Shown here: positions 1 through 64,000 of the stretch, one piece after another
How positions within the stretch are numbered: position 1 is the first letter of the stretch
Layout of the letters: each line of letters begins with the position of its first letter
Source of the DNA: Actinomycetota bacterium
Lineage (GTDB): Bacteria; Actinomycetota; Geothermincolia; Geothermincolales; RBG-13-55-18
Direction of reading: 5' to 3'
DNA: 64,000 nucleotides
Assembly: GCA_016931915.1 (NCBI GenBank)
Contig: JAFGDU010000046.1
Location: forward strand, 410-64,409
The notes under the pieces: generated by a model
Database searches by the model: none
What the model was told of the DNA's origin: nothing
What the model saw: only the letters and a program-made list of their open reading frames with translations
Program-made: the position numbers and the translations under genes

Positions 1-1
1 A

Positions 2-868
2 TCCTCGGGCAAGACGACGCTGGCCCTACATATAATCGCCGAGGCACAGAAAAAAGGCGGTATCGCGGCGTTCATAGATGCCGAGCATGCACTCGATCCG
101 ACATATTCCAAAGCGTTGGGAGTGGACGTTGACGAACTCCTGATATCGCAGCCTGACACCGGCGAGCAGGCATTGGAGATCGCGGAGATGCTCGTGCGCA
201 GCGGTGCATTGGACGTGGTGGTCATTGATTCCGTGGCCGCGCTGGTACCACGCCTGGAGATAGAGGGGGAGATGGGCGATGCACATGTAGGCCTGCAGGC
301 GAGGCTGATGTCGCAGGCCCTGCGCAAGCTCGCGGGCACCATCAACAAATCACAGACCACGGCGATATTCATCAACCAGCTGCGAGAGAAGATAGGGGTG
401 ATGTTCGGGAGCCCCGAGACGACTCCAGGCGGCAGAGCGCTTAAATTTTACGCCTCCGTCCGGCTGGATATCCGAAGGATAGACAGCATAAAGCAGGGCG
501 CTGAAATCGTCGGAAACCAGGTGCGTGTAAAGGTGGTCAAGAATAAAATGGCTCCGCCGTTCAGAAAAGCGGAATTCGACATCATGTACGGCGAGGGTAT
601 ATCAATCGAAGGCAATATACTGGATCTCGCGGTCGATAACGGCCTGGTGAAAAAGAGCGGTGCCTGGTACACATACGGCGAGGATCAGTTGGGCCAGGGA
701 AGGGAAAACGCCAAGCAGTACCTCAAGGACAACCCCGCAATCACAACGGAGCTGGACTTGAAGCTGAGAGAGGTACTGAATCTTCCCCAGTCATACGATC
801 GGGAGCACGCCCAGGCGCAAGCGCCAAAGGGTGAGCCACAGGAGGTCGGCAACGGAAAGCCAAGATAA
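2..868 (+). CDS. recA: Recombinase RecA (5' end cut by window edge)
   Basis: The frame continues upstream of the listed ORF to the window edge and reads [32 protein letters not shown] (Walker A). Downstream are [49 protein letters not shown] and the RecA C-terminal domain. Confidence 0.97.
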
Positions 869-1349
869 TAATAGGAGCTATGAGCGAGCAAGAGGGCGTG
901 CATTCCATAAGGCGCTAAAGCTTCTTTCGTATCGCGCTCGAAGTCGCTATGAGCTCGAGATGAGTCTGCGCGAAAAAGGCTTCAGCAAAGAGATCGTGGA
1001 CGACATCAACACCGAGCTGGAGGATAAAGGCCTGATCGATGACTCCTGTTTGGCGCGTGATATCATCGCAAGTGGCCAGAGAGCAAACAGGAGCCGCTCG
1101 CGCATATACGCGGAGTTGCGCAGGCGGGGCATAACAAGAGAGGAGGCCGAGGAGAGCCTGGATCACGGTTTCGACCCCGAAAGGGAGCGGAAAGCCGCTG
1201 CAGAGCTCATGTACAGGAACCTTTCCTGCCTGCCGGGTTCTGCAAATAAATCCGATATCGAGAAGATCTCCAGAAGGCTGTTCAGAAGGGGTTTCTCGGC
1301 TTCCGCAATAGCGGGTGCGGTCGAAGACATGCAGAGCAATGATGGTTGA
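831..1349 (+). CDS. recX: Recombination regulator RecX
   Basis: Lies directly after recA and overlaps its 3' end. It has RecX-like three-repeat helical sequence ([24 protein letters not shown]..., [13 protein letters not shown]). The only in-frame start is GTG at 831. Confidence 0.85.
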
Positions 1350-1370
1350 CCGTCGCAAGCTCCGCTTTTC

Positions 1371-1399
1371 TTGACACCGCTAGTCAGCTCTCCTAGAAT
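1371..1399 (+). promoter_or_regulatory. Sigma-70-type promoter candidate upstream of rny leader
   Basis: TTGACA (1371-1376), 17-nt spacer, TAGAAT (1394-1399), counted directly in the sequence. Confidence 0.55.
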
Positions 1400-1520
1400 T
1401 AATGCAGGCCTAAGGATATTTATCGATATCCAAGCAGTTTTGCTTGTTGTATATACCGTTAGGTACAGTATTAACGTCAAAACAGTCTTTACGGTATATA
1501 TCACTTATCGATAAACCCTT

Positions 1521-1546
1521 GAGCCGAGATTGATCTCGGCTTTTTT
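1521..1546 (+). terminator. Intrinsic terminator/attenuator inside the rny 5' leader
   Basis: GCCGAG-attgat-CTCGGC stem-loop followed by TTTTTT (1541-1546). It lies between the promoter candidate at 1371 and the rny start at 1604. Confidence 0.6.
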
Positions 1547-1603
1547 GCGTTGTATATCAGGGGTCTAAACCCCGGGTTTATATAGATGAAGGGAGGAACG
1601 GAT

Positions 1604-3139
1604 ATGTTATATGCGATTATCGCCGGCGTTGCAGCCCTTGTAATAGGCCTTATAGCTGGGTTTTTGGCTCGTAAGTATATGGCTGAAGCAAAGATATCCT
1701 CGGCTGAAGAAGAGGCCAAACGCGTACTCCAGGAAGCGGAAAAGGTATCTGAAGCAAAAAAACGTGAAGCTCTACTTGAGGCTAAAGATGAGATTTTCGC
1801 CATGCGCAACGATACAGAACGCGACATCAAGAACCGCCGTAACGAACTGCAACGCTTTGAACGCAGGCTTCTACAGAGAGAGGAACAGATGGATAACCGC
1901 TCCGATAATCTAGAGAAGCGGGAGAAATCCATTACCTCAAAGGAGAACGAAGTACAGGCTATCCGCGCAGAAGTACAACAGACCCTTGCGAGGGAGAAGG
2001 AGCAACTCGAGAAGGTAGCGGGCCTGTCAAAGGACGAGGCGAAACAGCTTCTCCTGAGTCAGGTAGAAGAGGAGACTAAACGGGAAGCGGCCCAGGTGAT
2101 CAAGAAGATCGAGAGCCGCCTGCGCGATGACGCTGAAAAGAAGGCGAAGCATATTATCGCCAACGCCATCCAGAGATGTGCATCCGACCACGTGGCTGAG
2201 ACCACCGTATCGGTGGTACCCCTCCCCAACGACGAGATGAAGGGCAGAATAATCGGACGTGAAGGCCGCAACATACGCACCTTCGAGACCTTGACCGGAA
2301 TCAACCTGATCATAGATGACACTCCCGAGGCCGTAATACTCTCGAGCTTCGATCCGGTCAGGCGAGAGGTGGCCCGGCTCACCCTCGAGAGACTTATCAC
2401 CGACGGCCGTATACAGCCGGCCCGCATCGAGGAGATGTTCGAGAAATCCAAAGCCGAGGTTGACGCAGAGATAAAGGAAGTGGGGGAGCAGGCGGTATTC
2501 GATGTCGGTCTGCATGGTGTCAACCATGAACTCATGAGGGTTCTTGGCCGCTTGAAGTACCGTACGAGCTATGGCCAGAACGTGCTCAAGCATTCCATCG
2601 AAGTCGCTCACCTCGCCGGCCTGATGGCCGCCGAACTCGGAACGGATATCAAGCTTGCAAAGAGAGCGGGGCTTCTCCACGATATCGGCAAGGCCATCGA
2701 CCATGAGGTGGAAGGTTCACACGCCATCATAGGAGCTGAGCTCGCCAAGCGTCTCAAGGAGGGGGAGGCTGTGATCCATGCCATCGAGGCGCACCATGAA
2801 GAGGTCGATGCGAAATCTATCGAGGCCGTACTCGTGCAGGCCGCTGATGCCATCAGCGCAGCCAGGCCTGGAGCCCGCAGGGAGACCCTGGAAAGCTATA
2901 TCAAACGACTGGAGAAGCTGGAAACCATCGCCGATTCATTCGAGGGCGTTGACGGTTCGTATGCCCTTCAGGCTGGAAGGGAGATACGCGTTATGGTAAA
3001 GTCAGACGTCATAGACGATCTCGGCTGCGTGACCCTTTCCAGAGAGATAGCCAGACAGATCGAGGATGAACTGGAATACCCGGGGCAGATAAAGATAACG
3101 GTAGTGAGGGAGAAACGCGTAGTCGATTACGCCAAATAG
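1604..3139 (+). CDS. rny: Ribonuclease Y
   Basis: N-terminal TM helix ([20 protein letters not shown]), a long charged coiled coil, a KH domain ([15 protein letters not shown]) and an HD domain ([10 protein letters not shown]...LLHDIGKA). The ATG at 1604 sits 7 nt after AAGGGAGG and is preferred over the ORF-track start at 1586. Confidence 0.95.
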
Positions 3140-3151
3140 TCTAACGGCTGA

Positions 3152-3180
3152 AATGGGCGGAAGGTATTTCCGCCCATTTT
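3152..3180 (+). terminator. Intrinsic terminator after rny
   Basis: Perfect 10-bp stem AATGGGCGGA / TCCGCCCATT with a 7-nt loop, running into a T tract. Confidence 0.7.
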
Positions 3181-3345
3181 CCATGCAGCCTCAAATCCGC
3201 TTCCTCCACGCCGCTTCTCCAGAGATCGACCTGCCCCCTGCTGGAGTCAAACCGTTATTATAGTCTTATACCCGTCAAAAACGTTCAGGAAAAAGCGCAA
3301 GCCTGCCGAGATGGAGATTAAAGATAACTAACGTCTAGACGGGAT

Positions 3346-4473
3346 GTGAGAAGAGAATTGACTAGCGAGAATACCGCAGATGGAGAAGGGCTCCTGGAAT
3401 TCGTCCGTACCTTCGCGGACCGCGATACATTCACCGTTGAAGAAGATCTGGGGCACGGCTACGTAAGGCTGAAAGTCACCGAGGCGGAGAGGCGGCAAGC
3501 GCTACAGGATATTCGCTGCGTAGAGGACGTGGTCAAGGAACTAGTGCGCAACGCAAGGGACGCGGACGCCAGAAACATATACGTGACCTTTCAGAAGGAG
3601 AAAGGGCGCTGGCGTAATCTCACGGTACTCGACGATGGCCGTGGAATCCCACAGGCGCTGCACCGCAAGATCTTCGAGGCCAGGGTGACATCAAAGGTCG
3701 AGGACGTGGTAGCGGACCGTTTTGGCGTACACGGCAGGGGCATGGCCCTTTATTCCATCAAGCAAGTGGCCGAGGACATCCAACTGGTATGTTCTCAGGA
3801 AGGCCACGGCACCATAATCCATACTCGCATTGACACCTCGAATATACCCGAGAAAAAGGACCAGTCCACATTCCCGAGGCTCGAGAAAGACGAGGACGGC
3901 AGGGTTTCCATAGCGGGTGGTCCTCGTAACGTGCCGCGGGTTCTTACGGAATTCGCCCTCGGCTCGGACAAGCTGAACATCTTCCTGGGATCCAATGCCG
4001 AGATTCTGGCCACCCTCTACCATGACTCGGTGGAACTGCGCAAATCATGGGCTGCCGGCGAGGATGACGTAAGCCGACCCATGTGGTTTGAACTGGGGAA
4101 CATAAAAGAAGGTCGCATATTGCACGGGTTTTGCGAGAGCCAGCTAGGCCTGCATGTCTCGGAGCGCAATGCTTTTCGTATCCTGGAGCTGGAGATAAAC
4201 CCGCTTATGAGCATTAACGAACTGCTCAACGAGGGCGGGGTTGTCCTTCCCGCCAGAAGGGCTGATCTGCACCGACAACCGCGCATCAGCTGGAGCGACC
4301 ACCTGGCTCGACGCTTGAGCCAGGATGATATATCACGCATCAGCGACTCGCTGCAGGAGATCTGCGAGGAAATCGGCAGCAGATACTACCTGCAGGCCGA
4401 AACTCCCGTGATAAAGAGGCGCAAGAACCGCCTTATCATATCCCTGGGACTGCACGAACGGGAAGATGACTGA
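3346..4473 (+). CDS. GHKL-superfamily ATPase (SpoIIAB/RsbW-like N-terminal domain) with an uncharacterised ~190-aa C-terminal extension
   Basis: N-box-like ELVRNARDADA, G1-like LDDGRGIP and G2-like HGRGMALYS motifs. The rest has no recognisable domain. GTG start; start uncertain. Confidence 0.6.
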   Translation: MRRELTSENTADGEGLLEFVRTFADRDTFTVEEDLGHGYVRLKVTEAERRQALQDIRCVEDVVKELVRNARDADARNIYVTFQKEKGRWRNLTVLDDGRGIPQALHRKIFEARVTSKVEDVVADRFGVHGRGMALYSIKQVAEDIQLVCSQEGHGTIIHTRIDTSNIPEKKDQSTFPRLEKDEDGRVSIAGGPRNVPRVLTEFALGSDKLNIFLGSNAEILATLYHDSVELRKSWAAGEDDVSRPMWFELGNIKEGRILHGFCESQLGLHVSERNAFRILELEINPLMSINELLNEGGVVLPARRADLHRQPRISWSDHLARRLSQDDISRISDSLQEICEEIGSRYYLQAETPVIKRRKNRLIISLGLHEREDD

Positions 4474-4680
4474 AACCCACCTGTCTGAGCAATCGCCCTC
4501 GACGCACGAACGTTTCGGAAGGAACCCGCAGGGCTCGTACCAGGAATTAAGATAACTGCTACCTGACCAGGCATACGACCGCAATATGCCTTTAACAAAA
4601 TTATAGAATGATATATCATTAATTCTTACCTAGGGATGTCGGTCGTTGTAGCAAACGAAGCAAGGGGAGGAGCCTTAAAC

Positions 4681-4941
4681 ATGGAAGTGCTCAAGGTATC
4701 ATCGAAGTCAAATCCCAACTCGGTCGCCGGTGCATTGGCGGGGGTGTTGCGTGAAACGGGGAGCGCGGAGATACAGGTCATCGGGGCGGGCGCACTCAAC
4801 CAGGCGGTAAAGGCCATCGCCATCGCCAGGGGTTTCGTTGCACCGAGCGGCATAGACCTGGTATGTATTCCCGCATTTACTGACATAATCATAGATGGCG
4901 AGGAGAGGACTGCTATCAAGCTATCCGTAGAGTCCAGATAG
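4681..4941 (+). CDS. spoVS: Stage V sporulation protein S family protein
   Basis: The 86-aa product MEVLKVSSKSNPNSVAGALAGVLRE...IGAGALNQAVKAIAIARGFVAPSGIDLVCIPAF...DGEERTAIKL is near-identical in pattern to SpoVS. The ATG at 4681 follows a GGGGAGGAG RBS. Confidence 0.9.
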   Translation: MEVLKVSSKSNPNSVAGALAGVLRETGSAEIQVIGAGALNQAVKAIAIARGFVAPSGIDLVCIPAFTDIIIDGEERTAIKLSVESR

Positions 4942-5011
4942 ATCCCGCGTAAAAATCTACTATACGAACACCTGGCAGTGCGAGACCCGGTTTCTGGGAT
5001 AAGGAGGCGTC

Positions 5012-5419
5012 ATGAACGTGCTCAAGATCATATTCCTGGTAATCGCCATTGTCTCCGTCCCGCTGCTGGCCCTCTTCCTTATCCGCCTCGTGCTCAAGCT
5101 CAGCCGGGGTGTCGATCACCTGAACCGTACTCTGGATGATGCCAGGCCCCAGTTCATCGTGCTGCTCAAGAACCTCAACCAGGCGGTTGAGGAGGTAAAC
5201 GGCGAGCTCGAGCGTGTAGGACAGATGACGGGTGAGGCACAGGCGATGCTGGAACTGACGGAATCGAGCCTGCGTACCGTTGATGAGGCCCTGCGCTCCC
5301 CGGTAGCGCGCTTTGGTGGGATGCTAGCCGGGTTTGCCACGACCACGCTGCTCTTCCGCGGCATATCGCACCGTCTCTCGCCACGTGGCCGAAGATCCCG
5401 GAGAGGAGGAGCGAAATAG
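5012..5419 (+). CDS. Membrane-anchored coiled-coil protein, DUF948-like
   Basis: N-terminal TM helix, then a helical region typical of DUF948 (LNRTLDDARPQ...LNQAVEEVNGELERV). RBS AAGGAGG lies upstream. Confidence 0.5.
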   Translation: MNVLKIIFLVIAIVSVPLLALFLIRLVLKLSRGVDHLNRTLDDARPQFIVLLKNLNQAVEEVNGELERVGQMTGEAQAMLELTESSLRTVDEALRSPVARFGGMLAGFATTTLLFRGISHRLSPRGRRSRRGGAK

Positions 5420-5460
5420 CCGAGTTCATCCTGTCTACCGCCTCCCTCTACAACTTCGAG

Positions 5461-6192
5461 TTGCGTGATGCCTTCAAGCTGGCGCGAGACGCGGGCTTCA
5501 GCGGTGTCGAGCTGATGGTAACCAAGCGGGCCGAGACCCAATCCACTTCATGCGTGCAGGAGTTGTCCCGGAAGGCGGGGATCTCGGTCCGGAGTATCCA
5601 CGCTCCCTTTCTCCTTGCAGCCAAAAAGGTCTGGGGCGGACCACAGGAGAAGATCGCGACCTCCGTCGCCATGGCTCGCGCACTCCAGGCGGAAGTTGTG
5701 GTTATCCACCTTCCTTATTTCTGGCAATGGAATTATGCGCGCTGGGCACGGCGTAACCTGAACGATTATGCTCGCCAGAGCGGTATTACCATCGCCATGG
5801 AAAACGCGATGCATGTAAACCTGTACCGGCCCGTTAACCTCAGCCTTTTCAACTCGCTGCGGGATATTCGCTGTTTCGACAGCCTTTGCTTCGATACCAG
5901 CCACTACGCCATAGCGGGTGTAAACATATTCAAGGCCTGGGAGGCATTACGCGGCCATGTCCGGCACATCCACCTCTCCAACAACTACCTCAAGGGATTC
6001 GACGACCATGCCCTGCCCTTCGAAGGACGTCTCCCGCTGGACCGTTTTCTGCGCCTGCTACACAGTGACGGCTTCGACGGCAAGATCGCGCTCGAGCTGG
6101 GGCCGGGCCCCCTGGAAGCGCGCCTGGGAAGAGCTCGTATCCTGTATAACCTGCGCCGCAGCCTCGAATACTGCCTCGCAAATTACGCTTGA
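5461..6192 (+). CDS. Sugar phosphate isomerase/epimerase (xylose isomerase-like TIM barrel)
   Basis: Motifs GFSGVEL, SIHAPF, VVVIHLP, IAMEN, FDTSH, HIHLSNN and ALEL. The open frame continues upstream (AEFILSTASLYNFEL) without any ATG/GTG/TTG, so the true start is unresolved. Confidence 0.7.
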   Translation: MRDAFKLARDAGFSGVELMVTKRAETQSTSCVQELSRKAGISVRSIHAPFLLAAKKVWGGPQEKIATSVAMARALQAEVVVIHLPYFWQWNYARWARRNLNDYARQSGITIAMENAMHVNLYRPVNLSLFNSLRDIRCFDSLCFDTSHYAIAGVNIFKAWEALRGHVRHIHLSNNYLKGFDDHALPFEGRLPLDRFLRLLHSDGFDGKIALELGPGPLEARLGRARILYNLRRSLEYCLANYA

Positions 6193-6391
6193 GCTTTATC
6201 GGCTCCTCACACTAAAACGCCACTCAGTGGATCTCCTCTAAGGCCTGCTGCAATGCAAGGTATCCAGCTGTAACGCAAGTGCCCCGAGTGCACTCGCTTC
6301 ACTGCCGTGCGCCATGGTGGAGGCGCCGGGCAGAAACCATCGTCCTCTCATACTGCAGCCACGCGTGTAGAAACCCTTTACAATAACAGGT

Positions 6392-7705
6392 ATGGGAAAT
6401 AAATATGCGGTGGTTACCTTCGGTTGCCAGATGAACATACACGACGCCGAGCGTATTCGGGGTGCGCTGGACGCAGGCGGGTGGAGTGAATGCGGCACGG
6501 AGGAAGCCGATGCCATCATCTTCATGACCTGCTGCGTTCGGGAAAGCGCCGAGCAAAGGTTCTACGGCCGGCTATCGTCCGTCAAACCGCTAAAAGAGAA
6601 GCGGGGCACTGTCATAGCGGTCGGCGGTTGCCTGGCACAGAAGGAGGGTCTCCGCCTCATGGAGCAGGCACCGTATGTGGACGTGGTCTTCGGCACTCAC
6701 CAGTATCCTCATATCGCCGATCTGCTTGCTCAGACAGCCCGGGGTCGCTTATGCTCTACGGATTTGAGCGGCGTTTGCCTGTCCGGCGTCCCCTGCAGCC
6801 GCTTTGATGATTTCCGGGCGTGGATAACCATTACCCACGGATGCGACAATTTCTGTTCCTATTGCATCGTACCGTATGTACGCGGGGGGGAGGTAAGCCG
6901 ACCCATGCAGGAAGTCGCGGAAGAGGTAGGCGCACATGTCACCGCGGGCGTCAGAGAGATCAACCTGCTTGGCCAGAACGTCAATTCATACCGACGCAAG
7001 GAGGAGGGAAGAAGCCGTTTCGCGGACTTGCTGCGGGTATTGGGAAACAGGTACCCCGACCCCTGGATCCGCTTTACTACCTCCCATCCGCGCGACTTCG
7101 ACTCCGAGATAATGCGGGCTATCGCTGAGACCGGAAACGTATGTGAATACGTTCACCTCCCGCTTCAGGCCGGCTCAGACCACATGCTCGCCGTTATGAA
7201 CCGTGGTTACAGTCGAGACGAATATATGCACAAGGTAGCAGAGCTGAGGGCATCGGTGCCGGGGGTTTCAGTGACGACCGATCTGATCGTAGGCTTTCCG
7301 GGCGAAACCGAGGAGGATTTCGCGGCGACGATGGAGGTAGTCGAAAGGTGCCGTTTCGACGCCGCCTTCACTTTCCTGTATAACGCCCGTGAGAGGACGG
7401 CTGCGGCCGGACTTCCGGGCGAGATCCCAGTGAAAGTGAAACAGGCGCGCCTGCAGAAGCTCATGGAGGTTACGCGCAAGATGACCTCGGAAAGCATGCG
7501 CTCGGAATTGGGAACCGACCAGACCGTTTTGGTGCACGGACCAAGTCGCAAGAACCCACGGCGCTGGTCGGCCAGGTCCAGGACCAACAAGCTCGTCCAT
7601 TTCGAACGCGGGGACGACGATCTGAAGGGTGCTTTCGCACGTGTTCATATCACCGCAGCGGGCAACTGGAGCCTGCAGGGAACGCTGAGAGAGATACTGA
7701 GCTAG
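6392..7705 (+). CDS. miaB: tRNA-2-methylthio-N6-dimethylallyladenosine synthase (radical SAM methylthiotransferase)
   Basis: UPF0004 N-domain (VVTFGCQMNIHDAE), radical-SAM CxxxCxxC (HGCDNFCSYCIVPYVRG) and a C-terminal TRAM domain. Confidence 0.9.
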   Translation: MGNKYAVVTFGCQMNIHDAERIRGALDAGGWSECGTEEADAIIFMTCCVRESAEQRFYGRLSSVKPLKEKRGTVIAVGGCLAQKEGLRLMEQAPYVDVVFGTHQYPHIADLLAQTARGRLCSTDLSGVCLSGVPCSRFDDFRAWITITHGCDNFCSYCIVPYVRGGEVSRPMQEVAEEVGAHVTAGVREINLLGQNVNSYRRKEEGRSRFADLLRVLGNRYPDPWIRFTTSHPRDFDSEIMRAIAETGNVCEYVHLPLQAGSDHMLAVMNRGYSRDEYMHKVAELRASVPGVSVTTDLIVGFPGETEEDFAATMEVVERCRFDAAFTFLYNARERTAAAGLPGEIPVKVKQARLQKLMEVTRKMTSESMRSELGTDQTVLVHGPSRKNPRRWSARSRTNKLVHFERGDDDLKGAFARVHITAAGNWSLQGTLREILS

Positions 7706-7821
7706 GAACGCATGTACCACGGGGGTTTTTCTCCTCCGGGACTTGGGTATCCTATAACCGTTAGTGCAGATATGGTCTAAACCCGACCGGTATTCTGCGC
7801 CGCAGATACGGAGGTGATCGC

Positions 7822-8649
7822 GTGGGATCTGAAGACGGGATAATCGCTGGCTGCATAGTGCCGCATCCACCGTTGCTCATTCCCGCCATTGGCGGCAAAG
7901 AACGCGAGAAGGTGCGCTCGACTTATATGGCCATGGAGGAGCTCAGCCACGAGCTTGCGGGCCTCCAGCCCGACGTCCTGGTCATGATATCTCCCCATAC
8001 TCCACCCTACCGGGACGCGTTTATCGTCAAGCCCGATCCTGTATTGGGTGGAAGCTTCGCTTCCTTCGGCCAGCCTCAAGTGCGTATCTCCAAGCAGAAC
8101 GATGTCGAACTCGCTGCCGCCATGGTCGAGACCGCGGAATCCGAAGGATTTCCCCTGCTTTCACAGCATGCGGCGTCTTCGCGCCTGTCCGCGCCGGGTG
8201 AGGAGTTGGATCACGGCCTCCTGGTTCCTCTGTATTACCTGGACCATTCCTTCGAGACACCGGTCGTATGTTTGTCTATCTCCGGCCTTACCTACGAAAG
8301 CCATTTTCGCCTCGGCTCTATCGCACGCACGGCATGTGAAAAACTCGCACGGCGTGCAGTCTTCGTGGCAAGCGGAGACCTCTCCCACCGCCTTATCAGG
8401 GGGGCACCGGCCGGGTACAGCCCGCAGGGAGAGGAATTCGACAACACGATCGTGGAAATTGTACGTGAAGGCCGCTTTGAAGCCATCAACGAAATACCCG
8501 AGGATCTCGTGGAGGCAGCGGGCGAATGCGGATTTCGTTCCATACACGCCATGTGGGGAGCGCTTAAGGACGGCCCACTGACGAACTCCGTGCTCTCATA
8601 CGAGGGCCCTTTCGGCGTGGGCTATCTCGTGTCGCTGACCCTTGCATGA
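7822..8649 (+). CDS. Class III extradiol dioxygenase (LigB)-family protein, AMMECR1-associated
   Basis: GCIVPHPPLLIP, LVMISPHTP, LDHGLLVPLYYL and ASGDLSH motifs of the LigB/Memo-like fold. GTG start follows GGAGGTGA. Confidence 0.7.
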   Translation: MGSEDGIIAGCIVPHPPLLIPAIGGKEREKVRSTYMAMEELSHELAGLQPDVLVMISPHTPPYRDAFIVKPDPVLGGSFASFGQPQVRISKQNDVELAAAMVETAESEGFPLLSQHAASSRLSAPGEELDHGLLVPLYYLDHSFETPVVCLSISGLTYESHFRLGSIARTACEKLARRAVFVASGDLSHRLIRGAPAGYSPQGEEFDNTIVEIVREGRFEAINEIPEDLVEAAGECGFRSIHAMWGALKDGPLTNSVLSYEGPFGVGYLVSLTLA

Positions 8650-8667
8650 GGGTAAGGGGGAATACAA

Positions 8668-9207
8668 ATGACAGAGAGCGAAGAGCTTGACATCAGGAGC
8701 CCCCACGCCATGCTGGCCCGAAAGGCAATAGACGTATGGGTAAGGGAGAAGAGGGAGCTTTCTCCCGAGGAGATCAAGGACGAGAAGAGTGAACTCCGCG
8801 GCAGATCGGCCGCCTTCGTCAGCCTTAAAAAGCAGGGGGGGCTGCGCGGATGTATAGGCACCTTTCAGCCGACACGGGAAAGCCTGGCAGAGGAGATCGT
8901 CTCCAATGCGATCAGCGCAGCCAGCCGAGATCCTAGGTTTCCACCCGTCTCCAGCGACGAACTGGAGGAACTAGAGGTAAGTGTAGACGTGCTCAGCGAG
9001 CCGGAGCCGGTAAGCGACGCATCGCAACTCGATCCCCGCCGCTACGGTGTGATCGTGAGAAGGGGGAACCGTACGGGTCTACTGCTGCCGGATCTTGAAG
9101 GGGTAGACAGTGTCGAGGAACAGCTCGAGATAGCCCGCAGCAAGGCGGGCATCAGCCCCCACGAGCCCATTCAGCTCTACAGGTTCACCGTGGACAGATA
9201 CCACTGA
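8668..9207 (+). CDS. AMMECR1 domain protein (AmmeMemoRadiSam system protein A-like)
   Basis: [20 protein letters not shown]...[10 protein letters not shown]...GLLLPD signature of AMMECR1. Confidence 0.85.
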
Positions 9208-9213
9208 GGCAAA

Positions 9214-10194
9214 ATGCTCCGAGCTTCCATCCAGACAAAAGTCGCAGCAATACTTGGTCCGACCGCCGTTGGTAAGAGTGATGTAGCGGCAGCCGTGGCA
9301 CCTTCACTGAACGCGGAAATAGTATCCGTTGATTCCATGCAGGTTTACCGTGGCATGGAAATCGGGACGGCCAAACCCGGTCCTGAGTTGAGGAGAAGCG
9401 TAAGCCACCATATGATTGACGTCGTGGATGCTTCAAACGACTATTCCGTGGCTCAGTTCCAGAAAGAGGCGCGGCGTAACATCGAAGAGATCATATCGCG
9501 AGGCAAAGTCCCTCTGCTGGTAGGGGGTACCGGCCTCTATTTCGAGGCCGTCGTCTTCGATCTGCGCTTTCCTCCAGGTTCCGTCGACGATGATCTCAAG
9601 CGAAGGCTGTGCAAAGATGCGGAACGCGATCCGCAGGGCCTGCGCAGGCGTCTTGCCGAAGTAGATCCGGAATTCGCGTTGAGCGATCGCTTGAGCAACA
9701 TGCGACGAGTGATACGGGCTATGGAGGTCTACGAGCGCACGGGCATACCCTTCTCGTCGTTTCAACGCAAGCGAGGCGAGCAGGATATCTACCTGCACTT
9801 CACGGGAGTCGTGCTCAACGCCCCCCGCCAGGCTTTGTACGGTGCCATAGATCGCCGCGTTGACGAGATGCTCGCCTCCGGCCTGCTCGACGAGGTCAGG
9901 CGTCTCTCCTCGGCAGGTGGGCTCTCCCGCACCGCCAGGCAGGCACTGGGATACAAGGAGATCCTTGACCACCTTGACAGGGGTATGGAGCTCGAGGAAA
10001 CTATCTTTAATATCAAGCGGAGGTCGCGAAATTATGCCAAGCGCCAGCTCACATGGTTCAGGCATATTCCCGGGCTGCGCTGGATAGAGCTGGATGAATC
10101 CGAACTGGAAAGACCAACTAAGCGCTTGGTAGAGGAAGTTGGGCGCTACCTGGCGAAGGGGCTTTCTGAGATTCCTGTTCTACCCGACACGTGA
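9214..10194 (+). CDS. miaA: tRNA dimethylallyltransferase
   Basis: P-loop GPTAVGKS, then DSMQVYRGMEIGTAKP and further IPP-transferase family pattern. Confidence 0.93.
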   Translation: MLRASIQTKVAAILGPTAVGKSDVAAAVAPSLNAEIVSVDSMQVYRGMEIGTAKPGPELRRSVSHHMIDVVDASNDYSVAQFQKEARRNIEEIISRGKVPLLVGGTGLYFEAVVFDLRFPPGSVDDDLKRRLCKDAERDPQGLRRRLAEVDPEFALSDRLSNMRRVIRAMEVYERTGIPFSSFQRKRGEQDIYLHFTGVVLNAPRQALYGAIDRRVDEMLASGLLDEVRRLSSAGGLSRTARQALGYKEILDHLDRGMELEETIFNIKRRSRNYAKRQLTWFRHIPGLRWIELDESELERPTKRLVEEVGRYLAKGLSEIPVLPDT

Positions 10195-10297
10195 GATCGA
10201 TAAAGGAACTCGTCACGGAGGCATGAGATAGGGGTCATCGCAGCTGCGCTGCGCAGGTTTGCTATGGCTCTCGGATCGATATTAGGAGCGATGATCG

Positions 10298-11125
10298 GTG
10301 CAATTCTACAAATACCATGGAACGGGCAACGACTTCATCGTCCTCGATGCCATGGAGGAGGGGGTGTTCCTGTCCCCACGGGAAATAGAGGCGCTGTGCC
10401 AGCGCCACACGGGCATAGGCGCCGATGGGGTCATATTCGCATGCCCGCCCCTTGCGGCGGACGCAGCCATGCGTATATTCAATGCGGATGGCAGTGAGGC
10501 GGAGATGTGCGGGAACGGCATACGCTGCCTTGCCAAGTATCTTTTCGAAAGAATGGGGATTAAACGCGAGGATATGTTTATCGAAACGGGCGGCGGCACC
10601 AGGCGCCTGCGCTTAGAGACTGTGGAAGGCCTGGTCAGGGAGGTACGGGTCGACATGGGCCTTCCAGAGCTGATGGGACGCGATCTGCCCGCTCCCGACG
10701 ATAATTCCCGTCCCGGCGAGGTCACCATCACCACGGCAGGCGGCGAGGTCTTTCACGCTTTCTGTCTGTCCATGGGTAACCCGCATTGCGTACTCTTTAT
10801 CGAGGATACGGAGATGGCCGATCTTGCGCGCATCGGTACCCTGCTCGAACGGCACGAGCTTTTCCCCAATCGCACCAACGTGGAGTTCGCCCAGGTGCTG
10901 GACGAGCGCCATATACTCTTGAGGGTGTGGGAACGCGGGGTAGGGGAGACGCAGGCGTGTGGGACCGGTGCATGCGCTGCTGCCGTCGCTGCCCTGCACA
11001 ACGGTGGATGTGCAGCTCCCGTGGAAGTGAGGCTTAGGGGTGGAGCGCTCGAGATAGACCTTGACGATCAGGGCCACGTTTATTTATCCGGACCGGCGGT
11101 GGAAGTTTTTCACGGAGAACTCTGA
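10298..11125 (+). CDS. dapF: Diaminopimelate epimerase
   Basis: FYKYHGTGNDFIVLD, NADGSEAEMCGNGIRC, SMGNPHCV and ACGTGACA contain the two catalytic Cys motifs. GTG start follows AGGAG. Confidence 0.93.
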   Translation: MQFYKYHGTGNDFIVLDAMEEGVFLSPREIEALCQRHTGIGADGVIFACPPLAADAAMRIFNADGSEAEMCGNGIRCLAKYLFERMGIKREDMFIETGGGTRRLRLETVEGLVREVRVDMGLPELMGRDLPAPDDNSRPGEVTITTAGGEVFHAFCLSMGNPHCVLFIEDTEMADLARIGTLLERHELFPNRTNVEFAQVLDERHILLRVWERGVGETQACGTGACAAAVAALHNGGCAAPVEVRLRGGALEIDLDDQGHVYLSGPAVEVFHGEL

Positions 11126-11149
11126 CCGCGTTGGCGAAAACGATGTTGC

Positions 11150-12340
11150 ATGCAGGCAGCATTTTTGAAGGGAGAGGGCTTGAAGGTTTCAAATCGCATC
11201 AGCGAATTGCCCCCGTATCTCTTTGCTGAGATAGACAGGCGCATCGAGGAGAAGAGAGACCAGGGAATAGACGTCATCAATTTCGGGGTCGGAGATCCCG
11301 ACCTTCCCACCCCTGCGCATATCGTTAAAGTCCTCTGCGAGGAGGCCTACGATCCGAGCAACCACCGCTATCCCTCATACCAGGGCATGCGGCGCTTCCG
11401 CGAGGCTGTAGCCGCGTGGATGGAAGGCCGCTTCGGAATCACCGCCGATCCCGACAGGGAGGTGCTTGCACTCATAGGCTCCAAGGAGGGCATCGCCCAT
11501 TTTCCCATGGCATTCATGGATCCGGGGGACTTCACCCTGATCCCGAACCCCTCGTATCCGGTTTACCGCACTGCGACTACGTTCTGTGGGGGGATACCGG
11601 TGGAGATGCCATTGAGGGAAGAGGATGGATTCCTGCCCGTACTGTCGTCGATATCCGGGTCGACCTGGCATAAGGTCAAACTGCTCTTCGTCAACTATCC
11701 GAACAATCCAACTGCATCCGTCGCGGACCACGGCTTTTTCGAGGAACTGGTGCACTACGCTCGCAAGCACGAGGTCGTCCTGGTACACGATAATGCATAC
11801 TCCGAGATCACCTATAATGGTTACAGCGCACCCTCGCTGCTGGAGGTAAACGGGGCGATGGAAACCGCGATAGAGTTCCACTCCCTTTCCAAAACCTACA
11901 ACATGACCGGGTGGCGCATTGGTTTCGCCGTCGGCGGCAAGGATATTATAGCTCCCTTCGCCAAGGTGAAGGAGAACGTCGATTCCGGTGTCTTTAATGC
12001 TGTGCAGCTGGCTGCCGTGGCCGCGCTGGAAGGGCCGCAGGATTGCGTGCGCGATAATATCGCCGTCTACCAGCGCCGGCGTGATATCCTCCTGGAAGCA
12101 TTACGTTCCATCGGATGGGAGGTCCCGACACCACAGGCGACTCTGTATGTGTGGATGAAGGTCCCCCGTGGCTACGATTCCCACAGCTTTACGGGCGAGC
12201 TCCTGGAGAGAGCCGCGATCGTGGTGGCGCCGGGATCCGCCTACGGCTCTTATGGTGAGGGATACATCCGTTTTTCCCTCACCCTCCCGGATCAGCGCCT
12301 GCTGGAGGGTGTCGATCGTATAAAGAGGGCTTTCTCCTGA
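11150..12340 (+). CDS. dapL: LL-diaminopimelate aminotransferase-type class I aminotransferase
   Basis: LPPYLFAEID...INFGVGDPDLPTP, SLSKTYNMTGWRIG (PLP lysine) and a position next to dapF. The start may be TTG at 11180. Confidence 0.7.
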   Translation: MQAAFLKGEGLKVSNRISELPPYLFAEIDRRIEEKRDQGIDVINFGVGDPDLPTPAHIVKVLCEEAYDPSNHRYPSYQGMRRFREAVAAWMEGRFGITADPDREVLALIGSKEGIAHFPMAFMDPGDFTLIPNPSYPVYRTATTFCGGIPVEMPLREEDGFLPVLSSISGSTWHKVKLLFVNYPNNPTASVADHGFFEELVHYARKHEVVLVHDNAYSEITYNGYSAPSLLEVNGAMETAIEFHSLSKTYNMTGWRIGFAVGGKDIIAPFAKVKENVDSGVFNAVQLAAVAALEGPQDCVRDNIAVYQRRRDILLEALRSIGWEVPTPQATLYVWMKVPRGYDSHSFTGELLERAAIVVAPGSAYGSYGEGYIRFSLTLPDQRLLEGVDRIKRAFS

Positions 12341-12420
12341 AGGCCATGTCAAACGCGAGCAGAAATCTCCGGCGTTCTCTCTGCCCTCGCAAGCAAGGAT
12401 ACCACGGGCCGTGATCGATT

Positions 12421-13731
12421 ATGGAAGATAAAGATAACTATACCGGCGGGGGAGACAACGAGCGCAAGGAAAAGGCGGTACTTGTCAGCGTACGTTGGGG
12501 CGAAACACCAACTCAGGTTGCGGAGGAAAGCCTGCTTGAATTGCGCTCGCTGGCTGAAACCGCTGGTGCCGAGGTCGTAGGAACGATTTTGCAGGCACGC
12601 CCCAGGCCGGACCCAGCTACTTTCATCGGTAAGGGCAAACTTGTCGAGCTCGCTGACATGGTATCTTCAGGCTCCGCTGACCTGGTAATCTTCGATCAGG
12701 ATCTCAGCCCCTCCCAGCAGCGTAATCTCGAGAAAGAACTCGATCTCAAGGTGCTCGACCGCACGGCTCTGATCCTGGACATATTTGCGCTGCATGCTCA
12801 CTCCAAGGAGGGGAAGGCGCAGGTCGAGATGGCACAACTGCGCTACAGCCTGACGCATCTGACCGGAAGGGGGGTCGAGCTTAGCCGCCTTGGCGGCGGT
12901 ATCGGAACGAGGGGTCCGGGCGAGACCAAGCTGGAAGTCGACCGCAGGCGCATTAACACGCGCATCAAGACCCTCGACCGCGAGCTCAAGGATCTCCTCC
13001 GTATAAGGAAGTTAAAACGCAAGCGCCGTGAGCGCCGCGATGTAGCGACCTTCGCGCTGATCGGTTACACCAACGCAGGCAAGTCGTCTCTGCTCAACGC
13101 CCTCACCGATGCCGGCGTGCTTGTGGAGGACCAGCTCTTCTCCACCCTGGATCCCATAACGCGCAGCATCGAGCTTGCTCCAAACCGGCACGCCGTGATA
13201 ACGGATACGGTCGGGTTCATAAACCACCTCCCCCATCAACTGGTCGAGGCCTTCAAGTCTACCCTGGAGGAGGTGAGGGAAGCGGATGTTCTTCTCCACG
13301 TGATCGATGCCGCTACCCCGGCCGTGGCAAGCAGGATCACTGCCGTCGATGATGTCCTGGAGGAACTCGACGCCGGAGAGATGCCCACCATCTATATCTT
13401 CAACAAGTGCGATCTGCTTCAAGCGGAGGAGCGGAGGGAGATCGTGAAAGACCACCCGTACGGCTTACTGGTATCAACGCTGACGGGCGAAGGCCTGGAG
13501 GGACTGCTCGAGAGGATGTCCGCATCGCTGCAGAGATCGGCCGTCGTGCGTTTGATATTGCCACACAGCGAGGGAGAGCTGCTCTCCCTGCTATACAGGA
13601 GAGGGCGGGTTCTCGAACTGGTCGCTGACGCCCGCGGCTATCACGTCGCGGCGGAGATCCCCCGGGATCTCCTCTACCGCTTTGAGGACTTTGGGTGCGA
13701 GAACGATTCCGCAGATGAGGATGAAGGTTGA
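12421..13731 (+). CDS. hflX: GTPase HflX
   Basis: HflX N-domain (DQDLSPSQQRNLE, LILDIFALHA), RGPGETKLEVDRR, and G1 GYTNAGKSSL, G3 DTVGF, G4 NKCD. Confidence 0.93.
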   Translation: MEDKDNYTGGGDNERKEKAVLVSVRWGETPTQVAEESLLELRSLAETAGAEVVGTILQARPRPDPATFIGKGKLVELADMVSSGSADLVIFDQDLSPSQQRNLEKELDLKVLDRTALILDIFALHAHSKEGKAQVEMAQLRYSLTHLTGRGVELSRLGGGIGTRGPGETKLEVDRRRINTRIKTLDRELKDLLRIRKLKRKRRERRDVATFALIGYTNAGKSSLLNALTDAGVLVEDQLFSTLDPITRSIELAPNRHAVITDTVGFINHLPHQLVEAFKSTLEEVREADVLLHVIDAATPAVASRITAVDDVLEELDAGEMPTIYIFNKCDLLQAEERREIVKDHPYGLLVSTLTGEGLEGLLERMSASLQRSAVVRLILPHSEGELLSLLYRRGRVLELVADARGYHVAAEIPRDLLYRFEDFGCENDSADEDEG

Positions 13732-13739
13732 AACGGGCA

Positions 13740-13773
13740 TGCAGCCCTACAGTTTCCCTTTTTGTCGTTTCTG
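13740..13773 (+). terminator. Probable intrinsic terminator after hflX
   Basis: GAAAC-GGGC-atgca-GCCC-taca-GTTTC bulged hairpin followed by CCTTTTT. Confidence 0.45.
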
Positions 13774-14066
13774 AACTGCATAATAGGGATCGTGGATCGG
13801 TGCAAGACCGACTTTACCCTGTATAGACAGATGAAAAGACGCAGCTTGCTTGCCGACCATATCGACGGCCTCATCCGGGCCGGCAACGGGCAAGGTAGAG
13901 GATCGTGTATGCCCCATGGGGCCGGTAAGTGCCGGACGGTGGTAATATGGGTAAAACGCATGCATAAGAGGGGGCCGAAGGCGGCTATACGGTCGCGTTG
14001 CTGCTCGACCCCTTCCGGCAGTGGGGAAATGGCCAGGACATATAGCGTGAATCAGGTGGACGTCCA

Positions 14067-16163
14067 GTGATGCATGACACCGGTTACGGGGAACGCGAGG
14101 TCTACAACCCGCGCAGGAGGGAGTTCCTCTTTCGCATCCTCTTCGCCCTGTCTTTTCTGGCCGTAGTGCAGCTGCATCACTTCAATATAGATCTCGGGGG
14201 AGAGATAGACTTCACCTCGCTCTACATCCTTATCGGAGCCTACTTCATATATGCCCTTGTGCTGCTCCTGTTCCACGCCACCTTCAGCCTGAACGGCCCG
14301 CTGGGATGGGCGGTTGCATGCGTAGACGTATTCAGCCTCTGCGCGGCCATCTTCTTCTGCGGCGGTGTCGAGAGCTACCTCTTTCTCTCCTTTGGCATAC
14401 TGCCTCTGATCGGTGGGATATTCGGCGATTACAAAGGGGCGTTGTATACGGGCTTGCTCTGCCTCATAGGCTTTACCGGCATAGTCATCTTCGATGCACA
14501 GCAGTCCGCCACGTACAACTATGCTCAGGGTATTGCCTTGCGTTACGCCTTTATAATCGGTGCTACCGTACTGGGCGTCTTCATAATAGACCTGGTGTTG
14601 AAGGACAGGAACCGGCTCAAGATCTTCTACGAGATAAGCCAGAGTTCCAGCAAAAGCCCCGCCCTTTATAACGTGCTCAAGGAGATAACCCAGCGCATGG
14701 CTGAGATACTCAAGGCGGAGGTCGCCCTGGTGTTCCTCCATAACGAGGAGGCAGAGACGCTGGAAGCGCAGCAACCATCCCTAGGGCTTGACTTCATCAG
14801 TACGTCGAGGCTGCGGCTCGACGCAGCAGCGCCCGGCGTGCTCTCCAACTGTTTTCGCAATGTCAAACCAGTGCTGGTGTCACGCCGCCTTTCAAGGGAG
14901 GTGGAAGTACTCCCCTTCGCACCCGACTACAACGTCTTCGATCTCATTGCGTGCCCCCTGGTGGCCAGAGGGAAAAGCATCGGTCTCATCGTACTCGCCA
15001 ACAAGCTAAACCGCTGGGGCTTCAACCGGCGCGATCTCACTCTGACCGAGCTTCTCGCTCCCCATATCTCAGTCTTCCTGGACAATGCGCTCCTCTACCG
15101 CGGCAGCGAGGAGAAAGTCGCGCAGCTCACCAGCCTGATCAGGGTGGTCGATGCCATCAATACCGTCTCCAACCTCAACCAGCTCTACAACCTGGCTCTG
15201 GACGTGATCCGCGGCCTTTTCGCCGTGGAAAAGGCGCTCATAAACATCATCGACAGCAAGACGGGCCTCATGGAGACGGTACGTAGTTTCGGGTACAGTG
15301 AGGAATACACAGATCGCCATCTCACGCAGCCCTTCGAATCGGTCAACGAGTGCTTCGTGCTCTCGCACGACAGGACGTTCCTCAGTATGGACGTGACCAA
15401 GGATGCCCGTTGCCCAAACATGCTCGTGGACCCGGAGACGACCTCTGTGCTGTGTGTGCCCATCCGCTCCGGGAAAAAGATCTACGGCATCATGCATATG
15501 GCCAGCAGGTACCAGAACGCTTTCGACGAGGAGGATGCGACGCTGGCGAACGCAATCTGCGAGCAGATAGGCATGGCGGTGGAGAGCGCCCAGCTCTTCG
15601 AGGAGGTGAGCCGCCTCGCCATCACCGATGAACTTACCGGCCTCTATAATATCCGCCACCTCAAACGTGTCCTGGGCGAGGAGGTAAAGCGCTCCGTCCG
15701 CTACAACCGCCCCCTGTCTTTCTTCATGCTCGATATCGACTGGTTCAAGATATACAATGACCAGCACGGGCATCCGCGCGGCGATGAGATACTGCGTATC
15801 CTCTCAGGGCTGCTGCAGCAGAACACGCGAGACGTCGACACCGTTTTCCGTTACGGCGGCGAGGAGTTCTCCGTGATCATACCCGAGGTCAGCAAGGATG
15901 AGGCCTATGCTATGGCGGAACGTATACGCCGCGTCATCCAGGAATATGTCTTTCCCTACGAGGAAGACCAACCAGGCGGCAACCTCACGGTGAGCATAGG
16001 GGTAGCAAATCTTCCCGACGATGCCGACGAGGGAGACGAGTTGGTCGAAAATGCCGACCGCGCACTATACAGGGCAAAGCACAGTGGACGCAACCGGGCT
16101 TGTATGTTCAATCCAAGCGAGGACGGACGCGGCGCTCAGCCCCGCCGACCAACCTCGAACTAG
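14067..16163 (+). CDS. Membrane-bound GAF-domain diguanylate cyclase (GGDEF)
   Basis: About 6 N-terminal TM helices and tandem GAF-like regions. The C-terminal GGDEF domain has an active-site RYGGEEF and an RDVD I-site 5 residues upstream. Confidence 0.88.
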   Translation: MMHDTGYGEREVYNPRRREFLFRILFALSFLAVVQLHHFNIDLGGEIDFTSLYILIGAYFIYALVLLLFHATFSLNGPLGWAVACVDVFSLCAAIFFCGGVESYLFLSFGILPLIGGIFGDYKGALYTGLLCLIGFTGIVIFDAQQSATYNYAQGIALRYAFIIGATVLGVFIIDLVLKDRNRLKIFYEISQSSSKSPALYNVLKEITQRMAEILKAEVALVFLHNEEAETLEAQQPSLGLDFISTSRLRLDAAAPGVLSNCFRNVKPVLVSRRLSREVEVLPFAPDYNVFDLIACPLVARGKSIGLIVLANKLNRWGFNRRDLTLTELLAPHISVFLDNALLYRGSEEKVAQLTSLIRVVDAINTVSNLNQLYNLALDVIRGLFAVEKALINIIDSKTGLMETVRSFGYSEEYTDRHLTQPFESVNECFVLSHDRTFLSMDVTKDARCPNMLVDPETTSVLCVPIRSGKKIYGIMHMASRYQNAFDEEDATLANAICEQIGMAVESAQLFEEVSRLAITDELTGLYNIRHLKRVLGEEVKRSVRYNRPLSFFMLDIDWFKIYNDQHGHPRGDEILRILSGLLQQNTRDVDTVFRYGGEEFSVIIPEVSKDEAYAMAERIRRVIQEYVFPYEEDQPGGNLTVSIGVANLPDDADEGDELVENADRALYRAKHSGRNRACMFNPSEDGRGAQPRRPTSN

Positions 16164-16370
16164 GGGCCGCACATGAAGATGCATGCGTCGGATAGCAGCG
16201 AGGAAGCTGGCGGATGGAGCACAATACGATATCCGGTCGTGAGGCCACATCGTGGCCACGTTCGAGGTAACCGCCCTTTCACCGTACGGCCGAGGCAATG
16301 AGGGATCACGCCCGGGCGTTGCAATGGGGAAGTCCTGCTTATAGAATTAATAATCTGAAAGCGAGATCAT

Positions 16371-16448
16371 CGGGATGTGGCGCAGCTTGGTTAGCGCGCT
16401 TGACTGGGGGTCAAGAGGTCGCCGGTTCAAATCCGGCCATCCCGACCA
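16371..16448 (+). tRNA. tRNA-Pro (anticodon GGG), CCA encoded
   Basis: Manual cloverleaf: acceptor CGGGATG/CATCCCG, D arm GCGC-AGCTTGGTTA-GCGC, anticodon arm CTTGA-CTGGGGG-TCAAG. T arm is GCCGG-TTCAAAT-CCGGC, then discriminator A and CCA. Confidence 0.93.
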
Positions 16449-16456
16449 GATGAGAC

Positions 16457-16483
16457 GGGCGGGATACGTCTTCCGCCCTTTTT
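16457..16483 (+). terminator. Intrinsic terminator after tRNA-Pro
   Basis: GGGCGGGA-tacgtc-TTCCGCCC hairpin followed by TTTTT. Confidence 0.7.
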
Positions 16484-16514
16484 GGTATAGGGCTGAGAGC
16501 AAGGGAGGTTGCCC

Positions 16515-17135
16515 ATGATCAAAAAGAATATCGCAAACTTCTTCACCTGTCTGCGCATTTTTCTTATTCCCGTAGTGATCTGGCTGATCTCCATTATGTC
16601 GAAAGAGACCGTTGACGCGGAACACTGGTGGGCGTTGGGAGTGTTCATGTTCGCCGCCTCTACCGATTTCATCGACGGACAGATAGCACGGCGTACTAAC
16701 ACTATCTCGGAATTCGGAAAACTCGTCGATCCCCTCGCAGATCGCCTGCTCGTCATCTCCGTTCTGGTAGCCTTGATGTGGCGTGAGTTCATACCACTGT
16801 GGATGGGAATCCTCATCGTGAGCAGGGACGTGCTGATGCTGGCAGGAGCGCCCATCATAGGGATCAACGACAAGGAGGTGCGTGAGAAGCTGGCTGTGCA
16901 CTGGACCGGCAAAGCGGCAACGGCGCTGCTTTTTACCTCCATCTGTCTCTTCATACTGCTCAATTTGCCCGCCAAAGCAGACGCCGGATTCTTCGGCAAG
17001 GTGAATCCCGTCGGCTTTGTCATTTTCTGCCTGGGTATCGTCTTCTCCTACCTGAGCGGTTTTATCTACGTACGACGGGGTATAAAGTTGATAGGCGCCG
17101 GCCGTACGGAAGGCGGTGAAGCTGGGGCCGATTGA
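16515..17135 (+). CDS. pgsA: CDP-alcohol phosphatidyltransferase (phosphatidylglycerophosphate synthase-like)
   Basis: DFIDGQIARRTNTISEFGKLVDPLADRL matches the D-G-x2-A-R...G-x3-D-x3-D signature, and the protein is multi-TM. The ATG at 16515 follows AAGGGAGG. Confidence 0.8.
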   Translation: MIKKNIANFFTCLRIFLIPVVIWLISIMSKETVDAEHWWALGVFMFAASTDFIDGQIARRTNTISEFGKLVDPLADRLLVISVLVALMWREFIPLWMGILIVSRDVLMLAGAPIIGINDKEVREKLAVHWTGKAATALLFTSICLFILLNLPAKADAGFFGKVNPVGFVIFCLGIVFSYLSGFIYVRRGIKLIGAGRTEGGEAGAD

Positions 17136-17212
17136 AGGCTTCATGAAGACGTCACGTCCATTGGCCACATGGTGCATAGTGTACTTCGGCTACAGATCAA
17201 GGAGGTATCATC

Positions 17213-17896
17213 ATGGCCTCTCCTTATGCCAGGGAAAGGGACCTCACAGAAGCAGTACGCATAAGCTGGCTGGGGCACGCGATGTTCCTGGCCGAGGACG
17301 GCGAGGGGCACCGCCTGGCCACCGACCCTTACAACGATTACGTGGGGTACCCGCTTCCGGATATCGAAGCCGGCATCGTCCTGGTAAGCCACGACCATGC
17401 CGACCATTCCAATACCGGCATGATCAAGGGGAACCCGGTCGTGGTGCACGACCCATCGGCGCGGGATGTCGCCGGGATCAAGATCGCAGGATTCCCGACT
17501 TTTCACGATGCCAAGAAAGGGGCCGAGCGAGGAAACAATATCATCTTCCGCTGGGAGATGCAGGGCCTTACCTTCGTCCACCTGGGGGACCTCGGCCATG
17601 CCCTCGACGCTGAGACCGCGGGGGAGCTGGCGGGGCCCGACGTGCTTTTTGTGCCTGTGGGCGGCTTCTTTACCATAGAGCCTGACATAGCCGCCGAGGT
17701 CGTCGAAGTGCTGAAGCCGCGTATCGCCGTGCCCATGCACTTTCGCAACGATGCTTGCGGGTTTCCCATCGAGACGGAGGGGCCGTTTGTCGCGCATTTC
17801 TCCGCCGTGGAGAGAACGGGGAAGGAACCCGTCTATATCTCCCCCGAAGATCTCCCTGAACCTACCCTCGTCCTGGTGATGGACTATATATCATGA
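17213..17896 (+). CDS. MBL-fold metallo-hydrolase
   Basis: WLGHAMFL..., the VSHDHADHSN metal-binding motif, and a later PMHF motif. Confidence 0.8.
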   Translation: MASPYARERDLTEAVRISWLGHAMFLAEDGEGHRLATDPYNDYVGYPLPDIEAGIVLVSHDHADHSNTGMIKGNPVVVHDPSARDVAGIKIAGFPTFHDAKKGAERGNNIIFRWEMQGLTFVHLGDLGHALDAETAGELAGPDVLFVPVGGFFTIEPDIAAEVVEVLKPRIAVPMHFRNDACGFPIETEGPFVAHFSAVERTGKEPVYISPEDLPEPTLVLVMDYIS

Positions 17897-17922
17897 GGAT
17901 GAGGACAGAGGAGGATATGGGC

Positions 17923-20421
17923 ATGAAAGCGGTGATCATGGCGGGCGGGCAGGGCACCCGGCTGCGCCCCCTCACCAGTAACCAGCCAAAACCGATGCTG
18001 CCGGTAGTAAACCGTCCCATGATGGAACACATAGTCAAACTCCTTACCCGCTACGGCTTCGTGGACATGATCGCCACCCTGCAGTTTCTGCCCAGCCTGA
18101 TCAGCAATTATTTCGGTGACGGCAGCGAATGGGGGGCCAACATGCTTTATTCCACGGAGTTCATGCCCCTCGGTACGGCGGGCAGCGTCAAGAACAGCTC
18201 ACATTTCCTGGACGATACCTTCCTCGTGATCAGCGGAGATGCCCTCACCGACATAGATTTGACCAAGGTCGTCGATTTTCACCGCCGCAACAATTCCGTA
18301 GCCACCCTGACCCTTATACGCGCGGAGAACCCGCTGGAATTCGGTATCGTAGTGACGGACGCGGAGGGGCACATCGAGCGCTTCCTGGAGAAGCCCAACT
18401 GGGGCCAGGTCTTCAGCGATACCATCAACACCGGCATCTACGTGCTCGAGCCGGAGGTGCTGGATCACGTCCCCGAGGGAGAATCCTTCGACTTCTCAAA
18501 GGACCTCTTTCCCTACCTGTTGCGGGAAGGTTATCCTCTCTTCGGATACGTCGCGGACGGATACTGGTGCGACATCGGGAATTTCGAGCAGTATACTGCC
18601 GCGCACAAGGATATCCTGGACCGCAAGGTGGATATCGACCCCCCTGGTTTCCGCATGTCAGAGAATATATGGGTGGGGGAGGGCGTGGATATCGAGGATG
18701 GGGCGGAGCTGCGCGGCCCCGTTGTCCTCGGCGATCACTGCAAGGTAGAGAAGGGGACGGTGCTGCGCGAATACTCCGTACTAGGACACAACGTGGTGGT
18801 CAAGCAGGACGCCTTCATCCATCGTGCCATAATCTATGACAATTCGTATATCGGGACCGGTTGTCACCTGAGGGGGTGCGTTGTCGCCAAGAACTGCGAC
18901 CTGAAGGGGAATATCCGCCTGGAGGAAGGTGTAGTGGTAGGGGACGAGTGTCTTATAGGCGAGAACGTCCTCGTCAATCACGATGTGAAGATCTACCCCT
19001 TCAAGACGGTGGAGACGGGCGCAACCGTGAATACGAGTATCATCTGGGAATCCAAGGGCCTGCGCACCCTCTTCGGCAAGAAGGCCATATCGGGCATAAT
19101 GAACATCGATGTAACCCCCGAGCAGGCACTGAGGATCGCCATGGCCTACGGCTCGACTCTCCCCATGGACTCCACCGTCGTAACCTCGCGTGATGCGTCC
19201 CGGTCGGCACGCACCATCAAGAGGGCGGTAATAACCGGCTTCAACGCATCCGGGGTCAACGTATCGGACCTCGAGGTATCCCCTTCCCCGGTAAACCGTT
19301 TTGCCATCGGGACGGAAAGGGCCATGGGCGGTGTTGACGTACGCATATCAGCCTTCGACCCTCAATCCATCGAGATACGCTTCTTCGACGAACAGGGTGT
19401 GGATATATCCGAAGCCAAACAACGGGATATTGAGAAGGTCTTCTTCCAGGCAAGTTTCCGCAGGGCATTCGTGGAAGAGATCGGCGCGATCCTTTTCCCT
19501 CCTCGCGTACTGGAGATGTATTCGAATTCACTCCTTGCCGAACTCGACATGGAACGCCTGCGGCAGAAGCATTTCCGGGTGGTCGTGGACTATGCTTTCG
19601 GAAGTACCAGCTTGATCATGCCGTCCATATTCGGAAAGATCGGTTGCGAAGCACTCAGTCTCAACAGCTTTACCGACGAAAAAAAGGTGACCATGAACCA
19701 GGAGGAATTGAACGCGGCGTTGAGAAACCTCTCTCAACTGGTAAAAAGCTCCGAGGCCGAGCTCGGAGTGCTCATGGATAATGCGGGAGAGAGATTATAC
19801 CTCCTTGATGACCAGGGAAGGCAGATCCACCCCCAGGCGGCCCTGTTGCTATTTGTGAAGCTTCTGAGCGAAACGGGGCGCCGGGGTAAAATCGCCGTTC
19901 CGGTGAGCATAACCTCACATGTCGAGAGGACTGCAGGTGAATATGGCAACGAGGTCGTGCGTACCAAGGTAAGCCGCAGCGATCTCATGAAAGCCTCGCT
20001 GAGCGAGGACGTGATCTTCGCGGGAGCTGGCAGCGGGGGTTTCATATTCCCATATTTCCTGCCGACCTATGATGCCATGGCCAGCACCGCGATATTGCTG
20101 GACAGCTTGAGCCTGGCAGGAAGACCACTCTCGGAACTTGTAGATGGTCTGCCCCCCATGCATCTGCTCTCAGAGGAGATCCCTGCATCATGGGATCATA
20201 AAGGACTGATCATGCGCCGGCTGGTAGAAGAAGTGGGCGAGGGGAGGCTGGAACTTATCGACGGAGTAAAAGTCCTGCTGGATGAATCCGCATGGATACT
20301 GGTACTGCCCGACCCCGACGAACCGTCACTTCACCTCATCTGCGAGGCTGAAGATGATACCCGCGCTGCGCGCATTATAGGGGAGTATGCGAAAAAGATC
20401 GTGGATATCGTTAGCGGTTGA
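17923..20421 (+). CDS. Bifunctional sugar-1-phosphate nucleotidyltransferase / phosphohexomutase
   Basis: The N-terminus MKAVIMAGGQGTRLRPLTSNQPKPMLPV is an NTP-transferase motif. It is followed by hexapeptide-repeat beta-helix and C-terminal PGM/PMM-like domains. The ATG at 17923 lies 8 nt after GGAGG. Confidence 0.8.
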   Translation: MKAVIMAGGQGTRLRPLTSNQPKPMLPVVNRPMMEHIVKLLTRYGFVDMIATLQFLPSLISNYFGDGSEWGANMLYSTEFMPLGTAGSVKNSSHFLDDTFLVISGDALTDIDLTKVVDFHRRNNSVATLTLIRAENPLEFGIVVTDAEGHIERFLEKPNWGQVFSDTINTGIYVLEPEVLDHVPEGESFDFSKDLFPYLLREGYPLFGYVADGYWCDIGNFEQYTAAHKDILDRKVDIDPPGFRMSENIWVGEGVDIEDGAELRGPVVLGDHCKVEKGTVLREYSVLGHNVVVKQDAFIHRAIIYDNSYIGTGCHLRGCVVAKNCDLKGNIRLEEGVVVGDECLIGENVLVNHDVKIYPFKTVETGATVNTSIIWESKGLRTLFGKKAISGIMNIDVTPEQALRIAMAYGSTLPMDSTVVTSRDASRSARTIKRAVITGFNASGVNVSDLEVSPSPVNRFAIGTERAMGGVDVRISAFDPQSIEIRFFDEQGVDISEAKQRDIEKVFFQASFRRAFVEEIGAILFPPRVLEMYSNSLLAELDMERLRQKHFRVVVDYAFGSTSLIMPSIFGKIGCEALSLNSFTDEKKVTMNQEELNAALRNLSQLVKSSEAELGVLMDNAGERLYLLDDQGRQIHPQAALLLFVKLLSETGRRGKIAVPVSITSHVERTAGEYGNEVVRTKVSRSDLMKASLSEDVIFAGAGSGGFIFPYFLPTYDAMASTAILLDSLSLAGRPLSELVDGLPPMHLLSEEIPASWDHKGLIMRRLVEEVGEGRLELIDGVKVLLDESAWILVLPDPDEPSLHLICEAEDDTRAARIIGEYAKKIVDIVSG

Positions 20422-20508
20422 GCGCATGTATTACGCCGTTTTCGATTTGCGGATATCATTTTGTATAAGAGCACGTTGGAGAGGAAAAGGCGGCGACATA
20501 CCATATAC

Positions 20509-21063
20509 ATGGAAGGTGGTGCAGCGGGATTGGCGATAGAATTCGAGCCGGACAGCGCATTACTCGTAATCGATATGCTAAACGACTTCATCGCAGACGA
20601 AGGTGCTCTGCTGGTTCCGGGGGCCAAGCGGATCGTGCCGAGAATAGCGGAGGTGCTCGCGGATGCCAGGCGGCGGGATATCCCGGTAATCTATGTAACG
20701 GACAGCCACCGCCCGGACGACCACGAATTTCGTTTCTGGCCGGCGCATGCGGTCTCCGATACCTGGGGAGGGGAGATCGTCAAGGAACTCGAGCCTGCAG
20801 AGGGCGATTACATCATACCCAAGCGCAGGTACAGCGCTTTTTTTGGAACAGACCTCGACACCTTTCTCAGAGAGCTGGAGATCAAAAAGATCTATCTGAC
20901 CGGGGTACTGACCAATATCTGTGTTTACGCCACCGCCATGGATGCGTCCATGCGCAACTACCATGTCGCGGTGTTCAAGGATGCCGTTGCATCGCTGAGC
21001 GAAGAGACAGACCGTTTTATCTTCGGGCAGCTGGAGGACGTTATCCAGGCCGAGTTGCTCTGA
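20509..21063 (+). CDS. Isochorismatase-family cysteine hydrolase (nicotinamidase-like)
   Basis: LLVIDMLNDF, YVTDSH, IPKRRYSAFFGTDLD and LTGVLTNICV (catalytic Cys). Start uncertain; the ORF track begins at 20461. Confidence 0.8.
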   Translation: MEGGAAGLAIEFEPDSALLVIDMLNDFIADEGALLVPGAKRIVPRIAEVLADARRRDIPVIYVTDSHRPDDHEFRFWPAHAVSDTWGGEIVKELEPAEGDYIIPKRRYSAFFGTDLDTFLRELEIKKIYLTGVLTNICVYATAMDASMRNYHVAVFKDAVASLSEETDRFIFGQLEDVIQAELL

Positions 21064-21163
21064 CATGATAAGGATGCTATCCTGCGTGGGCGAACGGTTT
21101 ATCGAGCCGTCGATATCCGGACCTCCGAACCGCCCTCGGCTATGATCAGGAAGGAAGATACGG

Positions 21164-22009
21164 TTGATCCCGCACGACTTCGCGCCCCCTTGGCGCCTGA
21201 TACATACCGAACCGGCGAGCGGTGCCTCCAACATGGCCCTGGACCAGGCGCTGCTGGAGGCCGCCTCGGGGGATAAGCTGCCCGTCACGTTACGTTTCTA
21301 CCGCTGGGACCCCCCCGCCCTTTCCATAGGACGTTTTCAGCCCCTGAGCGACGTGGACCTCGATGCCTGTGCCTCCGAAGGCATCGAAGTAGTGCGCCGC
21401 CCGACAGGGGGCAAGAGCATCCTGCATCTGGACGATTTCACCTACAGTATCGTAATCCCACGTGGATTACCGCTCCCGGAGAACGTCATAACGGCATACC
21501 GCCTGATCAGCGGCGGTATTCTGCGCGCGTTGCGGCACCTGGGTCTTACCGCCGTACTGCAATCTCGAGCCAGCGAGGATTACCGCGCAGCGGGCGGAGC
21601 CTGTTTCGCTGCCGCGACCCAGGCTGATCTTGAATACAATGGTAAAAAGCTGTGCGGGAGCGCGCAGGTACGCCGTGGGGGGGCCACCCTCCAGCACGGC
21701 TCCATCATGATCGAGGATCATTCCGATATGCTCTTCGGCCTGCTGCGTTTCGACGGCACGGCGGAGATGGAGCTCCAGCGGGAGCATTACCGCTTGCGCT
21801 GCACAGCCTTGAGCCAGGTCGACATGCCCTGCACCTGGGCGGACCTGGCGGGGTCTTTCGTTTCGGGGTTCCGCGAGGCTTTTGACGTTGACATCTCGCC
21901 GGGCAGCCTGTCCACGTGGGAGAAAGAGCGCTGGCACATCCTGACCGACGCGTACGCATCATCACCATGGCTAGATAACGCAGATTCACATGCTTTCCCG
22001 CAGGCCTGA
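21164..22009 (+). CDS. Lipoate-protein ligase / octanoyltransferase family (BPL/LPL catalytic domain)
   Basis: NMALDQALLE, LRFYRWDPPALSIGRFQ, VVRRPTGGKSILH and GKKLCGSAQVRRGGATLQHGSI. Confidence 0.8.
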   Translation: MIPHDFAPPWRLIHTEPASGASNMALDQALLEAASGDKLPVTLRFYRWDPPALSIGRFQPLSDVDLDACASEGIEVVRRPTGGKSILHLDDFTYSIVIPRGLPLPENVITAYRLISGGILRALRHLGLTAVLQSRASEDYRAAGGACFAAATQADLEYNGKKLCGSAQVRRGGATLQHGSIMIEDHSDMLFGLLRFDGTAEMELQREHYRLRCTALSQVDMPCTWADLAGSFVSGFREAFDVDISPGSLSTWEKERWHILTDAYASSPWLDNADSHAFPQA

Positions 22010-22098
22010 TGGGGCCGGCACAATTAGGTCTTATGGCAGAGCCGATATTCTGTTAGAATCTTAATTGATCTTCATGCTCACTTTAAGGAGGGTTGCCC

Positions 22099-22407
22099 AT
22101 GGGCGAGGAGGAAAAAAAGACACCAGGAGTTCCTCCACATGAGGTTTACATTGACTACAGCAGCAAAAGCGACGATGAACTGCGCAATATCCTCGAAGAC
22201 CTGCTGAAAGAGGAGAGCAAGGTCTCTTATCAGCGACGTGTGCTGCACGGCAAGATCGATATTCTCCGCGCCGAGCTCGTGAGGAGGAAAAAGAGCAGCT
22301 TGAAGGAAGGCAAGTCCATCATCAGCGATGAGGATATCGGGAGGCTGAGCGAGATCCTGGCTGGCGAAGCGCTGGGTATACACCGCAACGACCCCACCAG
22401 CGACTGA
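22099..22407 (+). CDS. RsiG-family-like small coiled-coil protein (putative c-di-GMP-binding anti-sigma factor), single-motif type
   Basis: EESKVSYQRRVLHGKIDILRAELVRR fits the RsiG signature E-x3-S-x2-R-x3-(Q/H)-x3-D once, at nt 22213-22260. The ATG at 22099 lies 6 nt after AAGGAGGG. Confidence 0.6.
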   Translation: MGEEEKKTPGVPPHEVYIDYSSKSDDELRNILEDLLKEESKVSYQRRVLHGKIDILRAELVRRKKSSLKEGKSIISDEDIGRLSEILAGEALGIHRNDPTSD

Positions 22408-22436
22408 ACCTTCCTCAAACTCTAAATGTAAGGTTT

Positions 22437-22465
22437 TTGTTTAAATCCAAACCGATTCATATTAT
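22437..22465 (+). promoter_or_regulatory. Promoter candidate for the FHA-MerR operon
   Basis: TTGTTT (22437-22442), 17-nt spacer, TATTAT (22460-22465). Confidence 0.45.
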
Positions 22466-22539
22466 TATGTAAGTCGGATACCCCGTGTTCGCGGTATGGA
22501 TCGTTTTCCTGCAAACGCTGCCGAAAGGAGGAATGACCT

Positions 22540-23016
22540 ATGTTCTGCACAAAATGCGGTCATTATAATCCCGAAAGCAGTATCTTCTGTGCGCGATGTG
22601 GAATGCGTTTCGATCAGGAGGATGCGTCCCTCGGCGAAACCGCCGTGGGCCTACCGGCGGTGGAGACGGAATCGGAAGAGGAGGTCGAGTTCTCGCTGCC
22701 CCCCGAACCCCTCGAAGCGGGCAACGCCCTGCTGGTGATCAAAAAAGGGCCCGATGCGGGCATGAGTTTTACCATCAACCGCGAGGTCATCGTGGTCGGG
22801 CGGCACCCTGAGAGCGATATTTTCCTCGATGACATCACCGTATCGCGAAAGCACGCGGAAATCAGGCGTGAGGGCAATACATTCAGACTCCTTGACACGG
22901 GCTCATTAAATGGCACCTATCTCAACCATGAGCGTATAGAGACATCTTCACTGGGGAACGGCGATGAGATACAGATAGGCAAGTTCCGGCTTCTCTTTTT
23001 TACCGGAGCAGGATGA
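22540..23016 (+). CDS. Zinc-ribbon + FHA domain protein (GarA/OdhI-like context)
   Basis: N-terminal CTKCG...CARCG ribbon and an acidic linker. The FHA core is VVGRHPESDIFLDDITVSRKHAEIRREGNTFRLLDTGSLNGTYLN. Confidence 0.88.
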   Translation: MFCTKCGHYNPESSIFCARCGMRFDQEDASLGETAVGLPAVETESEEEVEFSLPPEPLEAGNALLVIKKGPDAGMSFTINREVIVVGRHPESDIFLDDITVSRKHAEIRREGNTFRLLDTGSLNGTYLNHERIETSSLGNGDEIQIGKFRLLFFTGAG

Positions 23017-23762
23017 GGGCGGTTATGCAAATGGAAAAACAGAGAGAAAAGATGAGCATTGGGGATCTGCTCAAGTCCTTGAAGGAAGAGTTTCCCGATC
23101 TCACCATCTCGAAGATAAGATTTCTTGAGAGCGAGGGACTCATAGAGCCGGAGAGGACCCCCTCCGGATACCGCAAATTCAGCCAGACGGATGCCCAGAG
23201 GCTGCGTCTTATCCTCAAACTGCAGCGGGAGAAGTATCTCCCCCTCAAAGTCATCCGGGAGAAGATCGATGAATTGGAGAGCGGCAAGGCGAAGGCGGGC
23301 GATCTCGTTCCCGGCATGATAGGTTCCCTCGAGGTAGGGGAGGACCTGGTAGCCTACGATGACTCTACGCTACTGGTGGAGCAGGCCCCACAAGCACTGG
23401 ATGTAGATGCCTCTTTTCTGACTACACTGGAGGAATTCGGCCTCGTCTGCCCACACGAAGGAGATGAAGGGCCATACTACGACAAGGAGGACGTCAAAAT
23501 CCTGCGTATCGCCAGGGAGTTCTCGCGCTACGGCTTTGAGCCTCGCCATATGCGCATGTACGAGAACCTCACGGACCGTGAAGCACTATCCTTCGAGCAG
23601 ATCATCATGCCTGCCTTGAAATCCAAGGACCCGGAAGCCAAGCGCAGGGCCCTTGATAATCTACTCCAGCTGGTAAACCTTTCGCGCGAACTCAAGGACC
23701 TTCTTCTCAAGAACCGGGTTAAGGAGTATTTCCAGAAATCTAACCAACCTATTCCGTTTTGA
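23013..23762 (+). CDS. MerR-family transcriptional regulator (FtsR/Rv1828-like context)
   Basis: MerR HTH ISKIRFLESEGLIEPERTPSGYRKFSQTDAQRLRLILKLQREKYLPLKVIRE. ATGA overlap with the FHA gene stop. Confidence 0.85.
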   Translation: MRAVMQMEKQREKMSIGDLLKSLKEEFPDLTISKIRFLESEGLIEPERTPSGYRKFSQTDAQRLRLILKLQREKYLPLKVIREKIDELESGKAKAGDLVPGMIGSLEVGEDLVAYDDSTLLVEQAPQALDVDASFLTTLEEFGLVCPHEGDEGPYYDKEDVKILRIAREFSRYGFEPRHMRMYENLTDREALSFEQIIMPALKSKDPEAKRRALDNLLQLVNLSRELKDLLLKNRVKEYFQKSNQPIPF

Positions 23763-23807
23763 AAGGCAAGTGAGATTTCTTCCCAACCGCGTTTCATCGC
23801 CGACCGC

Positions 23808-24260
23808 ATGCTCGGAAGACTGGCACGTTACCTGAGGCTCATGGGCTACGATGTCTCCTACCCGCAGGCCAGCTCAGATGCTCGCCTCATAGCCACGGCC
23901 AGAACCGAAGGAAGGGTTCTTCTCACGCGAGACCGCGGTATATCCCTCCGCGATGGTCCTCGCGCCGGCAACCCTATAGTGATAGAGATAGCTTCTGATG
24001 AGATAATGAGCCAGCTGGCACAGCTGGTGGGAACCGGCTGGGTAACCCGTTTCCTTGAACCACGTTGCTCGCTGTGCAACGCGCGCCTGGAGCCGATGGG
24101 GGGATGGGAGGCAAGGCACCTGCTTCCACCCTTCACCCTGGCCACCCAGTGCCTGTTCCTCTATTGCAGCTCCTGCAATACCGTCCTCTGGGAAGGCAGC
24201 CACTGGAAACACTTTCGCGAGAGCACCATGCCTGCATTCGATTTGGCGCGAAAGGCTTGA
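23808..24260 (+). CDS. Mut7-C RNase domain (DUF82, PIN-like) protein with C-terminal zinc ribbon
   Basis: MLGRLARYLRLMGYDV...LLTRDR plus CSLCN...CSSCN. The upstream in-frame RFIADR also looks family-typical, so the start may be non-ATG upstream. Confidence 0.7.
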   Translation: MLGRLARYLRLMGYDVSYPQASSDARLIATARTEGRVLLTRDRGISLRDGPRAGNPIVIEIASDEIMSQLAQLVGTGWVTRFLEPRCSLCNARLEPMGGWEARHLLPPFTLATQCLFLYCSSCNTVLWEGSHWKHFRESTMPAFDLARKA

Positions 24261-24361
24261 AAGCCAGCATGTTTCCGACTGCTCAAGAGCATGCGCTTGC
24301 GCCATGCATCAAGCAAAGGCCAAATCCGCTGTTAAAAAGGCCCACATCGCGTTTCGCGGGT

Positions 24362-24391
24362 TTGAATTGACAGTGCGGGTTGCTATAGAAT
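24362..24391 (+). promoter_or_regulatory. Promoter candidate for mgtE
   Basis: TTGAAT (24362-24367), 18-nt spacer, TAGAAT (24386-24391). Confidence 0.4.
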
Positions 24392-24475
24392 TGTCCAGGG
24401 TAATCGATAGCTGCATGAGCGCGTTCGGGTTAAGCTGCCTAAACAGCCCCCGAGCTCGTCCCCGGGAGGTGGAAG

Positions 24476-26272
24476 TTGCTCTTCTTCTCCGATCTCCAGG
24501 AACTCAAGGTCGTTGACAGCGCGGGGCGCACGGTCGGCAAGCTCCATGACATCGGCATGGGGCTGCCCGGTAACCTGCCCCAGAGCGAATTCCTGGTCAT
24601 CTCCCGTATGAGACGGGGTCGCAAGGAGATGGTCTCTGTCCCATGGACCTGGGTATCTTCACTGCAGTCCTCACAAATGCAGCTCGACCGCGAAAGAGAA
24701 GAGATATGGCAGAGTGAATACTCGCCCTCCGGCATACTGCTCGGACGCAACCTTCTGGATCGGCAGATCGTAGACCTGCACGGCAACAAAGTGGTAAGAG
24801 TAAACGATCTACGCATGGCAAAGTTCGATTCCAACCTGCGCCTTACCGGGGTCGACGTCAGCCAGAAAGCCCTCCTGCGCAGGCTGGGCCTGGAGAAAAC
24901 GGCGTCAAAAGTCCTGCACCTCGTAGGTGGCGACCTGCCCGAAAAAACCATACCCTGGGACTTCGTCGCTCCCCTTGAAGTGCAGCAACCCGATCTCAAG
25001 CTCACCGTGACCAAAACGCAATTGAGCGAGCTGCATCCCACCGATATCGCGGACATCATAGAACAGCTGGAACCCCCGTATCGCGAAAGGCTGTTCGATC
25101 TCCTGGGGGCCTTTATCGCGGCCGAGTCACTTGCGGAAGTCGAGCCGGGCAAGCAGGCAGATGTCATCGAGGACCTTACCGAGATCAAAGCCTCGAACCT
25201 TCTGGAGATAATGCCTCCGGACGAAGCCACCGATATACTCGCGCTTCTGCCGCGCGATAAAGCAGAACGCCTCCTGAACATCATGGGAGTACAGGAGGCC
25301 GTTATAATCAGGGAGCTGCTGGGATATGGCGAAGACACGGCGGGGGGCCGCATGACGCCGGAATTCCTCTCCGTGCCCAGCTCCTTCAGCGCCCGTGAAG
25401 CCCTCGCCTATCTACGCGAGAATGCCCCGGACGCGGAGACGCTTTATTACGTATATGTCAAAGATAACGAGGGACGCTTGAAGGGCGTGGTTTCGCTGCG
25501 TGATCTCCTCACCTCGCCCCAGGAAGAAAAGGTGGAGGATTTCATGTACCGCGACGTGATATCCGTCAACGTCTTCGAGGACCAGGAGGTCGTAGCAGAC
25601 ACTATGAGCCGGTACAACTTCCTGGCCCTGCCCGTAGTGGACGATGACAACAGCATCAAGGGCATCATAACCGTTGACGACATGATAGACGTCATACGCG
25701 AGGAAGCCATCGAGGACCTTTCCCACCTCGGAGGCCTGGAACTGTCGGAAGGCGGAGCGGCGCCTTCTTTGCGTACAAGGCTGCCCTCTGTCCTCGTCAC
25801 TCTCCTCGGCGGCATGGCGGCTGCACTGCTCCTTTCGGGTTTTGAAGACCGCCTTGCCACCCTCATCTCCCTTGTCTTCTTCATCCCCCTTATCTTGAGG
25901 GCTGCACAGGACATAAGTATCGTTTCCCAGGCTGTCGTCCTGGAGGAGATCGGCGGGAAGGACATCGGCTGGAGGGAGATCCTGCTCATGATCTGGAAAG
26001 AGATGCGTGTAGTCCTTCTCATCTCCCTTGGGCTCGCGGTTCTGGGAGGGGTTGTGGCGGCAATGTGGGAGGATTACGTCCGCTTCGGGATCGCTATCGG
26101 CCTGACCCTGTTTATCACCGTCGTCGCGGGAACCGCCGTAGGCATATGCCTTCCTCTGATTTCCCGCCGCGTCAAAGGCGAGCTTCGTTATACCCAGGCG
26201 CGTTTTTCATCCCTTGTTGTAGCCTTGACCACCCTTGCCGTCTACCTGGGTATCTCCACGGCGCTTCTGTGA
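24476..26272 (+). CDS. mgtE: Magnesium transporter MgtE with N-terminal PRC-barrel extension
   Basis: The first ~150 aa carry two PRC-barrel-like segments (VVDSAGRTVGKLHDIGM; IVDLHGNKVVRVNDL). These are followed by MgtE_N (HPTDIADIIEQLE), a CBS pair and a 5-TM MgtE domain. TTG start follows GGGAGGTGG. Confidence 0.8.
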   Translation: MLFFSDLQELKVVDSAGRTVGKLHDIGMGLPGNLPQSEFLVISRMRRGRKEMVSVPWTWVSSLQSSQMQLDREREEIWQSEYSPSGILLGRNLLDRQIVDLHGNKVVRVNDLRMAKFDSNLRLTGVDVSQKALLRRLGLEKTASKVLHLVGGDLPEKTIPWDFVAPLEVQQPDLKLTVTKTQLSELHPTDIADIIEQLEPPYRERLFDLLGAFIAAESLAEVEPGKQADVIEDLTEIKASNLLEIMPPDEATDILALLPRDKAERLLNIMGVQEAVIIRELLGYGEDTAGGRMTPEFLSVPSSFSAREALAYLRENAPDAETLYYVYVKDNEGRLKGVVSLRDLLTSPQEEKVEDFMYRDVISVNVFEDQEVVADTMSRYNFLALPVVDDDNSIKGIITVDDMIDVIREEAIEDLSHLGGLELSEGGAAPSLRTRLPSVLVTLLGGMAAALLLSGFEDRLATLISLVFFIPLILRAAQDISIVSQAVVLEEIGGKDIGWREILLMIWKEMRVVLLISLGLAVLGGVVAAMWEDYVRFGIAIGLTLFITVVAGTAVGICLPLISRRVKGELRYTQARFSSLVVALTTLAVYLGISTALL

Positions 26273-26342
26273 CACGCCGCGTGAACCCCACGCCGTGTCA
26301 ATATTGCCATTGCATCGCACATTGCTCAAAGCTGGTGACCTC

Positions 26343-27782
26343 ATGCAGTGTCATCTGCTACACTCCTCTTTGATGAGGGATATAGACCAGTTCGAGAAGC
26401 CGCAACAGCCGAGGACGCGCAGGGAGCTCACGGACGACGAAAGGCGAGAGATCCTCGAGAGGAGGATCAGGGAGCTGCGCAAGAGGAAGCGCGCGCAAAG
26501 GAGAAAGGCCAACCAGCCTTTTCGCCTGGGCGCAGTCATCTTTCTCGCAGCTCTTTTATTGCTCTTTACCTTCTCGTGCATATACTTGCTTGCTTCCAGT
26601 GGCGAGGACGAGCGCTACCTTGCAGTGGACCTGCCCGCATCCAACCTGGAGGACTTCGACAGCCTTGCTCTGTCGACAGAAACCGTGTCCGTACCAGCCA
26701 TCAGTGCCGTTGCAGCCATACTCGTTGACCCGCTCACCGATGACGTACTATACGAGGAGAATGCAGATCAACCCCTGCCCATGGCCTCCACTACAAAGAT
26801 CATGACGGCGGTACTGGCGCTGGAAAACGCGTCTCTGCAGGAGACCACGACCATCAGCGATCAAGCCAGCGCGGTAGGGGAATCATCTGCATGGCTTGAA
26901 ACAGGGGAGGTGCTATCGGTCGAGCAGCTGCTCTACGCCTTGATGCTGCAGTCGGCCAACGATGCCGCCGTCGCCCTGGCGGAACACGTTGGGGGCAGCG
27001 AGGAAGCCTTCGTGGAAATGATGAACGCCAAGGCGACCGAAATGGGTCTCACGCACACCTCTTTCAAAAACCCTCATGGACTGGACGAGGAAGGCCATTA
27101 TACGTCCGCCAGGGATCTCGCGGCCATCGCGTCATACGCTATGGATATACCGAAATTCAGGGAAATAGCGGTGACGGATGAATACGAGATCCCTTGGCCC
27201 AACAACCCGTATCCACGCGTAATGCAGAACCATAACAGGTTCCTGGAGATGTACCAGAATGCCACCGGGATCAAGACCGGTTATACCCTGGGGGCGGGTT
27301 TATGCCTGGTGGCCGGAGCCACTAAAGACGACAGCGAACTGATATCGGTGGTCCTCAACGGGGGCAGCTCGTACTGGGATCAGACAATATCCCTTATGGA
27401 ATACGGCTTCAACAACTTTGCTCACGTCGAGTTCGCGTATTCCGGCCAGCCCCTGGCGGAAGTAGAGGTGGGGGATTTTCCGCGCCGCAAGGTCAATGCC
27501 GTTGGCTCTGACGACCTTATCTTTACCGTGCGCAGAGACCGCCTGGACAGCTATGAAAGCGCTGAATTACATTACCTCGCATGGGTCTCCTACCCGGTCG
27601 AGGCGGGCCAGGACGTTGGCTATATGTTGGTTGCAGGGGGAACCCCGCACGAATGCAGCGAGAAAATCGTAAGCGACGGATATCGCAACACTCCCAGCTT
27701 CCTGGTCCGCCTCCTTGCTTTCCTGGGGGCGGTTTTCGGGCTATGGTGGAAGGGGATACTGTGGCTCATACCAGGATTGTGA
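26343..27782 (+). CDS. D-alanyl-D-alanine carboxypeptidase (peptidase S11, PBP5-like)
   Basis: SxxK (ASTTKIMT), SxN (SANDAA) and KTG (KTGYT) motifs, with a basic cytoplasmic tail plus TM at the N-terminus. Start uncertain (26235, 26343 or 26373). Confidence 0.85.
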   Translation: MQCHLLHSSLMRDIDQFEKPQQPRTRRELTDDERREILERRIRELRKRKRAQRRKANQPFRLGAVIFLAALLLLFTFSCIYLLASSGEDERYLAVDLPASNLEDFDSLALSTETVSVPAISAVAAILVDPLTDDVLYEENADQPLPMASTTKIMTAVLALENASLQETTTISDQASAVGESSAWLETGEVLSVEQLLYALMLQSANDAAVALAEHVGGSEEAFVEMMNAKATEMGLTHTSFKNPHGLDEEGHYTSARDLAAIASYAMDIPKFREIAVTDEYEIPWPNNPYPRVMQNHNRFLEMYQNATGIKTGYTLGAGLCLVAGATKDDSELISVVLNGGSSYWDQTISLMEYGFNNFAHVEFAYSGQPLAEVEVGDFPRRKVNAVGSDDLIFTVRRDRLDSYESAELHYLAWVSYPVEAGQDVGYMLVAGGTPHECSEKIVSDGYRNTPSFLVRLLAFLGAVFGLWWKGILWLIPGL

Positions 27783-27811
27783 CGTACGTGGGAAGGTAGG
27801 GTTGCCTAGAT

Positions 27812-28357
27812 ATGTTTCCTGGCATCATAGAGCATGTTGCTTTCAGTGAGGAGGAGATATCACGGCGCGTACAGGAACTGGGTGCGGAGATATCCGCTGA
27901 CTTCAGGGGAAGACGCGGGCCCCTGGCGGTAATCAGTATGCTCAAGGGGAGTTTTATCTTCCTGGCTGACCTCATACGTGCCACCGATGTGGATATCTCG
28001 GTGGACTTCATGTCCATAACCAGCTACCGGGAATCGAGCCCGGACTCCAGCGGCGTACGAATAGTCAAAGACCTCTCGGAAGGCATCCGTGATCGTGATG
28101 TACTCGTGGTCGAGGACATCATCGATACCGGCTTGACCTTGAGCTACATACTTCGCAACCTGAGAGAGCGAAGCCCTCGTGATCTAAGAGTGTGTACGCT
28201 CCTCGATCGTTCCGAAAGCCGCATCGCTCCGCTCCATATAGACTACAGGGGCTTCGAGGTAGGGGAGGAGTTCCTGGTCGGCTACGGCCTCGACTACCTG
28301 CAGAAGTGGAGAAACCTGCGCTTTATCTGCACCCTCAGCGAAAGCAGTATGGGCTGA
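27812..28357 (+). CDS. hpt: Hypoxanthine phosphoribosyltransferase
   Basis: PRPP motif VLVVEDIIDTGLTLSY, plus LKGSFIFLADL and VGYGLDY. Confidence 0.92.
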   Translation: MFPGIIEHVAFSEEEISRRVQELGAEISADFRGRRGPLAVISMLKGSFIFLADLIRATDVDISVDFMSITSYRESSPDSSGVRIVKDLSEGIRDRDVLVVEDIIDTGLTLSYILRNLRERSPRDLRVCTLLDRSESRIAPLHIDYRGFEVGEEFLVGYGLDYLQKWRNLRFICTLSESSMG

Positions 28358-28494
28358 CGGGTGCTCCTGGTCGTGACGCCCGTTCATGCAACGCATCCGT
28401 GAACTTAGACCAAGCCTCGGGTAGAATATAATAGAGGCTGATTGACAGGCACGAGAGGGTACTATAGTTTAGCCTTGATACACGTAAGGAAGTG

Positions 28495-28971
28495 ATGGCA
28501 ATGGTCGAGTTGACACTGATAGGCGTCAGGGTCGAGCTGCCCGCAAATCAGCCTATTGTGCTTCTCAAGGAGAGAACGGGTGACCGTTTCCTGCCCATAT
28601 GGATAGGAGCCTTCGAGGCCACAGCCATCGCCTTTGCTCTGCAGGGAATCGAGACCGCTCGCCCCATGACCCACGATCTCATGAAGAACATCATGGACAA
28701 ACTGGGTATCACCATGAAAAAAGTGGTGATCTCCGACCTGAGAGAGGGGACCTTCTACGCGGATATAACCCTCGATTTCGGCGGCAAGCCCTTCAAGATA
28801 GACGCCAGGCCAAGCGACGCCATCGCCCTGGCGGTAAGAACCGGCGTTACCATTTTCTCGGACGAGCACGTCCTGAACGAGGCCAGCGTGTTTATCGAGA
28901 CCGAGGACGAGGAAGAGATAGAGCGTTTCCGCGATTTCCTCAAGGACGTCAAACCAGAGGACTTCATGTAA
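28495..28971 (+). CDS. Bifunctional nuclease family protein (DUF151)
   Basis: PIVLLKE...RFLPIWIGAFEATAIAFALQGIETARPMTHDLM...RPSDAIALAVR. Confidence 0.85.
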   Translation: MAMVELTLIGVRVELPANQPIVLLKERTGDRFLPIWIGAFEATAIAFALQGIETARPMTHDLMKNIMDKLGITMKKVVISDLREGTFYADITLDFGGKPFKIDARPSDAIALAVRTGVTIFSDEHVLNEASVFIETEDEEEIERFRDFLKDVKPEDFM

Positions 28972-29123
28972 GTCGGTCGAGCCCCAGAATGGCCCCTTTG
29001 TTCCTGACCGTAGCAGGTTTCCGTTGCGCATTCGCGAATAGGATTATAGCTACCGACAATCAAGTACGATACTATTCTTGGTGTATGGTTACGGGTTGAT
29101 ACGAGGAAAGGTCAGGTTGAGGA

Positions 29124-30173
29124 TTGGAGCGGCTCAGGGCCCTGGAAAAGGCCGTACTGCTACTGTTCACCATTCTCGTTGTCGGCATCTTCGGCTATAT
29201 GATCATCGAGAACGCCGACTTCCTGGACTCGCTGTATATGGTGGTCATCACGGTCACCACCATCGGTTATGGGGAGGTTTTTCCTCTCGGCACGGGAGGA
29301 GAGATCTTCACCATCTTCCTCATCATCGCCGGTGTCGGCACTGTGGGTTATACCCTTGTCAGTGCCGTAGAGTTTATGATAGAGAATAGCCTTTCCGGAT
29401 TTATGGGGAGGAGGAAGATGCGCAAGGATATCGAAAACATGCTGGGCCATTACATATTATGCGGATATGGCAGGGTCGGCCAGCATATAGCGGACGACCT
29501 CAAGAGCGCCGAAGCGACCTTCGTGGTCATAGAGAATGATCCGATTGCAGCCGAGAAGGCTTCGGACCAGGGCTTACTGGTGATAAAGGCCGACGCGACC
29601 AGCGATGAGACCCTCAAGGAAGCGGGCATAGAAAACGCCAAGGGTCTCGTTTCGGCACTGTCCAGCGACGCGGAAAACCTCTATATAACCTTGACGGCGA
29701 GGGAGCTGTGCCCCCATCTATTCATAGTCAGCCGCTGCGATGCCGAGGAGTCGGAACCCAAGCTGAGGCGCGCCGGAGCGGACAGGGTGATATCTCCTCA
29801 TTCCATCGGAGGCAGGCGCATGGCGGCCATGCTCCTCAAGCCCACGGTATGGGATTACCTGGATCTGGTGACCAGGGGGCAGTATATCGAGTTCAACATC
29901 GAGAACCTGGAGTGGCGTATCGACGATGTGGAGATCCAGCCCAACTCCTACCTCGATGGGAAGTCCATAGATGAGGCTAAGATATACTCCGTATCCGGAG
30001 CTCTCGTCCTGGCCGTAAAGAAGCGCGGCCTCGGGTTCAACACCAAGCCGGCCAAGGATACACGCCTGGATCCCGGCGATTATATCGTAGCCATCGGCAC
30101 CGTCGAACAGCTCGCCAAGCTGGAGGAGATAGCGACCTCGAAGGCATGGTCCCAGGGCGGTCGATACACTTAG
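29124..30173 (+). CDS. Potassium channel protein with RCK (TrkA-N/TrkA-C) domains
   Basis: Selectivity filter TVTTIGYGEV, a Rossmann segment ILCGYGRVGQ and a C-terminal TrkA-C domain. Confidence 0.88.
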   Translation: MERLRALEKAVLLLFTILVVGIFGYMIIENADFLDSLYMVVITVTTIGYGEVFPLGTGGEIFTIFLIIAGVGTVGYTLVSAVEFMIENSLSGFMGRRKMRKDIENMLGHYILCGYGRVGQHIADDLKSAEATFVVIENDPIAAEKASDQGLLVIKADATSDETLKEAGIENAKGLVSALSSDAENLYITLTARELCPHLFIVSRCDAEESEPKLRRAGADRVISPHSIGGRRMAAMLLKPTVWDYLDLVTRGQYIEFNIENLEWRIDDVEIQPNSYLDGKSIDEAKIYSVSGALVLAVKKRGLGFNTKPAKDTRLDPGDYIVAIGTVEQLAKLEEIATSKAWSQGGRYT

Positions 30174-30291
30174 TCCATATACCTCTTCCTTAACTTCATG
30201 TATGGCAGTCATAGGTTAACCTGTTCTTCAAGTAAAGAGGTTTTGCTATTATTATGTTTGTAATGAACGCAGGGCTCGAACGGATATCGAT

Positions 30292-31311
30292 ATGATAATA
30301 CACGAGACAAACAGAAACTGCCTGCTGGTAATCGCCGTTTCCCTGGCGGCTCTGGCCTTGCTGTACCCTGCAGCACCCGCGAATGCCGCAGGCGACAGGG
30401 ATTCCCTTGAGGCCGAGGCGGACCGCCTTACCTATGAAATCCTCGAGCTCAAAGCGCGCCAGCGCGCTGCTCAAAGCGAGCGTGATACCCTCTTAGCCGA
30501 GCTCGCGCCACTGGATATGGACATCGCTTGCGCTGAAAGCGAGGTGGAGGAGATAAGGTCGGAACTGGCGGAGTGCCGGGAAGCATACGATGAATCCCTG
30601 CGCACCATGTATAAACGTGGTGATGTCAGCGAGCTCGAGGTCTTGCTCGATGCAAGGGGTTTCGAGGAGATCTGGGAAGATAGAGCCTATTTTGAGCGCA
30701 TTCTCCAGTCCGAGGTGGACACCCTCGAGCGGCTGAAATCCAAGCTGGCACAGCTCGAGCTGCGAGAACGGGACCTCAGGGACAAGAAAGCAAAGAGCCA
30801 GCGCATATCCGAAGCACTCGACAGCGAGCTGACCCTGCAGAGGATAGGGGAGTTGGAGGCGAGGTTGAGCGACGTCAATGCAAGCCTGCGTGCGCTGAGC
30901 GGAGGCGGAGAATATGCCCAGCCCGCTCCCGATCCAGTTGAATGGAATGTTCCGGAGCCGGGAGAATTACTCCATCGTATTCCATCGCAGCCTCCATTCT
31001 CGGATTTCGAGCGTACGGGAATAGTCTATTCCGGGTATACAACGTCTTACGGAGCGGAATTCCACGGTTCGCCCACTGCCAGCGGGGTCGTCTTTAACAT
31101 GCACGATTTCACTTGCGCCCACCGCACCCTGCCCTTTGGCACCTGGCTTCTGGTCACATTCCAGGGCAGGCAGACGATAGTACAGGTCAACGACCGCGGC
31201 CCCTTTGTGCCAGGCCGGGTGCTTGATCTCTCCTTCGGTGCGGCACGGAGCATAGGCCTGGACGGGGTACAGTGGACGGAGTTCGAGATATTGATACCGA
31301 GGGGTGTTTGA
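30292..31311 (+). CDS. Secreted coiled-coil protein with C-terminal RlpA-like double-psi beta-barrel domain
   Basis: Signal/TM segment and ~200 aa of coiled coil. The C-terminal part reads YGAEFHGSPTASGVVF...CAHRTLPFGTWLLV...VQVNDRGPFVPGRVLDLS. Confidence 0.75.
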   Translation: MIIHETNRNCLLVIAVSLAALALLYPAAPANAAGDRDSLEAEADRLTYEILELKARQRAAQSERDTLLAELAPLDMDIACAESEVEEIRSELAECREAYDESLRTMYKRGDVSELEVLLDARGFEEIWEDRAYFERILQSEVDTLERLKSKLAQLELRERDLRDKKAKSQRISEALDSELTLQRIGELEARLSDVNASLRALSGGGEYAQPAPDPVEWNVPEPGELLHRIPSQPPFSDFERTGIVYSGYTTSYGAEFHGSPTASGVVFNMHDFTCAHRTLPFGTWLLVTFQGRQTIVQVNDRGPFVPGRVLDLSFGAARSIGLDGVQWTEFEILIPRGV

Positions 31312-31711
31312 GTATCGGCGACGCGGGGTGAGTATTACGGCTGCAGGTGGCGGGTCCCTTGTTGAGGGCAAGGAGTTCAAACGGTGGAACGAAGTGCGCT
31401 TCGCACACCGTAGCGAGCAGGAATTCGCCCGCTTGCTAGATTTCTACGACATCAAGTGGTTCTACGAACCGCTCAGCTTCGATATCGAGTGGGACAAAAA
31501 GGGTAACGCTGTCTCCAAGTTCACGCCCGATTTCTATCTTCCCGAGTACGACCTGTTCATAGAGATTACAACTTTGAACCAGAAACTGGTGACCAAGAAG
31601 AACCGCAAGATCAGGCGCTTGAAGGAACTCTACCCCGAGGTAAAATGCAAGATATTCTACCGCAAGGATTACCAGCATCTGCTCTTCAAATACAACATCA
31701 AGCTGGATTGA
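31304..31711 (+). CDS. Hypothetical protein, PD-(D/E)XK nuclease-like motif
   Basis: SEQEFARLLD...WFYEP...FTPDFYLPEYDLFIEIT resembles an E...PD...(D/E)xK core. GTG start overlaps the stop of the preceding gene. Confidence 0.4.
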   Translation: MFEYRRRGVSITAAGGGSLVEGKEFKRWNEVRFAHRSEQEFARLLDFYDIKWFYEPLSFDIEWDKKGNAVSKFTPDFYLPEYDLFIEITTLNQKLVTKKNRKIRRLKELYPEVKCKIFYRKDYQHLLFKYNIKLD

Positions 31712-31744
31712 TCCCGCAGCCCCGCCACTTCGATGCTTCGCCGC

Positions 31745-32446
31745 TCACGCCTCACGTTCAGGGCATGGATGCAGGATGAAAGTGCACCTTCGATCCGTTG
31801 CCTTCAGGCCGTATCCACCCGCAAGGCTCAGGTAGCCCTCCTCGAGGCAGCGGTGTATCTCGCATATCAGGCCGGGGTGGCTGCTTGAGAACCCGCCAAA
31901 GGGACAGGTGAGGAAGGTGGCCTCCATGCGCTCCTTTCCGCATTCTGCGATATCGGCCTTGTGGCCCCTCCGCTCGATCTCCTCCATCCAGGCTACGCTT
32001 ACGGACTCTAGACCTGCACCGTACGGCAGGTAAGCAAGGGGTGAGGAGCTGCTTACGGCTTCCTCCCGGCCGCACTTGAAAGCTTCCTGCCCTATGCGGG
32101 ATATGACCCCTTTCTCCGGGCCGGAGACGCCCCTCGCCAGGATCTGCGCTAGCAGCTTGTATTTACGTGGCGGAAGGTTGAATTCCCAATCCACTTCGCT
32201 TGCGCCGTAGAGATTCGCCGGCCGCCCGCCCCGCTCACCGCGACGGCGGATCACTTGCAGCAGCCCTCCCTTTACCAGCTTATCGAGGTGAAGCCTCGCT
32301 GCGTTAGCGTGCAAGCCAAAATATTCCGCCACTTCTCGCACCGATAGTGGGGAATCAGAGTAGGTGACATACTCCATTATCTCGCGCCGCGTAGGGTCCG
32401 CGAGGGCCGTAGACACCCTTGCTATATGCTCGCTGTAAGCCCTCAT
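31745..32446 (-). CDS. ArsR-type winged-helix regulator with Cys-rich C-terminal sensor domain
   Basis: LADPTRREIMEYV...LSVREVAEYFGLHANAARLHLDKLVKGGLL. The C-terminal part carries CPFG...ICEIHRC...CTFILHPC. Confidence 0.75.
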   Translation of the reverse strand: MRAYSEHIARVSTALADPTRREIMEYVTYSDSPLSVREVAEYFGLHANAARLHLDKLVKGGLLQVIRRRGERGGRPANLYGASEVDWEFNLPPRKYKLLAQILARGVSGPEKGVISRIGQEAFKCGREEAVSSSSPLAYLPYGAGLESVSVAWMEEIERRGHKADIAECGKERMEATFLTCPFGGFSSSHPGLICEIHRCLEEGYLSLAGGYGLKATDRRCTFILHPCPEREA

Positions 32447-32467
32447 GTCTATCCCGACTAATCCTAC

Positions 32468-32523
32468 TTGACTTACTTATTATAGCAAAGTATATTAATA
32501 CAGTAAATATATTATATACTGTA
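32468..32523 (+). promoter_or_regulatory. Promoter plus inverted-repeat operator in the arsR-like / Zn-ribbon divergent region
   Basis: TTGACT (32468-32473), 17 nt, TATATT (32491-32496). Immediately downstream is TACAGTA-N11-TACTGTA (32499-32523). Confidence 0.45.
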
Positions 32524-32535
32524 AAAGGAGGAGTG

Positions 32536-32832
32536 ATGGTACGGGTAAAATCTCGCTGCTGGAAATGCGGAGAAGTCGCCCTTTCCCTCGAAGATATTCT
32601 CCTGGTCGAACACGGGGACGGTGAGGGTACCTACTACAGCTTCATATGCTCCACCTGCGACATGGCGCAGGCATATCCGGCCGACAGCCGCTTCATCGAC
32701 TTCATGCGCATGAACGGTTGCGAGCCAATCATCCTGGTACCTCCCATTGACTGCAAGGAAGCCGGGGAGGATCCACCATTGACATGGGACGATCTTCTCG
32801 ACCTACATCTACAACTGCAGGAAGAGGCCTGA
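32536..32832 (+). CDS. Small zinc-ribbon hypothetical protein
   Basis: The ATG at 32536 follows AAAGGAGGAG. CWKCG...CSTCD is a four-Cys pattern. No family recognised. Confidence 0.5.
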   Translation: MVRVKSRCWKCGEVALSLEDILLVEHGDGEGTYYSFICSTCDMAQAYPADSRFIDFMRMNGCEPIILVPPIDCKEAGEDPPLTWDDLLDLHLQLQEEA

Positions 32833-32926
32833 GCTGGCTCATACGCGGAAGGTAAAAAAACCTGGCCTTGAACTGCGTTAGAGCTTAAACTACATAAATA
32901 TAAGCGTTGTAGAGGGAGGTGATAAC

Positions 32927-33133
32927 ATGGCTATCACAAAGGACATGACCATACAGGAAGTGGTCGAAAACAATCCGGAGACGATCAGGGTTTTCCTGGA
33001 GCACGGCCTCCATTGCATAGGGTGCGCCGTTGCCCGATTCGAGAATATCGAGCAGGGTGCCATGGCCCATGGCATAGATGTCGATACCCTCATAACAGAC
33101 CTGAATGCCAAGGCCGGAGATAATAACGCGTAA
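32927..33133 (+). CDS. DUF1858 / hybrid-cluster-protein-associated redox disulfide domain protein
   Basis: MTIQEVVENNPETIRVFLEHGLHCIGCAVARFENIEQGAMAHGID is characteristic of this family. RBS GGGAGGTGA lies upstream. Confidence 0.8.
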   Translation: MAITKDMTIQEVVENNPETIRVFLEHGLHCIGCAVARFENIEQGAMAHGIDVDTLITDLNAKAGDNNA

Positions 33134-33260
33134 CGGGACGACACGAGGTCCTCTACCATAGAAGCAAGGGAAGAGAACGGCTGCTTATCTGCGCATTCAT
33201 GCTTTTGCTTCAGTGATCTGGTTTCCCAGCCGAATATGGTAGAGGACTTTCTGTTACGCG
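33127..33260. repeat. Nested long inverted repeat (134 nt)
   Basis: Three nested arms: CGCGTAAC (33127-33134) / GTTACGCG (33253-33260). Then GTCCTCTACCATA (33148-33160) / TATGGTAGAGGAC (33235-33247), and inner GAAGCAA / TTGCTTC. Confidence 0.7.
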
Positions 33261-33343
33261 CGACAAAGGCTCGAGAGCGCGCCGCCTTCAAATAACAGCT
33301 CACCACAATATACGCACATGCAGCCCGCGCAAAGGTTGGAGGA

Positions 33344-33913
33344 ATGGAGGAGACAAGCATGCGTTCTCTCGACCGATCCATGTCAAGGTTTCTTGTTACG
33401 GGCGTTATCCTGCTCATCGTTTTCGCTATCGCCGCGAATTTCGTCATCATCGCCCAGGCACTTTTCTCTCCCCTCAACGTAGTCGAAGGGGATTCAATGA
33501 ACCCGGCCATCAAAGATGACGATGCCGTGATCATAACCGACGTCGACGCTGATCATCTGGAGATAGGGGACGTGGTCGCATTCGAGGACCCAGAGATCGG
33601 CGGGCAGATCATTATACATCGCATCGTCAGCATGGAGAACGAGGATTCGGGTCTGGTTATAGAGACCAAGGGCGATGCAAACGCCCACCCCGATCCTTAC
33701 CTGACGCCCGCGAACAGGTTAGCGGGCAAGGTGAGCGTTGTCCTGCCCCATGCGGGCCTCTTCCTGAACTATCTGCGCACCCCTTCAGGCTTCATCATCT
33801 GTGTTGTCTGCCCGGTCTTCCTGCTCCTTCTATACCTCGTCTCCCACTGGTACCTGGAGAAGGTGGAACCCGGCGAGGGCTTCTTCGCCCGGAATATAAT
33901 CTGCCTGCGCTGA
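33344..33913 (+). CDS. Signal peptidase I, SipW/archaeal type (S26B)
   Basis: VVEGDSMNPAI (catalytic Ser), IIIHRIV and ETKGDANAHPD, with N- and C-terminal TM helices. The start may be the ATG at 33359. Confidence 0.85.
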   Translation: MEETSMRSLDRSMSRFLVTGVILLIVFAIAANFVIIAQALFSPLNVVEGDSMNPAIKDDDAVIITDVDADHLEIGDVVAFEDPEIGGQIIIHRIVSMENEDSGLVIETKGDANAHPDPYLTPANRLAGKVSVVLPHAGLFLNYLRTPSGFIICVVCPVFLLLLYLVSHWYLEKVEPGEGFFARNIICLR

Positions 33914-34101
33914 TACCGTATGCACATAAGCATAGCTGAGACTACTCGTATTCCGGTCACCTTCGCACCTGAGCGGCGCAAATCGTGGTCGTGCCGGAGG
34001 CATGAAAGCATATAGGCCTTCGATCGGGAATATCTGCCCAATCCCAATAGTTGTTAAGTAGAAGACCGCCCGATGCCGAACTACAGAGCAGAGGTGAAGT
34101 A

Positions 34102-34860
34102 ATGTTTATACGGGTATGCGACGACGGCAACATCGAGAGCAGGGAGCTGACCCTGATCAGCCACAGGGGAGGCAAGGGCTTTGGCCAGGAGAACACGCTG
34201 CAGTCATTGCAGGGTGCCCTCGACTTCGGGGTGGAGATGATAGAGACCGACGTACGCATGTCCAGCGATAGCGTTCCCGTCATCCATCACGGACCATTCC
34301 TGGGCATCCATCTCCTGGGCCGCATGTCTCTGGAAGAGATACGGGATAAGGCTCCGGATATCCCCACCCTGCGGGAATATCTCGACCTGGCGGGCGACCG
34401 ATGCGCGATGAACCTCGAGGTGAAAAGGTGCAATCCCGGTATTCTTAGCACGGTCCTCGCCGATGCCAGACCTTCCTTTCCCATCCTGGTGAGCTCGTTC
34501 GACGAGGACTTCCTGGGCGCTTTTAGGGGCGAGGGCAGCAAGGTCGATCTGGGCTTGCTTGCCCAATACGAGCTTTCTATCGAACGCATACTGGCCCAGG
34601 CCGCTCGCTCTGGTGCCTGCACCATCCTCCCAGCCAGTTTCATCTTGAGCGAAGGCCTGGTGGCAGCGGCACATGAAGCCGGCATGAGCGTGATAACCTG
34701 GACGGTTAATTCGGCCGCCCTCTTACGCGAGACCCTTGCCGCCGGCGTGGATGGAGTAATAACCGACTCCTATCCCGAGCTTAAAGCCTTCCTGGAGAGC
34801 AAGCCGTTGGACTCATCCGAGATAGAGGCGGTTATGGATTGCGGCGGCGGCAGGTCATAA
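34102..34860 (+). CDS. Glycerophosphodiester phosphodiesterase family protein
   Basis: ISHRGG...ENTLQSL...EMIETDVRMSSDSVPVIHHG and ITWTVN. The ATG at 34102 follows GAGGTGA. Confidence 0.85.
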   Translation: MFIRVCDDGNIESRELTLISHRGGKGFGQENTLQSLQGALDFGVEMIETDVRMSSDSVPVIHHGPFLGIHLLGRMSLEEIRDKAPDIPTLREYLDLAGDRCAMNLEVKRCNPGILSTVLADARPSFPILVSSFDEDFLGAFRGEGSKVDLGLLAQYELSIERILAQAARSGACTILPASFILSEGLVAAAHEAGMSVITWTVNSAALLRETLAAGVDGVITDSYPELKAFLESKPLDSSEIEAVMDCGGGRS

Positions 34861-34876
34861 GGAGGAAATAAAAGAC

Positions 34877-35980
34877 ATGGACAGGGGAAGAATGGAAACG
34901 GATCGCAAGCCGGTGAGTATTTTCTCGCTCATCCTGCTGATCCTCATGGCCGTAGTGATACTTTTCCTGGTGCTGGTACAGAACGTGGACCGGTTTTCAG
35001 ACTTCTTCGGCAGCACCACCTTCAAGATCATATTCGACGTCGCCCTGGTTATGGGCTTGATCCTCTTCGTGGCTTATATCTTCACGCGTACCGCCGACTA
35101 CAACAAGAGGCTGGAGAGCATGGTTGACCGGTTGCAGAAATCGAATATGCTGCTTTCGGTACTGAACGAAATCCAGTCCAGCGCCAATGCCAACCTGGAT
35201 GCCCAGGGGCTTCTCGAAGCCTCCCTCGAGGCGGTCATGCCCCTTACCTCCTCGCTGGGAACCATCTACATCCTGGACGAGGATACGGGGCGCCTCGAGC
35301 CCCGTGCACGCTATGGCACCGATACGCCCCTGCAGGAACTGCCCGCCTTCGGGGTAGGGGAGGGGATAGTCGGCATGGTCGCCCAGTCGGGCGAGGCGAT
35401 CGAAGATAAGGGCGGCGAAGGAGCTTCACAACGGTCCGGCATGGTGCGCTATGCTCTGCCGGTCAAGGCAGGGAACAGGGTGATGGGGGTGATGGTGGCC
35501 GGGACCACCAAGGGCTCCTACACGGAGGAGGAGAAGACCCTGTTGCAAGCCGTATCAGAGGTCCTGGGCAACTCACTCACCAACGCCAAGCTCTATAACC
35601 TCACCAGGCGAGCGCTCGATACCACCAAGAAGACCCAGGGCTACCTGGAGAGTTTTATCAACGAGGCGCGCATGGGTGTTATGGTGCTCGATGAAAGAGG
35701 CGCGGTGATGATCGTCAACCAGGAGGCGGAGCGCTTTCTGGGAATCGAGCATAAAGACCTCATGGGGCACAGCGCCATTGAGATGCTGCGCAGCCTGGAT
35801 AGCAGGGGGCAACAACTGGCCCAGGGCTTCCAGGGTTGTTTCCGGGATAGACGGGGATTCCAGTATACACAGCCCGTATACGACGATCCCGCGACACAAA
35901 CCGTATTGGTCAATGTTTTCCCGCTGTTCAGGGAGAAAGGCGAGCTCATCGGTGCTGCAGCAACCATAAATAGGTCCTAA
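34877..35980 (+). CDS. Membrane-anchored GAF + PAS sensor protein without recognisable output domain
   Basis: Two TM helices, a GAF-like region (GEGIVGMVAQSGEAI) and a PAS-like region (GVMVLDERGAVMIVNQEAERFLG). The ORF ends with no kinase, GGDEF or HTH domain. Confidence 0.65.
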   Translation: MDRGRMETDRKPVSIFSLILLILMAVVILFLVLVQNVDRFSDFFGSTTFKIIFDVALVMGLILFVAYIFTRTADYNKRLESMVDRLQKSNMLLSVLNEIQSSANANLDAQGLLEASLEAVMPLTSSLGTIYILDEDTGRLEPRARYGTDTPLQELPAFGVGEGIVGMVAQSGEAIEDKGGEGASQRSGMVRYALPVKAGNRVMGVMVAGTTKGSYTEEEKTLLQAVSEVLGNSLTNAKLYNLTRRALDTTKKTQGYLESFINEARMGVMVLDERGAVMIVNQEAERFLGIEHKDLMGHSAIEMLRSLDSRGQQLAQGFQGCFRDRRGFQYTQPVYDDPATQTVLVNVFPLFREKGELIGAAATINRS

Positions 35981-36658
35981 GCCTGTCGCAGCATCTCATA
36001 CATGCTCCCAGTCCGCCATGAATCCCTTCCCTTCATATGGAGAGAAAGTGCTCATTACTCTGATGTCATGAGACAGCGTTTTTGGCTCCCTTGCAGCAAC
36101 TCATAAAGGAGGGCCAATTGGAAGCAGCTGACCTGAGGGGCCAGCTGCTTTCCGGGTGGGGCGTTGGACTTTAAAAGTCCTATACATATTGTCGGCTATA
36201 ATCCGTTTACTTGGTATCGACCTTTAGTATTAGAGAACCTGCTGTTTTACGAGAAAATGCCTATTTTGGTAGTATTGCTTAAGGCAAAACCTTTACTCGC
36301 GGTCAATATCTACCATGACCGCCTATGCGGTGCCGCCGGCCATGCGATCAGCGGGAGAAGCGCGCCTGAGGCCCTTGAGATTCGCGCATGACGATCATCC
36401 ACCCTTACCGTCAGGTACGGGTGGAAAGGGCCGGGCGGTATGGGTTATTATTTAATTTGTTCGCTCATAGCAGTACGGGCACAAAGGAACGCGAGCGTGA
36501 GTGGCGGGGTAGAGGGAACAGGGATCGCAGCTCACGAACCACACCTGCAGCAGCTTTTAGCTTCGCTGAAACCGCTCCTTAACGGCGGCGTCGATACCGC
36601 CAGTCAAGCATAGTAGGGTCTCGAAAGTCTGGTTCAGTCATCAAAGGGGAGGGAGAAG

Positions 36659-38380
36659 ATGGAAAAAAACTTCAAGTGCTGGCCGAAGGGAGTCTACAAA
36701 AACCTGTCCTACCCGGAGGTACCCATTCAACAGATGCTGCGCTCCGCAACCCTGCAGTGGCCATGGCGTAACGCCATTATCTTCGGGGGGATGGAGATAA
36801 CCTTCCAGGAGCTGGACACCCTGTCCGACCGTTTTGCGACCGCCCTGGCCGCCATGGGGGTGAAGAAAGGGGACCGGGTGGGCATCCATCTTCCTAACTG
36901 CCCGCAGTTCGCCATCGCTTATTACGGGTTGCTCAAGGCCGGGGCCATCTTCGTGCCCCTGAGCCCACTGCTGGCGGAGAGGGAGATAGATTTCCAGCTC
37001 AACGACGCCGGGGTGGAGACCTTCATCGGGCTGGACATGCTCTTCGGCGCGCCACAGCAGGTCATACCGAATACGCCGGTAAAGAGGACCGTCATCGTAA
37101 GCCTGGCGGACTGTTACCCGCCCCTGTCTGCGCCGGTGAAGATGCTGCAGAAGCAGCCGGTGCCCGAGGGGACCATAGATTTCGTTACCCTCGTCACAGA
37201 CTACCCGGCGGAGCCTCCTCAGCTGGAGTTCAACGCCAGGGAGGACCTGGCCCACATCGCCTATACCGGCGGCACGACCGGGACCCCGAAGGGGGTCATG
37301 GTCACCCACTTCAACGGCGTGGCGAACTGCTGCCAGTTCGCCTACTGGTTCGGGGGGGGAGACATCCTCTACGAGGAAGGGATGTTCAAGCTCAAGCGCA
37401 TGGAGGGCGACCGGGATGAGGACCACGCCATCGGGCAAGGGGCGGAGATCTCCCTTATCGTCGTGCCCTGGTTCCATGCCATGGGGGCCATCGGCTATCT
37501 ATCCATGCAGCTCCTGGGCGGAAACACCCTGGTGGTGTTCCCGCGTTTCGACCCCACCGAGTACCTGCAGGCGATCAACAAGTATCGCGCAACGGTATTC
37601 GGGGGCGCCCCGCAGCTCTTCATACCCCTGGTGGAGAACCCGCTCTTCGAGGAGATCGACATGTCGGATATCCGCATGGTCGCCTCCGGGGCGGCCCCCA
37701 TACCCCACCATCTCCTAGAGACCCTGACGGATAAGATACCAGGGGTGATCTGCGAGGCCTACGGCCTCTCGGAGTGCACCATGGGGTGCTGCGCCAATCC
37801 TCCCACCCGCGAGGGATTCCGCCTCGGCTCCGTCGGCCTGCCCATGCAGGACACGGAGATAAAGATAATGGAGGCCGAGGAGGGGAAGGAGGAGATGCCG
37901 GTAGGGGAGATAGGGGAGATCTGCATCAAGGGCCCCCAGGTCATGCAGGGCTACTGGAACAAGCCCGAGGAGACGGCACAGGTGCTCAAGGACGGCTGGC
38001 TCTACACCGGCGATATCGGTAAATACGACGAGGACGGATATATCTACATCGTCGACCGCAAGAAGGACATGCTCATCTACAAGGGCTACAACGTCTATCC
38101 CCGCGATCTCGAGGACGTCATCAACGAACACCCCATGGTCGCCCAGTCCGCGGTGGTGGGTAAGTACGACGAGAACAAGGGCGATATCCCCATCGCCTTC
38201 GTCGAGTTGGTCCCGGGGGGCAGCGTCTCCGAGGAGGAACTGCTGGAATACACGAACGGCAAGCTTGCCGCCTATAAAAAGATAAGGCTGATCAGGATAG
38301 TCGAGGCCCTGCCGGCCAGTGGAGCCGGAAAGATCCTGCGGCGTGAGCTGCGTGACCAGGCCCAGGATTTCGAGGTTTGA
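36659..38380 (+). CDS. AMP-forming acyl-CoA ligase (long/medium-chain fatty acid-CoA ligase family)
   Basis: AMP-binding motif IAYTGGTTGTPKGVMVTH, plus YGLSECT, WLYTGDIG and a C-terminal GKILRRELR. Confidence 0.9.
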   Translation: MEKNFKCWPKGVYKNLSYPEVPIQQMLRSATLQWPWRNAIIFGGMEITFQELDTLSDRFATALAAMGVKKGDRVGIHLPNCPQFAIAYYGLLKAGAIFVPLSPLLAEREIDFQLNDAGVETFIGLDMLFGAPQQVIPNTPVKRTVIVSLADCYPPLSAPVKMLQKQPVPEGTIDFVTLVTDYPAEPPQLEFNAREDLAHIAYTGGTTGTPKGVMVTHFNGVANCCQFAYWFGGGDILYEEGMFKLKRMEGDRDEDHAIGQGAEISLIVVPWFHAMGAIGYLSMQLLGGNTLVVFPRFDPTEYLQAINKYRATVFGGAPQLFIPLVENPLFEEIDMSDIRMVASGAAPIPHHLLETLTDKIPGVICEAYGLSECTMGCCANPPTREGFRLGSVGLPMQDTEIKIMEAEEGKEEMPVGEIGEICIKGPQVMQGYWNKPEETAQVLKDGWLYTGDIGKYDEDGYIYIVDRKKDMLIYKGYNVYPRDLEDVINEHPMVAQSAVVGKYDENKGDIPIAFVELVPGGSVSEEELLEYTNGKLAAYKKIRLIRIVEALPASGAGKILRRELRDQAQDFEV

Positions 38381-38406
38381 GCGGCAACAACAGGGGTGAG
38401 TATTGG

Positions 38407-38431
38407 GGGCCCGATTTATTCGGGCCCTTTT
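38407..38431 (+). terminator. Intrinsic terminator after the acyl-CoA ligase
   Basis: GGGCCCG-atttatt-CGGGCCC followed by TTTT. Confidence 0.75.
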
Positions 38432-38998
38432 CGCTTGGCCTCACGAAGGGTGGGTGTAAGAGGTGGGGGACATGACGGGTTTACGGAAAAGCGATATGAG
38501 AAGATATCTACTTTACATAAGATATATTATCGGCGGTACTGATGCGTAGCGGCCTCCCAGGACTATATATGAACGCCCCGGCATCTATCCGACATGAGAT
38601 CACTTCCCCCGCTTACGCTGCCCCTGGAGGTCCCGTCAGAACTGACAAGACCTCTTCCGCATCGGGTTGACCCTACCGCTTGCTGATCCAAGCGCCGCTA
38701 CTACTTTCATACGTCTTTTTACCTGACGAGGCTGTCGCTCCGTCCCTCGCCCCTAAGAGCCAGGCTGGCAGACAGATCCGACATGATCTGGCATGATATA
38801 CGAAATCCTTGATGCGCCACATAAAACCCCTATATATGCCGGCAAGATAGCCCCCAAAGTTACAACATACATACAGTGTAATAATGTATATTATGGCACC
38901 GGTTACAATTTTTCTTACTCAAAGGTAACCTGTATACTCGTTCTTGGAGATTCAGGACGCCAGGGGTTGCCATTATCTATTGTAAAGGGGGATATGAT

Positions 38999-40051
38999 AT
39001 GGCTGGTACCAAGGTCTGTCCTTATTGCGGCGTCCCGAAGGAGTTCTCCAAGGAGAATACCTGGAACTCCGACGGCACCATCACCCAGACGAAGAACCCG
39101 GACCACCGCGTGCTCTTCTACGAGGCCGAGGGCATGAACCGCATGCTCGCCAATCTCGAGCAACTGGTCGGCGTACTTATAGACCGCATCGTCATCGAGG
39201 GCAAACGCAAATCTACCTACAATTACCTGCAGGGGATGTTCTCGGGGATAAAACTGTTGATCGTCAAGGCACTGCTGCGACGCAGGGTATACGAGACCAT
39301 CTCGGCCCGTGGCGCCATGCTGGGCTACGGCCATTACGAGCTCCTGGATTTAAAGGCCGGCGAGTTCATCAAGGTCTTCGGGCGCAATATATATTCACGC
39401 ACCCTTTTCAGCGGCGATATAGCCGCCGTCTTCAACCTGGTGGAGGGCATCCCGGCCGGGCTGGAGTTCGAGGAGAAAGACGGCGGGACGGTAATTACCG
39501 TAGTGCCCGGCGAAGAGCTCGAGGAGGAGATCGCGACCCGCCTCGAGCGCAAGGTGCTGATGCCCACACCGGGCGATATAGCCTACGACCGCTGCCCCAA
39601 GTGCGGCATACCCCTGGAGTTCAAGGACTATACCTGGGACCTGGAGGCCGGCACCATCACCGACGATAACACGGGGAGGAGGATGGCCATCCTCGGCTCG
39701 GAGGGCATCGAGTCCGTTTTTCGTGAACTCGAGGCCGAACTGGGCGAGGAGATATCCAGGACCATTATAGAGGCCCAGCGCATCTACGTCGTAGAGACCC
39801 TGCACCTGGAGGAGGTGCAGCAGCATCCCGATTACCTCGTGCGCCAGCTGGCCCTGCGGGGGATGGGCAACGTAGTCTCTTTCGATATCTCCGAGGGCGG
39901 TATCCAGGCGACGGTGGAAAACGCCCTGCCCCACCTGTTGGTGGTGGGGTTGCTGCAGGGGATTTTCGAGCTCTTCAGCGGCAAGGGCTCCGACCTGAGC
40001 TATGATTACAACGACAGAGGAACCCTCACCTTGAACGCAAAGACCAGGTGA
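38999..40051 (+). CDS. Hypothetical protein made of two tandem [CPxCG zinc-knuckle + V4R-like] modules
   Basis: Internal duplication: CPYCGVPKEFSKENTWNSDGTIT...EAEGMNRMLANLEQLVG (aa 7-) against CPKCGIPLEFKDYTWDLEAGTIT...GSEGIESVFRELEAELG (aa 199-). The fold guess (V4R, small-ligand binding) is from pattern only. Confidence 0.55.
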   Translation: MAGTKVCPYCGVPKEFSKENTWNSDGTITQTKNPDHRVLFYEAEGMNRMLANLEQLVGVLIDRIVIEGKRKSTYNYLQGMFSGIKLLIVKALLRRRVYETISARGAMLGYGHYELLDLKAGEFIKVFGRNIYSRTLFSGDIAAVFNLVEGIPAGLEFEEKDGGTVITVVPGEELEEEIATRLERKVLMPTPGDIAYDRCPKCGIPLEFKDYTWDLEAGTITDDNTGRRMAILGSEGIESVFRELEAELGEEISRTIIEAQRIYVVETLHLEEVQQHPDYLVRQLALRGMGNVVSFDISEGGIQATVENALPHLLVVGLLQGIFELFSGKGSDLSYDYNDRGTLTLNAKTR

Positions 40052-40151
40052 ACGTCCCGGTGGCCGCTGCCTGTGCGTAAGCGGTTTTCCCCCGCCCTGC
40101 GTCAGGGAACCCGCCCTTTCCGCTTCGCGCTTGTGGGATATCCCGCGGCGC

Positions 40152-40568
40152 TTAACTCGGCCTGAAGGCCAGGTAGGTCGTGGCTTCGTCCCCCTCTCCG
40201 CTGTGCACGAACTCCGCCTTCATGGGGGTCCCTATCTTGATGGAATCGGGGTTCGAGGCCTCTACGCCCTCTATGCGGGCAACCATCCTGGGGCCTTCCT
40301 TGAGGGTCACCACCCCGGTGCAGTAAGGGTTTTTGCGATCGTAGCCCTGGGCGACCATGTGGGGTGGAGCAACGAATATGCAGGTGAAAGCGGCAAGTTC
40401 CCCTTCACCCACCATCTCGTGCCACTCCATGTCCTCGCCGAAGCAGGAGAGGCAGAAATGTCGCGGTGGAACGTAGAGCTGCCCGCATTTCACGCATTTC
40501 GAGCCCATGAACTTGTCCTCGTCCAGGAACTGGCGGTATGTGATGTCGCTGAAAGGCCGGTCTTCCAT
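40152..40568 (-). CDS. Zn-ribbon/OB-fold DUF35 protein (BbsA-like thiolase partner)
   Basis: CVKCGQLYVPPRHFCLSCFG rubredoxin-like ribbon followed by an OB fold. It lies 4 nt downstream of the thiolase gene. Confidence 0.85.
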   Translation of the reverse strand: MEDRPFSDITYRQFLDEDKFMGSKCVKCGQLYVPPRHFCLSCFGEDMEWHEMVGEGELAAFTCIFVAPPHMVAQGYDRKNPYCTGVVTLKEGPRMVARIEGVEASNPDSIKIGTPMKAEFVHSGEGDEATTYLAFRPS

Positions 40569-40572
40569 GGCT

Positions 40573-41841
40573 CTATCTCCTTTCGAATATGGTGAAGGTG
40601 CAGGTGCCCCCGGTGCCGCCCAGGTTCTGGGTCGCGCCGATGTATAGGTCCCTGCCGGGGATCTGCCGCTCGCCCGCCTCGCCCCGCAACTGCTTCCATA
40701 TCTCGAACATCTGGGCCGTTCCCGTGGCGCCGACGGGATGCCCCTTGCACTTGAGGCCTCCCGAGGTGTTGATGGGCATGCGCCCGTCGCGCCTCGTCTC
40801 GCCCTCCGCTACGGCCTTGAAAGCCTTCCCCTCCTCGAAGAATCCCAGGTCCTCGATGTGGATCATCTCGGCGATACTGAAGCAGTCGTGCACCTCGGCG
40901 AATTGTATGTCCTTTGCGGTGAGCCCCGAGGTGCCGTAGGCCTCGGCGGCGGCGTTCTTGTTGGCCTCGAAGGAAGTTAGGCTGGGGCAGGCGTGAAGGC
41001 CCCTGCCGCTCCCCTGCCCGAATCCCACTACGTAGATGGGATCGTCGGTGAAATTCTTGGCTAACTCCTCGGCCACCAGGAGTATGCAGCTCGCCCCGTC
41101 GCTTATGGGGCAGCAGTCGTAGAGGTGCATGGGCCAGGCCACCGGCGGGTTGAAGGAGGGGTCCCAGAGGGCCTCCTTCTCGTCGGCCCATTCGGGTACG
41201 GGCTGCCCCTTCTTCTCCGCGCGCGCCTTCTTGGCCTGCATGAGGTCGGCTATGGTCTGCTTGAACTGCGCTTTGGGGTTCAGGGGGGCGTTACTGTGGC
41301 TCTTGATGGTGATGTTCATGAGGTCTTCCCGGCCCGCTCCGTATTTATGGAAGTAGGCGGTGGCCAGGGCCCCGAAGACGCCGGGGAAGGTGTAACCGGC
41401 CTCTCCCTCGTAGGGTGATGTTGCCAGGGCCAGCCCCTCGGTGACCTCCTCGGTAGTGCATTTGGACATCTCCTCGACCCCTCCGGCCAGCACGATATCG
41501 TACATGCCCGATGCGATGGCCATGAGTCCGTCCCTCATGGCCAGGGTGCTGGAGGCGCAGGCGCCCTCCGTCCTCGTCACCGCCTTGGGCGCCAGCCCGG
41601 CCAGGTCCGCGATGATGGGGCCCCAATGCGCCTGGTGAACGAAGAAATCGTTGCTGAAATTGCCGATCCATGCGGCTTGTATGTCCGCCGGGTCGATCCC
41701 CTTGTCCACGTTCGCGAGCATCTCGCTGTAGGCCTCGGCGAAGACGTCCTTGGAGTCCTTGTCAGGGAACATCCCGAAATTCGACATACCCGCTCCGACG
41801 ATGGCCACTCCCCTGCCCAACTTTCTCTTTCCTGTCATCAC
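40573..41841 (-). CDS. Thiolase-domain protein, SCP-x/BbsB type
   Basis: GVAIVGAGMSNFG, TEGACASSTLAMRDG (active Cys), HDCFSIAE and GGTGGTC near the C-terminus. Confidence 0.88.
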   Translation of the reverse strand: MMTGKRKLGRGVAIVGAGMSNFGMFPDKDSKDVFAEAYSEMLANVDKGIDPADIQAAWIGNFSNDFFVHQAHWGPIIADLAGLAPKAVTRTEGACASSTLAMRDGLMAIASGMYDIVLAGGVEEMSKCTTEEVTEGLALATSPYEGEAGYTFPGVFGALATAYFHKYGAGREDLMNITIKSHSNAPLNPKAQFKQTIADLMQAKKARAEKKGQPVPEWADEKEALWDPSFNPPVAWPMHLYDCCPISDGASCILLVAEELAKNFTDDPIYVVGFGQGSGRGLHACPSLTSFEANKNAAAEAYGTSGLTAKDIQFAEVHDCFSIAEMIHIEDLGFFEEGKAFKAVAEGETRRDGRMPINTSGGLKCKGHPVGATGTAQMFEIWKQLRGEAGERQIPGRDLYIGATQNLGGTGGTCTFTIFERR

Positions 41842-41939
41842 CCGACCTCCTTAAGTCAGTACCGGGACCGGGCGGTCAACTGTCCCATGAGCCGTCATCA
41901 TGACGCTCCAGCCGCCCGCAGGTGTCTTTATAACGCTGT

Positions 41940-42347
41940 TCAATCGATCTTGATGCTTCCCGTTCTTTCCTCTATGAAAGCGACGATATCTTCGGTCAAC
42001 GTTCCGGGGCCGAAGACGCCGTCCATGCCGATCTCCTTCAACTCCACGTGGTCCTGTTCCGGAAAGACCCCTCCGACCAGGAGAAGGAAATCATCGCGCG
42101 CTCCCTGCGCCTCCAGCTCCTCGACCAGTTCCCGGCTCCATTCCAGGTGAGCACCTGAGTGGACCGAGAAGCCTATGACGTCGACGTCCTCCTGTATGGC
42201 CGCCTCCACCACTCCGGCTACGGTCTTGAAACCGAAGAATATGGTCTCCATGCCCGCCTCCGAGAGCGCCTTGGAGACGGTCATTATCCCCCGCCAGTGC
42301 CCGTCAAGGCCCGGCTTGAAGAGAAGCACCCTTATCTTCTTCTCCAT
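41940..42347 (-). CDS. Coenzyme-B12-binding small subunit of acyl-CoA mutase
   Basis: KPGLDGHWRG contains the DxHxxG base-off/His-on motif, within a flavodoxin-like fold (DVIGFSVHSGAH...LLLVGG). Confidence 0.88.
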   Translation of the reverse strand: MEKKIRVLLFKPGLDGHWRGIMTVSKALSEAGMETIFFGFKTVAGVVEAAIQEDVDVIGFSVHSGAHLEWSRELVEELEAQGARDDFLLLVGGVFPEQDHVELKEIGMDGVFGPGTLTEDIVAFIEERTGSIKID

Positions 42348-42362
42348 CTCACCCCTCCCCTC

Positions 42363-44042
42363 TCAAGCCACGAATGGCAGCTGCCAGATGCCCCAGACCT
42401 CCCGGTAGACACCGGTTATCTCTCCCAGGCTAGCCCCGGCCATGGTGAGCTCGCTCACCACCGGCAGGACGTTCTCCCTCTTCTCGCAAACCTCCCGCAG
42501 CTGGTCGAGGAGGCCGGCTACCTTCGACTCGTCCCTATCCTGCCGCAGCTTCTTCAGGCGGTCTTTCTCGATCTCGGCAGCACGGGGATTGGTGCGGAAG
42601 GGCGGGGTCGCCTCCTCGCCCTCCATGACGTAGCAGTTGACGCCGATTATGCGCTCTTCGCCGCTCTCCTGGTCGCGGCGGCGCTTGTTGAAAGCCTTGC
42701 TCATCTCGTTGAAGAGCCAGCCCGTGTTCAGGGCCTCGACCACTCCACCCATCTCCTCGATGCGCATGAAATAATCCCAGATGCGCTCCTCCAGCTCACG
42801 CGTGAGCGACTCCACGTAATAGGATCCCGCCAGGGGATCGACGACGTTCGCCGCCCCGGTCTCCTCCTGGATGAGTTCCTGTGTGCGCACCGCCAGGCGC
42901 ACCGACTCCTCCGAGGGCAGGCATATGGCCTCGTCGTAGGAGTTGGTGTGCAGGGATTGCGTACCCCCCAGCACGGCCTCCAGCGCCTGGTAGGCGGTGC
43001 GAATTATGTTCACCATGGGCTGCTGTGCGGTGAGGGAGCATCCCGCGGTCTGCACGTGGAAGCGGAAGCGGTAGGCGTCGGGGTTTTCGGGATGGTAGCG
43101 TTCCTTCATCAGCCGGTACCAGAGCTTGCGGGCGGCTCGGTACTTGGCTACCTCCTCGAAGAAATCGCGGTGGGCCGAGAGGTGGAAGGCAAGGCGGTGC
43201 ACGAAGTCGTCGATCTTCCATCCTCGCCTCAGCAGTTCCTCGATGTGGGCGACGGCATTGGCGAGGCCCATGCCGATCTCCTGCACGGCATCGATGCCGC
43301 CCTCGCGGTAGTTGTAGGTGGTGAAGTTGATGGGGTTCCAGCGCGGCGCTTCGCCCATGGCGGTGCAGTACTCGATGAGGTCACAGGCTAGCTTCAACAG
43401 GTCGGCCGGCTTGAGCGAGCCCCACGGGATATATCCTATGGTCATGGTGAGGATATCGTTCTGGGTGGTCCCGGCCAGCTGTTCCTTGCGCATCCCACGC
43501 TCCCTGGCCACGTTGAAGTACATGGAGGTGATAGCGGCCGAGGTCATGGGCTCCACTACCAGGGCTACGCTCATCTTGTCTATGGGCAGGTCCTCGACCA
43601 GTGCCTCCACCCCGCGGATGGAGTAGAGGGGCACCCCCTCCTTGCCCACCTCGTGGGCCGCACCGTGGACTTCCTGATCGGGATCGACTCCCGAGAAGGT
43701 CAGGGAGTCGACGGCGGCCGAGAACCCGGTCTCTCCCTCCTCGTACAGCATCCTCCAGCGATCGTTGGTCTCCTCCGGCGTTCCATGTCCGCTGAACATA
43801 CGTATGGTCCAGTGCCTTCCCCGGTACATGGTGGGGTACACGCCACGCGTATAGGGCGGCTTCCCGGGAAAACCGATATCTGCGAGGTAATCGATGTCGG
43901 AGGTATCGAGAGGCGTATAGAGATCCTTGACCGGGATTCCCGCATCGCTCTTGAACTCCGCCTTGTGCTCCTCCCAGCCCTCCTTCTCCTTTCTCCAGTC
44001 CTCCAATCCTTGCCTGATCTCATCACTGTCAGCCATCTTCAT
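42363..44042 (-). CDS. Acyl-CoA mutase large (substrate-binding TIM-barrel) subunit, divergent
   Basis: PPYTRGVYPTMYRGRHWTIRMFSGHG, GTTQNDIL, FHVQTAGCSLTAQQP, GGTQSLHTNSYDEAICLP and VVDPLAGSYYVESLT are methylmalonyl-CoA-mutase family blocks. The start is ATG 44042 or 44036; the 799-aa ORF-track N-extension overlaps the ACAD gene and is rejected. Confidence 0.88.
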   Translation of the reverse strand: MKMADSDEIRQGLEDWRKEKEGWEEHKAEFKSDAGIPVKDLYTPLDTSDIDYLADIGFPGKPPYTRGVYPTMYRGRHWTIRMFSGHGTPEETNDRWRMLYEEGETGFSAAVDSLTFSGVDPDQEVHGAAHEVGKEGVPLYSIRGVEALVEDLPIDKMSVALVVEPMTSAAITSMYFNVARERGMRKEQLAGTTQNDILTMTIGYIPWGSLKPADLLKLACDLIEYCTAMGEAPRWNPINFTTYNYREGGIDAVQEIGMGLANAVAHIEELLRRGWKIDDFVHRLAFHLSAHRDFFEEVAKYRAARKLWYRLMKERYHPENPDAYRFRFHVQTAGCSLTAQQPMVNIIRTAYQALEAVLGGTQSLHTNSYDEAICLPSEESVRLAVRTQELIQEETGAANVVDPLAGSYYVESLTRELEERIWDYFMRIEEMGGVVEALNTGWLFNEMSKAFNKRRRDQESGEERIIGVNCYVMEGEEATPPFRTNPRAAEIEKDRLKKLRQDRDESKVAGLLDQLREVCEKRENVLPVVSELTMAGASLGEITGVYREVWGIWQLPFVA

Positions 44043-44080
44043 CAACCCCTCATATCGAATCTGATCCGCTCTCCCGCCCG

Positions 44081-45220
44081 CTATCCCTTCAGCAATGCCC
44101 GCGAGATCACCAGCCTCTGTATCTGGTTGGTGCCCTCGTATATCTGGGTGATCTTGGCGTCGCGCATCATGCGCTCCACCGGATGGTCCTTCATATAACC
44201 ATACCCCCCCATCACCTGGATGGCATCGGTGGTTACCCGCATGGCCGTATCCGATGCCTTCATCTTGGACATGGCCGAGAAGATCGAGAGGTTGGGATCC
44301 TTGCTGTCCGCCATGCCGGCGGCCTTGTACACCAGCAGTCGAGAGGATTCCACCTCGGTTGCCATGTCCGCCAGCATGAAACCCACTCCCTGCATCAGTC
44401 CTATGGGCTTCCCGAAGGCCTGGCGATCCCGCGCCCATGCTACGGCGCACTCCAGGGCGCCCTGGGCTATTCCCAAAGCCTGCGCGCCCACCAGTGGCCG
44501 CGAGTTGTCGAGGGTCTTCATGGCGGTCACGAATCCGCTGCCCTCTTCCCCCAGGCGGTTCTCTGCGGGGACACGGCAATCGTCGAATACAAGCTCCGTG
44601 ACCTGGGCGGCGCGCAGGCCCATCTTGTCCTCCGTCTTGCCTGCGGAAAGGCCTTCCACGTCCCCCACGCAGAAGGCGCTTATGCCCCTGTATCCCTTCT
44701 CCGGGTCGGTCATGCAGAAAACGGAGTGGATCTTCGCCAACCCCCCGTTGGTGATGAAACACTTCTCCCCGGATATGACGTACTCGTCACCGTCCCGGCG
44801 GGCCACGGTCTTGGTGGCACCGGCGTCGGAACCGGAGTCGCGCTCCGTGAGGCAGAACGCCGCCAGTTCCTCGCCCCTGGCCGCGGCGGGCAGATACTTC
44901 TGCTTCGTCTCCTCCGAGCCGGCTATGACGATGGGGTAAACCGCCAGCTTCTGCACCACGAATATAAGGGAGGTGGTGGCGCATATACGCGCCAGTTCTT
45001 CGCCTACTATGCAGCAGGAGAGAAGATCCGCTCCCGATCCCCCATATTCCTCGGGGATGGCGTAGCCGAGCAGGCCCTGGGAGGCCAGCATTTTCTGTAT
45101 ATCCCAGGGGTATTCTCCACTGCGGTCGATATCCGCCGCACGCGGTGCGACCTTCTCCTCCGCCAGTCTACGTATCTCCTTGCGCAGCGCCTCCTGCTCG
45201 GACGTCAAACTGAATCCCAT
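44081..45220 (-). CDS. Acyl-CoA dehydrogenase
   Basis: Classic ACAD pattern: CLTERDSGSDAG, GEKCFITNG, QAFGKPI and YEGTNQIQRLVISR. Confidence 0.92.
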   Translation of the reverse strand: MGFSLTSEQEALRKEIRRLAEEKVAPRAADIDRSGEYPWDIQKMLASQGLLGYAIPEEYGGSGADLLSCCIVGEELARICATTSLIFVVQKLAVYPIVIAGSEETKQKYLPAAARGEELAAFCLTERDSGSDAGATKTVARRDGDEYVISGEKCFITNGGLAKIHSVFCMTDPEKGYRGISAFCVGDVEGLSAGKTEDKMGLRAAQVTELVFDDCRVPAENRLGEEGSGFVTAMKTLDNSRPLVGAQALGIAQGALECAVAWARDRQAFGKPIGLMQGVGFMLADMATEVESSRLLVYKAAGMADSKDPNLSIFSAMSKMKASDTAMRVTTDAIQVMGGYGYMKDHPVERMMRDAKITQIYEGTNQIQRLVISRALLKG

Positions 45221-45323
45221 ATCTACCTCCGTTTTGTGTACGAATTACTTCACCGCCGCCGGAAAGAGGATGCGTTGATCCATCCCGCCCCCATCGGACT
45301 CCTCTGTCGCTGCGATCATGCCG

Positions 45324-46088
45324 TTAGAACGTGAACAGGCTTATCCCGCCGCTGACCTCTACGGTTTCACCGGTTACGAAGCTGGCCTCCTCGGAGGCAA
45401 GAAAGGCGATGACCTCCGACAGCTCCCTTGGGTCCCCGGAACGGCGTATCGCGACCCTCTTTATAATGCGTTCGCGGAAGGGCTCGGCCACATCGTAAAA
45501 ACTTCCCGCATCGAATACTCCCAGCACCACGGCGTTGCAGGTGATGTTCTTGCGCGCGCCCTCAAGGGCAACCGTCTTTGTAAGCCCTATCAAGCCGGCC
45601 TTGGTGGCGGCGTAACTGCACTGGCCGAATCCACCCATGGTGCCCGTTACCGAGGAGACGTTTATGATGCGCCCCCAGGCTTTCTCGGCCATACCCGGGA
45701 ATACGGCCTTGATGAGCAGGAAGGGCGCGCTGAGGTTTACGGCCACGTCGTTGTCCCAATCCTCCTTGCTCATGTCGGTAACGGTGATGGCGCGCACGAT
45801 GCCGGTAGCGGCGTTATTGACCAGGATATCCACGCTATCCAGCTCGCGCGCAACTCTTTCCACGCCTTCATTGATAGAAGACTCGTCGGAGAGATCCATC
45901 TTGACCGCAATCGCCTTGCGGCCCTTGGCCTCTATCTCCTTGACCACGTCCTGGGCCTTGGCCTCGTTGCGGTTATAAACCAGCGCCACGTCAGCACCGT
46001 GCTCTGCCAGCACCAGGCCGTGTACCCTGCCCAATCCTCCCGAACCACCGGTCACCAGCGCTACCTTGCCCTCAAGAGACATAAACAC
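45324..46088 (-). CDS. SDR-family oxidoreductase (FabG / 3-hydroxyacyl-CoA dehydrogenase-like)
   Basis: VALVTGGSGGLG, LVNNAA, and catalytic S...YAATK. Confidence 0.88.
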   Translation of the reverse strand: MFMSLEGKVALVTGGSGGLGRVHGLVLAEHGADVALVYNRNEAKAQDVVKEIEAKGRKAIAVKMDLSDESSINEGVERVARELDSVDILVNNAATGIVRAITVTDMSKEDWDNDVAVNLSAPFLLIKAVFPGMAEKAWGRIINVSSVTGTMGGFGQCSYAATKAGLIGLTKTVALEGARKNITCNAVVLGVFDAGSFYDVAEPFRERIIKRVAIRRSGDPRELSEVIAFLASEEASFVTGETVEVSGGISLFTF

Positions 46089-46117
46089 CCCTCCTCACCG
46101 AAAGCCTACATGCCGAT

Positions 46118-46540
46118 CTACCCCTTGCTCAGCAATGGTTTACCCGTATGGTAAGCCCAGCCATGGCACTGGGCTACGATAACCCCCTCCGCGTCCGTCA
46201 CCTTCATGCGGTAGAAACCCATCTTGCCCGCACGTTGTACCAGCTCGACCTCGGCCGTCATATCTCCGACTGTTTTAGGAGCTGCCAGGAAGTCTATTCC
46301 CACCGATAACGCCATCGCTCTGCTCCCGAAGGAATTCGCTGCCGCCCCGAAGGCCACGTCGGCCAGGGAGAACATCACCCCGCCATGTATCATACCCATA
46401 AAGTTCAGGTGCTCTTCCCTGAGCTTCATGGAGACCATTGCCCATCCAGGCCTTATATCTGTCAGCTCTGCACCGAGGCTGGACGCGTATCTATCCTTTG
46501 CTATATATTCCCGCGTTTCTTCCCCTACCCTATTCTCCAC
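46118..46540 (-). CDS. PaaI-family hotdog thioesterase
   Basis: GMIHGGVMFSLADVAFG motif. GTG start follows GGGAG. Confidence 0.8.
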   Translation of the reverse strand: MENRVGEETREYIAKDRYASSLGAELTDIRPGWAMVSMKLREEHLNFMGMIHGGVMFSLADVAFGAAANSFGSRAMALSVGIDFLAAPKTVGDMTAEVELVQRAGKMGFYRMKVTDAEGVIVAQCHGWAYHTGKPLLSKG

Positions 46541-46695
46541 CTGCGCTCCCTTTTCTATTTACTTGTACGATACCTGCAGCGATACTCAAGCAAGCTCAGC
46601 CGCATTCGCCTCTTATACCCAATACGGAAAGGGTGTAGACCCATTTTGCTGCTATCTCTGCCCCATCGAGAAGAGAAAATTCTGCTACCGCCAGG

Positions 46696-46762
46696 AAACT
46701 TAAAAACTATATGGCGTTTCTTAGTTTATGCTATTCAAGCATCCCCGTCTCCCCGGTGTCAA
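46696..46762 (-). promoter_or_regulatory. Promoter candidate with overlapping AT-rich inverted-repeat operator ahead of the mutase operon
   Basis: On the minus strand: TTGACA (46762-46757), 18 nt, TTGAAT (46738-46733). The inverted repeat AAACTAAGAAAC-N8-GTTTTTAAGTTT (46727-46696) matches in 10 of 12 arm positions. Confidence 0.4.
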
Positions 46763-46904
46763 GATGTAGACGGTCTCTTTACGGGGCCTGCGAACGCGAG
46801 GTCTCTTGCGCCCCGCATAGATTCCCTGTCCCGCCATTCCCCTCTCGCATTGGTATTTCCCGCCGTCGCCTCGGCTGCCCGATGCATGGGCTCCCTTTGC
46901 TGTA

Positions 46905-47516
46905 TTATACCCCTTGACTCATACGGTCTTCTGCTCCCCTGTTCTCTTTTCTTACTATACCCTCCATGAGGATCTTCATGAATGCCGAATACACCCCGTC
47001 CAGGCTCAAGCCGCTCTCGATCAACAGGTAGGGGCTGCTGGAGAGATCCACGATGCCCTGCACCATGTAGGCGAAGACGACGGGGTTGACATCGGAGCGG
47101 AATTCCCCCTGCCTCGCCCCCTCCTCGATGATACTCGTGACAGCGCTTACGATCTTGCGGTAGAAATCGCCGTAGACGCTGAAAACGTCCGGGAAGAACG
47201 TCTCCACTTCCTTGACCAGGGACGGTTTGATATAGGACACCTCGTCCACCACGTGCTTGCTCATGAGATACAGCTTGGTCATGGCGTCTGCATCGAGATC
47301 CAGGATCTCCTGCATGCGCTTGAGGATCTTTCCGGCCCTGCGGTTGAGCGCGGTCGTGAAGAGCTCGTCCTTGGAAGAGAAGGCCTCGTAGATGGTCTTC
47401 TTGCTCATGCGCAGTCTCTGCGAGAGCTCGTCCATGTTGAAGCGGCGGTATCCGACCTCAAAGGCATACTGTTCAGCCTCTTCAAGAATCCTCTTCGACC
47501 TCTCGTCTCCCGTCAC
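46905..47516 (-). CDS. TetR/AcrR-family transcriptional regulator
   Basis: HTH FNMDELSQRLRMSKKTIYEAFSSKDELF. Confidence 0.88.
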   Translation of the reverse strand: MTGDERSKRILEEAEQYAFEVGYRRFNMDELSQRLRMSKKTIYEAFSSKDELFTTALNRRAGKILKRMQEILDLDADAMTKLYLMSKHVVDEVSYIKPSLVKEVETFFPDVFSVYGDFYRKIVSAVTSIIEEGARQGEFRSDVNPVVFAYMVQGIVDLSSSPYLLIESGLSLDGVYSAFMKILMEGIVRKENRGAEDRMSQGV

Positions 47517-47536
47517 CTCACACCCCTTGCGCTTGT

Positions 47537-48085
47537 TCAGACCTTGCTCCCGGACAGGCCCTCATCCTCTATTCTAGCAACAATCCTACGCAGCCAACGC
47601 GACTCCCCCCGGTATAGTGACTGCTCGTGGGCCAGGATATCCAGGAATATCCCATCCGCGATGTCTTCCAGCATATCCCTTTCGCGGCGCAACCGCCTGG
47701 CTTGTCTTTCCAGGAAAGCAATGCGTGCAAGCAACGCATCCTTTGCCTCGTTCCCCAGGCACGTGATGAACGCAATCCCCACGGGGGTATCTAAGCGCAG
47801 CGGCTCCTCGCTTGCACACAGCGAATACACCAGGTCCTTGAGTCTATCGCGACCTAATGAGGTCAAGGCGTAGACGCGTTTTTCGGGCAGGTTCCCCTCC
47901 TTTTCTGTCCACGATGTCAGGCATCCTTCCGCTTCCAGGCGTGCCAGCGCCTTGTATACCGCGACTTTGCTCACTCGCGTCCACCTTCGCATGCCCCGCT
48001 CTTCCATCTCCCGCAGGAGAACGTAGCCATGCCTCTCCCCCTCCGCCAGGAGCCCGAGGACCATGGTCGCGACCTTCGAGACCAC
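47537..48085 (-). CDS. PadR-family transcriptional regulator
   Basis: VLGLLAEGERHGYVLLREMEE...VAVYKALARLEAEGCL...RVYALTSLG. The GTG at 48085 lies 9 nt after AAGGAG and is preferred over 48094. Confidence 0.85.
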   Translation of the reverse strand: MVSKVATMVLGLLAEGERHGYVLLREMEERGMRRWTRVSKVAVYKALARLEAEGCLTSWTEKEGNLPEKRVYALTSLGRDRLKDLVYSLCASEEPLRLDTPVGIAFITCLGNEAKDALLARIAFLERQARRLRRERDMLEDIADGIFLDILAHEQSLYRGESRWLRRIVARIEDEGLSGSKV

Positions 48086-48100
48086 GTTGCCCACCTCCTT

Positions 48101-48135
48101 ATAGTTAACTATTATCTATTTAAATATTAACTATT
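48101..48135. promoter_or_regulatory. Palindromic operator candidates upstream of padR
   Basis: Perfect 12-bp palindrome ATAGTTAACTAT (48101-48112). A related half-site copy AATATTAACTATT lies at 48123-48135. Confidence 0.4.
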
Positions 48136-48280
48136 CGCAGGCGATGTCCTTCTCCACCCGCGATAGCGATTTGAGTATGGTAGCGACGGCGTTTCCTTCA
48201 GGACTTAAAACGGAAGCCACTCGTGCAGGTCCACGAGGGATGGGCTGGTAATTCGTACGCCAGCCATCACGTCTGCGGTA

Positions 48281-48913
48281 CTAAGGATGAGGGACCTCGA
48301 GCCTGCCGTCGGCTATGCTTATAAGGCGGTTCACTATCTCTCCGCAGAGCATGCGCAATTCGAAGGCGTTCAGATAATCGGTCGCCGATATGTCGAACAG
48401 TATGCGGGCATTGGGGGGGAATTCATCATCACCGCGCCAGATAATAAACAGGAGCGGGAGGCGCGGGAAGGTCTTGATCACCATGCCCAGGTCTCCCTGG
48501 TCTACTTCCCTGCCGCCCAGTGCCTCGCAGGCTGCTCTCATGCCCTCGAAGTCATCTCCGAACCTCCGGCACAACCTGTCCTCCACCGTGTCCGCGAAAC
48601 TCTTGGTGTAGAACATGCCGTCCTTCAGCTCGCGGTACGGTACCCACTGATTTGCCAGCGGCGTTGCCCTGGCGTTGGCCATATAAAGCACTGCGAGGAG
48701 CTTGATAACGTAGGTGGCGAGAAATTCCGGAGCCTGGAATTCGAGCTCAGGAAAACTGATGCGGATCTCCCAGCGCATAAATGACAGCCTGAAGACGCCG
48801 TTCTCGTACGGCAAGGCGGACCTCTCGGCTATATCGGCGGGATCGCTCTTTCTAAGTTCTTCGCTGGGTTCCGCAAAGGGGTCCTGTGCTTTGCCCTGCT
48901 CCTCGTCCGTCAT
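48281..48913 (-). CDS. DUF3786-like protein
   Basis: WVPYRELKDG...LLFIIWRGDDEFPPNARILFDISATDYL resembles the DUF3786 pattern as I remember it. Confidence 0.5.
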   Translation of the reverse strand: MTDEEQGKAQDPFAEPSEELRKSDPADIAERSALPYENGVFRLSFMRWEIRISFPELEFQAPEFLATYVIKLLAVLYMANARATPLANQWVPYRELKDGMFYTKSFADTVEDRLCRRFGDDFEGMRAACEALGGREVDQGDLGMVIKTFPRLPLLFIIWRGDDEFPPNARILFDISATDYLNAFELRMLCGEIVNRLISIADGRLEVPHP

Positions 48914-49209
48914 CTACCCCCATCCCTCTTCATGTGTATACCCTCGAAGCCGCCGTAAGCCTGGCGGGAGGAGTGTCGTGCGCTTTCGACGGCGGGAACG
49001 AGGGTGCGCAGGTCCAGATGTTCCTTGCCCGCAATCCTCACATACGGCAAAGGCATCGCCCCCCCGACCATATGCATGCCGCGGTAGACGGGTTTCAAGC
49101 CGTGATTCAATCCATGCGGGTATATTGTCTCGCTAACACAGAGCAGCCTGCCCGCCTGCGCCGTGGTTGCGCACCTGTCGCTCGCGGACGCTGTCGTGGC
49201 CTCCTCCAT
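48910..49209 (-). CDS. Hypothetical 99-aa protein, translationally coupled to DUF3786
   Basis: ATGA stop/start overlap with the DUF3786 gene, and it begins 38 nt after the nrdG stop. No family recognised, so coding status is unproven. Confidence 0.35.
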   Translation of the reverse strand: MEEATTASASDRCATTAQAGRLLCVSETIYPHGLNHGLKPVYRGMHMVGGAMPLPYVRIAGKEHLDLRTLVPAVESARHSSRQAYGGFEGIHMKRDGGR

Positions 49210-49246
49210 AATACCCTCCGTATACGGCCGTCACTGCAATACTGTC

Positions 49247-49966
49247 TCAATGCGACGTAGAGACCAAACCCCTCACCTGCGTAGGAACCCACCGCGAAAG
49301 TGCCTCCGCCCATTCCACCATCGTGTCCTCGGGGTATCCTCGCGCGCCGGTGTAAGCGGGGTCAAGGGTTATATCCGAGCGGAACTGTTGCAGCACCAGC
49401 ATTCTCGCGCCCCCTATCCTCTCCGCAAGGGACTCGAGATCCTCTCGACCTACGAGTCCCGGAACAACCGTGCAGCGGAACTCGTGCTCCAGGCCGCTGC
49501 CGATTATGGTGTCGATCGACTCCCCGATACGCAGCGGGTCCACCGGCCTTCTCACCACATCCGCATACCTGTCGAGTGATGTCTTGAGATCCATGGCCAC
49601 GAACTCGACCGCCCCCTGCGACAAAACCTCCGCCAGCAGCCGCGGCCGCGAGCCGTTGGTGTCCAGTTTCACGGCCATGCCCAGGTCCCTCAGCCCGTCA
49701 CACAGATGCGGCAGGTCATCGTGGATGGTGGGCTCCCCCCCGGTGATCGATACCCCGTCTATCCATCCTCTCCGCTCTTTCAGGTAATGGGCAAGACCGT
49801 CCCAGGTGATGTTGTCCGCGTTCTCTCCCACCTCTATCAGCTCAGGATTATGGCAGTAAGGGCACCTGAAATTACAGCCGGCGAGGAAGAGCACCGAACA
49901 TAGCTTACCCGGCCAATCCAGCATACTCGTGGGCAGGAGAGCCCTCATGTTCTCGAGGCAGGACAT
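49247..49966 (-). CDS. nrdG: Anaerobic ribonucleoside-triphosphate reductase activating protein (radical SAM)
   Basis: LDWPGKLCSVLFLAGCNFRCPYCHNPEL, ITGGEPT, and operon context. Confidence 0.9.
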   Translation of the reverse strand: MSCLENMRALLPTSMLDWPGKLCSVLFLAGCNFRCPYCHNPELIEVGENADNITWDGLAHYLKERRGWIDGVSITGGEPTIHDDLPHLCDGLRDLGMAVKLDTNGSRPRLLAEVLSQGAVEFVAMDLKTSLDRYADVVRRPVDPLRIGESIDTIIGSGLEHEFRCTVVPGLVGREDLESLAERIGGARMLVLQQFRSDITLDPAYTGARGYPEDTMVEWAEALSRWVPTQVRGLVSTSH

Positions 49967-49967
49967 T

Positions 49968-50213
49968 TTAATTCAAGTGATCGGAGATATCCGTGGTAGA
50001 CGGCACGGTACAACGCCAGGCGAAGACCTCGCTCCCACTGTCATCTACCACCACTATCGAAGGCGTGCACAATACGCTGTAATAGGCCGCCTCCGCCAGG
50101 CCGTCCGCCTGCTCGACGTCGTATATCTCCGTCGCGGGGAAACAGCTGGCTACCTCCTTAGCAGCTGGACACTTTTGACAGTCCTGCTTCACGAATACCT
50201 TCAGATGCTGCAC
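49968..50213 (-). CDS. Small thioredoxin/glutaredoxin-fold protein (CxxC)
   Basis: KVFVKQDCQKCPAAKE...TPSIVV matches the redoxin beta-alpha-beta pattern. It lies between nrdD and nrdG and overlaps the nrdD 3' end by 56 nt. Confidence 0.65.
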   Translation of the reverse strand: MQHLKVFVKQDCQKCPAAKEVASCFPATEIYDVEQADGLAEAAYYSVLCTPSIVVVDDSGSEVFAWRCTVPSTTDISDHLN

Positions 50214-52998
50214 GCTCGAAACCCCCTTTCAGTCCCGTCCTTACGCGGCCCTTCAACTCTCCCACTTTCCCCTTGTTCCACGTGGTGACCTTGGAGAAAT
50301 AACCCACGATGCGGGTTATACCGTAGACGTTGCTCGATCCGCAGTTGGGGCACTCCTCGTGCAGGCCGCGACTGGTCGTCCGGCAGTCTTCACATACGGT
50401 GAACTCCGGTGAGAAAGCGATCTGGGACGATTGTGTATTGCGGAAAGTCTTGATGACGAAGTTCTTTATGGACTCTGGATCTGGTTCATGCTCGCCCAGC
50501 CAGACGTGACATATCGCCCCCGCCTCGATGAGGGGGTGGAAGAGACTCTGCTTCTGCACCCTCTCGATATAATCGATATCCGCCTCCACGTTGAGGTGTA
50601 CGCTGTTGGTGTAGTAGAACTCGTCTCTTTCGTCGCTGCCTTTGAGCACCTCCATCGCCTGGGAGGGGTAGTACTTCATATCCAGTTTGGCCAGCCGGTA
50701 ACCGCTGGACTCCGCCGGTGATTCCTCCAGCACCAGGTTGATGCCGTATTGCTGAGAGAGCTTTTTGCACAACAGGTTCATGTTTGCCACCACCTTGAGG
50801 CCGAACTTAAGGGCTTCAGGTGACTCGTGGAGCTCCCTTGAGGTATGGTATTGTACCATCTCGTTAAGGCCGAGGAGCCCTACGAGGTAGGTCAGCCTGT
50901 CCATTCTGAGGTATTTCTCGCCGTCCTTGGCATCGCAGAGTACGGAGAGCGGCCCCCCCACGCCCTGCGCCATAAGGCTGGCGATGAACTCCTTTTTCTG
51001 CAGGTGGGCCTTGGCCACCATCTGCATGGCTTTCTCCAGCTCGTGCAGGAGGACCTCGTCGGAGCCGTTCGCCTTGTATGCGATGCGCGGCAGGTTGATG
51101 GTGATGTTCTGGAGCGCCGTGAACCGCATCTTCTCCGGCGTCATCACCTCCTGCAGGTCCTTCTCGTTCAGTTTTAATTTGAGCCTGCAGCATTGGGATA
51201 CCGTGATCTCGTCCCCGCGGTCGAAGACGAAATAGGTGATCCCCTGCCGCGATGCAACCTTGCATGCGAGGTCCAGGAACTCCTCGTGCCCATCGGTGCG
51301 GAAGAAGTCCTCGTTGATATGGAGCAGGGGCTTGGGAAAGACGAAGGTCTTACCCATGGCGTCTCCCTCCAGGTAGACCTCGAAGAGCGCGGTTAGAAAG
51401 TCCTGGGCTTCCTTCTCGTAATCCTTGTAGGTCTTGCCGGTGTACACCCCTCCGGGCCCGATGGCCGGAGCGTCCCTGAAATGCCGCGGGATATTCCAGT
51501 AGAGGTTGAAGTCTGTGAAGACCACCTGGCTTCCCCTGGCGCCCGCCAGCTGGTTGAACTCGTAGATTAGCATCTGTGCCAGCTGCCCGATGCGCGCGCG
51601 ATCCAACCCCACCATATACGGCGCGAAGAACATGTTTACGGCCTCCCAGCCGATGGCGCCCGCATAGTGAGACTGCAGAGTCGAGGCCATCTTGACCATG
51701 TGGCCGATCAAAACCTCGGGGTGCTTCGCGGGGCGCGAGGTACTGGTGATATTGGGCAGCGAGATACCGTACTTCTTGATGTAATCAAGGCTGTGCCCGC
51801 CGCAGTTATGAGAATAGATGCCGTTGGCGATAAGCGTGCCGCTATCCGTGGTGACGTCGTAGATATATACGTCCAGCACGTCGACTGGCTCCGCCATGAC
51901 CACCTTTACCCGCCGCGCCGAGGGGGAAGATCCCCACTTCCTCCTCTCGCGGCTGCGGCGCATCCGTGCCCCCGACGATGCCTGCGCCGCCTGGGATACG
52001 AGCTCCTGCAGCCTCTGGTGGGCGACGAACACGTCCTCGGCGTTGAATCGCAGCTTGAAGGAGGATGCGTTGGCTTCGAGGAGATGGGTTATGTTAACCT
52101 CCTCCAGGCCACGCATCTTTCCCTCCTCCACTTCGAGGGTCTCGAGTTCCTCTCCCTCGCTGACAAGGGAGGCGGGTTTTATCTCCTCGGCGGTGATCAC
52201 GGGATGATCGTGGGTTACCACGCAGAACTTGCCGTCGGAGGTCGCCAGGAAGATCATCTCCTTCCCCAGGCGGTCTTTCTTCACCACCCTCTTGATGTCC
52301 GTCCAGTTACCCCCGCGGTCGAGCATCTCCATCTCGGCCGGGTACTTCACGCGCACCGTCGGCTCGGGCCTGGTCTCGTCCGGTAGCAGGTGGTAGAGCT
52401 GCTCCATGGTGGTAGTGAAGACAATGTGCGAGCCCTTGACCCTCCAGTGCACGACCGTATCTCCGAGGTAGGAATAGGGGCGGATAATAAAGCCGAGGTC
52501 GTGCAGGTGTATGTCGCCTACCATGTGGGCGCTGGCGATATCGTCGGAAAAGACGTTGCGCAGTGCGAACTCCTTGAGGATGGCTTCCGCCAGGGTCAGG
52601 TTTATCGACTCCGGATTGTGGGTCGTGTTGGAGTTCTCCTTGTTTGCGCTGGTTATGATCTGCTCCACGTCGTACATGGGCAGGCCCACGTGCGAGTGCC
52701 TCTTGTGCATGGTTCCCAGGCCGCGCTCCAGCAGTTCCAGGTCCACGAGTTCTCGGATTATCGAGGTGGTCACGGTGTTCAAGCGCCCCTGTATTATCCT
52801 CTCCTCTACCCTGTCCGCGATCTCCTGCGCCAGGTCCTGGCTGGCATCGGTTTCCAGAACCAGAGAGTTGACGATCTTGCTCTTATCCCAGAGGTTTATC
52901 TCCTCCTTGGACGAGGTGCTCACCAGTAGTGCTATATCGGTGGCGTCTTCCGCCCTCTCCCTCCTTTTCAGGACCCTTATATTGCTGGCAGCAGACAC
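50158..52998 (-). CDS. nrdD: Anaerobic ribonucleoside-triphosphate reductase (class III), intein-containing precursor
   Basis: GDIHLHDLGF, a C-terminal Zn site CEDC...CPNCG and the glycyl-radical motif TRIVGYFS. At 946 aa it carries a 223-aa insertion; without that it is 723 aa. Confidence 0.93.
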   Translation of the reverse strand: MSAASNIRVLKRRERAEDATDIALLVSTSSKEEINLWDKSKIVNSLVLETDASQDLAQEIADRVEERIIQGRLNTVTTSIIRELVDLELLERGLGTMHKRHSHVGLPMYDVEQIITSANKENSNTTHNPESINLTLAEAILKEFALRNVFSDDIASAHMVGDIHLHDLGFIIRPYSYLGDTVVHWRVKGSHIVFTTTMEQLYHLLPDETRPEPTVRVKYPAEMEMLDRGGNWTDIKRVVKKDRLGKEMIFLATSDGKFCVVTHDHPVITAEEIKPASLVSEGEELETLEVEEGKMRGLEEVNITHLLEANASSFKLRFNAEDVFVAHQRLQELVSQAAQASSGARMRRSRERRKWGSSPSARRVKVVMAEPVDVLDVYIYDVTTDSGTLIANGIYSHNCGGHSLDYIKKYGISLPNITSTSRPAKHPEVLIGHMVKMASTLQSHYAGAIGWEAVNMFFAPYMVGLDRARIGQLAQMLIYEFNQLAGARGSQVVFTDFNLYWNIPRHFRDAPAIGPGGVYTGKTYKDYEKEAQDFLTALFEVYLEGDAMGKTFVFPKPLLHINEDFFRTDGHEEFLDLACKVASRQGITYFVFDRGDEITVSQCCRLKLKLNEKDLQEVMTPEKMRFTALQNITINLPRIAYKANGSDEVLLHELEKAMQMVAKAHLQKKEFIASLMAQGVGGPLSVLCDAKDGEKYLRMDRLTYLVGLLGLNEMVQYHTSRELHESPEALKFGLKVVANMNLLCKKLSQQYGINLVLEESPAESSGYRLAKLDMKYYPSQAMEVLKGSDERDEFYYTNSVHLNVEADIDYIERVQKQSLFHPLIEAGAICHVWLGEHEPDPESIKNFVIKTFRNTQSSQIAFSPEFTVCEDCRTTSRGLHEECPNCGSSNVYGITRIVGYFSKVTTWNKGKVGELKGRVRTGLKGGFERAASEGIREAGLSKVSSC
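51805..52473 (-). mobile_element. Mini-intein (223 aa) within NrdD
   Basis: The insertion sits between RPY and CGGHSL. Block A is SYLGDTVV (Ser1) and block B is VVTHDHP. Blocks F/G read VYIYDVTTDSGTLIANGIYSHN, followed by the +1 Cys. Junction codons were checked at nucleotide level. Confidence 0.85.
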
Positions 52999-53027
52999 TT
53001 CTCTCCCCCTCTCTTCAGCGCGACAGC

Positions 53028-53492
53028 CTATACGTCTTCCTTCTTTTCCAGCAACTGCCCCAGCTCGCTCTGGAACTCCGTGATGTCTTTGAAATCCTTG
53101 TAAACCGAGGCGAACCTGAGATAGGCGACTTCGTCTACCTCTTTAAGTTTTCTGAGTACGGCCAGCCCTATCTGGCTTGCGGGTATCTCCGGTTTACCCT
53201 CCGCCCTTAGCTCGGCTTCTATCTCGTAGGCAAGGTTCTCTATCTCCTGGCTGGTCACCGGCCTTTTCTCGAATGCTTTGCGCAGGCCGATCAGAATCTT
53301 CTCCCGTTTGTAGGTCTCTTTGTCTCCGTTCCTCTTTATCACCGCCACCGGAAACTGCTCGAATCTCTCGAAGGTGGTGAACCTCTTCCTGCAGCCTTTG
53401 CATTCCCTTCTACGCCTGATTACCTGCCCGTTTTCCGCACTTCGCGAGTCAATAACTTTGCTGTCCGGGTTTCCGCAAAAGGGGCATTTCAT
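53028..53492 (-). CDS. nrdR: Transcriptional repressor NrdR
   Basis: MKCPFCGNPDSKVIDSR...RRRRECKGCRKRFTTFE zinc ribbon plus an ATP-cone. The ATG at 53492 lies 7 nt after GGGGAGGGG. Confidence 0.95.
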   Translation of the reverse strand: MKCPFCGNPDSKVIDSRSAENGQVIRRRRECKGCRKRFTTFERFEQFPVAVIKRNGDKETYKREKILIGLRKAFEKRPVTSQEIENLAYEIEAELRAEGKPEIPASQIGLAVLRKLKEVDEVAYLRFASVYKDFKDITEFQSELGQLLEKKEDV

Positions 53493-53517
53493 CCTGTATC
53501 CCCTCCCCAAACAGAAA

Positions 53518-53572
53518 TTCCTACATCTTGTGCTTTGTAAGCAATATAAACCACTAAATGTTGCGTTGTCAA
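53518..53572 (-). promoter_or_regulatory. nrd operon promoter with two candidate NrdR boxes
   Basis: On the minus strand: TTGACA (53572-53567), 18 nt, TATATT (53548-53543). ACGCAACATTTAGTGG (53566-53551) matches 12 of 16 positions of acaCwAtATaTwGtgt as I recall it. GCACAAGATGTAGGAA (53533-53518) matches 10 of 16. The box centres are 33 bp apart. Confidence 0.45.
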
Positions 53573-53693
53573 GGGTTTTCCCGAAAATTCTGCCATTTTT
53601 TTACTATCTTTTTACCTTACGGTTACACTCTTAGACTAAGCCTTTAATCAATGTTAACTTCAGGGTTTATTCTTTAAGCCGCCCTTCAGAGAA

Positions 53694-54386
53694 TCACAGG
53701 TAACCCTCCCACAGTGGTATAGAGATCGCCAAAACGACCCTCATCCCGTCTATGCTGGCTAAAGAGAGTTTTGAGCCCATGGGAAGATCGATTAATTGCA
53801 CGGTCTCGACCTGAGATATACCGTTTGCAGGTAAACCTTCACTAGTCGTATACACGGAAAGGTGTTCGATGTAGAGGGTATTATCGTCCTTAACCTTAAT
53901 CCTATATTGAGCCTTATCCCCCCCGATGGTGACATATAGCCTATCGTCCTCGGTGTAAAATCCATCTTCATCCATACCCAGTGCCCGGTTGAGATCCTCG
54001 ATATCGAGGTAGATGTAAGCCTTCAGGCGTGAGATATCCCTTATCTCGAGTTTCCCGGTGAGCAACGAGGTCATTTTTAACTCGACGTCATAGAGGTTAA
54101 CGCGGCCCTCGTAAGGGAGCGGTTCCGCCGCGCCATCCTCCACCATATACTGCAACGTACCATCCCAGCTCAGCTGTAATTCGCCCAGGTGATTCCTGAA
54201 CAGGCTTACCAGGTAGGGAAAGGAGTTTATGCTCACCTCGAGGCTGGGGGGGAGATCGTATTGCGAGCTTAAAGCCCTCTCCATGCCGCGCTGGCTCAAG
54301 AGGGTGATTCCCACCTCCACGGCCAGAAGCAACGCAACGATCACTATGACGCCGAACAGTATCTTCCGCACTATTCTCCTCCTCAT
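53694..54386 (-). CDS. DUF2993 / LmeA-family lipid-binding protein
   Basis: N-terminal TM, then LEVSINSFPYLVSLFRNHLGELQLS, typical of DUF2993. The start may be GTG at 54371, just after AGGAGGAG. Confidence 0.7.
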   Translation of the reverse strand: MRRRIVRKILFGVIVIVALLLAVEVGITLLSQRGMERALSSQYDLPPSLEVSINSFPYLVSLFRNHLGELQLSWDGTLQYMVEDGAAEPLPYEGRVNLYDVELKMTSLLTGKLEIRDISRLKAYIYLDIEDLNRALGMDEDGFYTEDDRLYVTIGGDKAQYRIKVKDDNTLYIEHLSVYTTSEGLPANGISQVETVQLIDLPMGSKLSLASIDGMRVVLAISIPLWEGYL

Positions 54387-54426
54387 CAGCAGTACAATTC
54401 TAGCCTTTGACGGTGACAGTACGGCC

Positions 54427-54626
54427 GGGGGTCAGCCCTCCATTTTCAACGTTGGGGGTCAGGCCTCCACAATTCATTTCATTGCGCAATTCTAAAGGGC
54501 AGACGTGAGCTTTGATGAATTAGGTGGATTGACACGAACCTTCTAAAATTACACATAATCGTCTATGCGTATGGTCGGACGATTTCTTTGCTTGATTATG
54601 TGGAATGTGGAGGGACTGACCCCTTA
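54427..54626. repeat. Three copies of a 16-17-nt motif (two direct, one inverted) in the gpsA-lmeA spacer
   Basis: GGGGGTCAGCCCTCCA (54427-54442) and GGGGGTCAGGCCTCCA (54454-54469). The reverse complement of 54607-54625 is AGGGGTCAGTCCCTCCAC, which abuts the gpsA stop codon. Confidence 0.7.
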
Positions 54627-55655
54627 CTTCAGGAGGAAGTCGCGGTAGAGGGTCTCCTCCGTCTCCCCCTTCAGGCGGCGGGTCATGAGCTTCTCGAGCA
54701 TGTCCGCAGGCGATGCCTTTTCGTCCAGGACTGCGTTAACGCCCATGGCTATGGGGACCTCGACCCCTATCTCGTTCGCCATGGCTATCACCGCTCGCGT
54801 TGCGAACACGCCCTCTACGACCATCCTGGATTCCTCGAGCAATGCCGCGGGTGAACCTCCCGCACCCAACTTCTCGCCATAGCCCCGGTTGCGAGAATGC
54901 CTGCTGATGCAGGTTACTATGAGGTCCCCGATACCGCTCAGTCCGGAGAACGTTATGGGGTTCGCTCCCAGAGCGCTGCCGAAACGTGCCATCTCTGCCA
55001 GGCCGCGGGTTATAAGGGTCGCCTTGGTGTTGTCCCCCAGTCCCAATCCGTCCAGCATGCCCGCCGCAAGTGCGATTACGTTCTTGTAGGCTCCTCCAAC
55101 CTCTACCCCCACAACGTCCGTGTTGGTATAGACACGGAAGTAGGGAGAGCTGAAGGAAGCCTGCAAGGAGCGGGATAGTCCGGGATCCACGGACGCTATG
55201 ACGGTGGCGCTTGGTACCTTCCTCGCCACCTCCTCGGCATGATTGGGGCCGGAGAGCACTGCCACCCCGGCGCCCGCTTCCCGCCCCAATTCCTCCGCTA
55301 TCGTTTCCGAGAGGCGTCTGTTGGTACGGTAGTCAAAGCCCTTGGCCAGGTTCAGCACCACCGCTTTTCGTGGTATCGAGACCGCGACATCGTGCGCCAC
55401 TTCCCGGGTCCAGCGCGAGGGGACTGCCATCACCACTACCTGCGTTCCCCCCAGGGCCTGCGAGAGCTCTGCGAATGCTTCCATGCCGGTTGGAAGCTCT
55501 ATATCGCTTAAAAAGAGGGGGTTCCTTCTCTCTACGTTTATCCCGCTGACCACCTCCGGCTCCCTCGCCCATATGCCGACCTGGTGACCGGAAAGAGCCA
55601 GGTGGGCGGCCATCGCCGTGCCCCAGCTTCCCGCACCGACCACGCCGATCTTCAT
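54624..55655 (-). CDS. gpsA: NAD(P)H-dependent glycerol-3-phosphate dehydrogenase
   Basis: MKIGVVGAGSWGTAMA..., and the GYGEKLG region. ATGA overlap with the plsY stop. The upstream part of the 559-aa ORF is rejected. Confidence 0.93.
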   Translation of the reverse strand: MKIGVVGAGSWGTAMAAHLALSGHQVGIWAREPEVVSGINVERRNPLFLSDIELPTGMEAFAELSQALGGTQVVVMAVPSRWTREVAHDVAVSIPRKAVVLNLAKGFDYRTNRRLSETIAEELGREAGAGVAVLSGPNHAEEVARKVPSATVIASVDPGLSRSLQASFSSPYFRVYTNTDVVGVEVGGAYKNVIALAAGMLDGLGLGDNTKATLITRGLAEMARFGSALGANPITFSGLSGIGDLIVTCISRHSRNRGYGEKLGAGGSPAALLEESRMVVEGVFATRAVIAMANEIGVEVPIAMGVNAVLDEKASPADMLEKLMTRRLKGETEETLYRDFLLK

Positions 55656-56293
55656 GTCTTCACTTCCCCGGTGCCTTTCCTGCCGGGCAGGCTCAATCTC
55701 GGTTCCTCGCCCTTGAGAAGGCGCCTGATGTTCTCGCGATGCTTGTATACGGCGAAGGCGAACCCTACCACAGCCACGAAGAGGTAGAGCCAGTATTCCC
55801 CCATCTCGCCCCGGAATATCACGCACGTGGAGACGACGAAACCCGTGGCGCCGGAGATGGAACCCACGGACATGATACGCGTTATGAGGACCATGACCAG
55901 AAAAGCCCCCAGCGTGGCGACGATTACCTGCCAGGGGTAGGCTGCGATGATGACCCCGCCGCTGGTCGCTATCCCCTTGCCTCCCTTGAACTTGAGGAAA
56001 ACACTCCAGTTGTGTCCCATGATTGAAGCCAGGCCGGCGACGAGGGAAAGGTTGGGACCCAGTCCCAGTGCCCTCCCTATGGCCACCGCCGCCACTCCCT
56101 TGGCCATGTCCAGCATCATCACCGCGATGAAGGGCTGTACGCCGAAGTTGCGCATGACGTTGGTGGCCCCTATATTGCCCGATCCGAGCTTGCGCAGGTC
56201 CTGCTTGAAGAGCAGCCTGGAGACCACCAGTCCGAACGGTATCGAGCCCATGAGGTAGCTGGAGATTATCCACAGCACGGCTTTCGCTGCCAT
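55652..56293 (-). CDS. plsY: Glycerol-3-phosphate acyltransferase PlsY
   Basis: YLMGSIPFGLVV..., GSGNIGATN and KGGKGIAT motifs; multi-TM. Confidence 0.93.
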   Translation of the reverse strand: MAAKAVLWIISSYLMGSIPFGLVVSRLLFKQDLRKLGSGNIGATNVMRNFGVQPFIAVMMLDMAKGVAAVAIGRALGLGPNLSLVAGLASIMGHNWSVFLKFKGGKGIATSGGVIIAAYPWQVIVATLGAFLVMVLITRIMSVGSISGATGFVVSTCVIFRGEMGEYWLYLFVAVVGFAFAVYKHRENIRRLLKGEEPRLSLPGRKGTGEVKT

Positions 56294-56395
56294 CCAGAGC
56301 CACCTTTCCCTTTTATGCCATCAACATCCTCAAAGCCTGGGGATGTACCGTTGAATATAACACATTCGCGCCGCCGGGGTTTCAGGAACTCGCGC

Positions 56396-57733
56396 TCAGC
56401 GCCGGCGCTTTTCCAGAGCCCGCCGCGAACGCAGCACCACGCGAACGGGCGTTCCCTCGAAATCGAAGTTCTCCCTGATCTTCCTCTCCAGGAACCTCTC
56501 GAACGCCGGGTTGGCAAGGTCGGGGCGGTTGACGAAGAAGACGAACTGCGGTGGGGCCGTCCTCGCCTGCGTGAGGTAGTACATCTGCAGTCGCTTGCCC
56601 CTGCGCGAAGGCGGGGTCGCCTGCGAGAAAACGCTTTGGAGCAGTTCGTTGAGGCGGGACGTCTGGATCCTCGACTCCCACTTACGCCTGATGCGGTCCA
56701 CTACGGGCAGCAGCCGCGACACCCCCAGGCCCGTCAGGGCGCTCACGCGCAGAAAGGGAGCGTAGGATATGAAATGGAGCCTCTCCACGGCGTTCTCGTA
56801 GGCTGTCTGCGCGTTGCCGGCGGCCTTTACTCCGTCCCACTTATTCAGGATCACGGCGCACGCGCGGCCGTCGTCCTTGATGCGGGCGGCTATTCTCTGG
56901 TCCTGTTCGGTGATCCCCTGTGATGCGTCAATCACCAACAGTACCACCTGGGCGCGGTCGATGGCCTTCCATACCCTGACCTGGCTGTAGAACTCCACCC
57001 CCTCCCTGATCTTGGTGCGCTTGCGCCACCCCGCGGTATCGATGAAACGGTACGCGGTCTCCCCTATCTCCACCACCGTGTCCACCGCGTCCCGCGTAGT
57101 ACCCGGAATGTCGCTGATTATGGAGCGTTCCTCCTTGAGCAAGCGGTTGAAGAGGGTGGACTTTCCCACGTTGGGCCTTCCCACTATGGCCACCACGGTC
57201 TCCTCCTCCGCCTCCTCCAGCTGCTCGCTCTCGGGCAGACATTCCACCACCGCGTCCAGCAGGTCCCCTATATTGCGCCCGTGCATGGCCGAGACCGGCC
57301 ACGGATCGCCCATCCCCAGGGAGTACCATTCCACCGCCTCGTCCTCCTGACGCTGGTTGTCGACCTTGTTTGCCGCCAGGATCACCGTTTTTCCGCTGCG
57401 TCTCAGAACCTGGGCTATCTCCTCGTCGGCGGCGGTTATCCCCTCCGTGGCATCCACCATCATCAGCACCAGGTCAGCCTCTTCAACCGCCAGCATAGCC
57501 TGCTTCCCTATGGCCTGCGTCAGCTTTTCCTCGGCTATGGGGTCCATGCCGCCGGTATCGACGATGGTGAAATCCCTTCCCCTCCATGAGGCGGTGAAGT
57601 AATTGCGGTCGCGCGTGACGCCGGGGTCCTTCTCCACTATGGCGTCGCCCCTGGCTACTATGCGGTTGACCATGGTGGATTTGCCCACGTTGGGCCTTCC
57701 CACCACGGTCACCATGGGCAGGTTGGAGCCCAT
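56396..57733 (-). CDS. der: Ribosome-associated GTPase Der (EngA)
   Basis: Two G domains (GRPNVGKST twice; DTGG / DTAG; NKVD / NKWD) plus a KH-like C-terminus. Confidence 0.95.
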   Translation of the reverse strand: MGSNLPMVTVVGRPNVGKSTMVNRIVARGDAIVEKDPGVTRDRNYFTASWRGRDFTIVDTGGMDPIAEEKLTQAIGKQAMLAVEEADLVLMMVDATEGITAADEEIAQVLRRSGKTVILAANKVDNQRQEDEAVEWYSLGMGDPWPVSAMHGRNIGDLLDAVVECLPESEQLEEAEEETVVAIVGRPNVGKSTLFNRLLKEERSIISDIPGTTRDAVDTVVEIGETAYRFIDTAGWRKRTKIREGVEFYSQVRVWKAIDRAQVVLLVIDASQGITEQDQRIAARIKDDGRACAVILNKWDGVKAAGNAQTAYENAVERLHFISYAPFLRVSALTGLGVSRLLPVVDRIRRKWESRIQTSRLNELLQSVFSQATPPSRRGKRLQMYYLTQARTAPPQFVFFVNRPDLANPAFERFLERKIRENFDFEGTPVRVVLRSRRALEKRRR

Positions 57734-59064
57734 CAGCCCGTTTCCTCTTCTGCATGCAGCGCCCGTACGAAACGGGCCCCGTTTACCTCCACCGGGATCA
57801 GCCTGTATCCTGTCTCCCGCTCGACATCGGCGAGCGTGATATCGTCGATAAACAGGCCGTCTCTGAGCATGCTATCAGGGATGAGCAGCGAGCGCGACAC
57901 GGGACGCTCATTCTTCAAGGTCGCTATGATATCCGCACCGCCCAGGAGGGCGGTCACGGTTACCGTTCCACCCATGAGCCGGTTGTGGACCGCGATCACC
58001 TCCACCCCGCCCATGCCCGCACCTTCAAGCGCCTCATGCAGCACCCTCTCTCCCGCCACGCCCGTCACTACGCCGCGCAGCGCCCGGTCCTCGCTTCCCA
58101 TGGCCCCTTTAAGCGCCAAGGTCTCTGCGATGAATTTCCTCGCCATACCTATTCCATTCTCCAGTTGAGGATAACCCTCGTACTCATCCTCGCCCGGAAA
58201 TCCTTCCTCCGCCAGGAGGTAGAATTCATCCGCGGCGTAGAAGAGGCGCCTTCCATATTCCTCCAGAGCAGCCGCTTGAAATTCCTCCACCAAGCGCAGG
58301 ACCTCGCGCGCGGAAACGCCGTCGTAGGGCCGTATTGCCCCGGCAAGCGCGTCCGTGCGGGAGGTCAAGCCCACCGGGACAATCCCCAGGGAAGCGGCAC
58401 CGTAATCCTCCAACACCTCCCGCAGCGTACGGCGCAGGTCCTCACCGTCGTTGATACCAGGGCAGAGTACCACCTGGAGGTGGACCACGATGCCCTCGTC
58501 CAGAAGCGTGTGCAATATGTCGAGTCCCTTGCTTGCGTTTCCCCCCATGAGCCGCGAGCGCAGGACGGGATCCGTGGCATGCAGCGAGACGTAGAGCGGG
58601 GAGAGGCGCAGCCTTCTTATCCTCTCCACGTCTGCGGCCGAGAGGTTGTTGAGGGTGATGAAGTTGCCGTAGTAGAAGGAGAGCCGGTAATCGTCGTCCT
58701 TAACGTAGAGCGTTTCCCTCAAGCCTGGCGGCATCTGGTCCACGAAACAGAATATACATCCGTTTATGCACGTGCGCACCCCGTCGAAGACGGCCCGGTC
58801 GAAAACAAGGCCCAGGGGGATTCCGGCTCCTTTGCGCACCCTGCGGGTAATCTTCCTCCCACCCCTCTGCAGCCGCAGGTAAACGCTTTTCTCCTCGCCG
58901 GTTTCCAGATAATCCAGGATGTCCAGGGGCGGCCTGCCGTTGATTTCCAGCACGAGGTCCCCCACCTTTACCTTTCCGGAAGAGGGAGAGCCCTCACGTA
59001 CCTCAGTGACGCCGGGTGGGTTCCAGGTCCGTGGCGGTGGTAACGGACCACGTCGTAGGGTCAC
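57733..59064 (-). CDS. DUF512 protein (PDZ + radical-SAM-like + DUF512)
   Basis: PDZ-like SSGKVKVGDLVLEINGRP, plus CINGCIFCFVDQMP and LSFYYGNFITLNN. It sits upstream of der, as in Firmicutes. Confidence 0.8.
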   Translation of the reverse strand: MTLRRGPLPPPRTWNPPGVTEVREGSPSSGKVKVGDLVLEINGRPPLDILDYLETGEEKSVYLRLQRGGRKITRRVRKGAGIPLGLVFDRAVFDGVRTCINGCIFCFVDQMPPGLRETLYVKDDDYRLSFYYGNFITLNNLSAADVERIRRLRLSPLYVSLHATDPVLRSRLMGGNASKGLDILHTLLDEGIVVHLQVVLCPGINDGEDLRRTLREVLEDYGAASLGIVPVGLTSRTDALAGAIRPYDGVSAREVLRLVEEFQAAALEEYGRRLFYAADEFYLLAEEGFPGEDEYEGYPQLENGIGMARKFIAETLALKGAMGSEDRALRGVVTGVAGERVLHEALEGAGMGGVEVIAVHNRLMGGTVTVTALLGGADIIATLKNERPVSRSLLIPDSMLRDGLFIDDITLADVERETGYRLIPVEVNGARFVRALHAEEETG

Positions 59065-59780
59065 CTCGCCTCACCTGCCGCCGCCTGCTCCTTGACGAGG
59101 TAGATCAACTTCCCCACCACCCGGGAGATGCTCTCACCCGTTGTGTCGACCAAGTTGGCGTCGGGGGCGCGCACGAGGGGATTGTGCTTGCGCGTCGAAT
59201 CCTTGTGGTCGCGGCGGATCATCTCCTGCTTTATGGTCTGGAGGGAGATGTCATAGCCGTCCTTCCTCATCTCACGGTAGCGCCTGCCCGCCCTTTCTTT
59301 CATCGATGCCGTGAGGAATATTTTTACATCCGCTTTGGGGAAGACAACCGTCCCCACGTCCCTTCCCTCCACGACCATCCCCCCCGCCGCTACAAGGCTG
59401 CGCTGCTTCTTCACCATCTCCTTGCGCACGCCGGGAAGGGAGGAGACCTGCGATACGTGGGCCGATACCTCCCGGGAACGGATAGCTGCCGTAACGTCCT
59501 CGCCGTCCATGATCATGCGGAAGGGGGGCCTCCTGCGGAACGCGTACTCCATGTGCAGGTCCATCGCCGATGCCAGGGATGCCAATCCGTCCTCGTCGTC
59601 CAGGGCATCATGGGAACGCAGGGCTTTCAGCGTCAGGGCACGGTACATCGCCCCCGTATCCAGGTAGCCGAGGTCGAGGCGGCGTGCGAGCTTCTGGGCA
59701 ACGGTGCTCTTTCCGGCCCCGGCAGGCCCGTCTATGGCGATGATCATCTTTTTTATACGCGTCGCAATCATATCAGCCAT
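59061..59780 (-). CDS. cmk: Cytidylate kinase
   Basis: IIAIDGPAGAGKSTVAQKLA...GYLDTGAMYRA. Start uncertain (59840, 59780 or 59747). Confidence 0.92.
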   Translation of the reverse strand: MADMIATRIKKMIIAIDGPAGAGKSTVAQKLARRLDLGYLDTGAMYRALTLKALRSHDALDDEDGLASLASAMDLHMEYAFRRRPPFRMIMDGEDVTAAIRSREVSAHVSQVSSLPGVRKEMVKKQRSLVAAGGMVVEGRDVGTVVFPKADVKIFLTASMKERAGRRYREMRKDGYDISLQTIKQEMIRRDHKDSTRKHNPLVRAPDANLVDTTGESISRVVGKLIYLVKEQAAAGEAR

Positions 59781-59901
59781 GGGATTATCATAGAGCCTTA
59801 TGGGGCACCAAGAAAGGGTCTCCATATCCGATGATCCCACCTGCGCGGTATTATAATCTTACATGCCGGTTGTCGTATCAAAACGCTGGGAGGTGCCGGG
59901 A

Positions 59902-60711
59902 ATGAAGGATATGCGTAGTAAGAACGTACTCATCACGGGTGGAGCTCTGGGCATGGGAAAGTCCCTCGCCGCCCTGCTCCTGCAGGAAGGTTGCAGGGTC
60001 GCCATCGTGGATATCCGCGAGGCCGACCTCGATGTCGCACGCGAGGAGCTCTCGCGCTACGGCGAGATCGTTTCCTACGCCTGCGATATCTCGGATCGTG
60101 AGAAGGTGTATGCCCTGGCGCGCAGGGTGCAGGCGGAGTTCGGGACCATCGACATACTGGTCAATAACGCGGGCGTGGTCAAGTCCAATCCCTTCATGGA
60201 GAAACCAGACGAGACGATCGAGCGTACCGTGGCGGTCAATCTCCTTGCACATTTCTGGACCATGAAGGCCTTCCTCCCCGGCATGGTCGCAAAGAAGGAG
60301 GGCCATGTCGTCAACATGGCCTCGGCAGGGGGGCTCCTCGGCGTCCCCTACATCAGCGACTACTGCGCCACCAAGTTCGCGGTGGTGGGGCTCACCGAGT
60401 CCCTGCGCCAGGAGTTCAAGCTGCGCGGACTGCGCAAGATCCGCTTCACCTATGTCTGCCCCAACACCGTGGGCACGGGCATGTTCGCGGGCGCCAGGCC
60501 GGTCAAGGGGACCAGGCTCCTCAGCGCCGAAGACGTCACTACCAGGATCGTGCAGGGTATAAAGAATAACCGCTCCTTCATCGGGGTGCCCCTCTCCGTA
60601 TACCTGGTCCCACTCACCAAGGCGATAACCCCTATCCCGGTACTCGACCTCTTCAACCGCGTCATGGGCATCGCCACTTCCTCCGAGACCACGACGGGCA
60701 GGGCGGAATAG
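59902..60711 (+). CDS. SDR-family oxidoreductase
   Basis: VLITGGALGMGKS, LVNNAG and S...YCATK. The ATG at 59902 follows GGGAGG. Confidence 0.85.
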   Translation: MKDMRSKNVLITGGALGMGKSLAALLLQEGCRVAIVDIREADLDVAREELSRYGEIVSYACDISDREKVYALARRVQAEFGTIDILVNNAGVVKSNPFMEKPDETIERTVAVNLLAHFWTMKAFLPGMVAKKEGHVVNMASAGGLLGVPYISDYCATKFAVVGLTESLRQEFKLRGLRKIRFTYVCPNTVGTGMFAGARPVKGTRLLSAEDVTTRIVQGIKNNRSFIGVPLSVYLVPLTKAITPIPVLDLFNRVMGIATSSETTTGRAE

Positions 60712-60767
60712 ACCGCTTCAGCCGCTACGCCTGGCTTACATCGTGGGGTCTATATGGGAGCAAGCAT

Positions 60768-61121
60768 ATGAGCGGGAAATACGTTTTCCTCGTCGCGTTC
60801 GTATGCATCGATATCGCCGTGCTCACTGTTTATCTCGTCTTGTACCTCAGCAGACGCGGATCGAGCAGGCCCTTCCCGCCTGTTATGTGGGCATCCTACC
60901 CGCTGCTCATCGTGCTGCTGGTGCTGGTTCCCCTGGTTATCGTATTCGAGGACGTCTTGGTGGCCATTATTCTCACTGCTACCGCATCCGCGCTATACGT
61001 CCTCGCGCTCACGGCACGAGGTTACCTCGGCTTCGCTTATCCCCGCGGCAAGCGATTCCGCGCAGGCCGGCACGATTACTCGTTTCATGATGGCGACGGG
61101 GAAGAGAAGCTGCCCTACTGA
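60768..61121 (+). CDS. Small hypothetical membrane protein (3 predicted TM helices)
   Basis: Hydrophobic segments FLVAFVCIDIAVLTVYLVLYL, YPLLIVLLVLVPLVIVF and VAIILTATASALYVLAL. No family recognised. Confidence 0.45.
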   Translation: MSGKYVFLVAFVCIDIAVLTVYLVLYLSRRGSSRPFPPVMWASYPLLIVLLVLVPLVIVFEDVLVAIILTATASALYVLALTARGYLGFAYPRGKRFRAGRHDYSFHDGDGEEKLPY

Positions 61122-61124
61122 CCC

Positions 61125-62411
61125 TCAACCCGTGAGGTCATGGAGGGTGTCCTCGAAGCCCGGGAAGGAGATGTTCACGCATTCCCAACCGTCGATAACC
61201 GTCTCGCCCTCGGCGCACAGGGCAGCTACAGCCAGGGCCATGGCTATACGGTGGTCGCCGCGGGAGTCCACGCGCGCCCCCTGCAGACCGACGGGTCCAT
61301 GCACAACGAAACCGTCCGGTAACTCCGTTATCTCCGCCCCCATCTTTGCAAGTTCACCGCAGACCGCCGAGATACGGTCGCTCTCCTTGACCCGCAGCTC
61401 CCCGGCTCCCCTCACCACCGTCTCACCGCGGGCCCTGCATCCCAGTACGGCCAGCAGGGGGACCTCGTCGATCATGGCCGGGATATGCCTTCCCTCCACC
61501 TCGATGCCGTTCAGTTGCGCTCCCCCTACCTCCAGGTCGCCGCGGGGCTCGTTGTCCGTCTCGCTGTAATTCGACTCCATCACCAGCGCACCCATGGTGT
61601 TCAAGACCGATAGAAAGCCGGCGCGCGTGGGGTTGAGGCCGACGCCCGACAGCTTCAGGCGCGAACCCGGAACGAGCACGGCGGCCGCCAGGATGAAGGC
61701 GGCACTGGAGATATCTCCCGGTATCGCAATCTCGCGCGCCTGCAGGCGGGATGCGCGCATGGTCATCGCATCCTCGCCCTCGAACGAGAGGTCCGCGCCC
61801 ATGAGCAGCAGCATCCTCTCGGTGTGATCGCGCGACGATCTTCCGCCCACGACCCTCGTCTCCCCCCCGGCCTGCAGCCCCGCCAGGAGGACGGCCGATT
61901 TCACCTGGGCGCTGTCCACCTCCATGCGGTACTCTATACCCGTGAGACCGCCGCCCCTGACGGTCAGGGGGGGCATGGTGTTGTCCTCCCTCCCCGTGAT
62001 CTCAGCTCCCATGCGGCGCAGGGGTTCCACGATACGGCCCATGGGACGTTTGCACAGGGATTCGTCGCCCGTGATCACGCTGGTGAAAGGCCGCCCCGCC
62101 AGGGCTCCCGCCAGCAACCGCATGGTTGTGGCTGAGTTTCCGGCGTCGAGCTCACCGCTTGCCTGCCTCCAGCCCTGCGGCCCCCTGCCCTCTACGGTCA
62201 GATCATCTCCGCTAAGTGCCCACTCCACCCCGATGGAGCGCAGGCAGGATAGCGTGGACATGCAGTCTTCGGAGCGAAGGAAAGGCCGCGCGACGGTTCT
62301 CCCCTCGGCCAACGCCCCCAGTATAGCGGCGCGGTGGGATATGGATTTATCCGCCGGTACCGCCAATTCCCCCCGCAGCGGTCCCGCGGCGCTGAAGACG
62401 GCTTCCATCAC
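61125..62411 (-). CDS. aroA: 3-phosphoshikimate 1-carboxyvinyltransferase (EPSP synthase)
   Basis: PADKSISHRA, LDAGNSATTMRLL, and the RVKESDRI and DHRIAMA motifs. Confidence 0.95.
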   Translation of the reverse strand: MMEAVFSAAGPLRGELAVPADKSISHRAAILGALAEGRTVARPFLRSEDCMSTLSCLRSIGVEWALSGDDLTVEGRGPQGWRQASGELDAGNSATTMRLLAGALAGRPFTSVITGDESLCKRPMGRIVEPLRRMGAEITGREDNTMPPLTVRGGGLTGIEYRMEVDSAQVKSAVLLAGLQAGGETRVVGGRSSRDHTERMLLLMGADLSFEGEDAMTMRASRLQAREIAIPGDISSAAFILAAAVLVPGSRLKLSGVGLNPTRAGFLSVLNTMGALVMESNYSETDNEPRGDLEVGGAQLNGIEVEGRHIPAMIDEVPLLAVLGCRARGETVVRGAGELRVKESDRISAVCGELAKMGAEITELPDGFVVHGPVGLQGARVDSRGDHRIAMALAVAALCAEGETVIDGWECVNISFPGFEDTLHDLTG

Positions 62412-63535
62412 TCCCCTCCCAGCGTCTTGCTCATGTTGGCACGGTAGCCTTTTTCGCGCAGCGCCCCGGCAACACGGGACGCGGCATCCTCGCCGCTGAT
62501 GGTCAACCTCAGCAGGCCCTGCCCGCTCTCGAGGGGGTGCACCAGCTCCAGGTCCTCGATGTTGATCCCCATCTCGCCCACCGTAAGGGTAACGTCGCTG
62601 ATAACGCCGGGCCGATCGTCAACGGCGAGGATGACGCTGTAATAGCCCGCCAGCGACTCCCCGAGTACCGGTGCCAGGTTCTGCCTGCCCACGCTCGCGT
62701 TTTCCATCCAGCGCACGAGCTCTTCCTCGTCCCCCCCGTCGATCAAGGCCCCAATGCGTTGCATGGCCGCCATGCATTCCCGCAGCGATTCCTCGACCGC
62801 CTCGCGGTTCTCCATGAGTATGTCCAGCCACAGCAACGCATCGGACGCTGCGATACGCGTCATATCGCGGAATCCCCCCGCCGCGAGGCGTAGCAGAGGG
62901 TATTCCTCCGCGCGTTCAAGGGCGAGGTTCATGAGGGACATAGCCATGATATGCGGCAGGTGGCTGATGACCGAGACGGCCCTGTCGTGCTGGCGTGGGT
63001 CCATGGCGATCACCCTCGCCCCCAGGGAGGTGAGGAGGGCGTGGAGCTGGGAGTAGGCCTCGGCGTCGCAATAGGCGCTGGGGGTGAGCACGTAGTAGGC
63101 GTCGCGGAAGAGGTGGGGGTCGGCGAATGCGGCTCCCCTCTGTTCGGATCCGGCGAGAGGATGACCCCCTATGAAATGGCAGCCGGACGGCAGTATCCTG
63201 GCTGCTTCCAGTACAACGCGCTCCTTGACCGACCCGACATCGCTGAGCGTGGTACCGGGTCGCAATGCCGGCGCGGCCTGAGCGAGCAACGACGGGATGG
63301 CGCGTACGGGCACGGCGACGAATATCAGCTCGCTCTCCGACGCGAGCTCCTCCACGCTTCCTGCTGCCTTGGCGACCGCGCCGATGGCCAGCGCCTCCTC
63401 CAGCATGCCCCCGTCGCTGTCATAGCCTACGACCCTTGTGGCGGCGTCCTCTGCGCGCAGCGCCAGCCCCAGAGAGCCTCCAATCAACCCCGTTCCCAGT
63501 ATACCCACCTGCCGGTAAGCGGCCTTATCCGCCAT
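62408..63535 (-). CDS. tyrA: Prephenate dehydrogenase with C-terminal ACT domain
   Basis: GILGTGLIGGSLG Rossmann segment, GGHPLAGSE, SHLPH and an ACT-like tail. 4-nt overlap with aroA. Confidence 0.88.
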   Translation of the reverse strand: MADKAAYRQVGILGTGLIGGSLGLALRAEDAATRVVGYDSDGGMLEEALAIGAVAKAAGSVEELASESELIFVAVPVRAIPSLLAQAAPALRPGTTLSDVGSVKERVVLEAARILPSGCHFIGGHPLAGSEQRGAAFADPHLFRDAYYVLTPSAYCDAEAYSQLHALLTSLGARVIAMDPRQHDRAVSVISHLPHIMAMSLMNLALERAEEYPLLRLAAGGFRDMTRIAASDALLWLDILMENREAVEESLRECMAAMQRIGALIDGGDEEELVRWMENASVGRQNLAPVLGESLAGYYSVILAVDDRPGVISDVTLTVGEMGINIEDLELVHPLESGQGLLRLTISGEDAASRVAGALREKGYRANMSKTLGGE

Positions 63536-63562
63536 CTCTCTCGCTATCCTTTCCTTCTCCGC

Positions 63563-64000
63563 CTACTTCCTGTTAAGAAAAGTAGCCAGCTCGGCCAGCT
63601 CGGCCATCATTACCTTGAAGTCCTCTATGGTCAAGGACTGCGGCCCGTCGCACAAGGCCTCGCGCGGATTGGGATGCATCTCCACCATGACCCCGTCCGC
63701 GCCCACGGCCAGGGCGGCCTTGCACAGGGGAACGACCAGCTCCCGCACGCCGGTAGCGTGGCTCGGATCCACGATAACGGGCAGGTGGGAGAAGCTCTTC
63801 ACCGCCGGTACCGCGGATATGTCCAGGGTATTACGCGTGCCGGTCTCGAAAGTCCGGATGCCTCTTTCGCACAGTATGACGTCCTTGTTCCCCTCCTTGA
63901 GGATGTATTCGGCCGCCATCAGCCATTCCTCCACGGTGGAACTCATACCCCGCTTGAGCAGGATGGGCTTTTCCTGCAGGCCGAGGTCTCTGAGCATGAG
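63563..64000 (-). CDS. aroF: 3-deoxy-7-phosphoheptulonate synthase, type I-beta (N-terminus beyond window)
   Basis: [10 protein letters not shown]...[11 protein letters not shown]...VIVDPSH...[12 protein letters not shown]. The frame stays open to the window edge. Confidence 0.88.

Follow-up and report, generated by a model that had tools for sequence, protein, structure and literature searches.

A candidate operon for a short-chain, uncharged acyl-CoA, centred on a two-subunit adenosylcobalamin-dependent mutase, in an Actinomycetota bacterium

What is the substrate of a coenzyme B12-dependent acyl-CoA mutase that matches no known mutase type and shares its locus with two repressors and with enzymes of oxidation and thiolysis? 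This question is raised by a gene block at positions 36659-48094 of the window, the whole 64,000-nucleotide stretch of DNA that was analysed, which comes from an uncultured, anaerobic actinobacterium. Each of the eleven genes of the block was confirmed in place by the ORF listing and by Pfam and NCBIfam scans, in agreement with the gene order, gene identities and co-location of functions given in the preliminary description. The intergenic spacers measure 4-103 nt, with the exception of one 364-nt gap and one 618-nt gap. Elsewhere the window contains housekeeping genes, including those for RecA, RNase Y, MiaB, MiaA, DapF, HflX, Der and GpsA, as well as NrdD/NrdG, Cmk, AroA, TyrA and others. 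The preliminary description had regarded the block as an orphan island; however, the block and its housekeeping flanks are syntenic across nine related Actinomycetota (Geothermincolia-type) MAGs, and the G+C content of the block (0.59-0.63) is not atypical of the window (0.48-0.66). Block and flanks are vertically conserved within the lineage. The explanation we favour for the block is an operon under repressor control that serves a short-chain, uncharged acyl-CoA, with the mutase at its centre.

The mutase is encoded by two adjacent minus-strand genes. The large, substrate-binding subunit (42363..44036, 557 aa as called, with an alternative in-frame start possible at 44045) matches PF01642 with 558 bits and TIGR00641 with 529 bits, above the cut-off, while it falls well below the cut-offs of the NCBIfam equivalogs for MCM (441 bits, cut-off 876) and IcmF (243 bits, cut-off 1500). 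The best PDB match is HcmA (4r3u, 1e-128). Among typed relatives the highest score is that of a representative with the active-site signature F/A/Q/H (475 bits, 43% identity), followed by HcmA (434 bits) and the MCMs (~305-329 bits); this signature we take to be that of ICM, from IcmA Phe80/Gln198; the database names are generic. By these scores, the typed enzymes closest to it are Icm/Hcm-like and have two subunits. The small subunit (41940..42347, minus strand, 135 aa) is a PF02310 B12-binding protein that contains the DxHxxG motif (LDGHWRG), scores 113 bits against TIGR00640 (cut-off 57) and matches 2yxb and then HcmB (4r3u_C) in the PDB, with LDGH.RG conserved in the alignment. As the preliminary description had proposed, the gene pair encodes a real two-subunit AdoCbl-type acyl-CoA mutase, and one that is probably active.

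The active site of the large subunit carries a distinct signature. At the positions of MCM Tyr89, HcmA Asp117, MCM Arg207 and the catalytic His244, the clade has F/A/Y/N, which is invariant or nearly so among 119 homologues. At the position of MCM Tyr89, as at that of HcmA Ile90, all 119 sequences have Phe, Ala replaces HcmA Asp117 in 118 of them, and the Arg207 position is Tyr in 100, Phe in 13 and Ile in five. The residues involved in CoA binding and in adenosyl and radical handling are kept, with (nearly) invariant MCM positions Tyr75, Arg87, Ser114, Thr195, Gln197, Tyr243, Glu247, Arg283, His328, Gln330, Asn366 and Glu370. At the same time, MutB, human MUT and HcmA agree at 16 positions where the clade has another residue, at least 95% conserved; His244 (Asn) and Phe287 (His) are among these positions. 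The clade shares with the ICM-type class the Phe at the Tyr89 position and an Arg at position 246, but differs from ICM at Gln198 (Tyr) and His244 (Asn), so that its substrate need not be that of ICM; both differences weigh against an isobutyryl-/n-butyryl-CoA substrate. In MCM the Tyr89/Arg207 pair binds the substrate carboxylate. Since this pair is absent, substituted succinyl-CoAs, which had been suggested as substrates, are unlikely, as are carboxylated substrates such as methylmalonyl-CoA in general. The pocket residues suggest a substrate without a carboxyl or hydroxyl group of the known kinds.

In a distance tree the clade is separate from the characterised types and does not lie inside any of them; together with the equivalog scores and the signature, this upholds the claim that the mutase matches no known type, and by sequence the large subunit is outside the MCM, ICM, HCM and IcmF types. 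It is nevertheless no orphan, as homologues at 60-65% identity, annotated by their sources as methylmalonyl-CoA mutase, occur widely in Asgard archaea, Ca. Syntrophoarchaeum and Peptococcaceae. A survey of gene neighbourhoods revealed a recurring partner. Among actinobacterial loci with contigs that extend to this position, all but L007 have an acyl-CoA dehydrogenase (ACAD) gene next to the mutase, and in four archaeal loci (L017, L018, L022, L023) a divergent ACAD-EtfB-EtfA group adjoins it. The operon ACAD is 43-45% identical to these archaeal ACADs, and the link between the mutase and a butyryl-CoA dehydrogenase (Bcd)-type ACAD recurs across domains of life. Two of the archaeal loci (L018, L022) have mutS and MeaB directly after the large subunit, and in L023 MeaB lies ~2.4 kb further downstream. 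The Peptococcaceae have two large-subunit genes, one on either side of a single small-subunit gene. The mutases of Ca. Syntrophoarchaeum and Peptococcaceae have no metabolic neighbours in their loci, an observation that does not favour a C4 substrate.

The partner enzymes of the operon are of ordinary short-chain types. The ACAD (44081..45220, minus strand, 379 aa) contains all three ACAD domains and is of the short-chain/butyryl-CoA dehydrogenase type, as its best PDB matches are short-chain ACAD/Bcd entries (1e-126 to 1e-96), with isovaleryl-, short/branched- and isobutyryl-CoA dehydrogenases lower (1e-78 to 1e-72). It is preceded by an SDR (45324..46088, minus strand, 254 aa; adh_short 3.7e-53) of the 3-oxoacyl/(3R)-hydroxyacyl-CoA dehydrogenase type, for which FabG and acetoacetyl-CoA reductase are the top NCBIfam models, below cut-off, and the PDB matches are 7x5j_D (4.5e-109), the (3R)-hydroxyacyl-CoA dehydrogenase 2et6 (5e-61) and PhaB-type reductases. 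Downstream of the mutase, an SCP-x-type thiolase (40573..41841, minus strand, 422 aa; Thiolase_N and Thiolase_C_1) is followed after 4 nt by the gene for a DUF35 protein with a Zn ribbon and an OB fold (40152..40568, minus strand, 138 aa; PF12172 and PF01796, zf-ChsH2 and OB_ChsH2_C); DUF35 proteins are the usual partners of SCP-x-type thiolases. The pair had been likened to the Bbs enzymes of aryl- and alkylsuccinyl-CoA oxidation, an analogy that proves weak: the DUF35 protein scores 38 bits against BbsA (cut-off 250), and the thiolase 154 bits against BbsB (cut-off 750), compared with 392 against PRK06064 (cut-off 420) and 363 against archaeal acetoacetyl-CoA thiolase (cut-off 600). In the PDB, too, the thiolase comes closest to the acetoacetyl-CoA thiolase of M. 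thermolithotrophicus (6esq, 5e-70), whereas BbsB (7pxp) matches at 1e-41. The SCP-x-type thiolase gene is missing from L003 and L008. An AtoB-type acetyl-CoA C-acetyltransferase (482 bits) is found instead in L003, L010, L011 and L019, the last three of which also encode an acetoacetate-CoA ligase (TIGR01217, 928 bits, cut-off 521). These neighbours point to acetoacetyl-CoA as a likely intermediate. In L008 the whole thiolase/DUF35 pair is missing, which sits uneasily with a C4 pathway.

Two further enzymes flank this set. The PaaI-type hotdog thioesterase (46118..46540, minus strand, 140 aa; PF03061 4HBT) scores 91 bits against TIGR02286 PaaI, below the cut-off of 119, and 64 bits against the TIGR00369 hotdog domain, above cut-off, and among solved structures it is closest to the PaaI entries 1psu and 2fs2. 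Every actinobacterial version of the cluster with enough upstream sequence has kept the gene. Aryl-CoAs are the typical substrates of PaaI-type thioesterases, an awkward match to a C4 acyl-CoA. The AMP-forming acyl-CoA ligase (36659..38380, plus strand, 573 aa; AMP-binding and AMP-binding_C) is FadD/4CL-like and convergent with the minus-strand operon, and is found at the same position in L001-L003, L005 and L007-L009. All its NCBIfam matches are below cut-off, and in the PDB it matches 4-coumarate-, feruloyl- and fatty-acyl-CoA ligases (~1e-77); that these closest solved relatives use aromatic or long-chain acids is a further point against a C4 acid.

The upstream end of the operon is occupied by two regulators, a PadR-family protein (47537..48094, minus strand, 185 aa; NCBIfam PadR models 1.5e-10) and a TetR-family protein (46905..47516, minus strand, 203 aa; PF00440 TetR_N 4.4e-10), both kept in L001, L002, L004 and L006-L009 (53-79% and 77-89% identity, respectively). 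The 364-nt gap between tetR and paaI had been described as a 365-nt leader, but no Rfam family matches it. It contains a TTGACA (-35-like) box (46757..46762, minus strand) that is conserved in six of seven aligned intergenic regions from related loci, although no full promoter was called there by a consensus scan. The sole strongly conserved block of the seven-locus alignment is an operator-like palindrome, AAACTAAGAAAC-N8-GTTTTTAAGTTT (46696..46727, no strand assigned), with the consensus AAACTAATAAAC-N8-GTTTATTAGTTT in the relatives and a half-site that occurs once in the window. Box and palindrome together indicate a promoter/operator region rather than a demonstrated leader. We infer that TetR or PadR binds the palindrome, and that one or both probably repress the operon there as long as no acyl-CoA or acid ligand is present.

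The remaining gene encodes a 350-aa protein (38999..40051, plus strand) with an internally duplicated Zn-ribbon and V4R/H-NOX-like architecture and two CxxC pairs. Searches of Pfam, NCBIfam and PDB sequences gave no match. Its 204 homologues come, where the organism is named, from Actinomycetota MAGs only, often several per MAG, and have invariant C7/C10 and C199/C202. A Foldseek search with the AF2 model (pLDDT 89) matched sensory domains of the H-NOX and PoxR/DmpR kinds, with a weak E of ~2e-3, and so gives the earlier V4R-like guess weak structural support. The protein is a putative small-molecule sensor, and a variable cluster member, as its gene is missing in L001, L007 and L008.

The preliminary description held that the substrate cannot be read from the sequence. 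This appears too pessimistic, as the conserved partners restrict the choice to acyl-CoAs that are short and uncharged, with C4 probable. From this context and the pocket residues, we tentatively propose an isobutyryl-/n-butyryl-CoA-type mutase that feeds a C4 beta-oxidation module. A free acid would first be activated by the ligase, FadD-like here and of the acetoacetate-CoA ligase type in diverged relatives. The mutase would then shift the CoA-carbonyl group from one carbon to the next; its most probable reaction is the interconversion of isobutyryl- and n-butyryl-CoA or of a close analogue with four or five carbons. The Bcd-type ACAD would form crotonyl-CoA and pass electrons to an ETF encoded elsewhere, a hydratase encoded elsewhere would give 3-hydroxybutyryl-CoA, the SDR would produce acetoacetyl-CoA, and the thiolase/DUF35 pair would split it into two acetyl-CoA. 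The module is chemically reversible and could instead work in the reductive sense, making (iso)butyryl-CoA out of acetyl-CoA or acetoacetate, in which case the thioesterase would set the acid free. Oxidation leaves the thioesterase without a role, and reduction the FadD-like ligase. As the preliminary description noted, the window contains no enoyl-CoA hydratase, which makes the proposed sequence locally incomplete, and MeaB, adenosyltransferase, crotonase, epimerase and carboxylase are likewise absent among the window ORFs scanned.

The missing hydratase also bears on two other explanations. It would be understandable if the mutase product already carried the needed function, as in a possible, if doubtful, new specificity beyond MCM, ICM, ECM, HCM/RCM and PCM, in which the Asn244/Tyr207/Tyr245/His287 set would recognise or activate a functional group outside the range of the known enzymes and the ACAD and SDR would process the product. 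The separate clade, the 16 replaced positions and a signature that is shared by bacterial and archaeal homologues and matched by no typed class are consistent with this, as is, weakly given the incomplete coverage, the lack of any description of such an enzyme in the full-text literature searched; however, the partners are ordinary C4 enzymes, and the ICM-type class has the same Phe (Tyr89 position) and Arg (position 246). The hydratase would be unnecessary altogether for an HCM/RCM-kind conversion of 2-hydroxyisobutyryl-CoA to 3-hydroxybutyryl-CoA, since the SDR would oxidise the product to acetoacetyl-CoA for thiolytic cleavage. SDR, thiolase and, in relatives, acetoacetate-CoA ligase form exactly this downstream path, HcmA and HcmB are the best and second-best solved relatives of the respective subunits, and the pocket Tyr, Asn and His could hydrogen-bond a hydroxyl group. 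This conversion is nonetheless unlikely, as HcmA Ile90 and Asp117 are replaced by Phe and Ala, the Val that RCM has at position 117 is no match either, and the ACAD with ETF, the most conserved cross-domain partner, would have no role.

Mutase action on methylmalonyl-, ethylmalonyl- or the alkyl-/aryl-succinyl-CoA of anaerobic hydrocarbon degradation, with the DUF35/thiolase pair acting like BbsAB, would fit that pair, the source annotations and the hydrocarbon-associated hosts of homologues (Ca. Syntrophoarchaeum, Helarchaeota, Peptococcaceae SCADC). It is very improbable, given the missing Tyr89/Arg207 pair in 119/119 homologues, the low MCM, BbsA and BbsB scores, the nearness of the thiolase to acetoacetyl-CoA thiolase, its replacement by an AtoB-type enzyme in relatives and a window devoid of epimerase, carboxylase, decarboxylase, succinyl-CoA transferase and glycyl-radical enzyme. 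Least probable of all, and scarcely to be expected, is a large subunit impaired by the loss of His244 and acting, like the MCM beta subunit MutA, in a structural or regulatory role. His244 is lacking in many superfamily representatives, and the Peptococcaceae gene arrangement suggests heteromers; but the CoA-binding and radical-handling residues are kept, unlike in MutA-type subunits, this is the operon's sole large subunit, paired with a DxHxxG protein, and MeaB lies near the large subunit in three archaeal loci.

Returning to the isobutyryl-/n-butyryl-CoA reading, the operon would most likely give branched four-carbon acids a straight chain and so open them to degradation to acetyl-CoA. More broadly, the mutase belongs to a widespread, uncharacterised clade whose predicted active site is unlike that of every characterised member.

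The block at 36659-48094 consists of a minus-strand mutase operon and two convergent plus-strand genes, and the gene list and coordinates of the preliminary description were confirmed by the ORF table, translations, and Pfam and NCBIfam scans. On the minus strand, genes for a PadR regulator (47537-48094) and a TetR regulator (46905-47516) are followed, after a tetR-paaI gap of 364 nt, by those for a PaaI-type hotdog thioesterase (46118-46540), an SDR (45324-46088), an acyl-CoA dehydrogenase (ACAD, 44081-45220), the mutase large subunit (mutL, 42363-44036, with a possible alternative in-frame start at 44045), the B12-binding small subunit (mutS, 41940-42347), an SCP-x-type thiolase (40573-41841) and, directly downstream of the thiolase, a DUF35 protein (40152-40568). 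Convergent with this operon on the plus strand are the genes for an AMP-forming ligase (36659-38380) and a 350-aa protein with two CxxC pairs (38999-40051). Everything else among the scanned ORFs of the window is of a housekeeping or regulatory kind. As had been noted at the outset, MeaB, adenosyltransferase, crotonase, epimerase, and carboxylase genes are all missing from the scanned ORFs.

The large subunit matches the MM_CoA_mutase TIM-barrel domain (PF01642, 558 bits, cut-off 22) and TIGR00641, the general N-terminal mutase domain family (529 bits, cut-off 304), and falls far under the equivalog cut-offs for methylmalonyl-CoA mutase (MCM; NF006944, 441 vs 876 bits) and for IcmF (243 vs 1500). 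Its best solved relative is HcmA (PDB 4r3u, 1e-128), followed by human and Propionibacterium MCM (~1e-97 to 1e-90) and by IcmF (1e-56). The small subunit matches PF02310 and TIGR00640 (113 bits, cut-off 57), with 2yxb as its best and HcmB (4r3u_C) as its second solved relative. Its LDGHWRG segment aligns to LDGHDRG of both, which is the DxHxxG base-off/His-on motif.

The active site was surveyed in 119 full-length homologues (59-100% identity) that were aligned with MutB, human MUT, and HcmA fragments; positions follow MutB numbering, for which the Y89F entry 5req served as the anchor. The residues that bind CoA or handle the adenosyl radical in MCM (Arg87, Gln197, Tyr243, Glu247, Arg283, His328, Gln330, Asn366, and Glu370) are invariant or nearly so in the 119 homologues. 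In MCM, Tyr89 and Arg207 bind the substrate carboxylate, and the catalytic His244 is hydrogen-bonded to the thioester carbonyl. The corresponding specificity residues are Ile90 and Asp117 in HcmA (Val117 in RCM) and Phe80 and Gln198 in IcmA. In the homologues, the position of MutB Tyr89 (HcmA Ile90) is Phe in 119/119, that of Ala116 (HcmA Asp117) is Ala in 118/119, and that of Arg207 (HcmA Gln208) is Tyr in 100, Phe in 13, and Ile in 5, and His244 is replaced by Asn in every sequence (119/119). Furthermore, Met245 is replaced by Tyr in 118/119, while Gln246 and Phe287 are Arg and His, respectively, throughout (119/119 each). The pocket has thus lost both the Tyr/Arg pair that binds a carboxylate and the Asp that binds a hydroxyl, and keeps the Phe seen in isobutyryl-CoA mutase (ICM). 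Because the CoA- and radical-handling residues and the DxHxxG motif are kept, the mutase looks active, with a remodelled acyl pocket.

Searched exhaustively with HMMER, 1.84 billion representatives gave 18,842 matches, the best of which is only 48% identical to the window large subunit. The best 150 of the 18,842 matches (50%-identity representatives P0121-P0270) were classed by the residues at positions 89/116/207/244. The MCM-like signature Y/A/R/H is found in 40 of these 150, F/A/Q/H, which we take to be the ICM class, in nine, and I/D/Q/H, as in 2-hydroxyisobutyryl-CoA mutase (HCM), in one; a typed signature (MCM, ICM, or HCM) is present in under half of them. Much of the mutase superfamily is therefore functionally unassigned, with many such clades, which makes the F/A/Y/N clade of the window mutase less surprising. 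The best-scoring typed relative is the top F/A/Q/H representative, P0124 (475 bits, 43% identity), whose homologues carry generic database names only in a homology search. Dozens of other signature combinations also occur among the best 150 representatives, many of them without the catalytic His244.

In a neighbour-joining tree, whose deep nodes are unreliable and in which ICM is represented by F/A/Q/H-class sequences and not by an authenticated IcmA, the F/A/Y/N sequences form one clade, with F/A/C/N as its sister, apart from the typed classes. Its members are sequences from Actinomycetota, Asgard/Syntrophoarchaeum, and Peptococcaceae. The tree and the signatures bear out the earlier proposal that the mutase is outside the known types, as the large subunit does not cluster tightly within a characterised clade with the same neighbourhood. 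A search of the accessible literature on Geothermincolia, Syntrophoarchaeum, Asgard archaea, and new acyl-CoA mutases found no description of the clade. Neither the superfamily nor the operon logic nor the partner enzymes are new in kind; the novelty lies in the clade, whose active-site signature appears from the alignment to be invariant and unprecedented and to include loss of the catalytic histidine.

Genes 84-94% identical to that for the window large subunit are present in nine uncultured Actinomycetota MAGs, including SURF_21 and 'Candidatus Solincola', both of which are members of the Geothermincolia lineage. When all window proteins were mapped by tblastn onto the nine related loci (L001-L009), the gene order proved to be the same, with NrdD, its radical-SAM activase, and a DUF3786 protein as one conserved flank and a GAF-PAS protein and a glycerophosphodiesterase as the other. 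The G+C content of the block (0.59-0.63) is inside the window's own range, and no mobility genes were found among the ORFs scanned in the window. Because order and flanks are conserved in relatives and the G+C content is that of the window, the block is an inherited operon of the lineage. The 'island' of the preliminary description had to be abandoned on these grounds, and recent acquisition by horizontal transfer is ruled out by G+C content and by the synteny in relatives. The block is modular: the thiolase/DUF35 pair is absent from L003 and L008, and the gene for the 350-aa protein from L001, L007, and L008. The PaaI, SDR, ACAD, mutL, and mutS genes are retained down to 72-74% mutase identity, in the related loci L010, L011, and L019. 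On the first flank, the window NrdD (50158-52998, minus strand) is 946 aa long with an ATP-cone at residues 35-93, its best NRDD-domain stretch begins only at residue 394, and ~300 residues are without assignment. The radical-SAM activase (49247-49966) and then the DUF3786 protein (48281-48913) are encoded downstream of nrdD.

The ACAD is nearest to short-chain and butyryl-CoA dehydrogenases, including the butyryl-CoA dehydrogenase (Bcd) of Bcd-Etf complexes, and less close to isovaleryl-, short/branched-chain, and isobutyryl-CoA dehydrogenases. The best solved relative of the SDR is unusually close (7x5j chain D, a '3-oxoacyl-ACP reductase', 4.5e-109); its other solved relatives are the (3R)-hydroxyacyl-CoA dehydrogenase of yeast MFE-2 and PhaB-type acetoacetyl-CoA reductases. 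The thiolase is below model cut-offs (the archaeal acetoacetyl-CoA thiolase equivalog NF053570, 363 vs 600; PRK06064, 392 vs 420), and its best solved relative is an archaeal acetoacetyl-CoA thiolase whose partner is a DUF35 protein (6esq, 5e-70). The window pair is similar to this acetoacetyl-CoA thiolase/DUF35(/HMG-CoA synthase) complex of M. thermolithotrophicus in both the thiolase match and the adjoining DUF35 gene. Unlike that complex, the block is without an HMG-CoA synthase gene, and the pair sits in a catabolic-looking operon. The pair had previously been likened to Bbs-type proteins; BbsAB, the benzoylsuccinyl-CoA thiolase of anaerobic toluene beta-oxidation, is of the same families (SCP-x-type thiolase plus DUF35 Zn-ribbon/OB protein). 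This analogy is weak, as the scores are 154 vs 750 bits for BbsB and 38 vs 250 for BbsA, the PDB match to BbsB (1e-41) is much weaker than that to 6esq, and no other bbs genes are found among the window ORFs scanned. The overall interpretation first put forward is thus supported in part, for the mutase outside known types, and not for the island or the Bbs analogy.

In related loci, the thiolase slot is filled by an AtoB-type acetyl-CoA C-acetyltransferase (L003, L010, L011, and L019), and an acetoacetate-CoA ligase, above its equivalog cut-off, is encoded beside mutS in L010, L011, and L019. In four archaeal, Asgard-type loci (L017, L018, L022, and L023), genes for ACAD-EtfB-EtfA (N-terminal ferredoxin domain, Fer4) are divergent from the adjoining mutase gene, which is usually then followed by mutS and MeaB. 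The ACADs of the archaeal mutase loci share 43-45% identity with the window ACAD. The recurring arrangement is a mutase tied to a Bcd-type ACAD and, in Actinomycetota, to enzymes ending at acetoacetyl-CoA. Within ~8 kb there are also CoA-transferase genes (L018 and L022) or a crotonase gene (L023). The mutase of Ca. Syntrophoarchaeum and Peptococcaceae is found alone, with no metabolic neighbours. In L015 (Peptococcaceae bacterium SCADC1_2_3, 7873-11680) and L016, two clade large subunits with the signatures F/A/Y/N and F/A/L/N surround one B12-binding gene, which suggests a hetero-oligomeric mutase.

The most economical reading, with perhaps a little short of an even chance of being right, is that the enzyme is an isobutyryl-CoA/n-butyryl-CoA-type mutase that possibly acts on C5 analogues too, because the carboxylate and hydroxyl binders are lost, the ICM-like Phe is kept, and the partners are C4 enzymes. 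The mutase would interconvert isobutyryl-CoA and n-butyryl-CoA, linking a branched short-chain acid pool to downstream C4 steps, after which the Bcd-type ACAD, a hydratase encoded elsewhere, the SDR, and the thiolase would produce two acetyl-CoA. The chemistry is reversible; the ligase would suit the oxidative direction, and the PaaI-type thioesterase the reductive direction or CoA rescue. Similar to IcmA/IcmB of the Streptomyces cinnamonensis type (EC 5.4.99.13), the enzyme has two subunits (~560 aa and ~135 aa), with Phe at MCM Tyr89, Ala at HcmA Asp117, and Arg at position 246, and butyryl-CoA, its predicted product, suits the Bcd-type ACAD conserved along with it. In contrast to ICM, the clade has Tyr or Phe (Ile in 5/119) in place of ICM Gln198 (MCM Arg207), Asn in place of the catalytic His with Tyr in place of the neighbouring Ile, and His at MCM Phe287, and it is apart from the F/A/Q/H representatives in the neighbour-joining tree, in which deep nodes are unreliable. 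The window mutase also has no adjacent MeaB or adenosyltransferase gene, unlike the predicted ICM cluster of Syntrophothermus lipocalidus (Slip_0757-0760), in which both are present (PMC5017805).

On a more far-reaching reading, the clade, with Asn in place of the catalytic His and clade-specific Tyr and His nearby, would be a new functional class with a substrate or thioester activation unlike those of MCM, ICM, HCM/RCM, ethylmalonyl-CoA mutase (ECM), and pivalyl-CoA mutase (PCM). Such a class would represent a widespread, overlooked Bcd/ETF-linked step in Asgard archaea, alkane-oxidising Ca. Syntrophoarchaeum, and subsurface Actinomycetota, a proposal that we consider rather doubtful; that the clade has a new substrate specificity is, taken by itself, unlikely. 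An HCM/RCM-like hydroxyacyl reaction would explain the missing hydratase, the downstream SDR and thiolase would fit the HCM pathway, and the split architecture is that of HcmA/HcmB (Aquincola tertiaricarbonis, 4r3u). However, the clade differs from HcmA at four positions (Ile90 to Phe, Asp117 to Ala, Gln208 to Tyr, and His to Asn), HCM chemistry leaves its conserved ACAD/ETF partner unexplained, and we regard this reaction as distinctly unlikely. Carboxylated substrates appear very improbable: the clade shares superfamily and fold with MCM (MutB/MMUT), and the CoA and cofactor contacts are conserved, but it is without Tyr89, Arg207, and His244, the window small subunit is a separate protein, and no epimerase or carboxylase is encoded nearby. 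That the large subunit is a non-catalytic subunit, given the residues it keeps, is hardly credible. The isobutyryl-CoA/n-butyryl-CoA reading is preferred here.

Alignment of the tetR-paaI intergenic region from seven loci gave one conserved block (46696-46762), made up of a TTGACA box and a palindrome that emerged solely from this cross-locus alignment. The palindrome has 12-bp arms with the consensus AAACTAATAAAC-N8-GTTTATTAGTTT and reads AAACTAAGAAAC-N8-GTTTTTAAGTTT in the window (46696-46727), where the half-site has a single occurrence; no further copy was found upstream of the ligase gene or the gene for the 350-aa protein. It is a plausible candidate for a TetR or PadR operator. The ligase gene is flanked by two long non-coding gaps, 35981-36658 (678 nt) and 38381-38998 (618 nt), both of them free of Rfam matches and of the palindrome. 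There is no support for a riboswitch or a leader RNA within the tetR-paaI gap of 364 nt, as an Rfam scan of 35900-48400 gave no match even at E up to 1; a scan of the whole window gave one tRNA only. Consensus promoter/terminator scans returned sites no more numerous than in shuffled sequence, and short inverted-repeat scans of the intergenic regions returned nothing informative.

The 350-aa protein has no family assignment in Pfam or NCBIfam and no sequence match in the PDB. Its 204 homologues are all unnamed proteins, for which the organisms given by the sources are Actinomycetota MAGs only, and several paralogues per MAG are common. In a confident AlphaFold model (pLDDT 89), a unit made of a Zn ribbon and an alpha/beta domain occurs twice, and Foldseek weakly relates the alpha/beta domain to H-NOX and to the V4R-type domains with which PoxR and DmpR sense phenol. 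Speculatively, the protein might serve acyl-CoA-related operons as a lineage-specific sensor of small molecules. Paralogues are also found in two other loci (L020, 6001-7053; L021, 3332-4396), and the neighbours from which paralogues diverge are a four-subunit 2-oxoacid:ferredoxin oxidoreductase and another SCP-x thiolase.

Few enzymes rearrange carbon skeletons, and acyl-CoA mutases belong to this small group; each new specificity (ICM, ECM, HCM, PCM) has opened a pathway and provided a biocatalytic tool. Databases name the clade homologues 'methylmalonyl-CoA mutase', which appears to be a uniform mis-annotation; the residues that define that activity are absent. Metabolic reconstructions built on this annotation, whether for Asgard archaea, Ca. 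Syntrophoarchaeum, or deep-subsurface Actinomycetota, are probably wrong at the mutase step, for example in propionate metabolism or alkylsuccinate rearrangement. The natural His244-to-Asn swap is additionally a ready-made test of the role proposed for the histidine in the 1,2-shift. The clade is broadly distributed in ecologically prominent anaerobes; if it is an ICM analogue, these organisms would be able to connect the valine/isobutyrate pool with acetyl-CoA, and if it is not, the clade would carry out a new reaction.

Follow-up and report, generated by a model that had tools for sequence, protein, structure and literature searches.

The window analysed here is a 64,000-nucleotide stretch of contig JAFGDU010000046.1 from an Actinomycetota bacterium of the Geothermincolia lineage. 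Its minus strand carries, at 42363–44042, the gene for the large (substrate-binding) subunit of an acyl-CoA mutase, a protein of 559 aa. The protein matches the Pfam profile MM_CoA_mutase (PF01642; 558.5 bits, cut-off 22.1) and TIGR00641 (529.1 bits, cut-off 303.8). It does not reach the cut-offs of the methylmalonyl-CoA mutase (MCM) equivalog NF006944 (441 versus 876 bits) or the IcmF equivalog (243 versus 1500 bits). In an AF2 model of the subunit (pLDDT 82.3, pTM 0.88), the predicted TIM-barrel substrate domain superposes on solved mutases, and Foldseek returns TM scores of 0.91 for the hydroxyacyl-CoA mutase HCM (4r3u), 0.89 for MCM and 0.80 for IcmF. The small B12-binding subunit is encoded 15 nt downstream (41940–42347, minus strand; 135 aa; PF02310, 82.7 bits; TIGR00640, 113 bits with a cut-off of 57). 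Its DxHxxG motif is formed by D15-G-H17-W-R-G20 within the sequence GLDGHWRG. On the basis of the profile scores, the modelled fold, the CoA and adenosyl residues and the DxHxxG small subunit, the product of 42363–44042 can be assigned firmly as the large subunit of a true acyl-CoA mutase. The profile scores, the fold and the alignments described below support the reading in the initial annotation of a genuine member of the family whose active site has been remodelled.

The mutase genes lie within an operon of acyl-CoA enzymes. An acyl-CoA dehydrogenase (ACAD) of the short-chain/butyryl-CoA type with Pfam ACAD domains (44081–45220, minus strand) ends 38 nt upstream of the mutase start. Its very top PDB matches are generically named acyl-CoA dehydrogenases, and its best named matches are the short-chain/butyryl-CoA dehydrogenases 7p98, 1jqi and 1buc. 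Farther upstream on the same strand are located an SDR resembling FabG, acetoacetyl-CoA reductases and (3R)-hydroxyacyl-CoA dehydrogenases (45324–46088), a hotdog-fold PaaI-like thioesterase (46118–46540; PF03061/DUF4442), whose best PDB matches are PaaI proteins, and a TetR-family regulator at the operon head (46905–47516; PF00440). This TetR-headed gene order recurs in four relatives (L007, L116, L170 and L206). On the other side of the mutase, the minus strand encodes an SCP2-type (archaeal-like) thiolase (40573–41841; Thiolase_N/Thiolase_C_1), which scores 392 bits against NF004720 and 363 bits against the archaeal acetoacetyl-CoA thiolase model, both below the cut-off, and a DUF35/ChsH2-type protein with a Zn-ribbon and an OB domain (40152–40568; PF12172, PF01796). 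Proteins of the latter type are the usual partners of SCP2-type thiolases. Beyond the 3´ end of the operon, a FadD-like AMP-forming acyl-CoA ligase (36659–38380; PF00501/PF13193) is encoded convergently on the plus strand and is kept at the same position in five other loci (L007, L114, L153, L201 and L203). In a Geothermincolia operon of 72% identity, the FadD-like ligase is replaced by an acetoacetate-CoA ligase scoring above its equivalog threshold (928 versus 521 bits), and an AtoB-type thiolase is present. Neither a cobalamin riboswitch nor any other Rfam match was found near the window operon, where promoter and terminator scans remained at the background level.

Pocket residues were placed by pairwise HMMER alignment to the human (2xij/8gju) and P. 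shermanii (1req/5req) MCMs and to HCM 4r3u. The initial annotation had proposed, by comparison with quoted reference motifs, that the residues corresponding to Tyr89, Arg207 and His244 of MCM are all replaced. The quoted MCM and HCM motifs are correct in the HMMER alignments, and neither the pairwise alignments nor hhalign restores Tyr, Arg/Gln or His at these positions. The minus-strand translation of 42363–44042 contains WTIRMFSGH, QNDILTMTIGYIPW, TTYNYREGG, FHVQTAGCSLTAQQP and GGTQSLHTNSYDEAICLP, as previously read. HMMER pairs WTIRQYAGF with WTIRMFSGH, which places Phe83 (codon 43794–43796 in the RMFSGH block, 43785–43802, minus strand) at the Tyr89 position and, as first proposed, replaces the flanking Gln88, Ala90 and Phe92 with Met, Ser and His. 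The suggested Tyr at the Arg207 position, which is Gln in isobutyryl-CoA mutase (ICM) and HCM, is likewise recovered: KEFMVRNTY pairs with TMTIGYIPW, and the residue is Tyr204 (codon 43431–43433, minus strand). Profile-profile alignment of 77 clade members with 17 canonical MCM/ICM-like proteins by hhalign gives the same register. A 156-sequence MAFFT alignment treats Tyr204 as a one-residue insertion, such that Ile205 falls in the Arg207 column; this shifted register was set aside, with the HMMER and hhalign registers concordant, and the column holds neither Arg nor Gln under either register. At the third position, SGYHMQEAG pairs with TTYNYREGG (43296–43322, minus strand). The replacement of His244 with Asn therefore stands, and the numbering requires correction: with the ATG at 44042 as codon 1, the Asn is number 244, whereas residue 243, as originally counted, is a conserved Tyr. 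The Asn codon (43311–43313) also lies just outside the originally reported interval, the lower bound of which was 43314. The loss of His244 is also seen in many other metagenomic mutase clusters, which makes it less exceptional than it appeared at first sight.

The remodelling exceeds these three positions and includes F117V, A139P (in GVPLYS), T166V, N168E and F287H. The strand ALVVEP (43548–43565, minus strand) replaces SMTMNG of MCM and SFTINP of HCM, with Val162 at the Thr166 position and Glu164 (codon 43551–43553) at the Asn168 position. His287 (codon 43182–43184, minus strand), in RLAFHLS, occupies the Phe287 position. Positions 166, 168 and 287 align with V172, H174 and F296 of the RCM-type enzyme, residues that its supplementary table gives as chosen for lying ~5 Å from the acyl group, and the first-shell assignments made here thus denote alignment to residues listed for that enzyme rather than measured pocket distances.

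The relatives that bear these motifs form a clade with recurrent neighbours, a point that the initial annotation had proposed to check. These neighbours are an ACAD of the butyryl-CoA-dehydrogenase type, with or without ETF, an SDR, thiolases of the acetoacetyl-CoA type and acetoacetate-CoA ligase; the clade is monophyletic in 100/100 NJ bootstraps, and 128 loci were compared. The contrast set consisted mostly of canonical MCM/ICM-like loci from a locus search with a family-wide motif. Across a sample of 77 clade sequences with 59–95% identity, Phe at position 89, Asn at position 244 and His287 are each present in 77/77, and Glu164 is kept in 72/77. The Arg207 column contains Tyr in 60 sequences, Phe in 11, Ile in five and Leu in one. 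The near-invariance of the substitutions indicates that they did not arise by chance. In a DNA-pattern scan, at least 119 species-level genomes carry the clade, and among the matches listed every one is a MAG; the hosts are Asgard archaea, Ca. Syntrophoarchaeum (with three clade copies), Geothermincolia, some Deltaproteobacteria and some Firmicutes. The Geothermincolia members are relatives of the window organism. The best 80 loci retrieved with an Asgard member as the query comprise only MAGs and do not include Promethearchaeum MK-D1, and no cultured clade member occurs among the matches listed in the DNA-pattern scan or these best 80 loci. The expectation that no characterised mutase shares the motif combination agrees with the recovered clade members, which are all metagenomic and include no biochemically characterised enzyme, and with a first shell that differs from those of MCM, ICM, HCM and RCM. 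Full-text searching, with several key family papers outside its reach, found no paper on the motif clade.

The cofactor machinery appears intact. The window protein retains Y75, M78, R82, T85, R87, S114, Q197, Y243, R283, H328, Q330 and E370 of MCM, which we take, following the MCM structural literature, to be the CoA-binding and adenosyl contacts. T195 is also kept, T77 varies among T, N and S, and some of the sampled clade members have Lys, Gln or Ser in place of R82. The small-subunit gene adjoins the large-subunit gene in 109/128 clade loci, and a MeaB gene is adjacent in 56/128, mostly archaeal, loci and in the majority of the archaeal members; in Helarchaeota, the CobA adenosyltransferase adjoins MeaB. 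No MeaB was identified in the subset of window ORFs that was scanned. The retained CoA and adenosyl contacts, the DxHxxG small subunit and the association with MeaB suggest that the large and small subunits probably constitute an active AdoCbl enzyme. A catalytically dead paralogue that serves as a scaffold or regulator, as MutA (the beta chain) does in P. shermanii MCM, is accordingly hard to credit. The lost His244 is a residue studied by mutagenesis (H244A structure, 1e1c), and some clade loci carry tandem large-subunit genes, both of which would suit such a paralogue. However, most loci, including the window, have a single large subunit, the clade keeps its own B12 subunit and, in 56/128 loci, MeaB, and the window protein matches the alpha chain at 306 bits but the MutA beta chain (1e1c_B) at only 106 bits. 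The invariance of the remodelled pocket residues further points to selection that maintains a functional site.

Neither carboxylate ligand is retained, and methylmalonyl-CoA should therefore not bind productively. The annotated function, a methylmalonyl-CoA (or ethylmalonyl-CoA) mutase that binds the carboxylate in some other manner, has in its favour the database names of the clade members, which are all 'methylmalonyl-CoA mutase (family protein)', and the published Asgard reconstructions (the Hermodarchaeota paper), which count such genes as MCM. We consider this function very improbable. The Tyr89 hydroxyl and Arg207 are missing, the Arg207 column tolerates Phe, Ile and Leu, and the score against the MCM equivalog is about half of its cut-off. 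Arg246 was considered as a relocated carboxylate binder and rejected, because canonical split-type MCM and ICM-like proteins read YHIRE and the Arg of YNYRE is thus no new feature. No methylmalonyl-CoA epimerase and no carboxyltransferase or carboxylase is found among the recurrent neighbours of the clade loci, and related organisms possess separate canonical Y/R/H mutases (L024). A (1-methylalkyl)succinyl-CoA mutase of alkane degradation was also rejected, since its substrate keeps a free carboxylate. That idea arose from matches in Peptococcaceae SCADC, Hermodarchaeota and Syntrophoarchaeum; the Peptococcaceae SCADC locus lies among housekeeping genes, which counts against a role in alkane degradation.

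We tentatively favour, at somewhat below even confidence, a mutase for an uncharged C4–C5 acyl-CoA of the isobutyryl/butyryl type, to which a hydroxyacyl-CoA mutase is a close rival. The two-subunit AdoCbl-dependent enzyme would combine the seemingly intact radical machinery with a rebuilt acyl-reading pocket (Tyr89 to Phe, Arg207 to Tyr/Phe, His244 to Asn, Thr166 to Val, Asn168 to Glu and Phe287 to His). It would carry out the 1,2-shift of the thioester group that is usual for the family, with a short, uncharged acyl-CoA (C4–C5) as the substrate, and thereby link a branched skeleton to the butyryl-/3-hydroxybutyryl-/acetoacetyl-CoA node, which may be served by the ACAD, the SDR, the acetoacetyl-CoA-type thiolase with its DUF35 partner, the acyl- or acetoacetate-CoA ligase and the thioesterase. 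The most likely reaction would be the interconversion of isobutyryl-CoA and n-butyryl-CoA, or of a close C5 homologue. The hydrogen bond to the thioester carbonyl, normally provided by His244, may be taken over by Asn244 and/or by His287 from the neighbouring strand; His287 is a candidate replacement for the lost His244.

Several observations touch on this assignment. The Phe that the clade shares with the F/Q/H (ICM-like) group at position 89 and the interchange of Tyr, Phe, Ile and Leu at the Arg207 column both suit an uncharged, largely apolar substituent. Phe and Gln at the Tyr89 and Arg207 positions, which are presumably the ICM signature, agree with the F/Q/H group found here. The ACAD, the AtoB-type thiolase, the acetoacetate-CoA ligase and a Syntrophobacterales locus with the order TRAP transporter-mutL-mutS-SDR-crotonase-thiolase-DUF35 indicate a C4 context. 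An ACAD neighbours the mutase in 34/128 clade loci; one is adjacent in Syntrophorhabdus, and a divergent ACAD-ETFβ-ETFα unit is present in Loki and Hod archaea. The conserved polar residues Glu164, His287 and Asn244 in or near the first shell would be unexpected for a purely alkyl substrate. The window operon contains no enoyl-CoA hydratase, which, together with the lack of MeaB among the scanned ORFs, also speaks against the alkyl assignment; across the clade, just 3/128 loci have a crotonase beside the mutase. Asgard genomes also contain canonical ICM-like F/Q/H paralogues, and in the Hermodarchaeota MAG DZ1M.92 one of them coexists with a clade member (L087, L124), a coexistence that speaks against the clade enzyme being simply redundant with ICM.

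An SDR is found beside the mutase in 21/128 loci from several lineages, and the resemblance of the window SDR to (3R)-specific enzymes better fits a hydroxyacyl product. A hydroxyacyl-CoA mutase like HCM or RCM would interconvert 2-hydroxyisobutyryl-CoA and 3-hydroxybutyryl-CoA, or a homologue, with Glu164 and/or His287 binding the hydroxyl group; the SDR, akin to (3R)-hydroxyacyl-CoA dehydrogenases and acetoacetyl-CoA reductases, would then oxidise the 3-hydroxyacyl-CoA straight to acetoacetyl-CoA, which the thiolase would use. HCM 4r3u is the best match in both sequence and structure (E 1e-128, TM 0.91), and the Glu164 position corresponds to His174 in the ~5 Å acyl set that the supplementary table of the (R)-specific RCM-type enzyme lists. 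An SDR without a hydratase adjoins the mutase in Freyarchaeota (mutL-mutS-SDR-SDR), Jordarchaeia and Geothermincolia, an arrangement that parallels the acetone cluster of Desulfosarcina and Desulfococcus (SDR-MeaB-mutS-mutL), and the sister operon encodes an acetoacetate-CoA ligase and an acetoacetyl-CoA thiolase. Nevertheless, both known types of hydroxy-mutase have Ile at the Tyr89 position, where the clade has an invariant Phe, and the I95F substitution left the RCM-type enzyme with ~2–3% activity. The position of Asp117 in HCM, Val in RCM, is Ala here, and the listed first-shell residues match RCM at only two of six positions and HCM at one of six. A hydroxyacyl-CoA mutase also leaves unexplained why an ACAD, or in Asgard loci an ACAD-ETF unit, is so closely linked to the gene. 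In addition, the surroundings of the operon contain no gene for a TPP-dependent lyase, and the AMP ligase next to it resembles FadD and is not an identified 2-HIBA-CoA ligase. We regard the hydroxyacyl substrate as a serious candidate, with roughly a one-in-four standing.

A rearrangement new to the family is a less likely further alternative. The substrate would be an amino-, oxo- or otherwise polar-substituted or bulkier branched acyl-CoA, with the substituent read by Glu164, His287 and Asn244; examples include 3-aminobutyryl-CoA, lactyl-/3-hydroxypropionyl-CoA and 3-hydroxyisobutyryl-/4-hydroxybutyryl-CoA. The F/A/V/E/Y/H first shell with Tyr204 and Asn244 matches no characterised enzyme, a new acidic residue is conserved, and Asgard genomes also carry canonical ICM-like and MCM-like paralogues. 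Asgard loci often lie near amino-acid-fermentation genes, with a 2-hydroxyacyl-CoA dehydratase in six loci, a CoA-transferase in eight and an HpaB/AbfD-like protein in five. However, these extra neighbours occur in few loci and may reflect lineage synteny, and the partners that recur most strongly belong to the ordinary beta-oxidation type.

The known specificities of acyl-CoA mutases are few (MCM, ICM, ECM, HCM/RCM and PCM), and each of them has led to a pathway or to a route for biotechnology. A clade that is large and conserved and has a pocket unlike any known type offers a concrete candidate for an additional one. The clade may, with some doubt, represent a new functional class that acts on an undescribed substrate pair, in which Asn244 and His287 replace His244 and Glu164 reads a polar substituent. 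The combination of a missing His244 and an invariant His one strand away poses a mechanistic question that is open to mutagenesis. Asgard archaea and subsurface bacteria commonly carry the branch, so metabolic maps in which the clade gene counts as methylmalonyl-CoA mutase are probably wrong. Genome-based models inherit this label for Asgard archaea, Ca. Syntrophoarchaeum and subsurface Actinomycetota; should it prove incorrect, the inferred propionate and odd-chain routes would have to be revisited, as would the alkylsuccinate rearrangement steps that have been proposed. If the clade is a new functional class, then with its presence in well over 100 Asgard MAGs among the matches listed and in three Syntrophoarchaeum copies, the 'methylmalonyl-CoA mutase' step would be mis-assigned in reconstructions of these archaea, and an unrecognised acyl-CoA isomerisation would form part of their core fermentative metabolism.

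Compared with the known mutases, the pocket signature, as read from alignments, fits none of MCM, ICM, HCM and RCM, where the ICM, HCM and RCM signatures are drawn from PDB alignments, one supplementary table and established background on the family. The protein resembles MCM (P. shermanii MutB and human MMUT) in family, fold (TM 0.89, 34% identity), annotation and expected radical chemistry. In contrast, Tyr89, Phe117, Ala139, Thr166, Asn168, Arg207, His244 and Phe287 of MCM are all changed, and methylmalonyl-pathway neighbours do not recur at the clade loci. The ICM enzymes (IcmAB/IcmF) and F/Q/H split mutases likewise have Phe where MCM has Tyr89, lack the Arg that binds the carboxylate and share the C4 context. 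The F/Q/H ICM-like proteins are 40–46% identical to the clade protein but read KEY(I)AQKE(W/Y) with Gln and YHIRE with His244, and they keep Thr166, Asn168 and Phe287. RcmAB, the (R)-3-hydroxybutyryl-CoA-specific split mutase of Kyrpidia tusciae and Bacillus massiliosenegalensis, has been described as only a distant relative of HcmAB, and an RcmAB-like enzyme belongs to the acetone pathway of Desulfococcus biacutus. Like the clade, RcmAB has Val in place of Thr166 and a residue other than Asn at position 168, and it frequently clusters with an SDR. The first shell listed for the B. massiliosenegalensis enzyme in the supplementary table (I95, V122, V172, H174, Y252 and F296) corresponds to F, A, V, E, Y and H in the clade, a comparison drawn from the listed residues and numbering rather than from the RcmA sequence. 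Identity with RCM was rejected, as no sequence in our sets fits the RCM numbering. The closest solved relative is HcmAB from Aquincola tertiaricarbonis (4r3u; phmmer E 1e-128, 38% identity, TM 0.91), which has the same split into a large subunit of ~560 aa and a B12 subunit of ~135 aa and the same CoA and adenosyl contacts. In HCM, Ile90, Asp117, a Gln in the Arg207 column and a His in the His244 column line the positions occupied here by Phe, Ala, Tyr and Asn, and the Thr/Asn/Phe set at 166/168/287 becomes Val/Glu/His.

The mutase large subunit (42363–44042, minus strand) has 559 residues, and its ORF starts with an ATG at 44042, just preceded by GAGGGG. Its translation contains the motifs listed in the initial annotation (WTIRMFSGH, QNDILTMTIGYIPW, TTYNYREGG, FHVQTAGCSLTAQQP and GGTQSLHTNSYDEAICLP), with RMFSGH confirmed at nt 43785–43802. 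The Asn of interest is residue 244 counted from this ATG rather than 243, and its codon (43311–43313) lies three bases below the lower bound of the span first assigned. The protein matches Pfam MM_CoA_mutase with 558 bits and TIGR00641 with 529 bits (cut-off 304), and it misses the equivalog cut-offs of methylmalonyl-CoA mutase (MCM; 441 vs 876) and IcmF (243 vs 1500). An AlphaFold2 model computed from 77 homologues (pLDDT 82, pTM 0.88) resembles 2-hydroxyisobutyryl-CoA mutase (HCM, 4r3u; TM 0.91), MCMs (~0.89) and IcmF (~0.80). The B12-binding small subunit (41940–42347, minus strand) comprises 135 residues, starts 15 nt downstream of the large subunit and carries DxHxxG as GLDGHWRG.

HMMER alignment against human MCM, P. 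shermanii MCM and HCM pairs Tyr89, Arg207 and His244 with Phe83, Tyr204 and Asn244, respectively, which upholds the claimed loss of all three residues. The sole doubt in register arises from a one-residue length difference past QNDIL. When relatives sharing this Phe/Tyr/Asn combination (the clade) were aligned profile to profile with canonical MCM and isobutyryl-CoA mutase (ICM)-like sequences, the Tyr stayed opposite Arg207; in a large MAFFT alignment, the following Ile takes that place. The Arg207 column contains no Arg or Gln in either register. Further changes relative to MCM are F117V, A139P, SMTMNG to ALVVEP (T166V, N168E), S285A and F287H. The positions that we take to be the CoA or adenosyl contacts of MCM (Y75, T77, M78, R82, T85, R87, S114, T195, Q197, Y243, R283, H328, Q330 and E370) are retained. 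Because all that CoA binding and the radical chemistry of AdoCbl require is kept and both carboxylate ligands are lost, the protein would be read as an active mutase of uncharged acyl-CoAs rather than an MCM. Its annotated role as MCM/ECM is highly improbable, and an inactive paralogue would be just as hard to credit. The protein is very probably an active acyl-CoA mutase that differs from MCM and represents a new class of specificity.

R[ML]FSG[HFY], QNDILTMT.G[YF] and T[TG]YNYREGG are present in all 120 best database matches (59–100% identity), and the proteins combining RMFSGH-type and YNYREGG motifs form one clade. This clade is monophyletic in 100/100 NJ bootstraps, and its sister is another uncharacterised cluster. 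The closest other 50%-identity cluster representatives share at most 48% identity; canonical split-type MCM (Tyr/Arg/His at 89/207/244) and ICM-like (Phe/Gln/His) proteins share 40–46%. In an alignment of 77 clade sequences, Phe83, Asn244, Arg246 and His287 are invariant, Glu164 occurs in 72, and the Arg207 column holds Tyr (60), Phe (11), Ile (5) or Leu (1). The DNA pattern for NFT.YNYREGG was found in at least 119 species-level genomes, all of them MAGs among the matches listed. These include numerous Asgard lineages (Promethearchaeota/Loki, Hel-, Hermod-, Hod-, Heimdall-, Thor-, Odin-, Jord- and Freyarchaeia), Ca. Syntrophoarchaeum with three copies, Syntrophorhabdus, Syntrophobacterales, other Thermodesulfobacteriota, Peptococcaceae SCADC/UBA4795, and the window's relatives in Geothermincolia, Ca. 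Solincola and Ca. Geothermincola (88–95%). In two further searches, one of them limited to its best 80 loci, the matches listed were again uncultured members only.

Many further clusters of metagenomic mutases also have Asn or Asp at the His244 position; the loss, although unusual for an enzyme that has been studied, is not unusual among sequences. Within the 150 nearest 50%-identity cluster representatives, His244 gives way to Asn (YN.RE) or Asp (YD.RE) in many uncharacterised clusters, with varied residues at 89 and 207, and one such representative (P0129) is from the cultured Streptomyces sp. AV19. As judged from these sequences, pocket diversity across the mutase family far exceeds the handful of characterised specificities. 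In some clade loci (L003, L107, L110, L143, L197 and L207), a single small-subunit gene has two large-subunit genes around or ahead of it; in Peptococcaceae SCADC (L003, 6873–10680), the pocket of the second copy is degraded (QNDIGTMPLSLMCRD, YNCREGG). These tandem loci hint at a heteromer in which one chain is non-catalytic, as in P. shermanii MCM. Asgard genomes can hold a canonical ICM-like or MCM-like split mutase beside the clade mutase (L024, and L087 with L124, both from the Hermodarchaeota MAG DZ1M.92), so the paralogues are probably non-redundant.

In the window, the minus-strand operon runs from TetR (46905–47516) through a hotdog thioesterase closest to PaaI (46118–46540), an SDR (45324–46088) and an acyl-CoA dehydrogenase (ACAD; 44081–45220) to the mutase large and small subunits, an SCP2-type thiolase (40573–41841) and DUF35 (40152–40568). 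The structure closest to the SDR is FabG-like, followed by (3R)-hydroxyacyl-CoA dehydrogenase and acetoacetyl-CoA reductase, and the ACAD is closest to short-chain/butyryl-CoA dehydrogenases. An AMP-forming ligase (36659–38380) is convergent with the operon. The operon recurs in relatives, and in a version at 72% identity, an AtoB-type thiolase is swapped in together with an acetoacetate-CoA ligase, the latter above its equivalog cut-off. These partners converge on the butyryl-/3-hydroxybutyryl-/acetoacetyl-CoA node. Between the ligase and DUF35 lies a 350-residue ORF (38999–40051, plus strand) that matches no Pfam or NCBIfam family and repeats two CxxC zinc-ribbon-like halves (CPYCGVPKEF...TWNSDGTITQ and CPKCGIPLEF...TWDLEAGTITD); it is not at the corresponding place in L007, a relative whose mutase is 94% identical.

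The remaining window genes are housekeeping. The anaerobic ribonucleotide reductase NrdD (50158–52998), flanked by NrdG (49247–49966) and, from gene order matching L007, probably NrdR (53028–53510), reaches 946 residues because of a 223-residue insert (51805–52473, minus strand) between ...IIRPY and CGGHSLDY... that breaks the NRDD match in two. The insert looks like a mini-intein, with Ser first, VTHDHP inside and ...IYSHN before a Cys at its end; its Pfam Intein_splicing match is only E=0.0014, below the cut-off. The mechanical GpsA ORF (54624–56303, minus strand; 559 residues) has a 217-residue N-terminal extension without a domain match, and its start is probably over-extended. A separate 213-residue ORF (55652–56293, minus strand) overlaps it at the der-plsY-gpsA position, a gene order typical of bacteria.

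Across 128 clade loci, the mutase is accompanied by the small subunit (109), MeaB (56), ACAD (34), SDR (21), SCP2-type thiolase (13), ETFα (12), DUF35 (11) and ETFβ (11). The ACAD of Loki and Hod archaea lies within a divergent ACAD-ETFβ-ETFα unit. Two readings of the substrate compete. The tight ACAD link, with or without ETF, Phe at 89 and the hydrophobic variation in the Arg207 column speak for a mutase of alkyl C4–C5 acyl-CoAs that would interconvert isobutyryl-CoA and butyryl-CoA, or a C5 homologue; this is the reading that we tentatively favor. A pathway toward isobutyrate would explain every operon gene, the thioesterase included, with only a hydratase missing. Crotonase adjoins the mutase in only 3/128 loci and an Hbd-type dehydrogenase in none. 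The absence of a hydratase, together with SDR-only clusters, speaks for an HCM- or (R)-3-hydroxybutyryl-CoA mutase (RCM)-like hydroxyacyl-CoA mutase, as does Glu164, a conserved residue that takes the place of RCM His174. Phe at 89 is at odds with this activity and the ACAD is left unexplained; this second reading is somewhat unlikely. Freyarchaeota have the order mutL-mutS-SDR-SDR, one Syntrophobacterales locus reads TRAP transporter-mutL-mutS-SDR-crotonase-thiolase-DUF35, and Helarchaeota add an adenosyltransferase. When the remaining neighbours were clustered without bias, only lineage-restricted genes emerged, including, in a few Asgard loci, 2-hydroxyacyl-CoA dehydratase, CoA-transferase and HpaB/AbfD-like proteins; no epimerase or carboxyltransferase was among them. 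A genuinely new substrate is unlikely, with the conserved polar Glu164, His287 and Asn244 and the coexistence with canonical ICM-like paralogues in its favor.

Large and phylogenetically prominent, the clade is mechanistically odd and mis-labelled throughout; on the other hand, its fold and chemistry are familiar and other divergent clades exist. For an RCM-type hydroxyisobutyryl-CoA mutase, the supplement of a 2024 study gives chosen residues ~5 Å from the acyl group as I95, V122, V172, H174, Y252 and F296 (PMC11599936), which align with MCM positions 89, 116, 166, 168, 243 and 287. MCM reads Y, A, T, N, Y, F at these positions, ICM-like proteins F, A, T, N, Y, F, HCM I, D, T, N, Y, F, and RCM, from the supplement, I, V, V, H, Y, F. 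The window mutase reads F, A, V, E, Y, H, with Tyr at 207 and Asn at 244, and therefore fits no characterised signature. By its residues it qualifies as neither MCM, ICM, HCM nor RCM, so it is assigned to none of the four. It belongs to the acyl-CoA mutase family and is nearest in logic to ICM and nearest in sequence to HCM.
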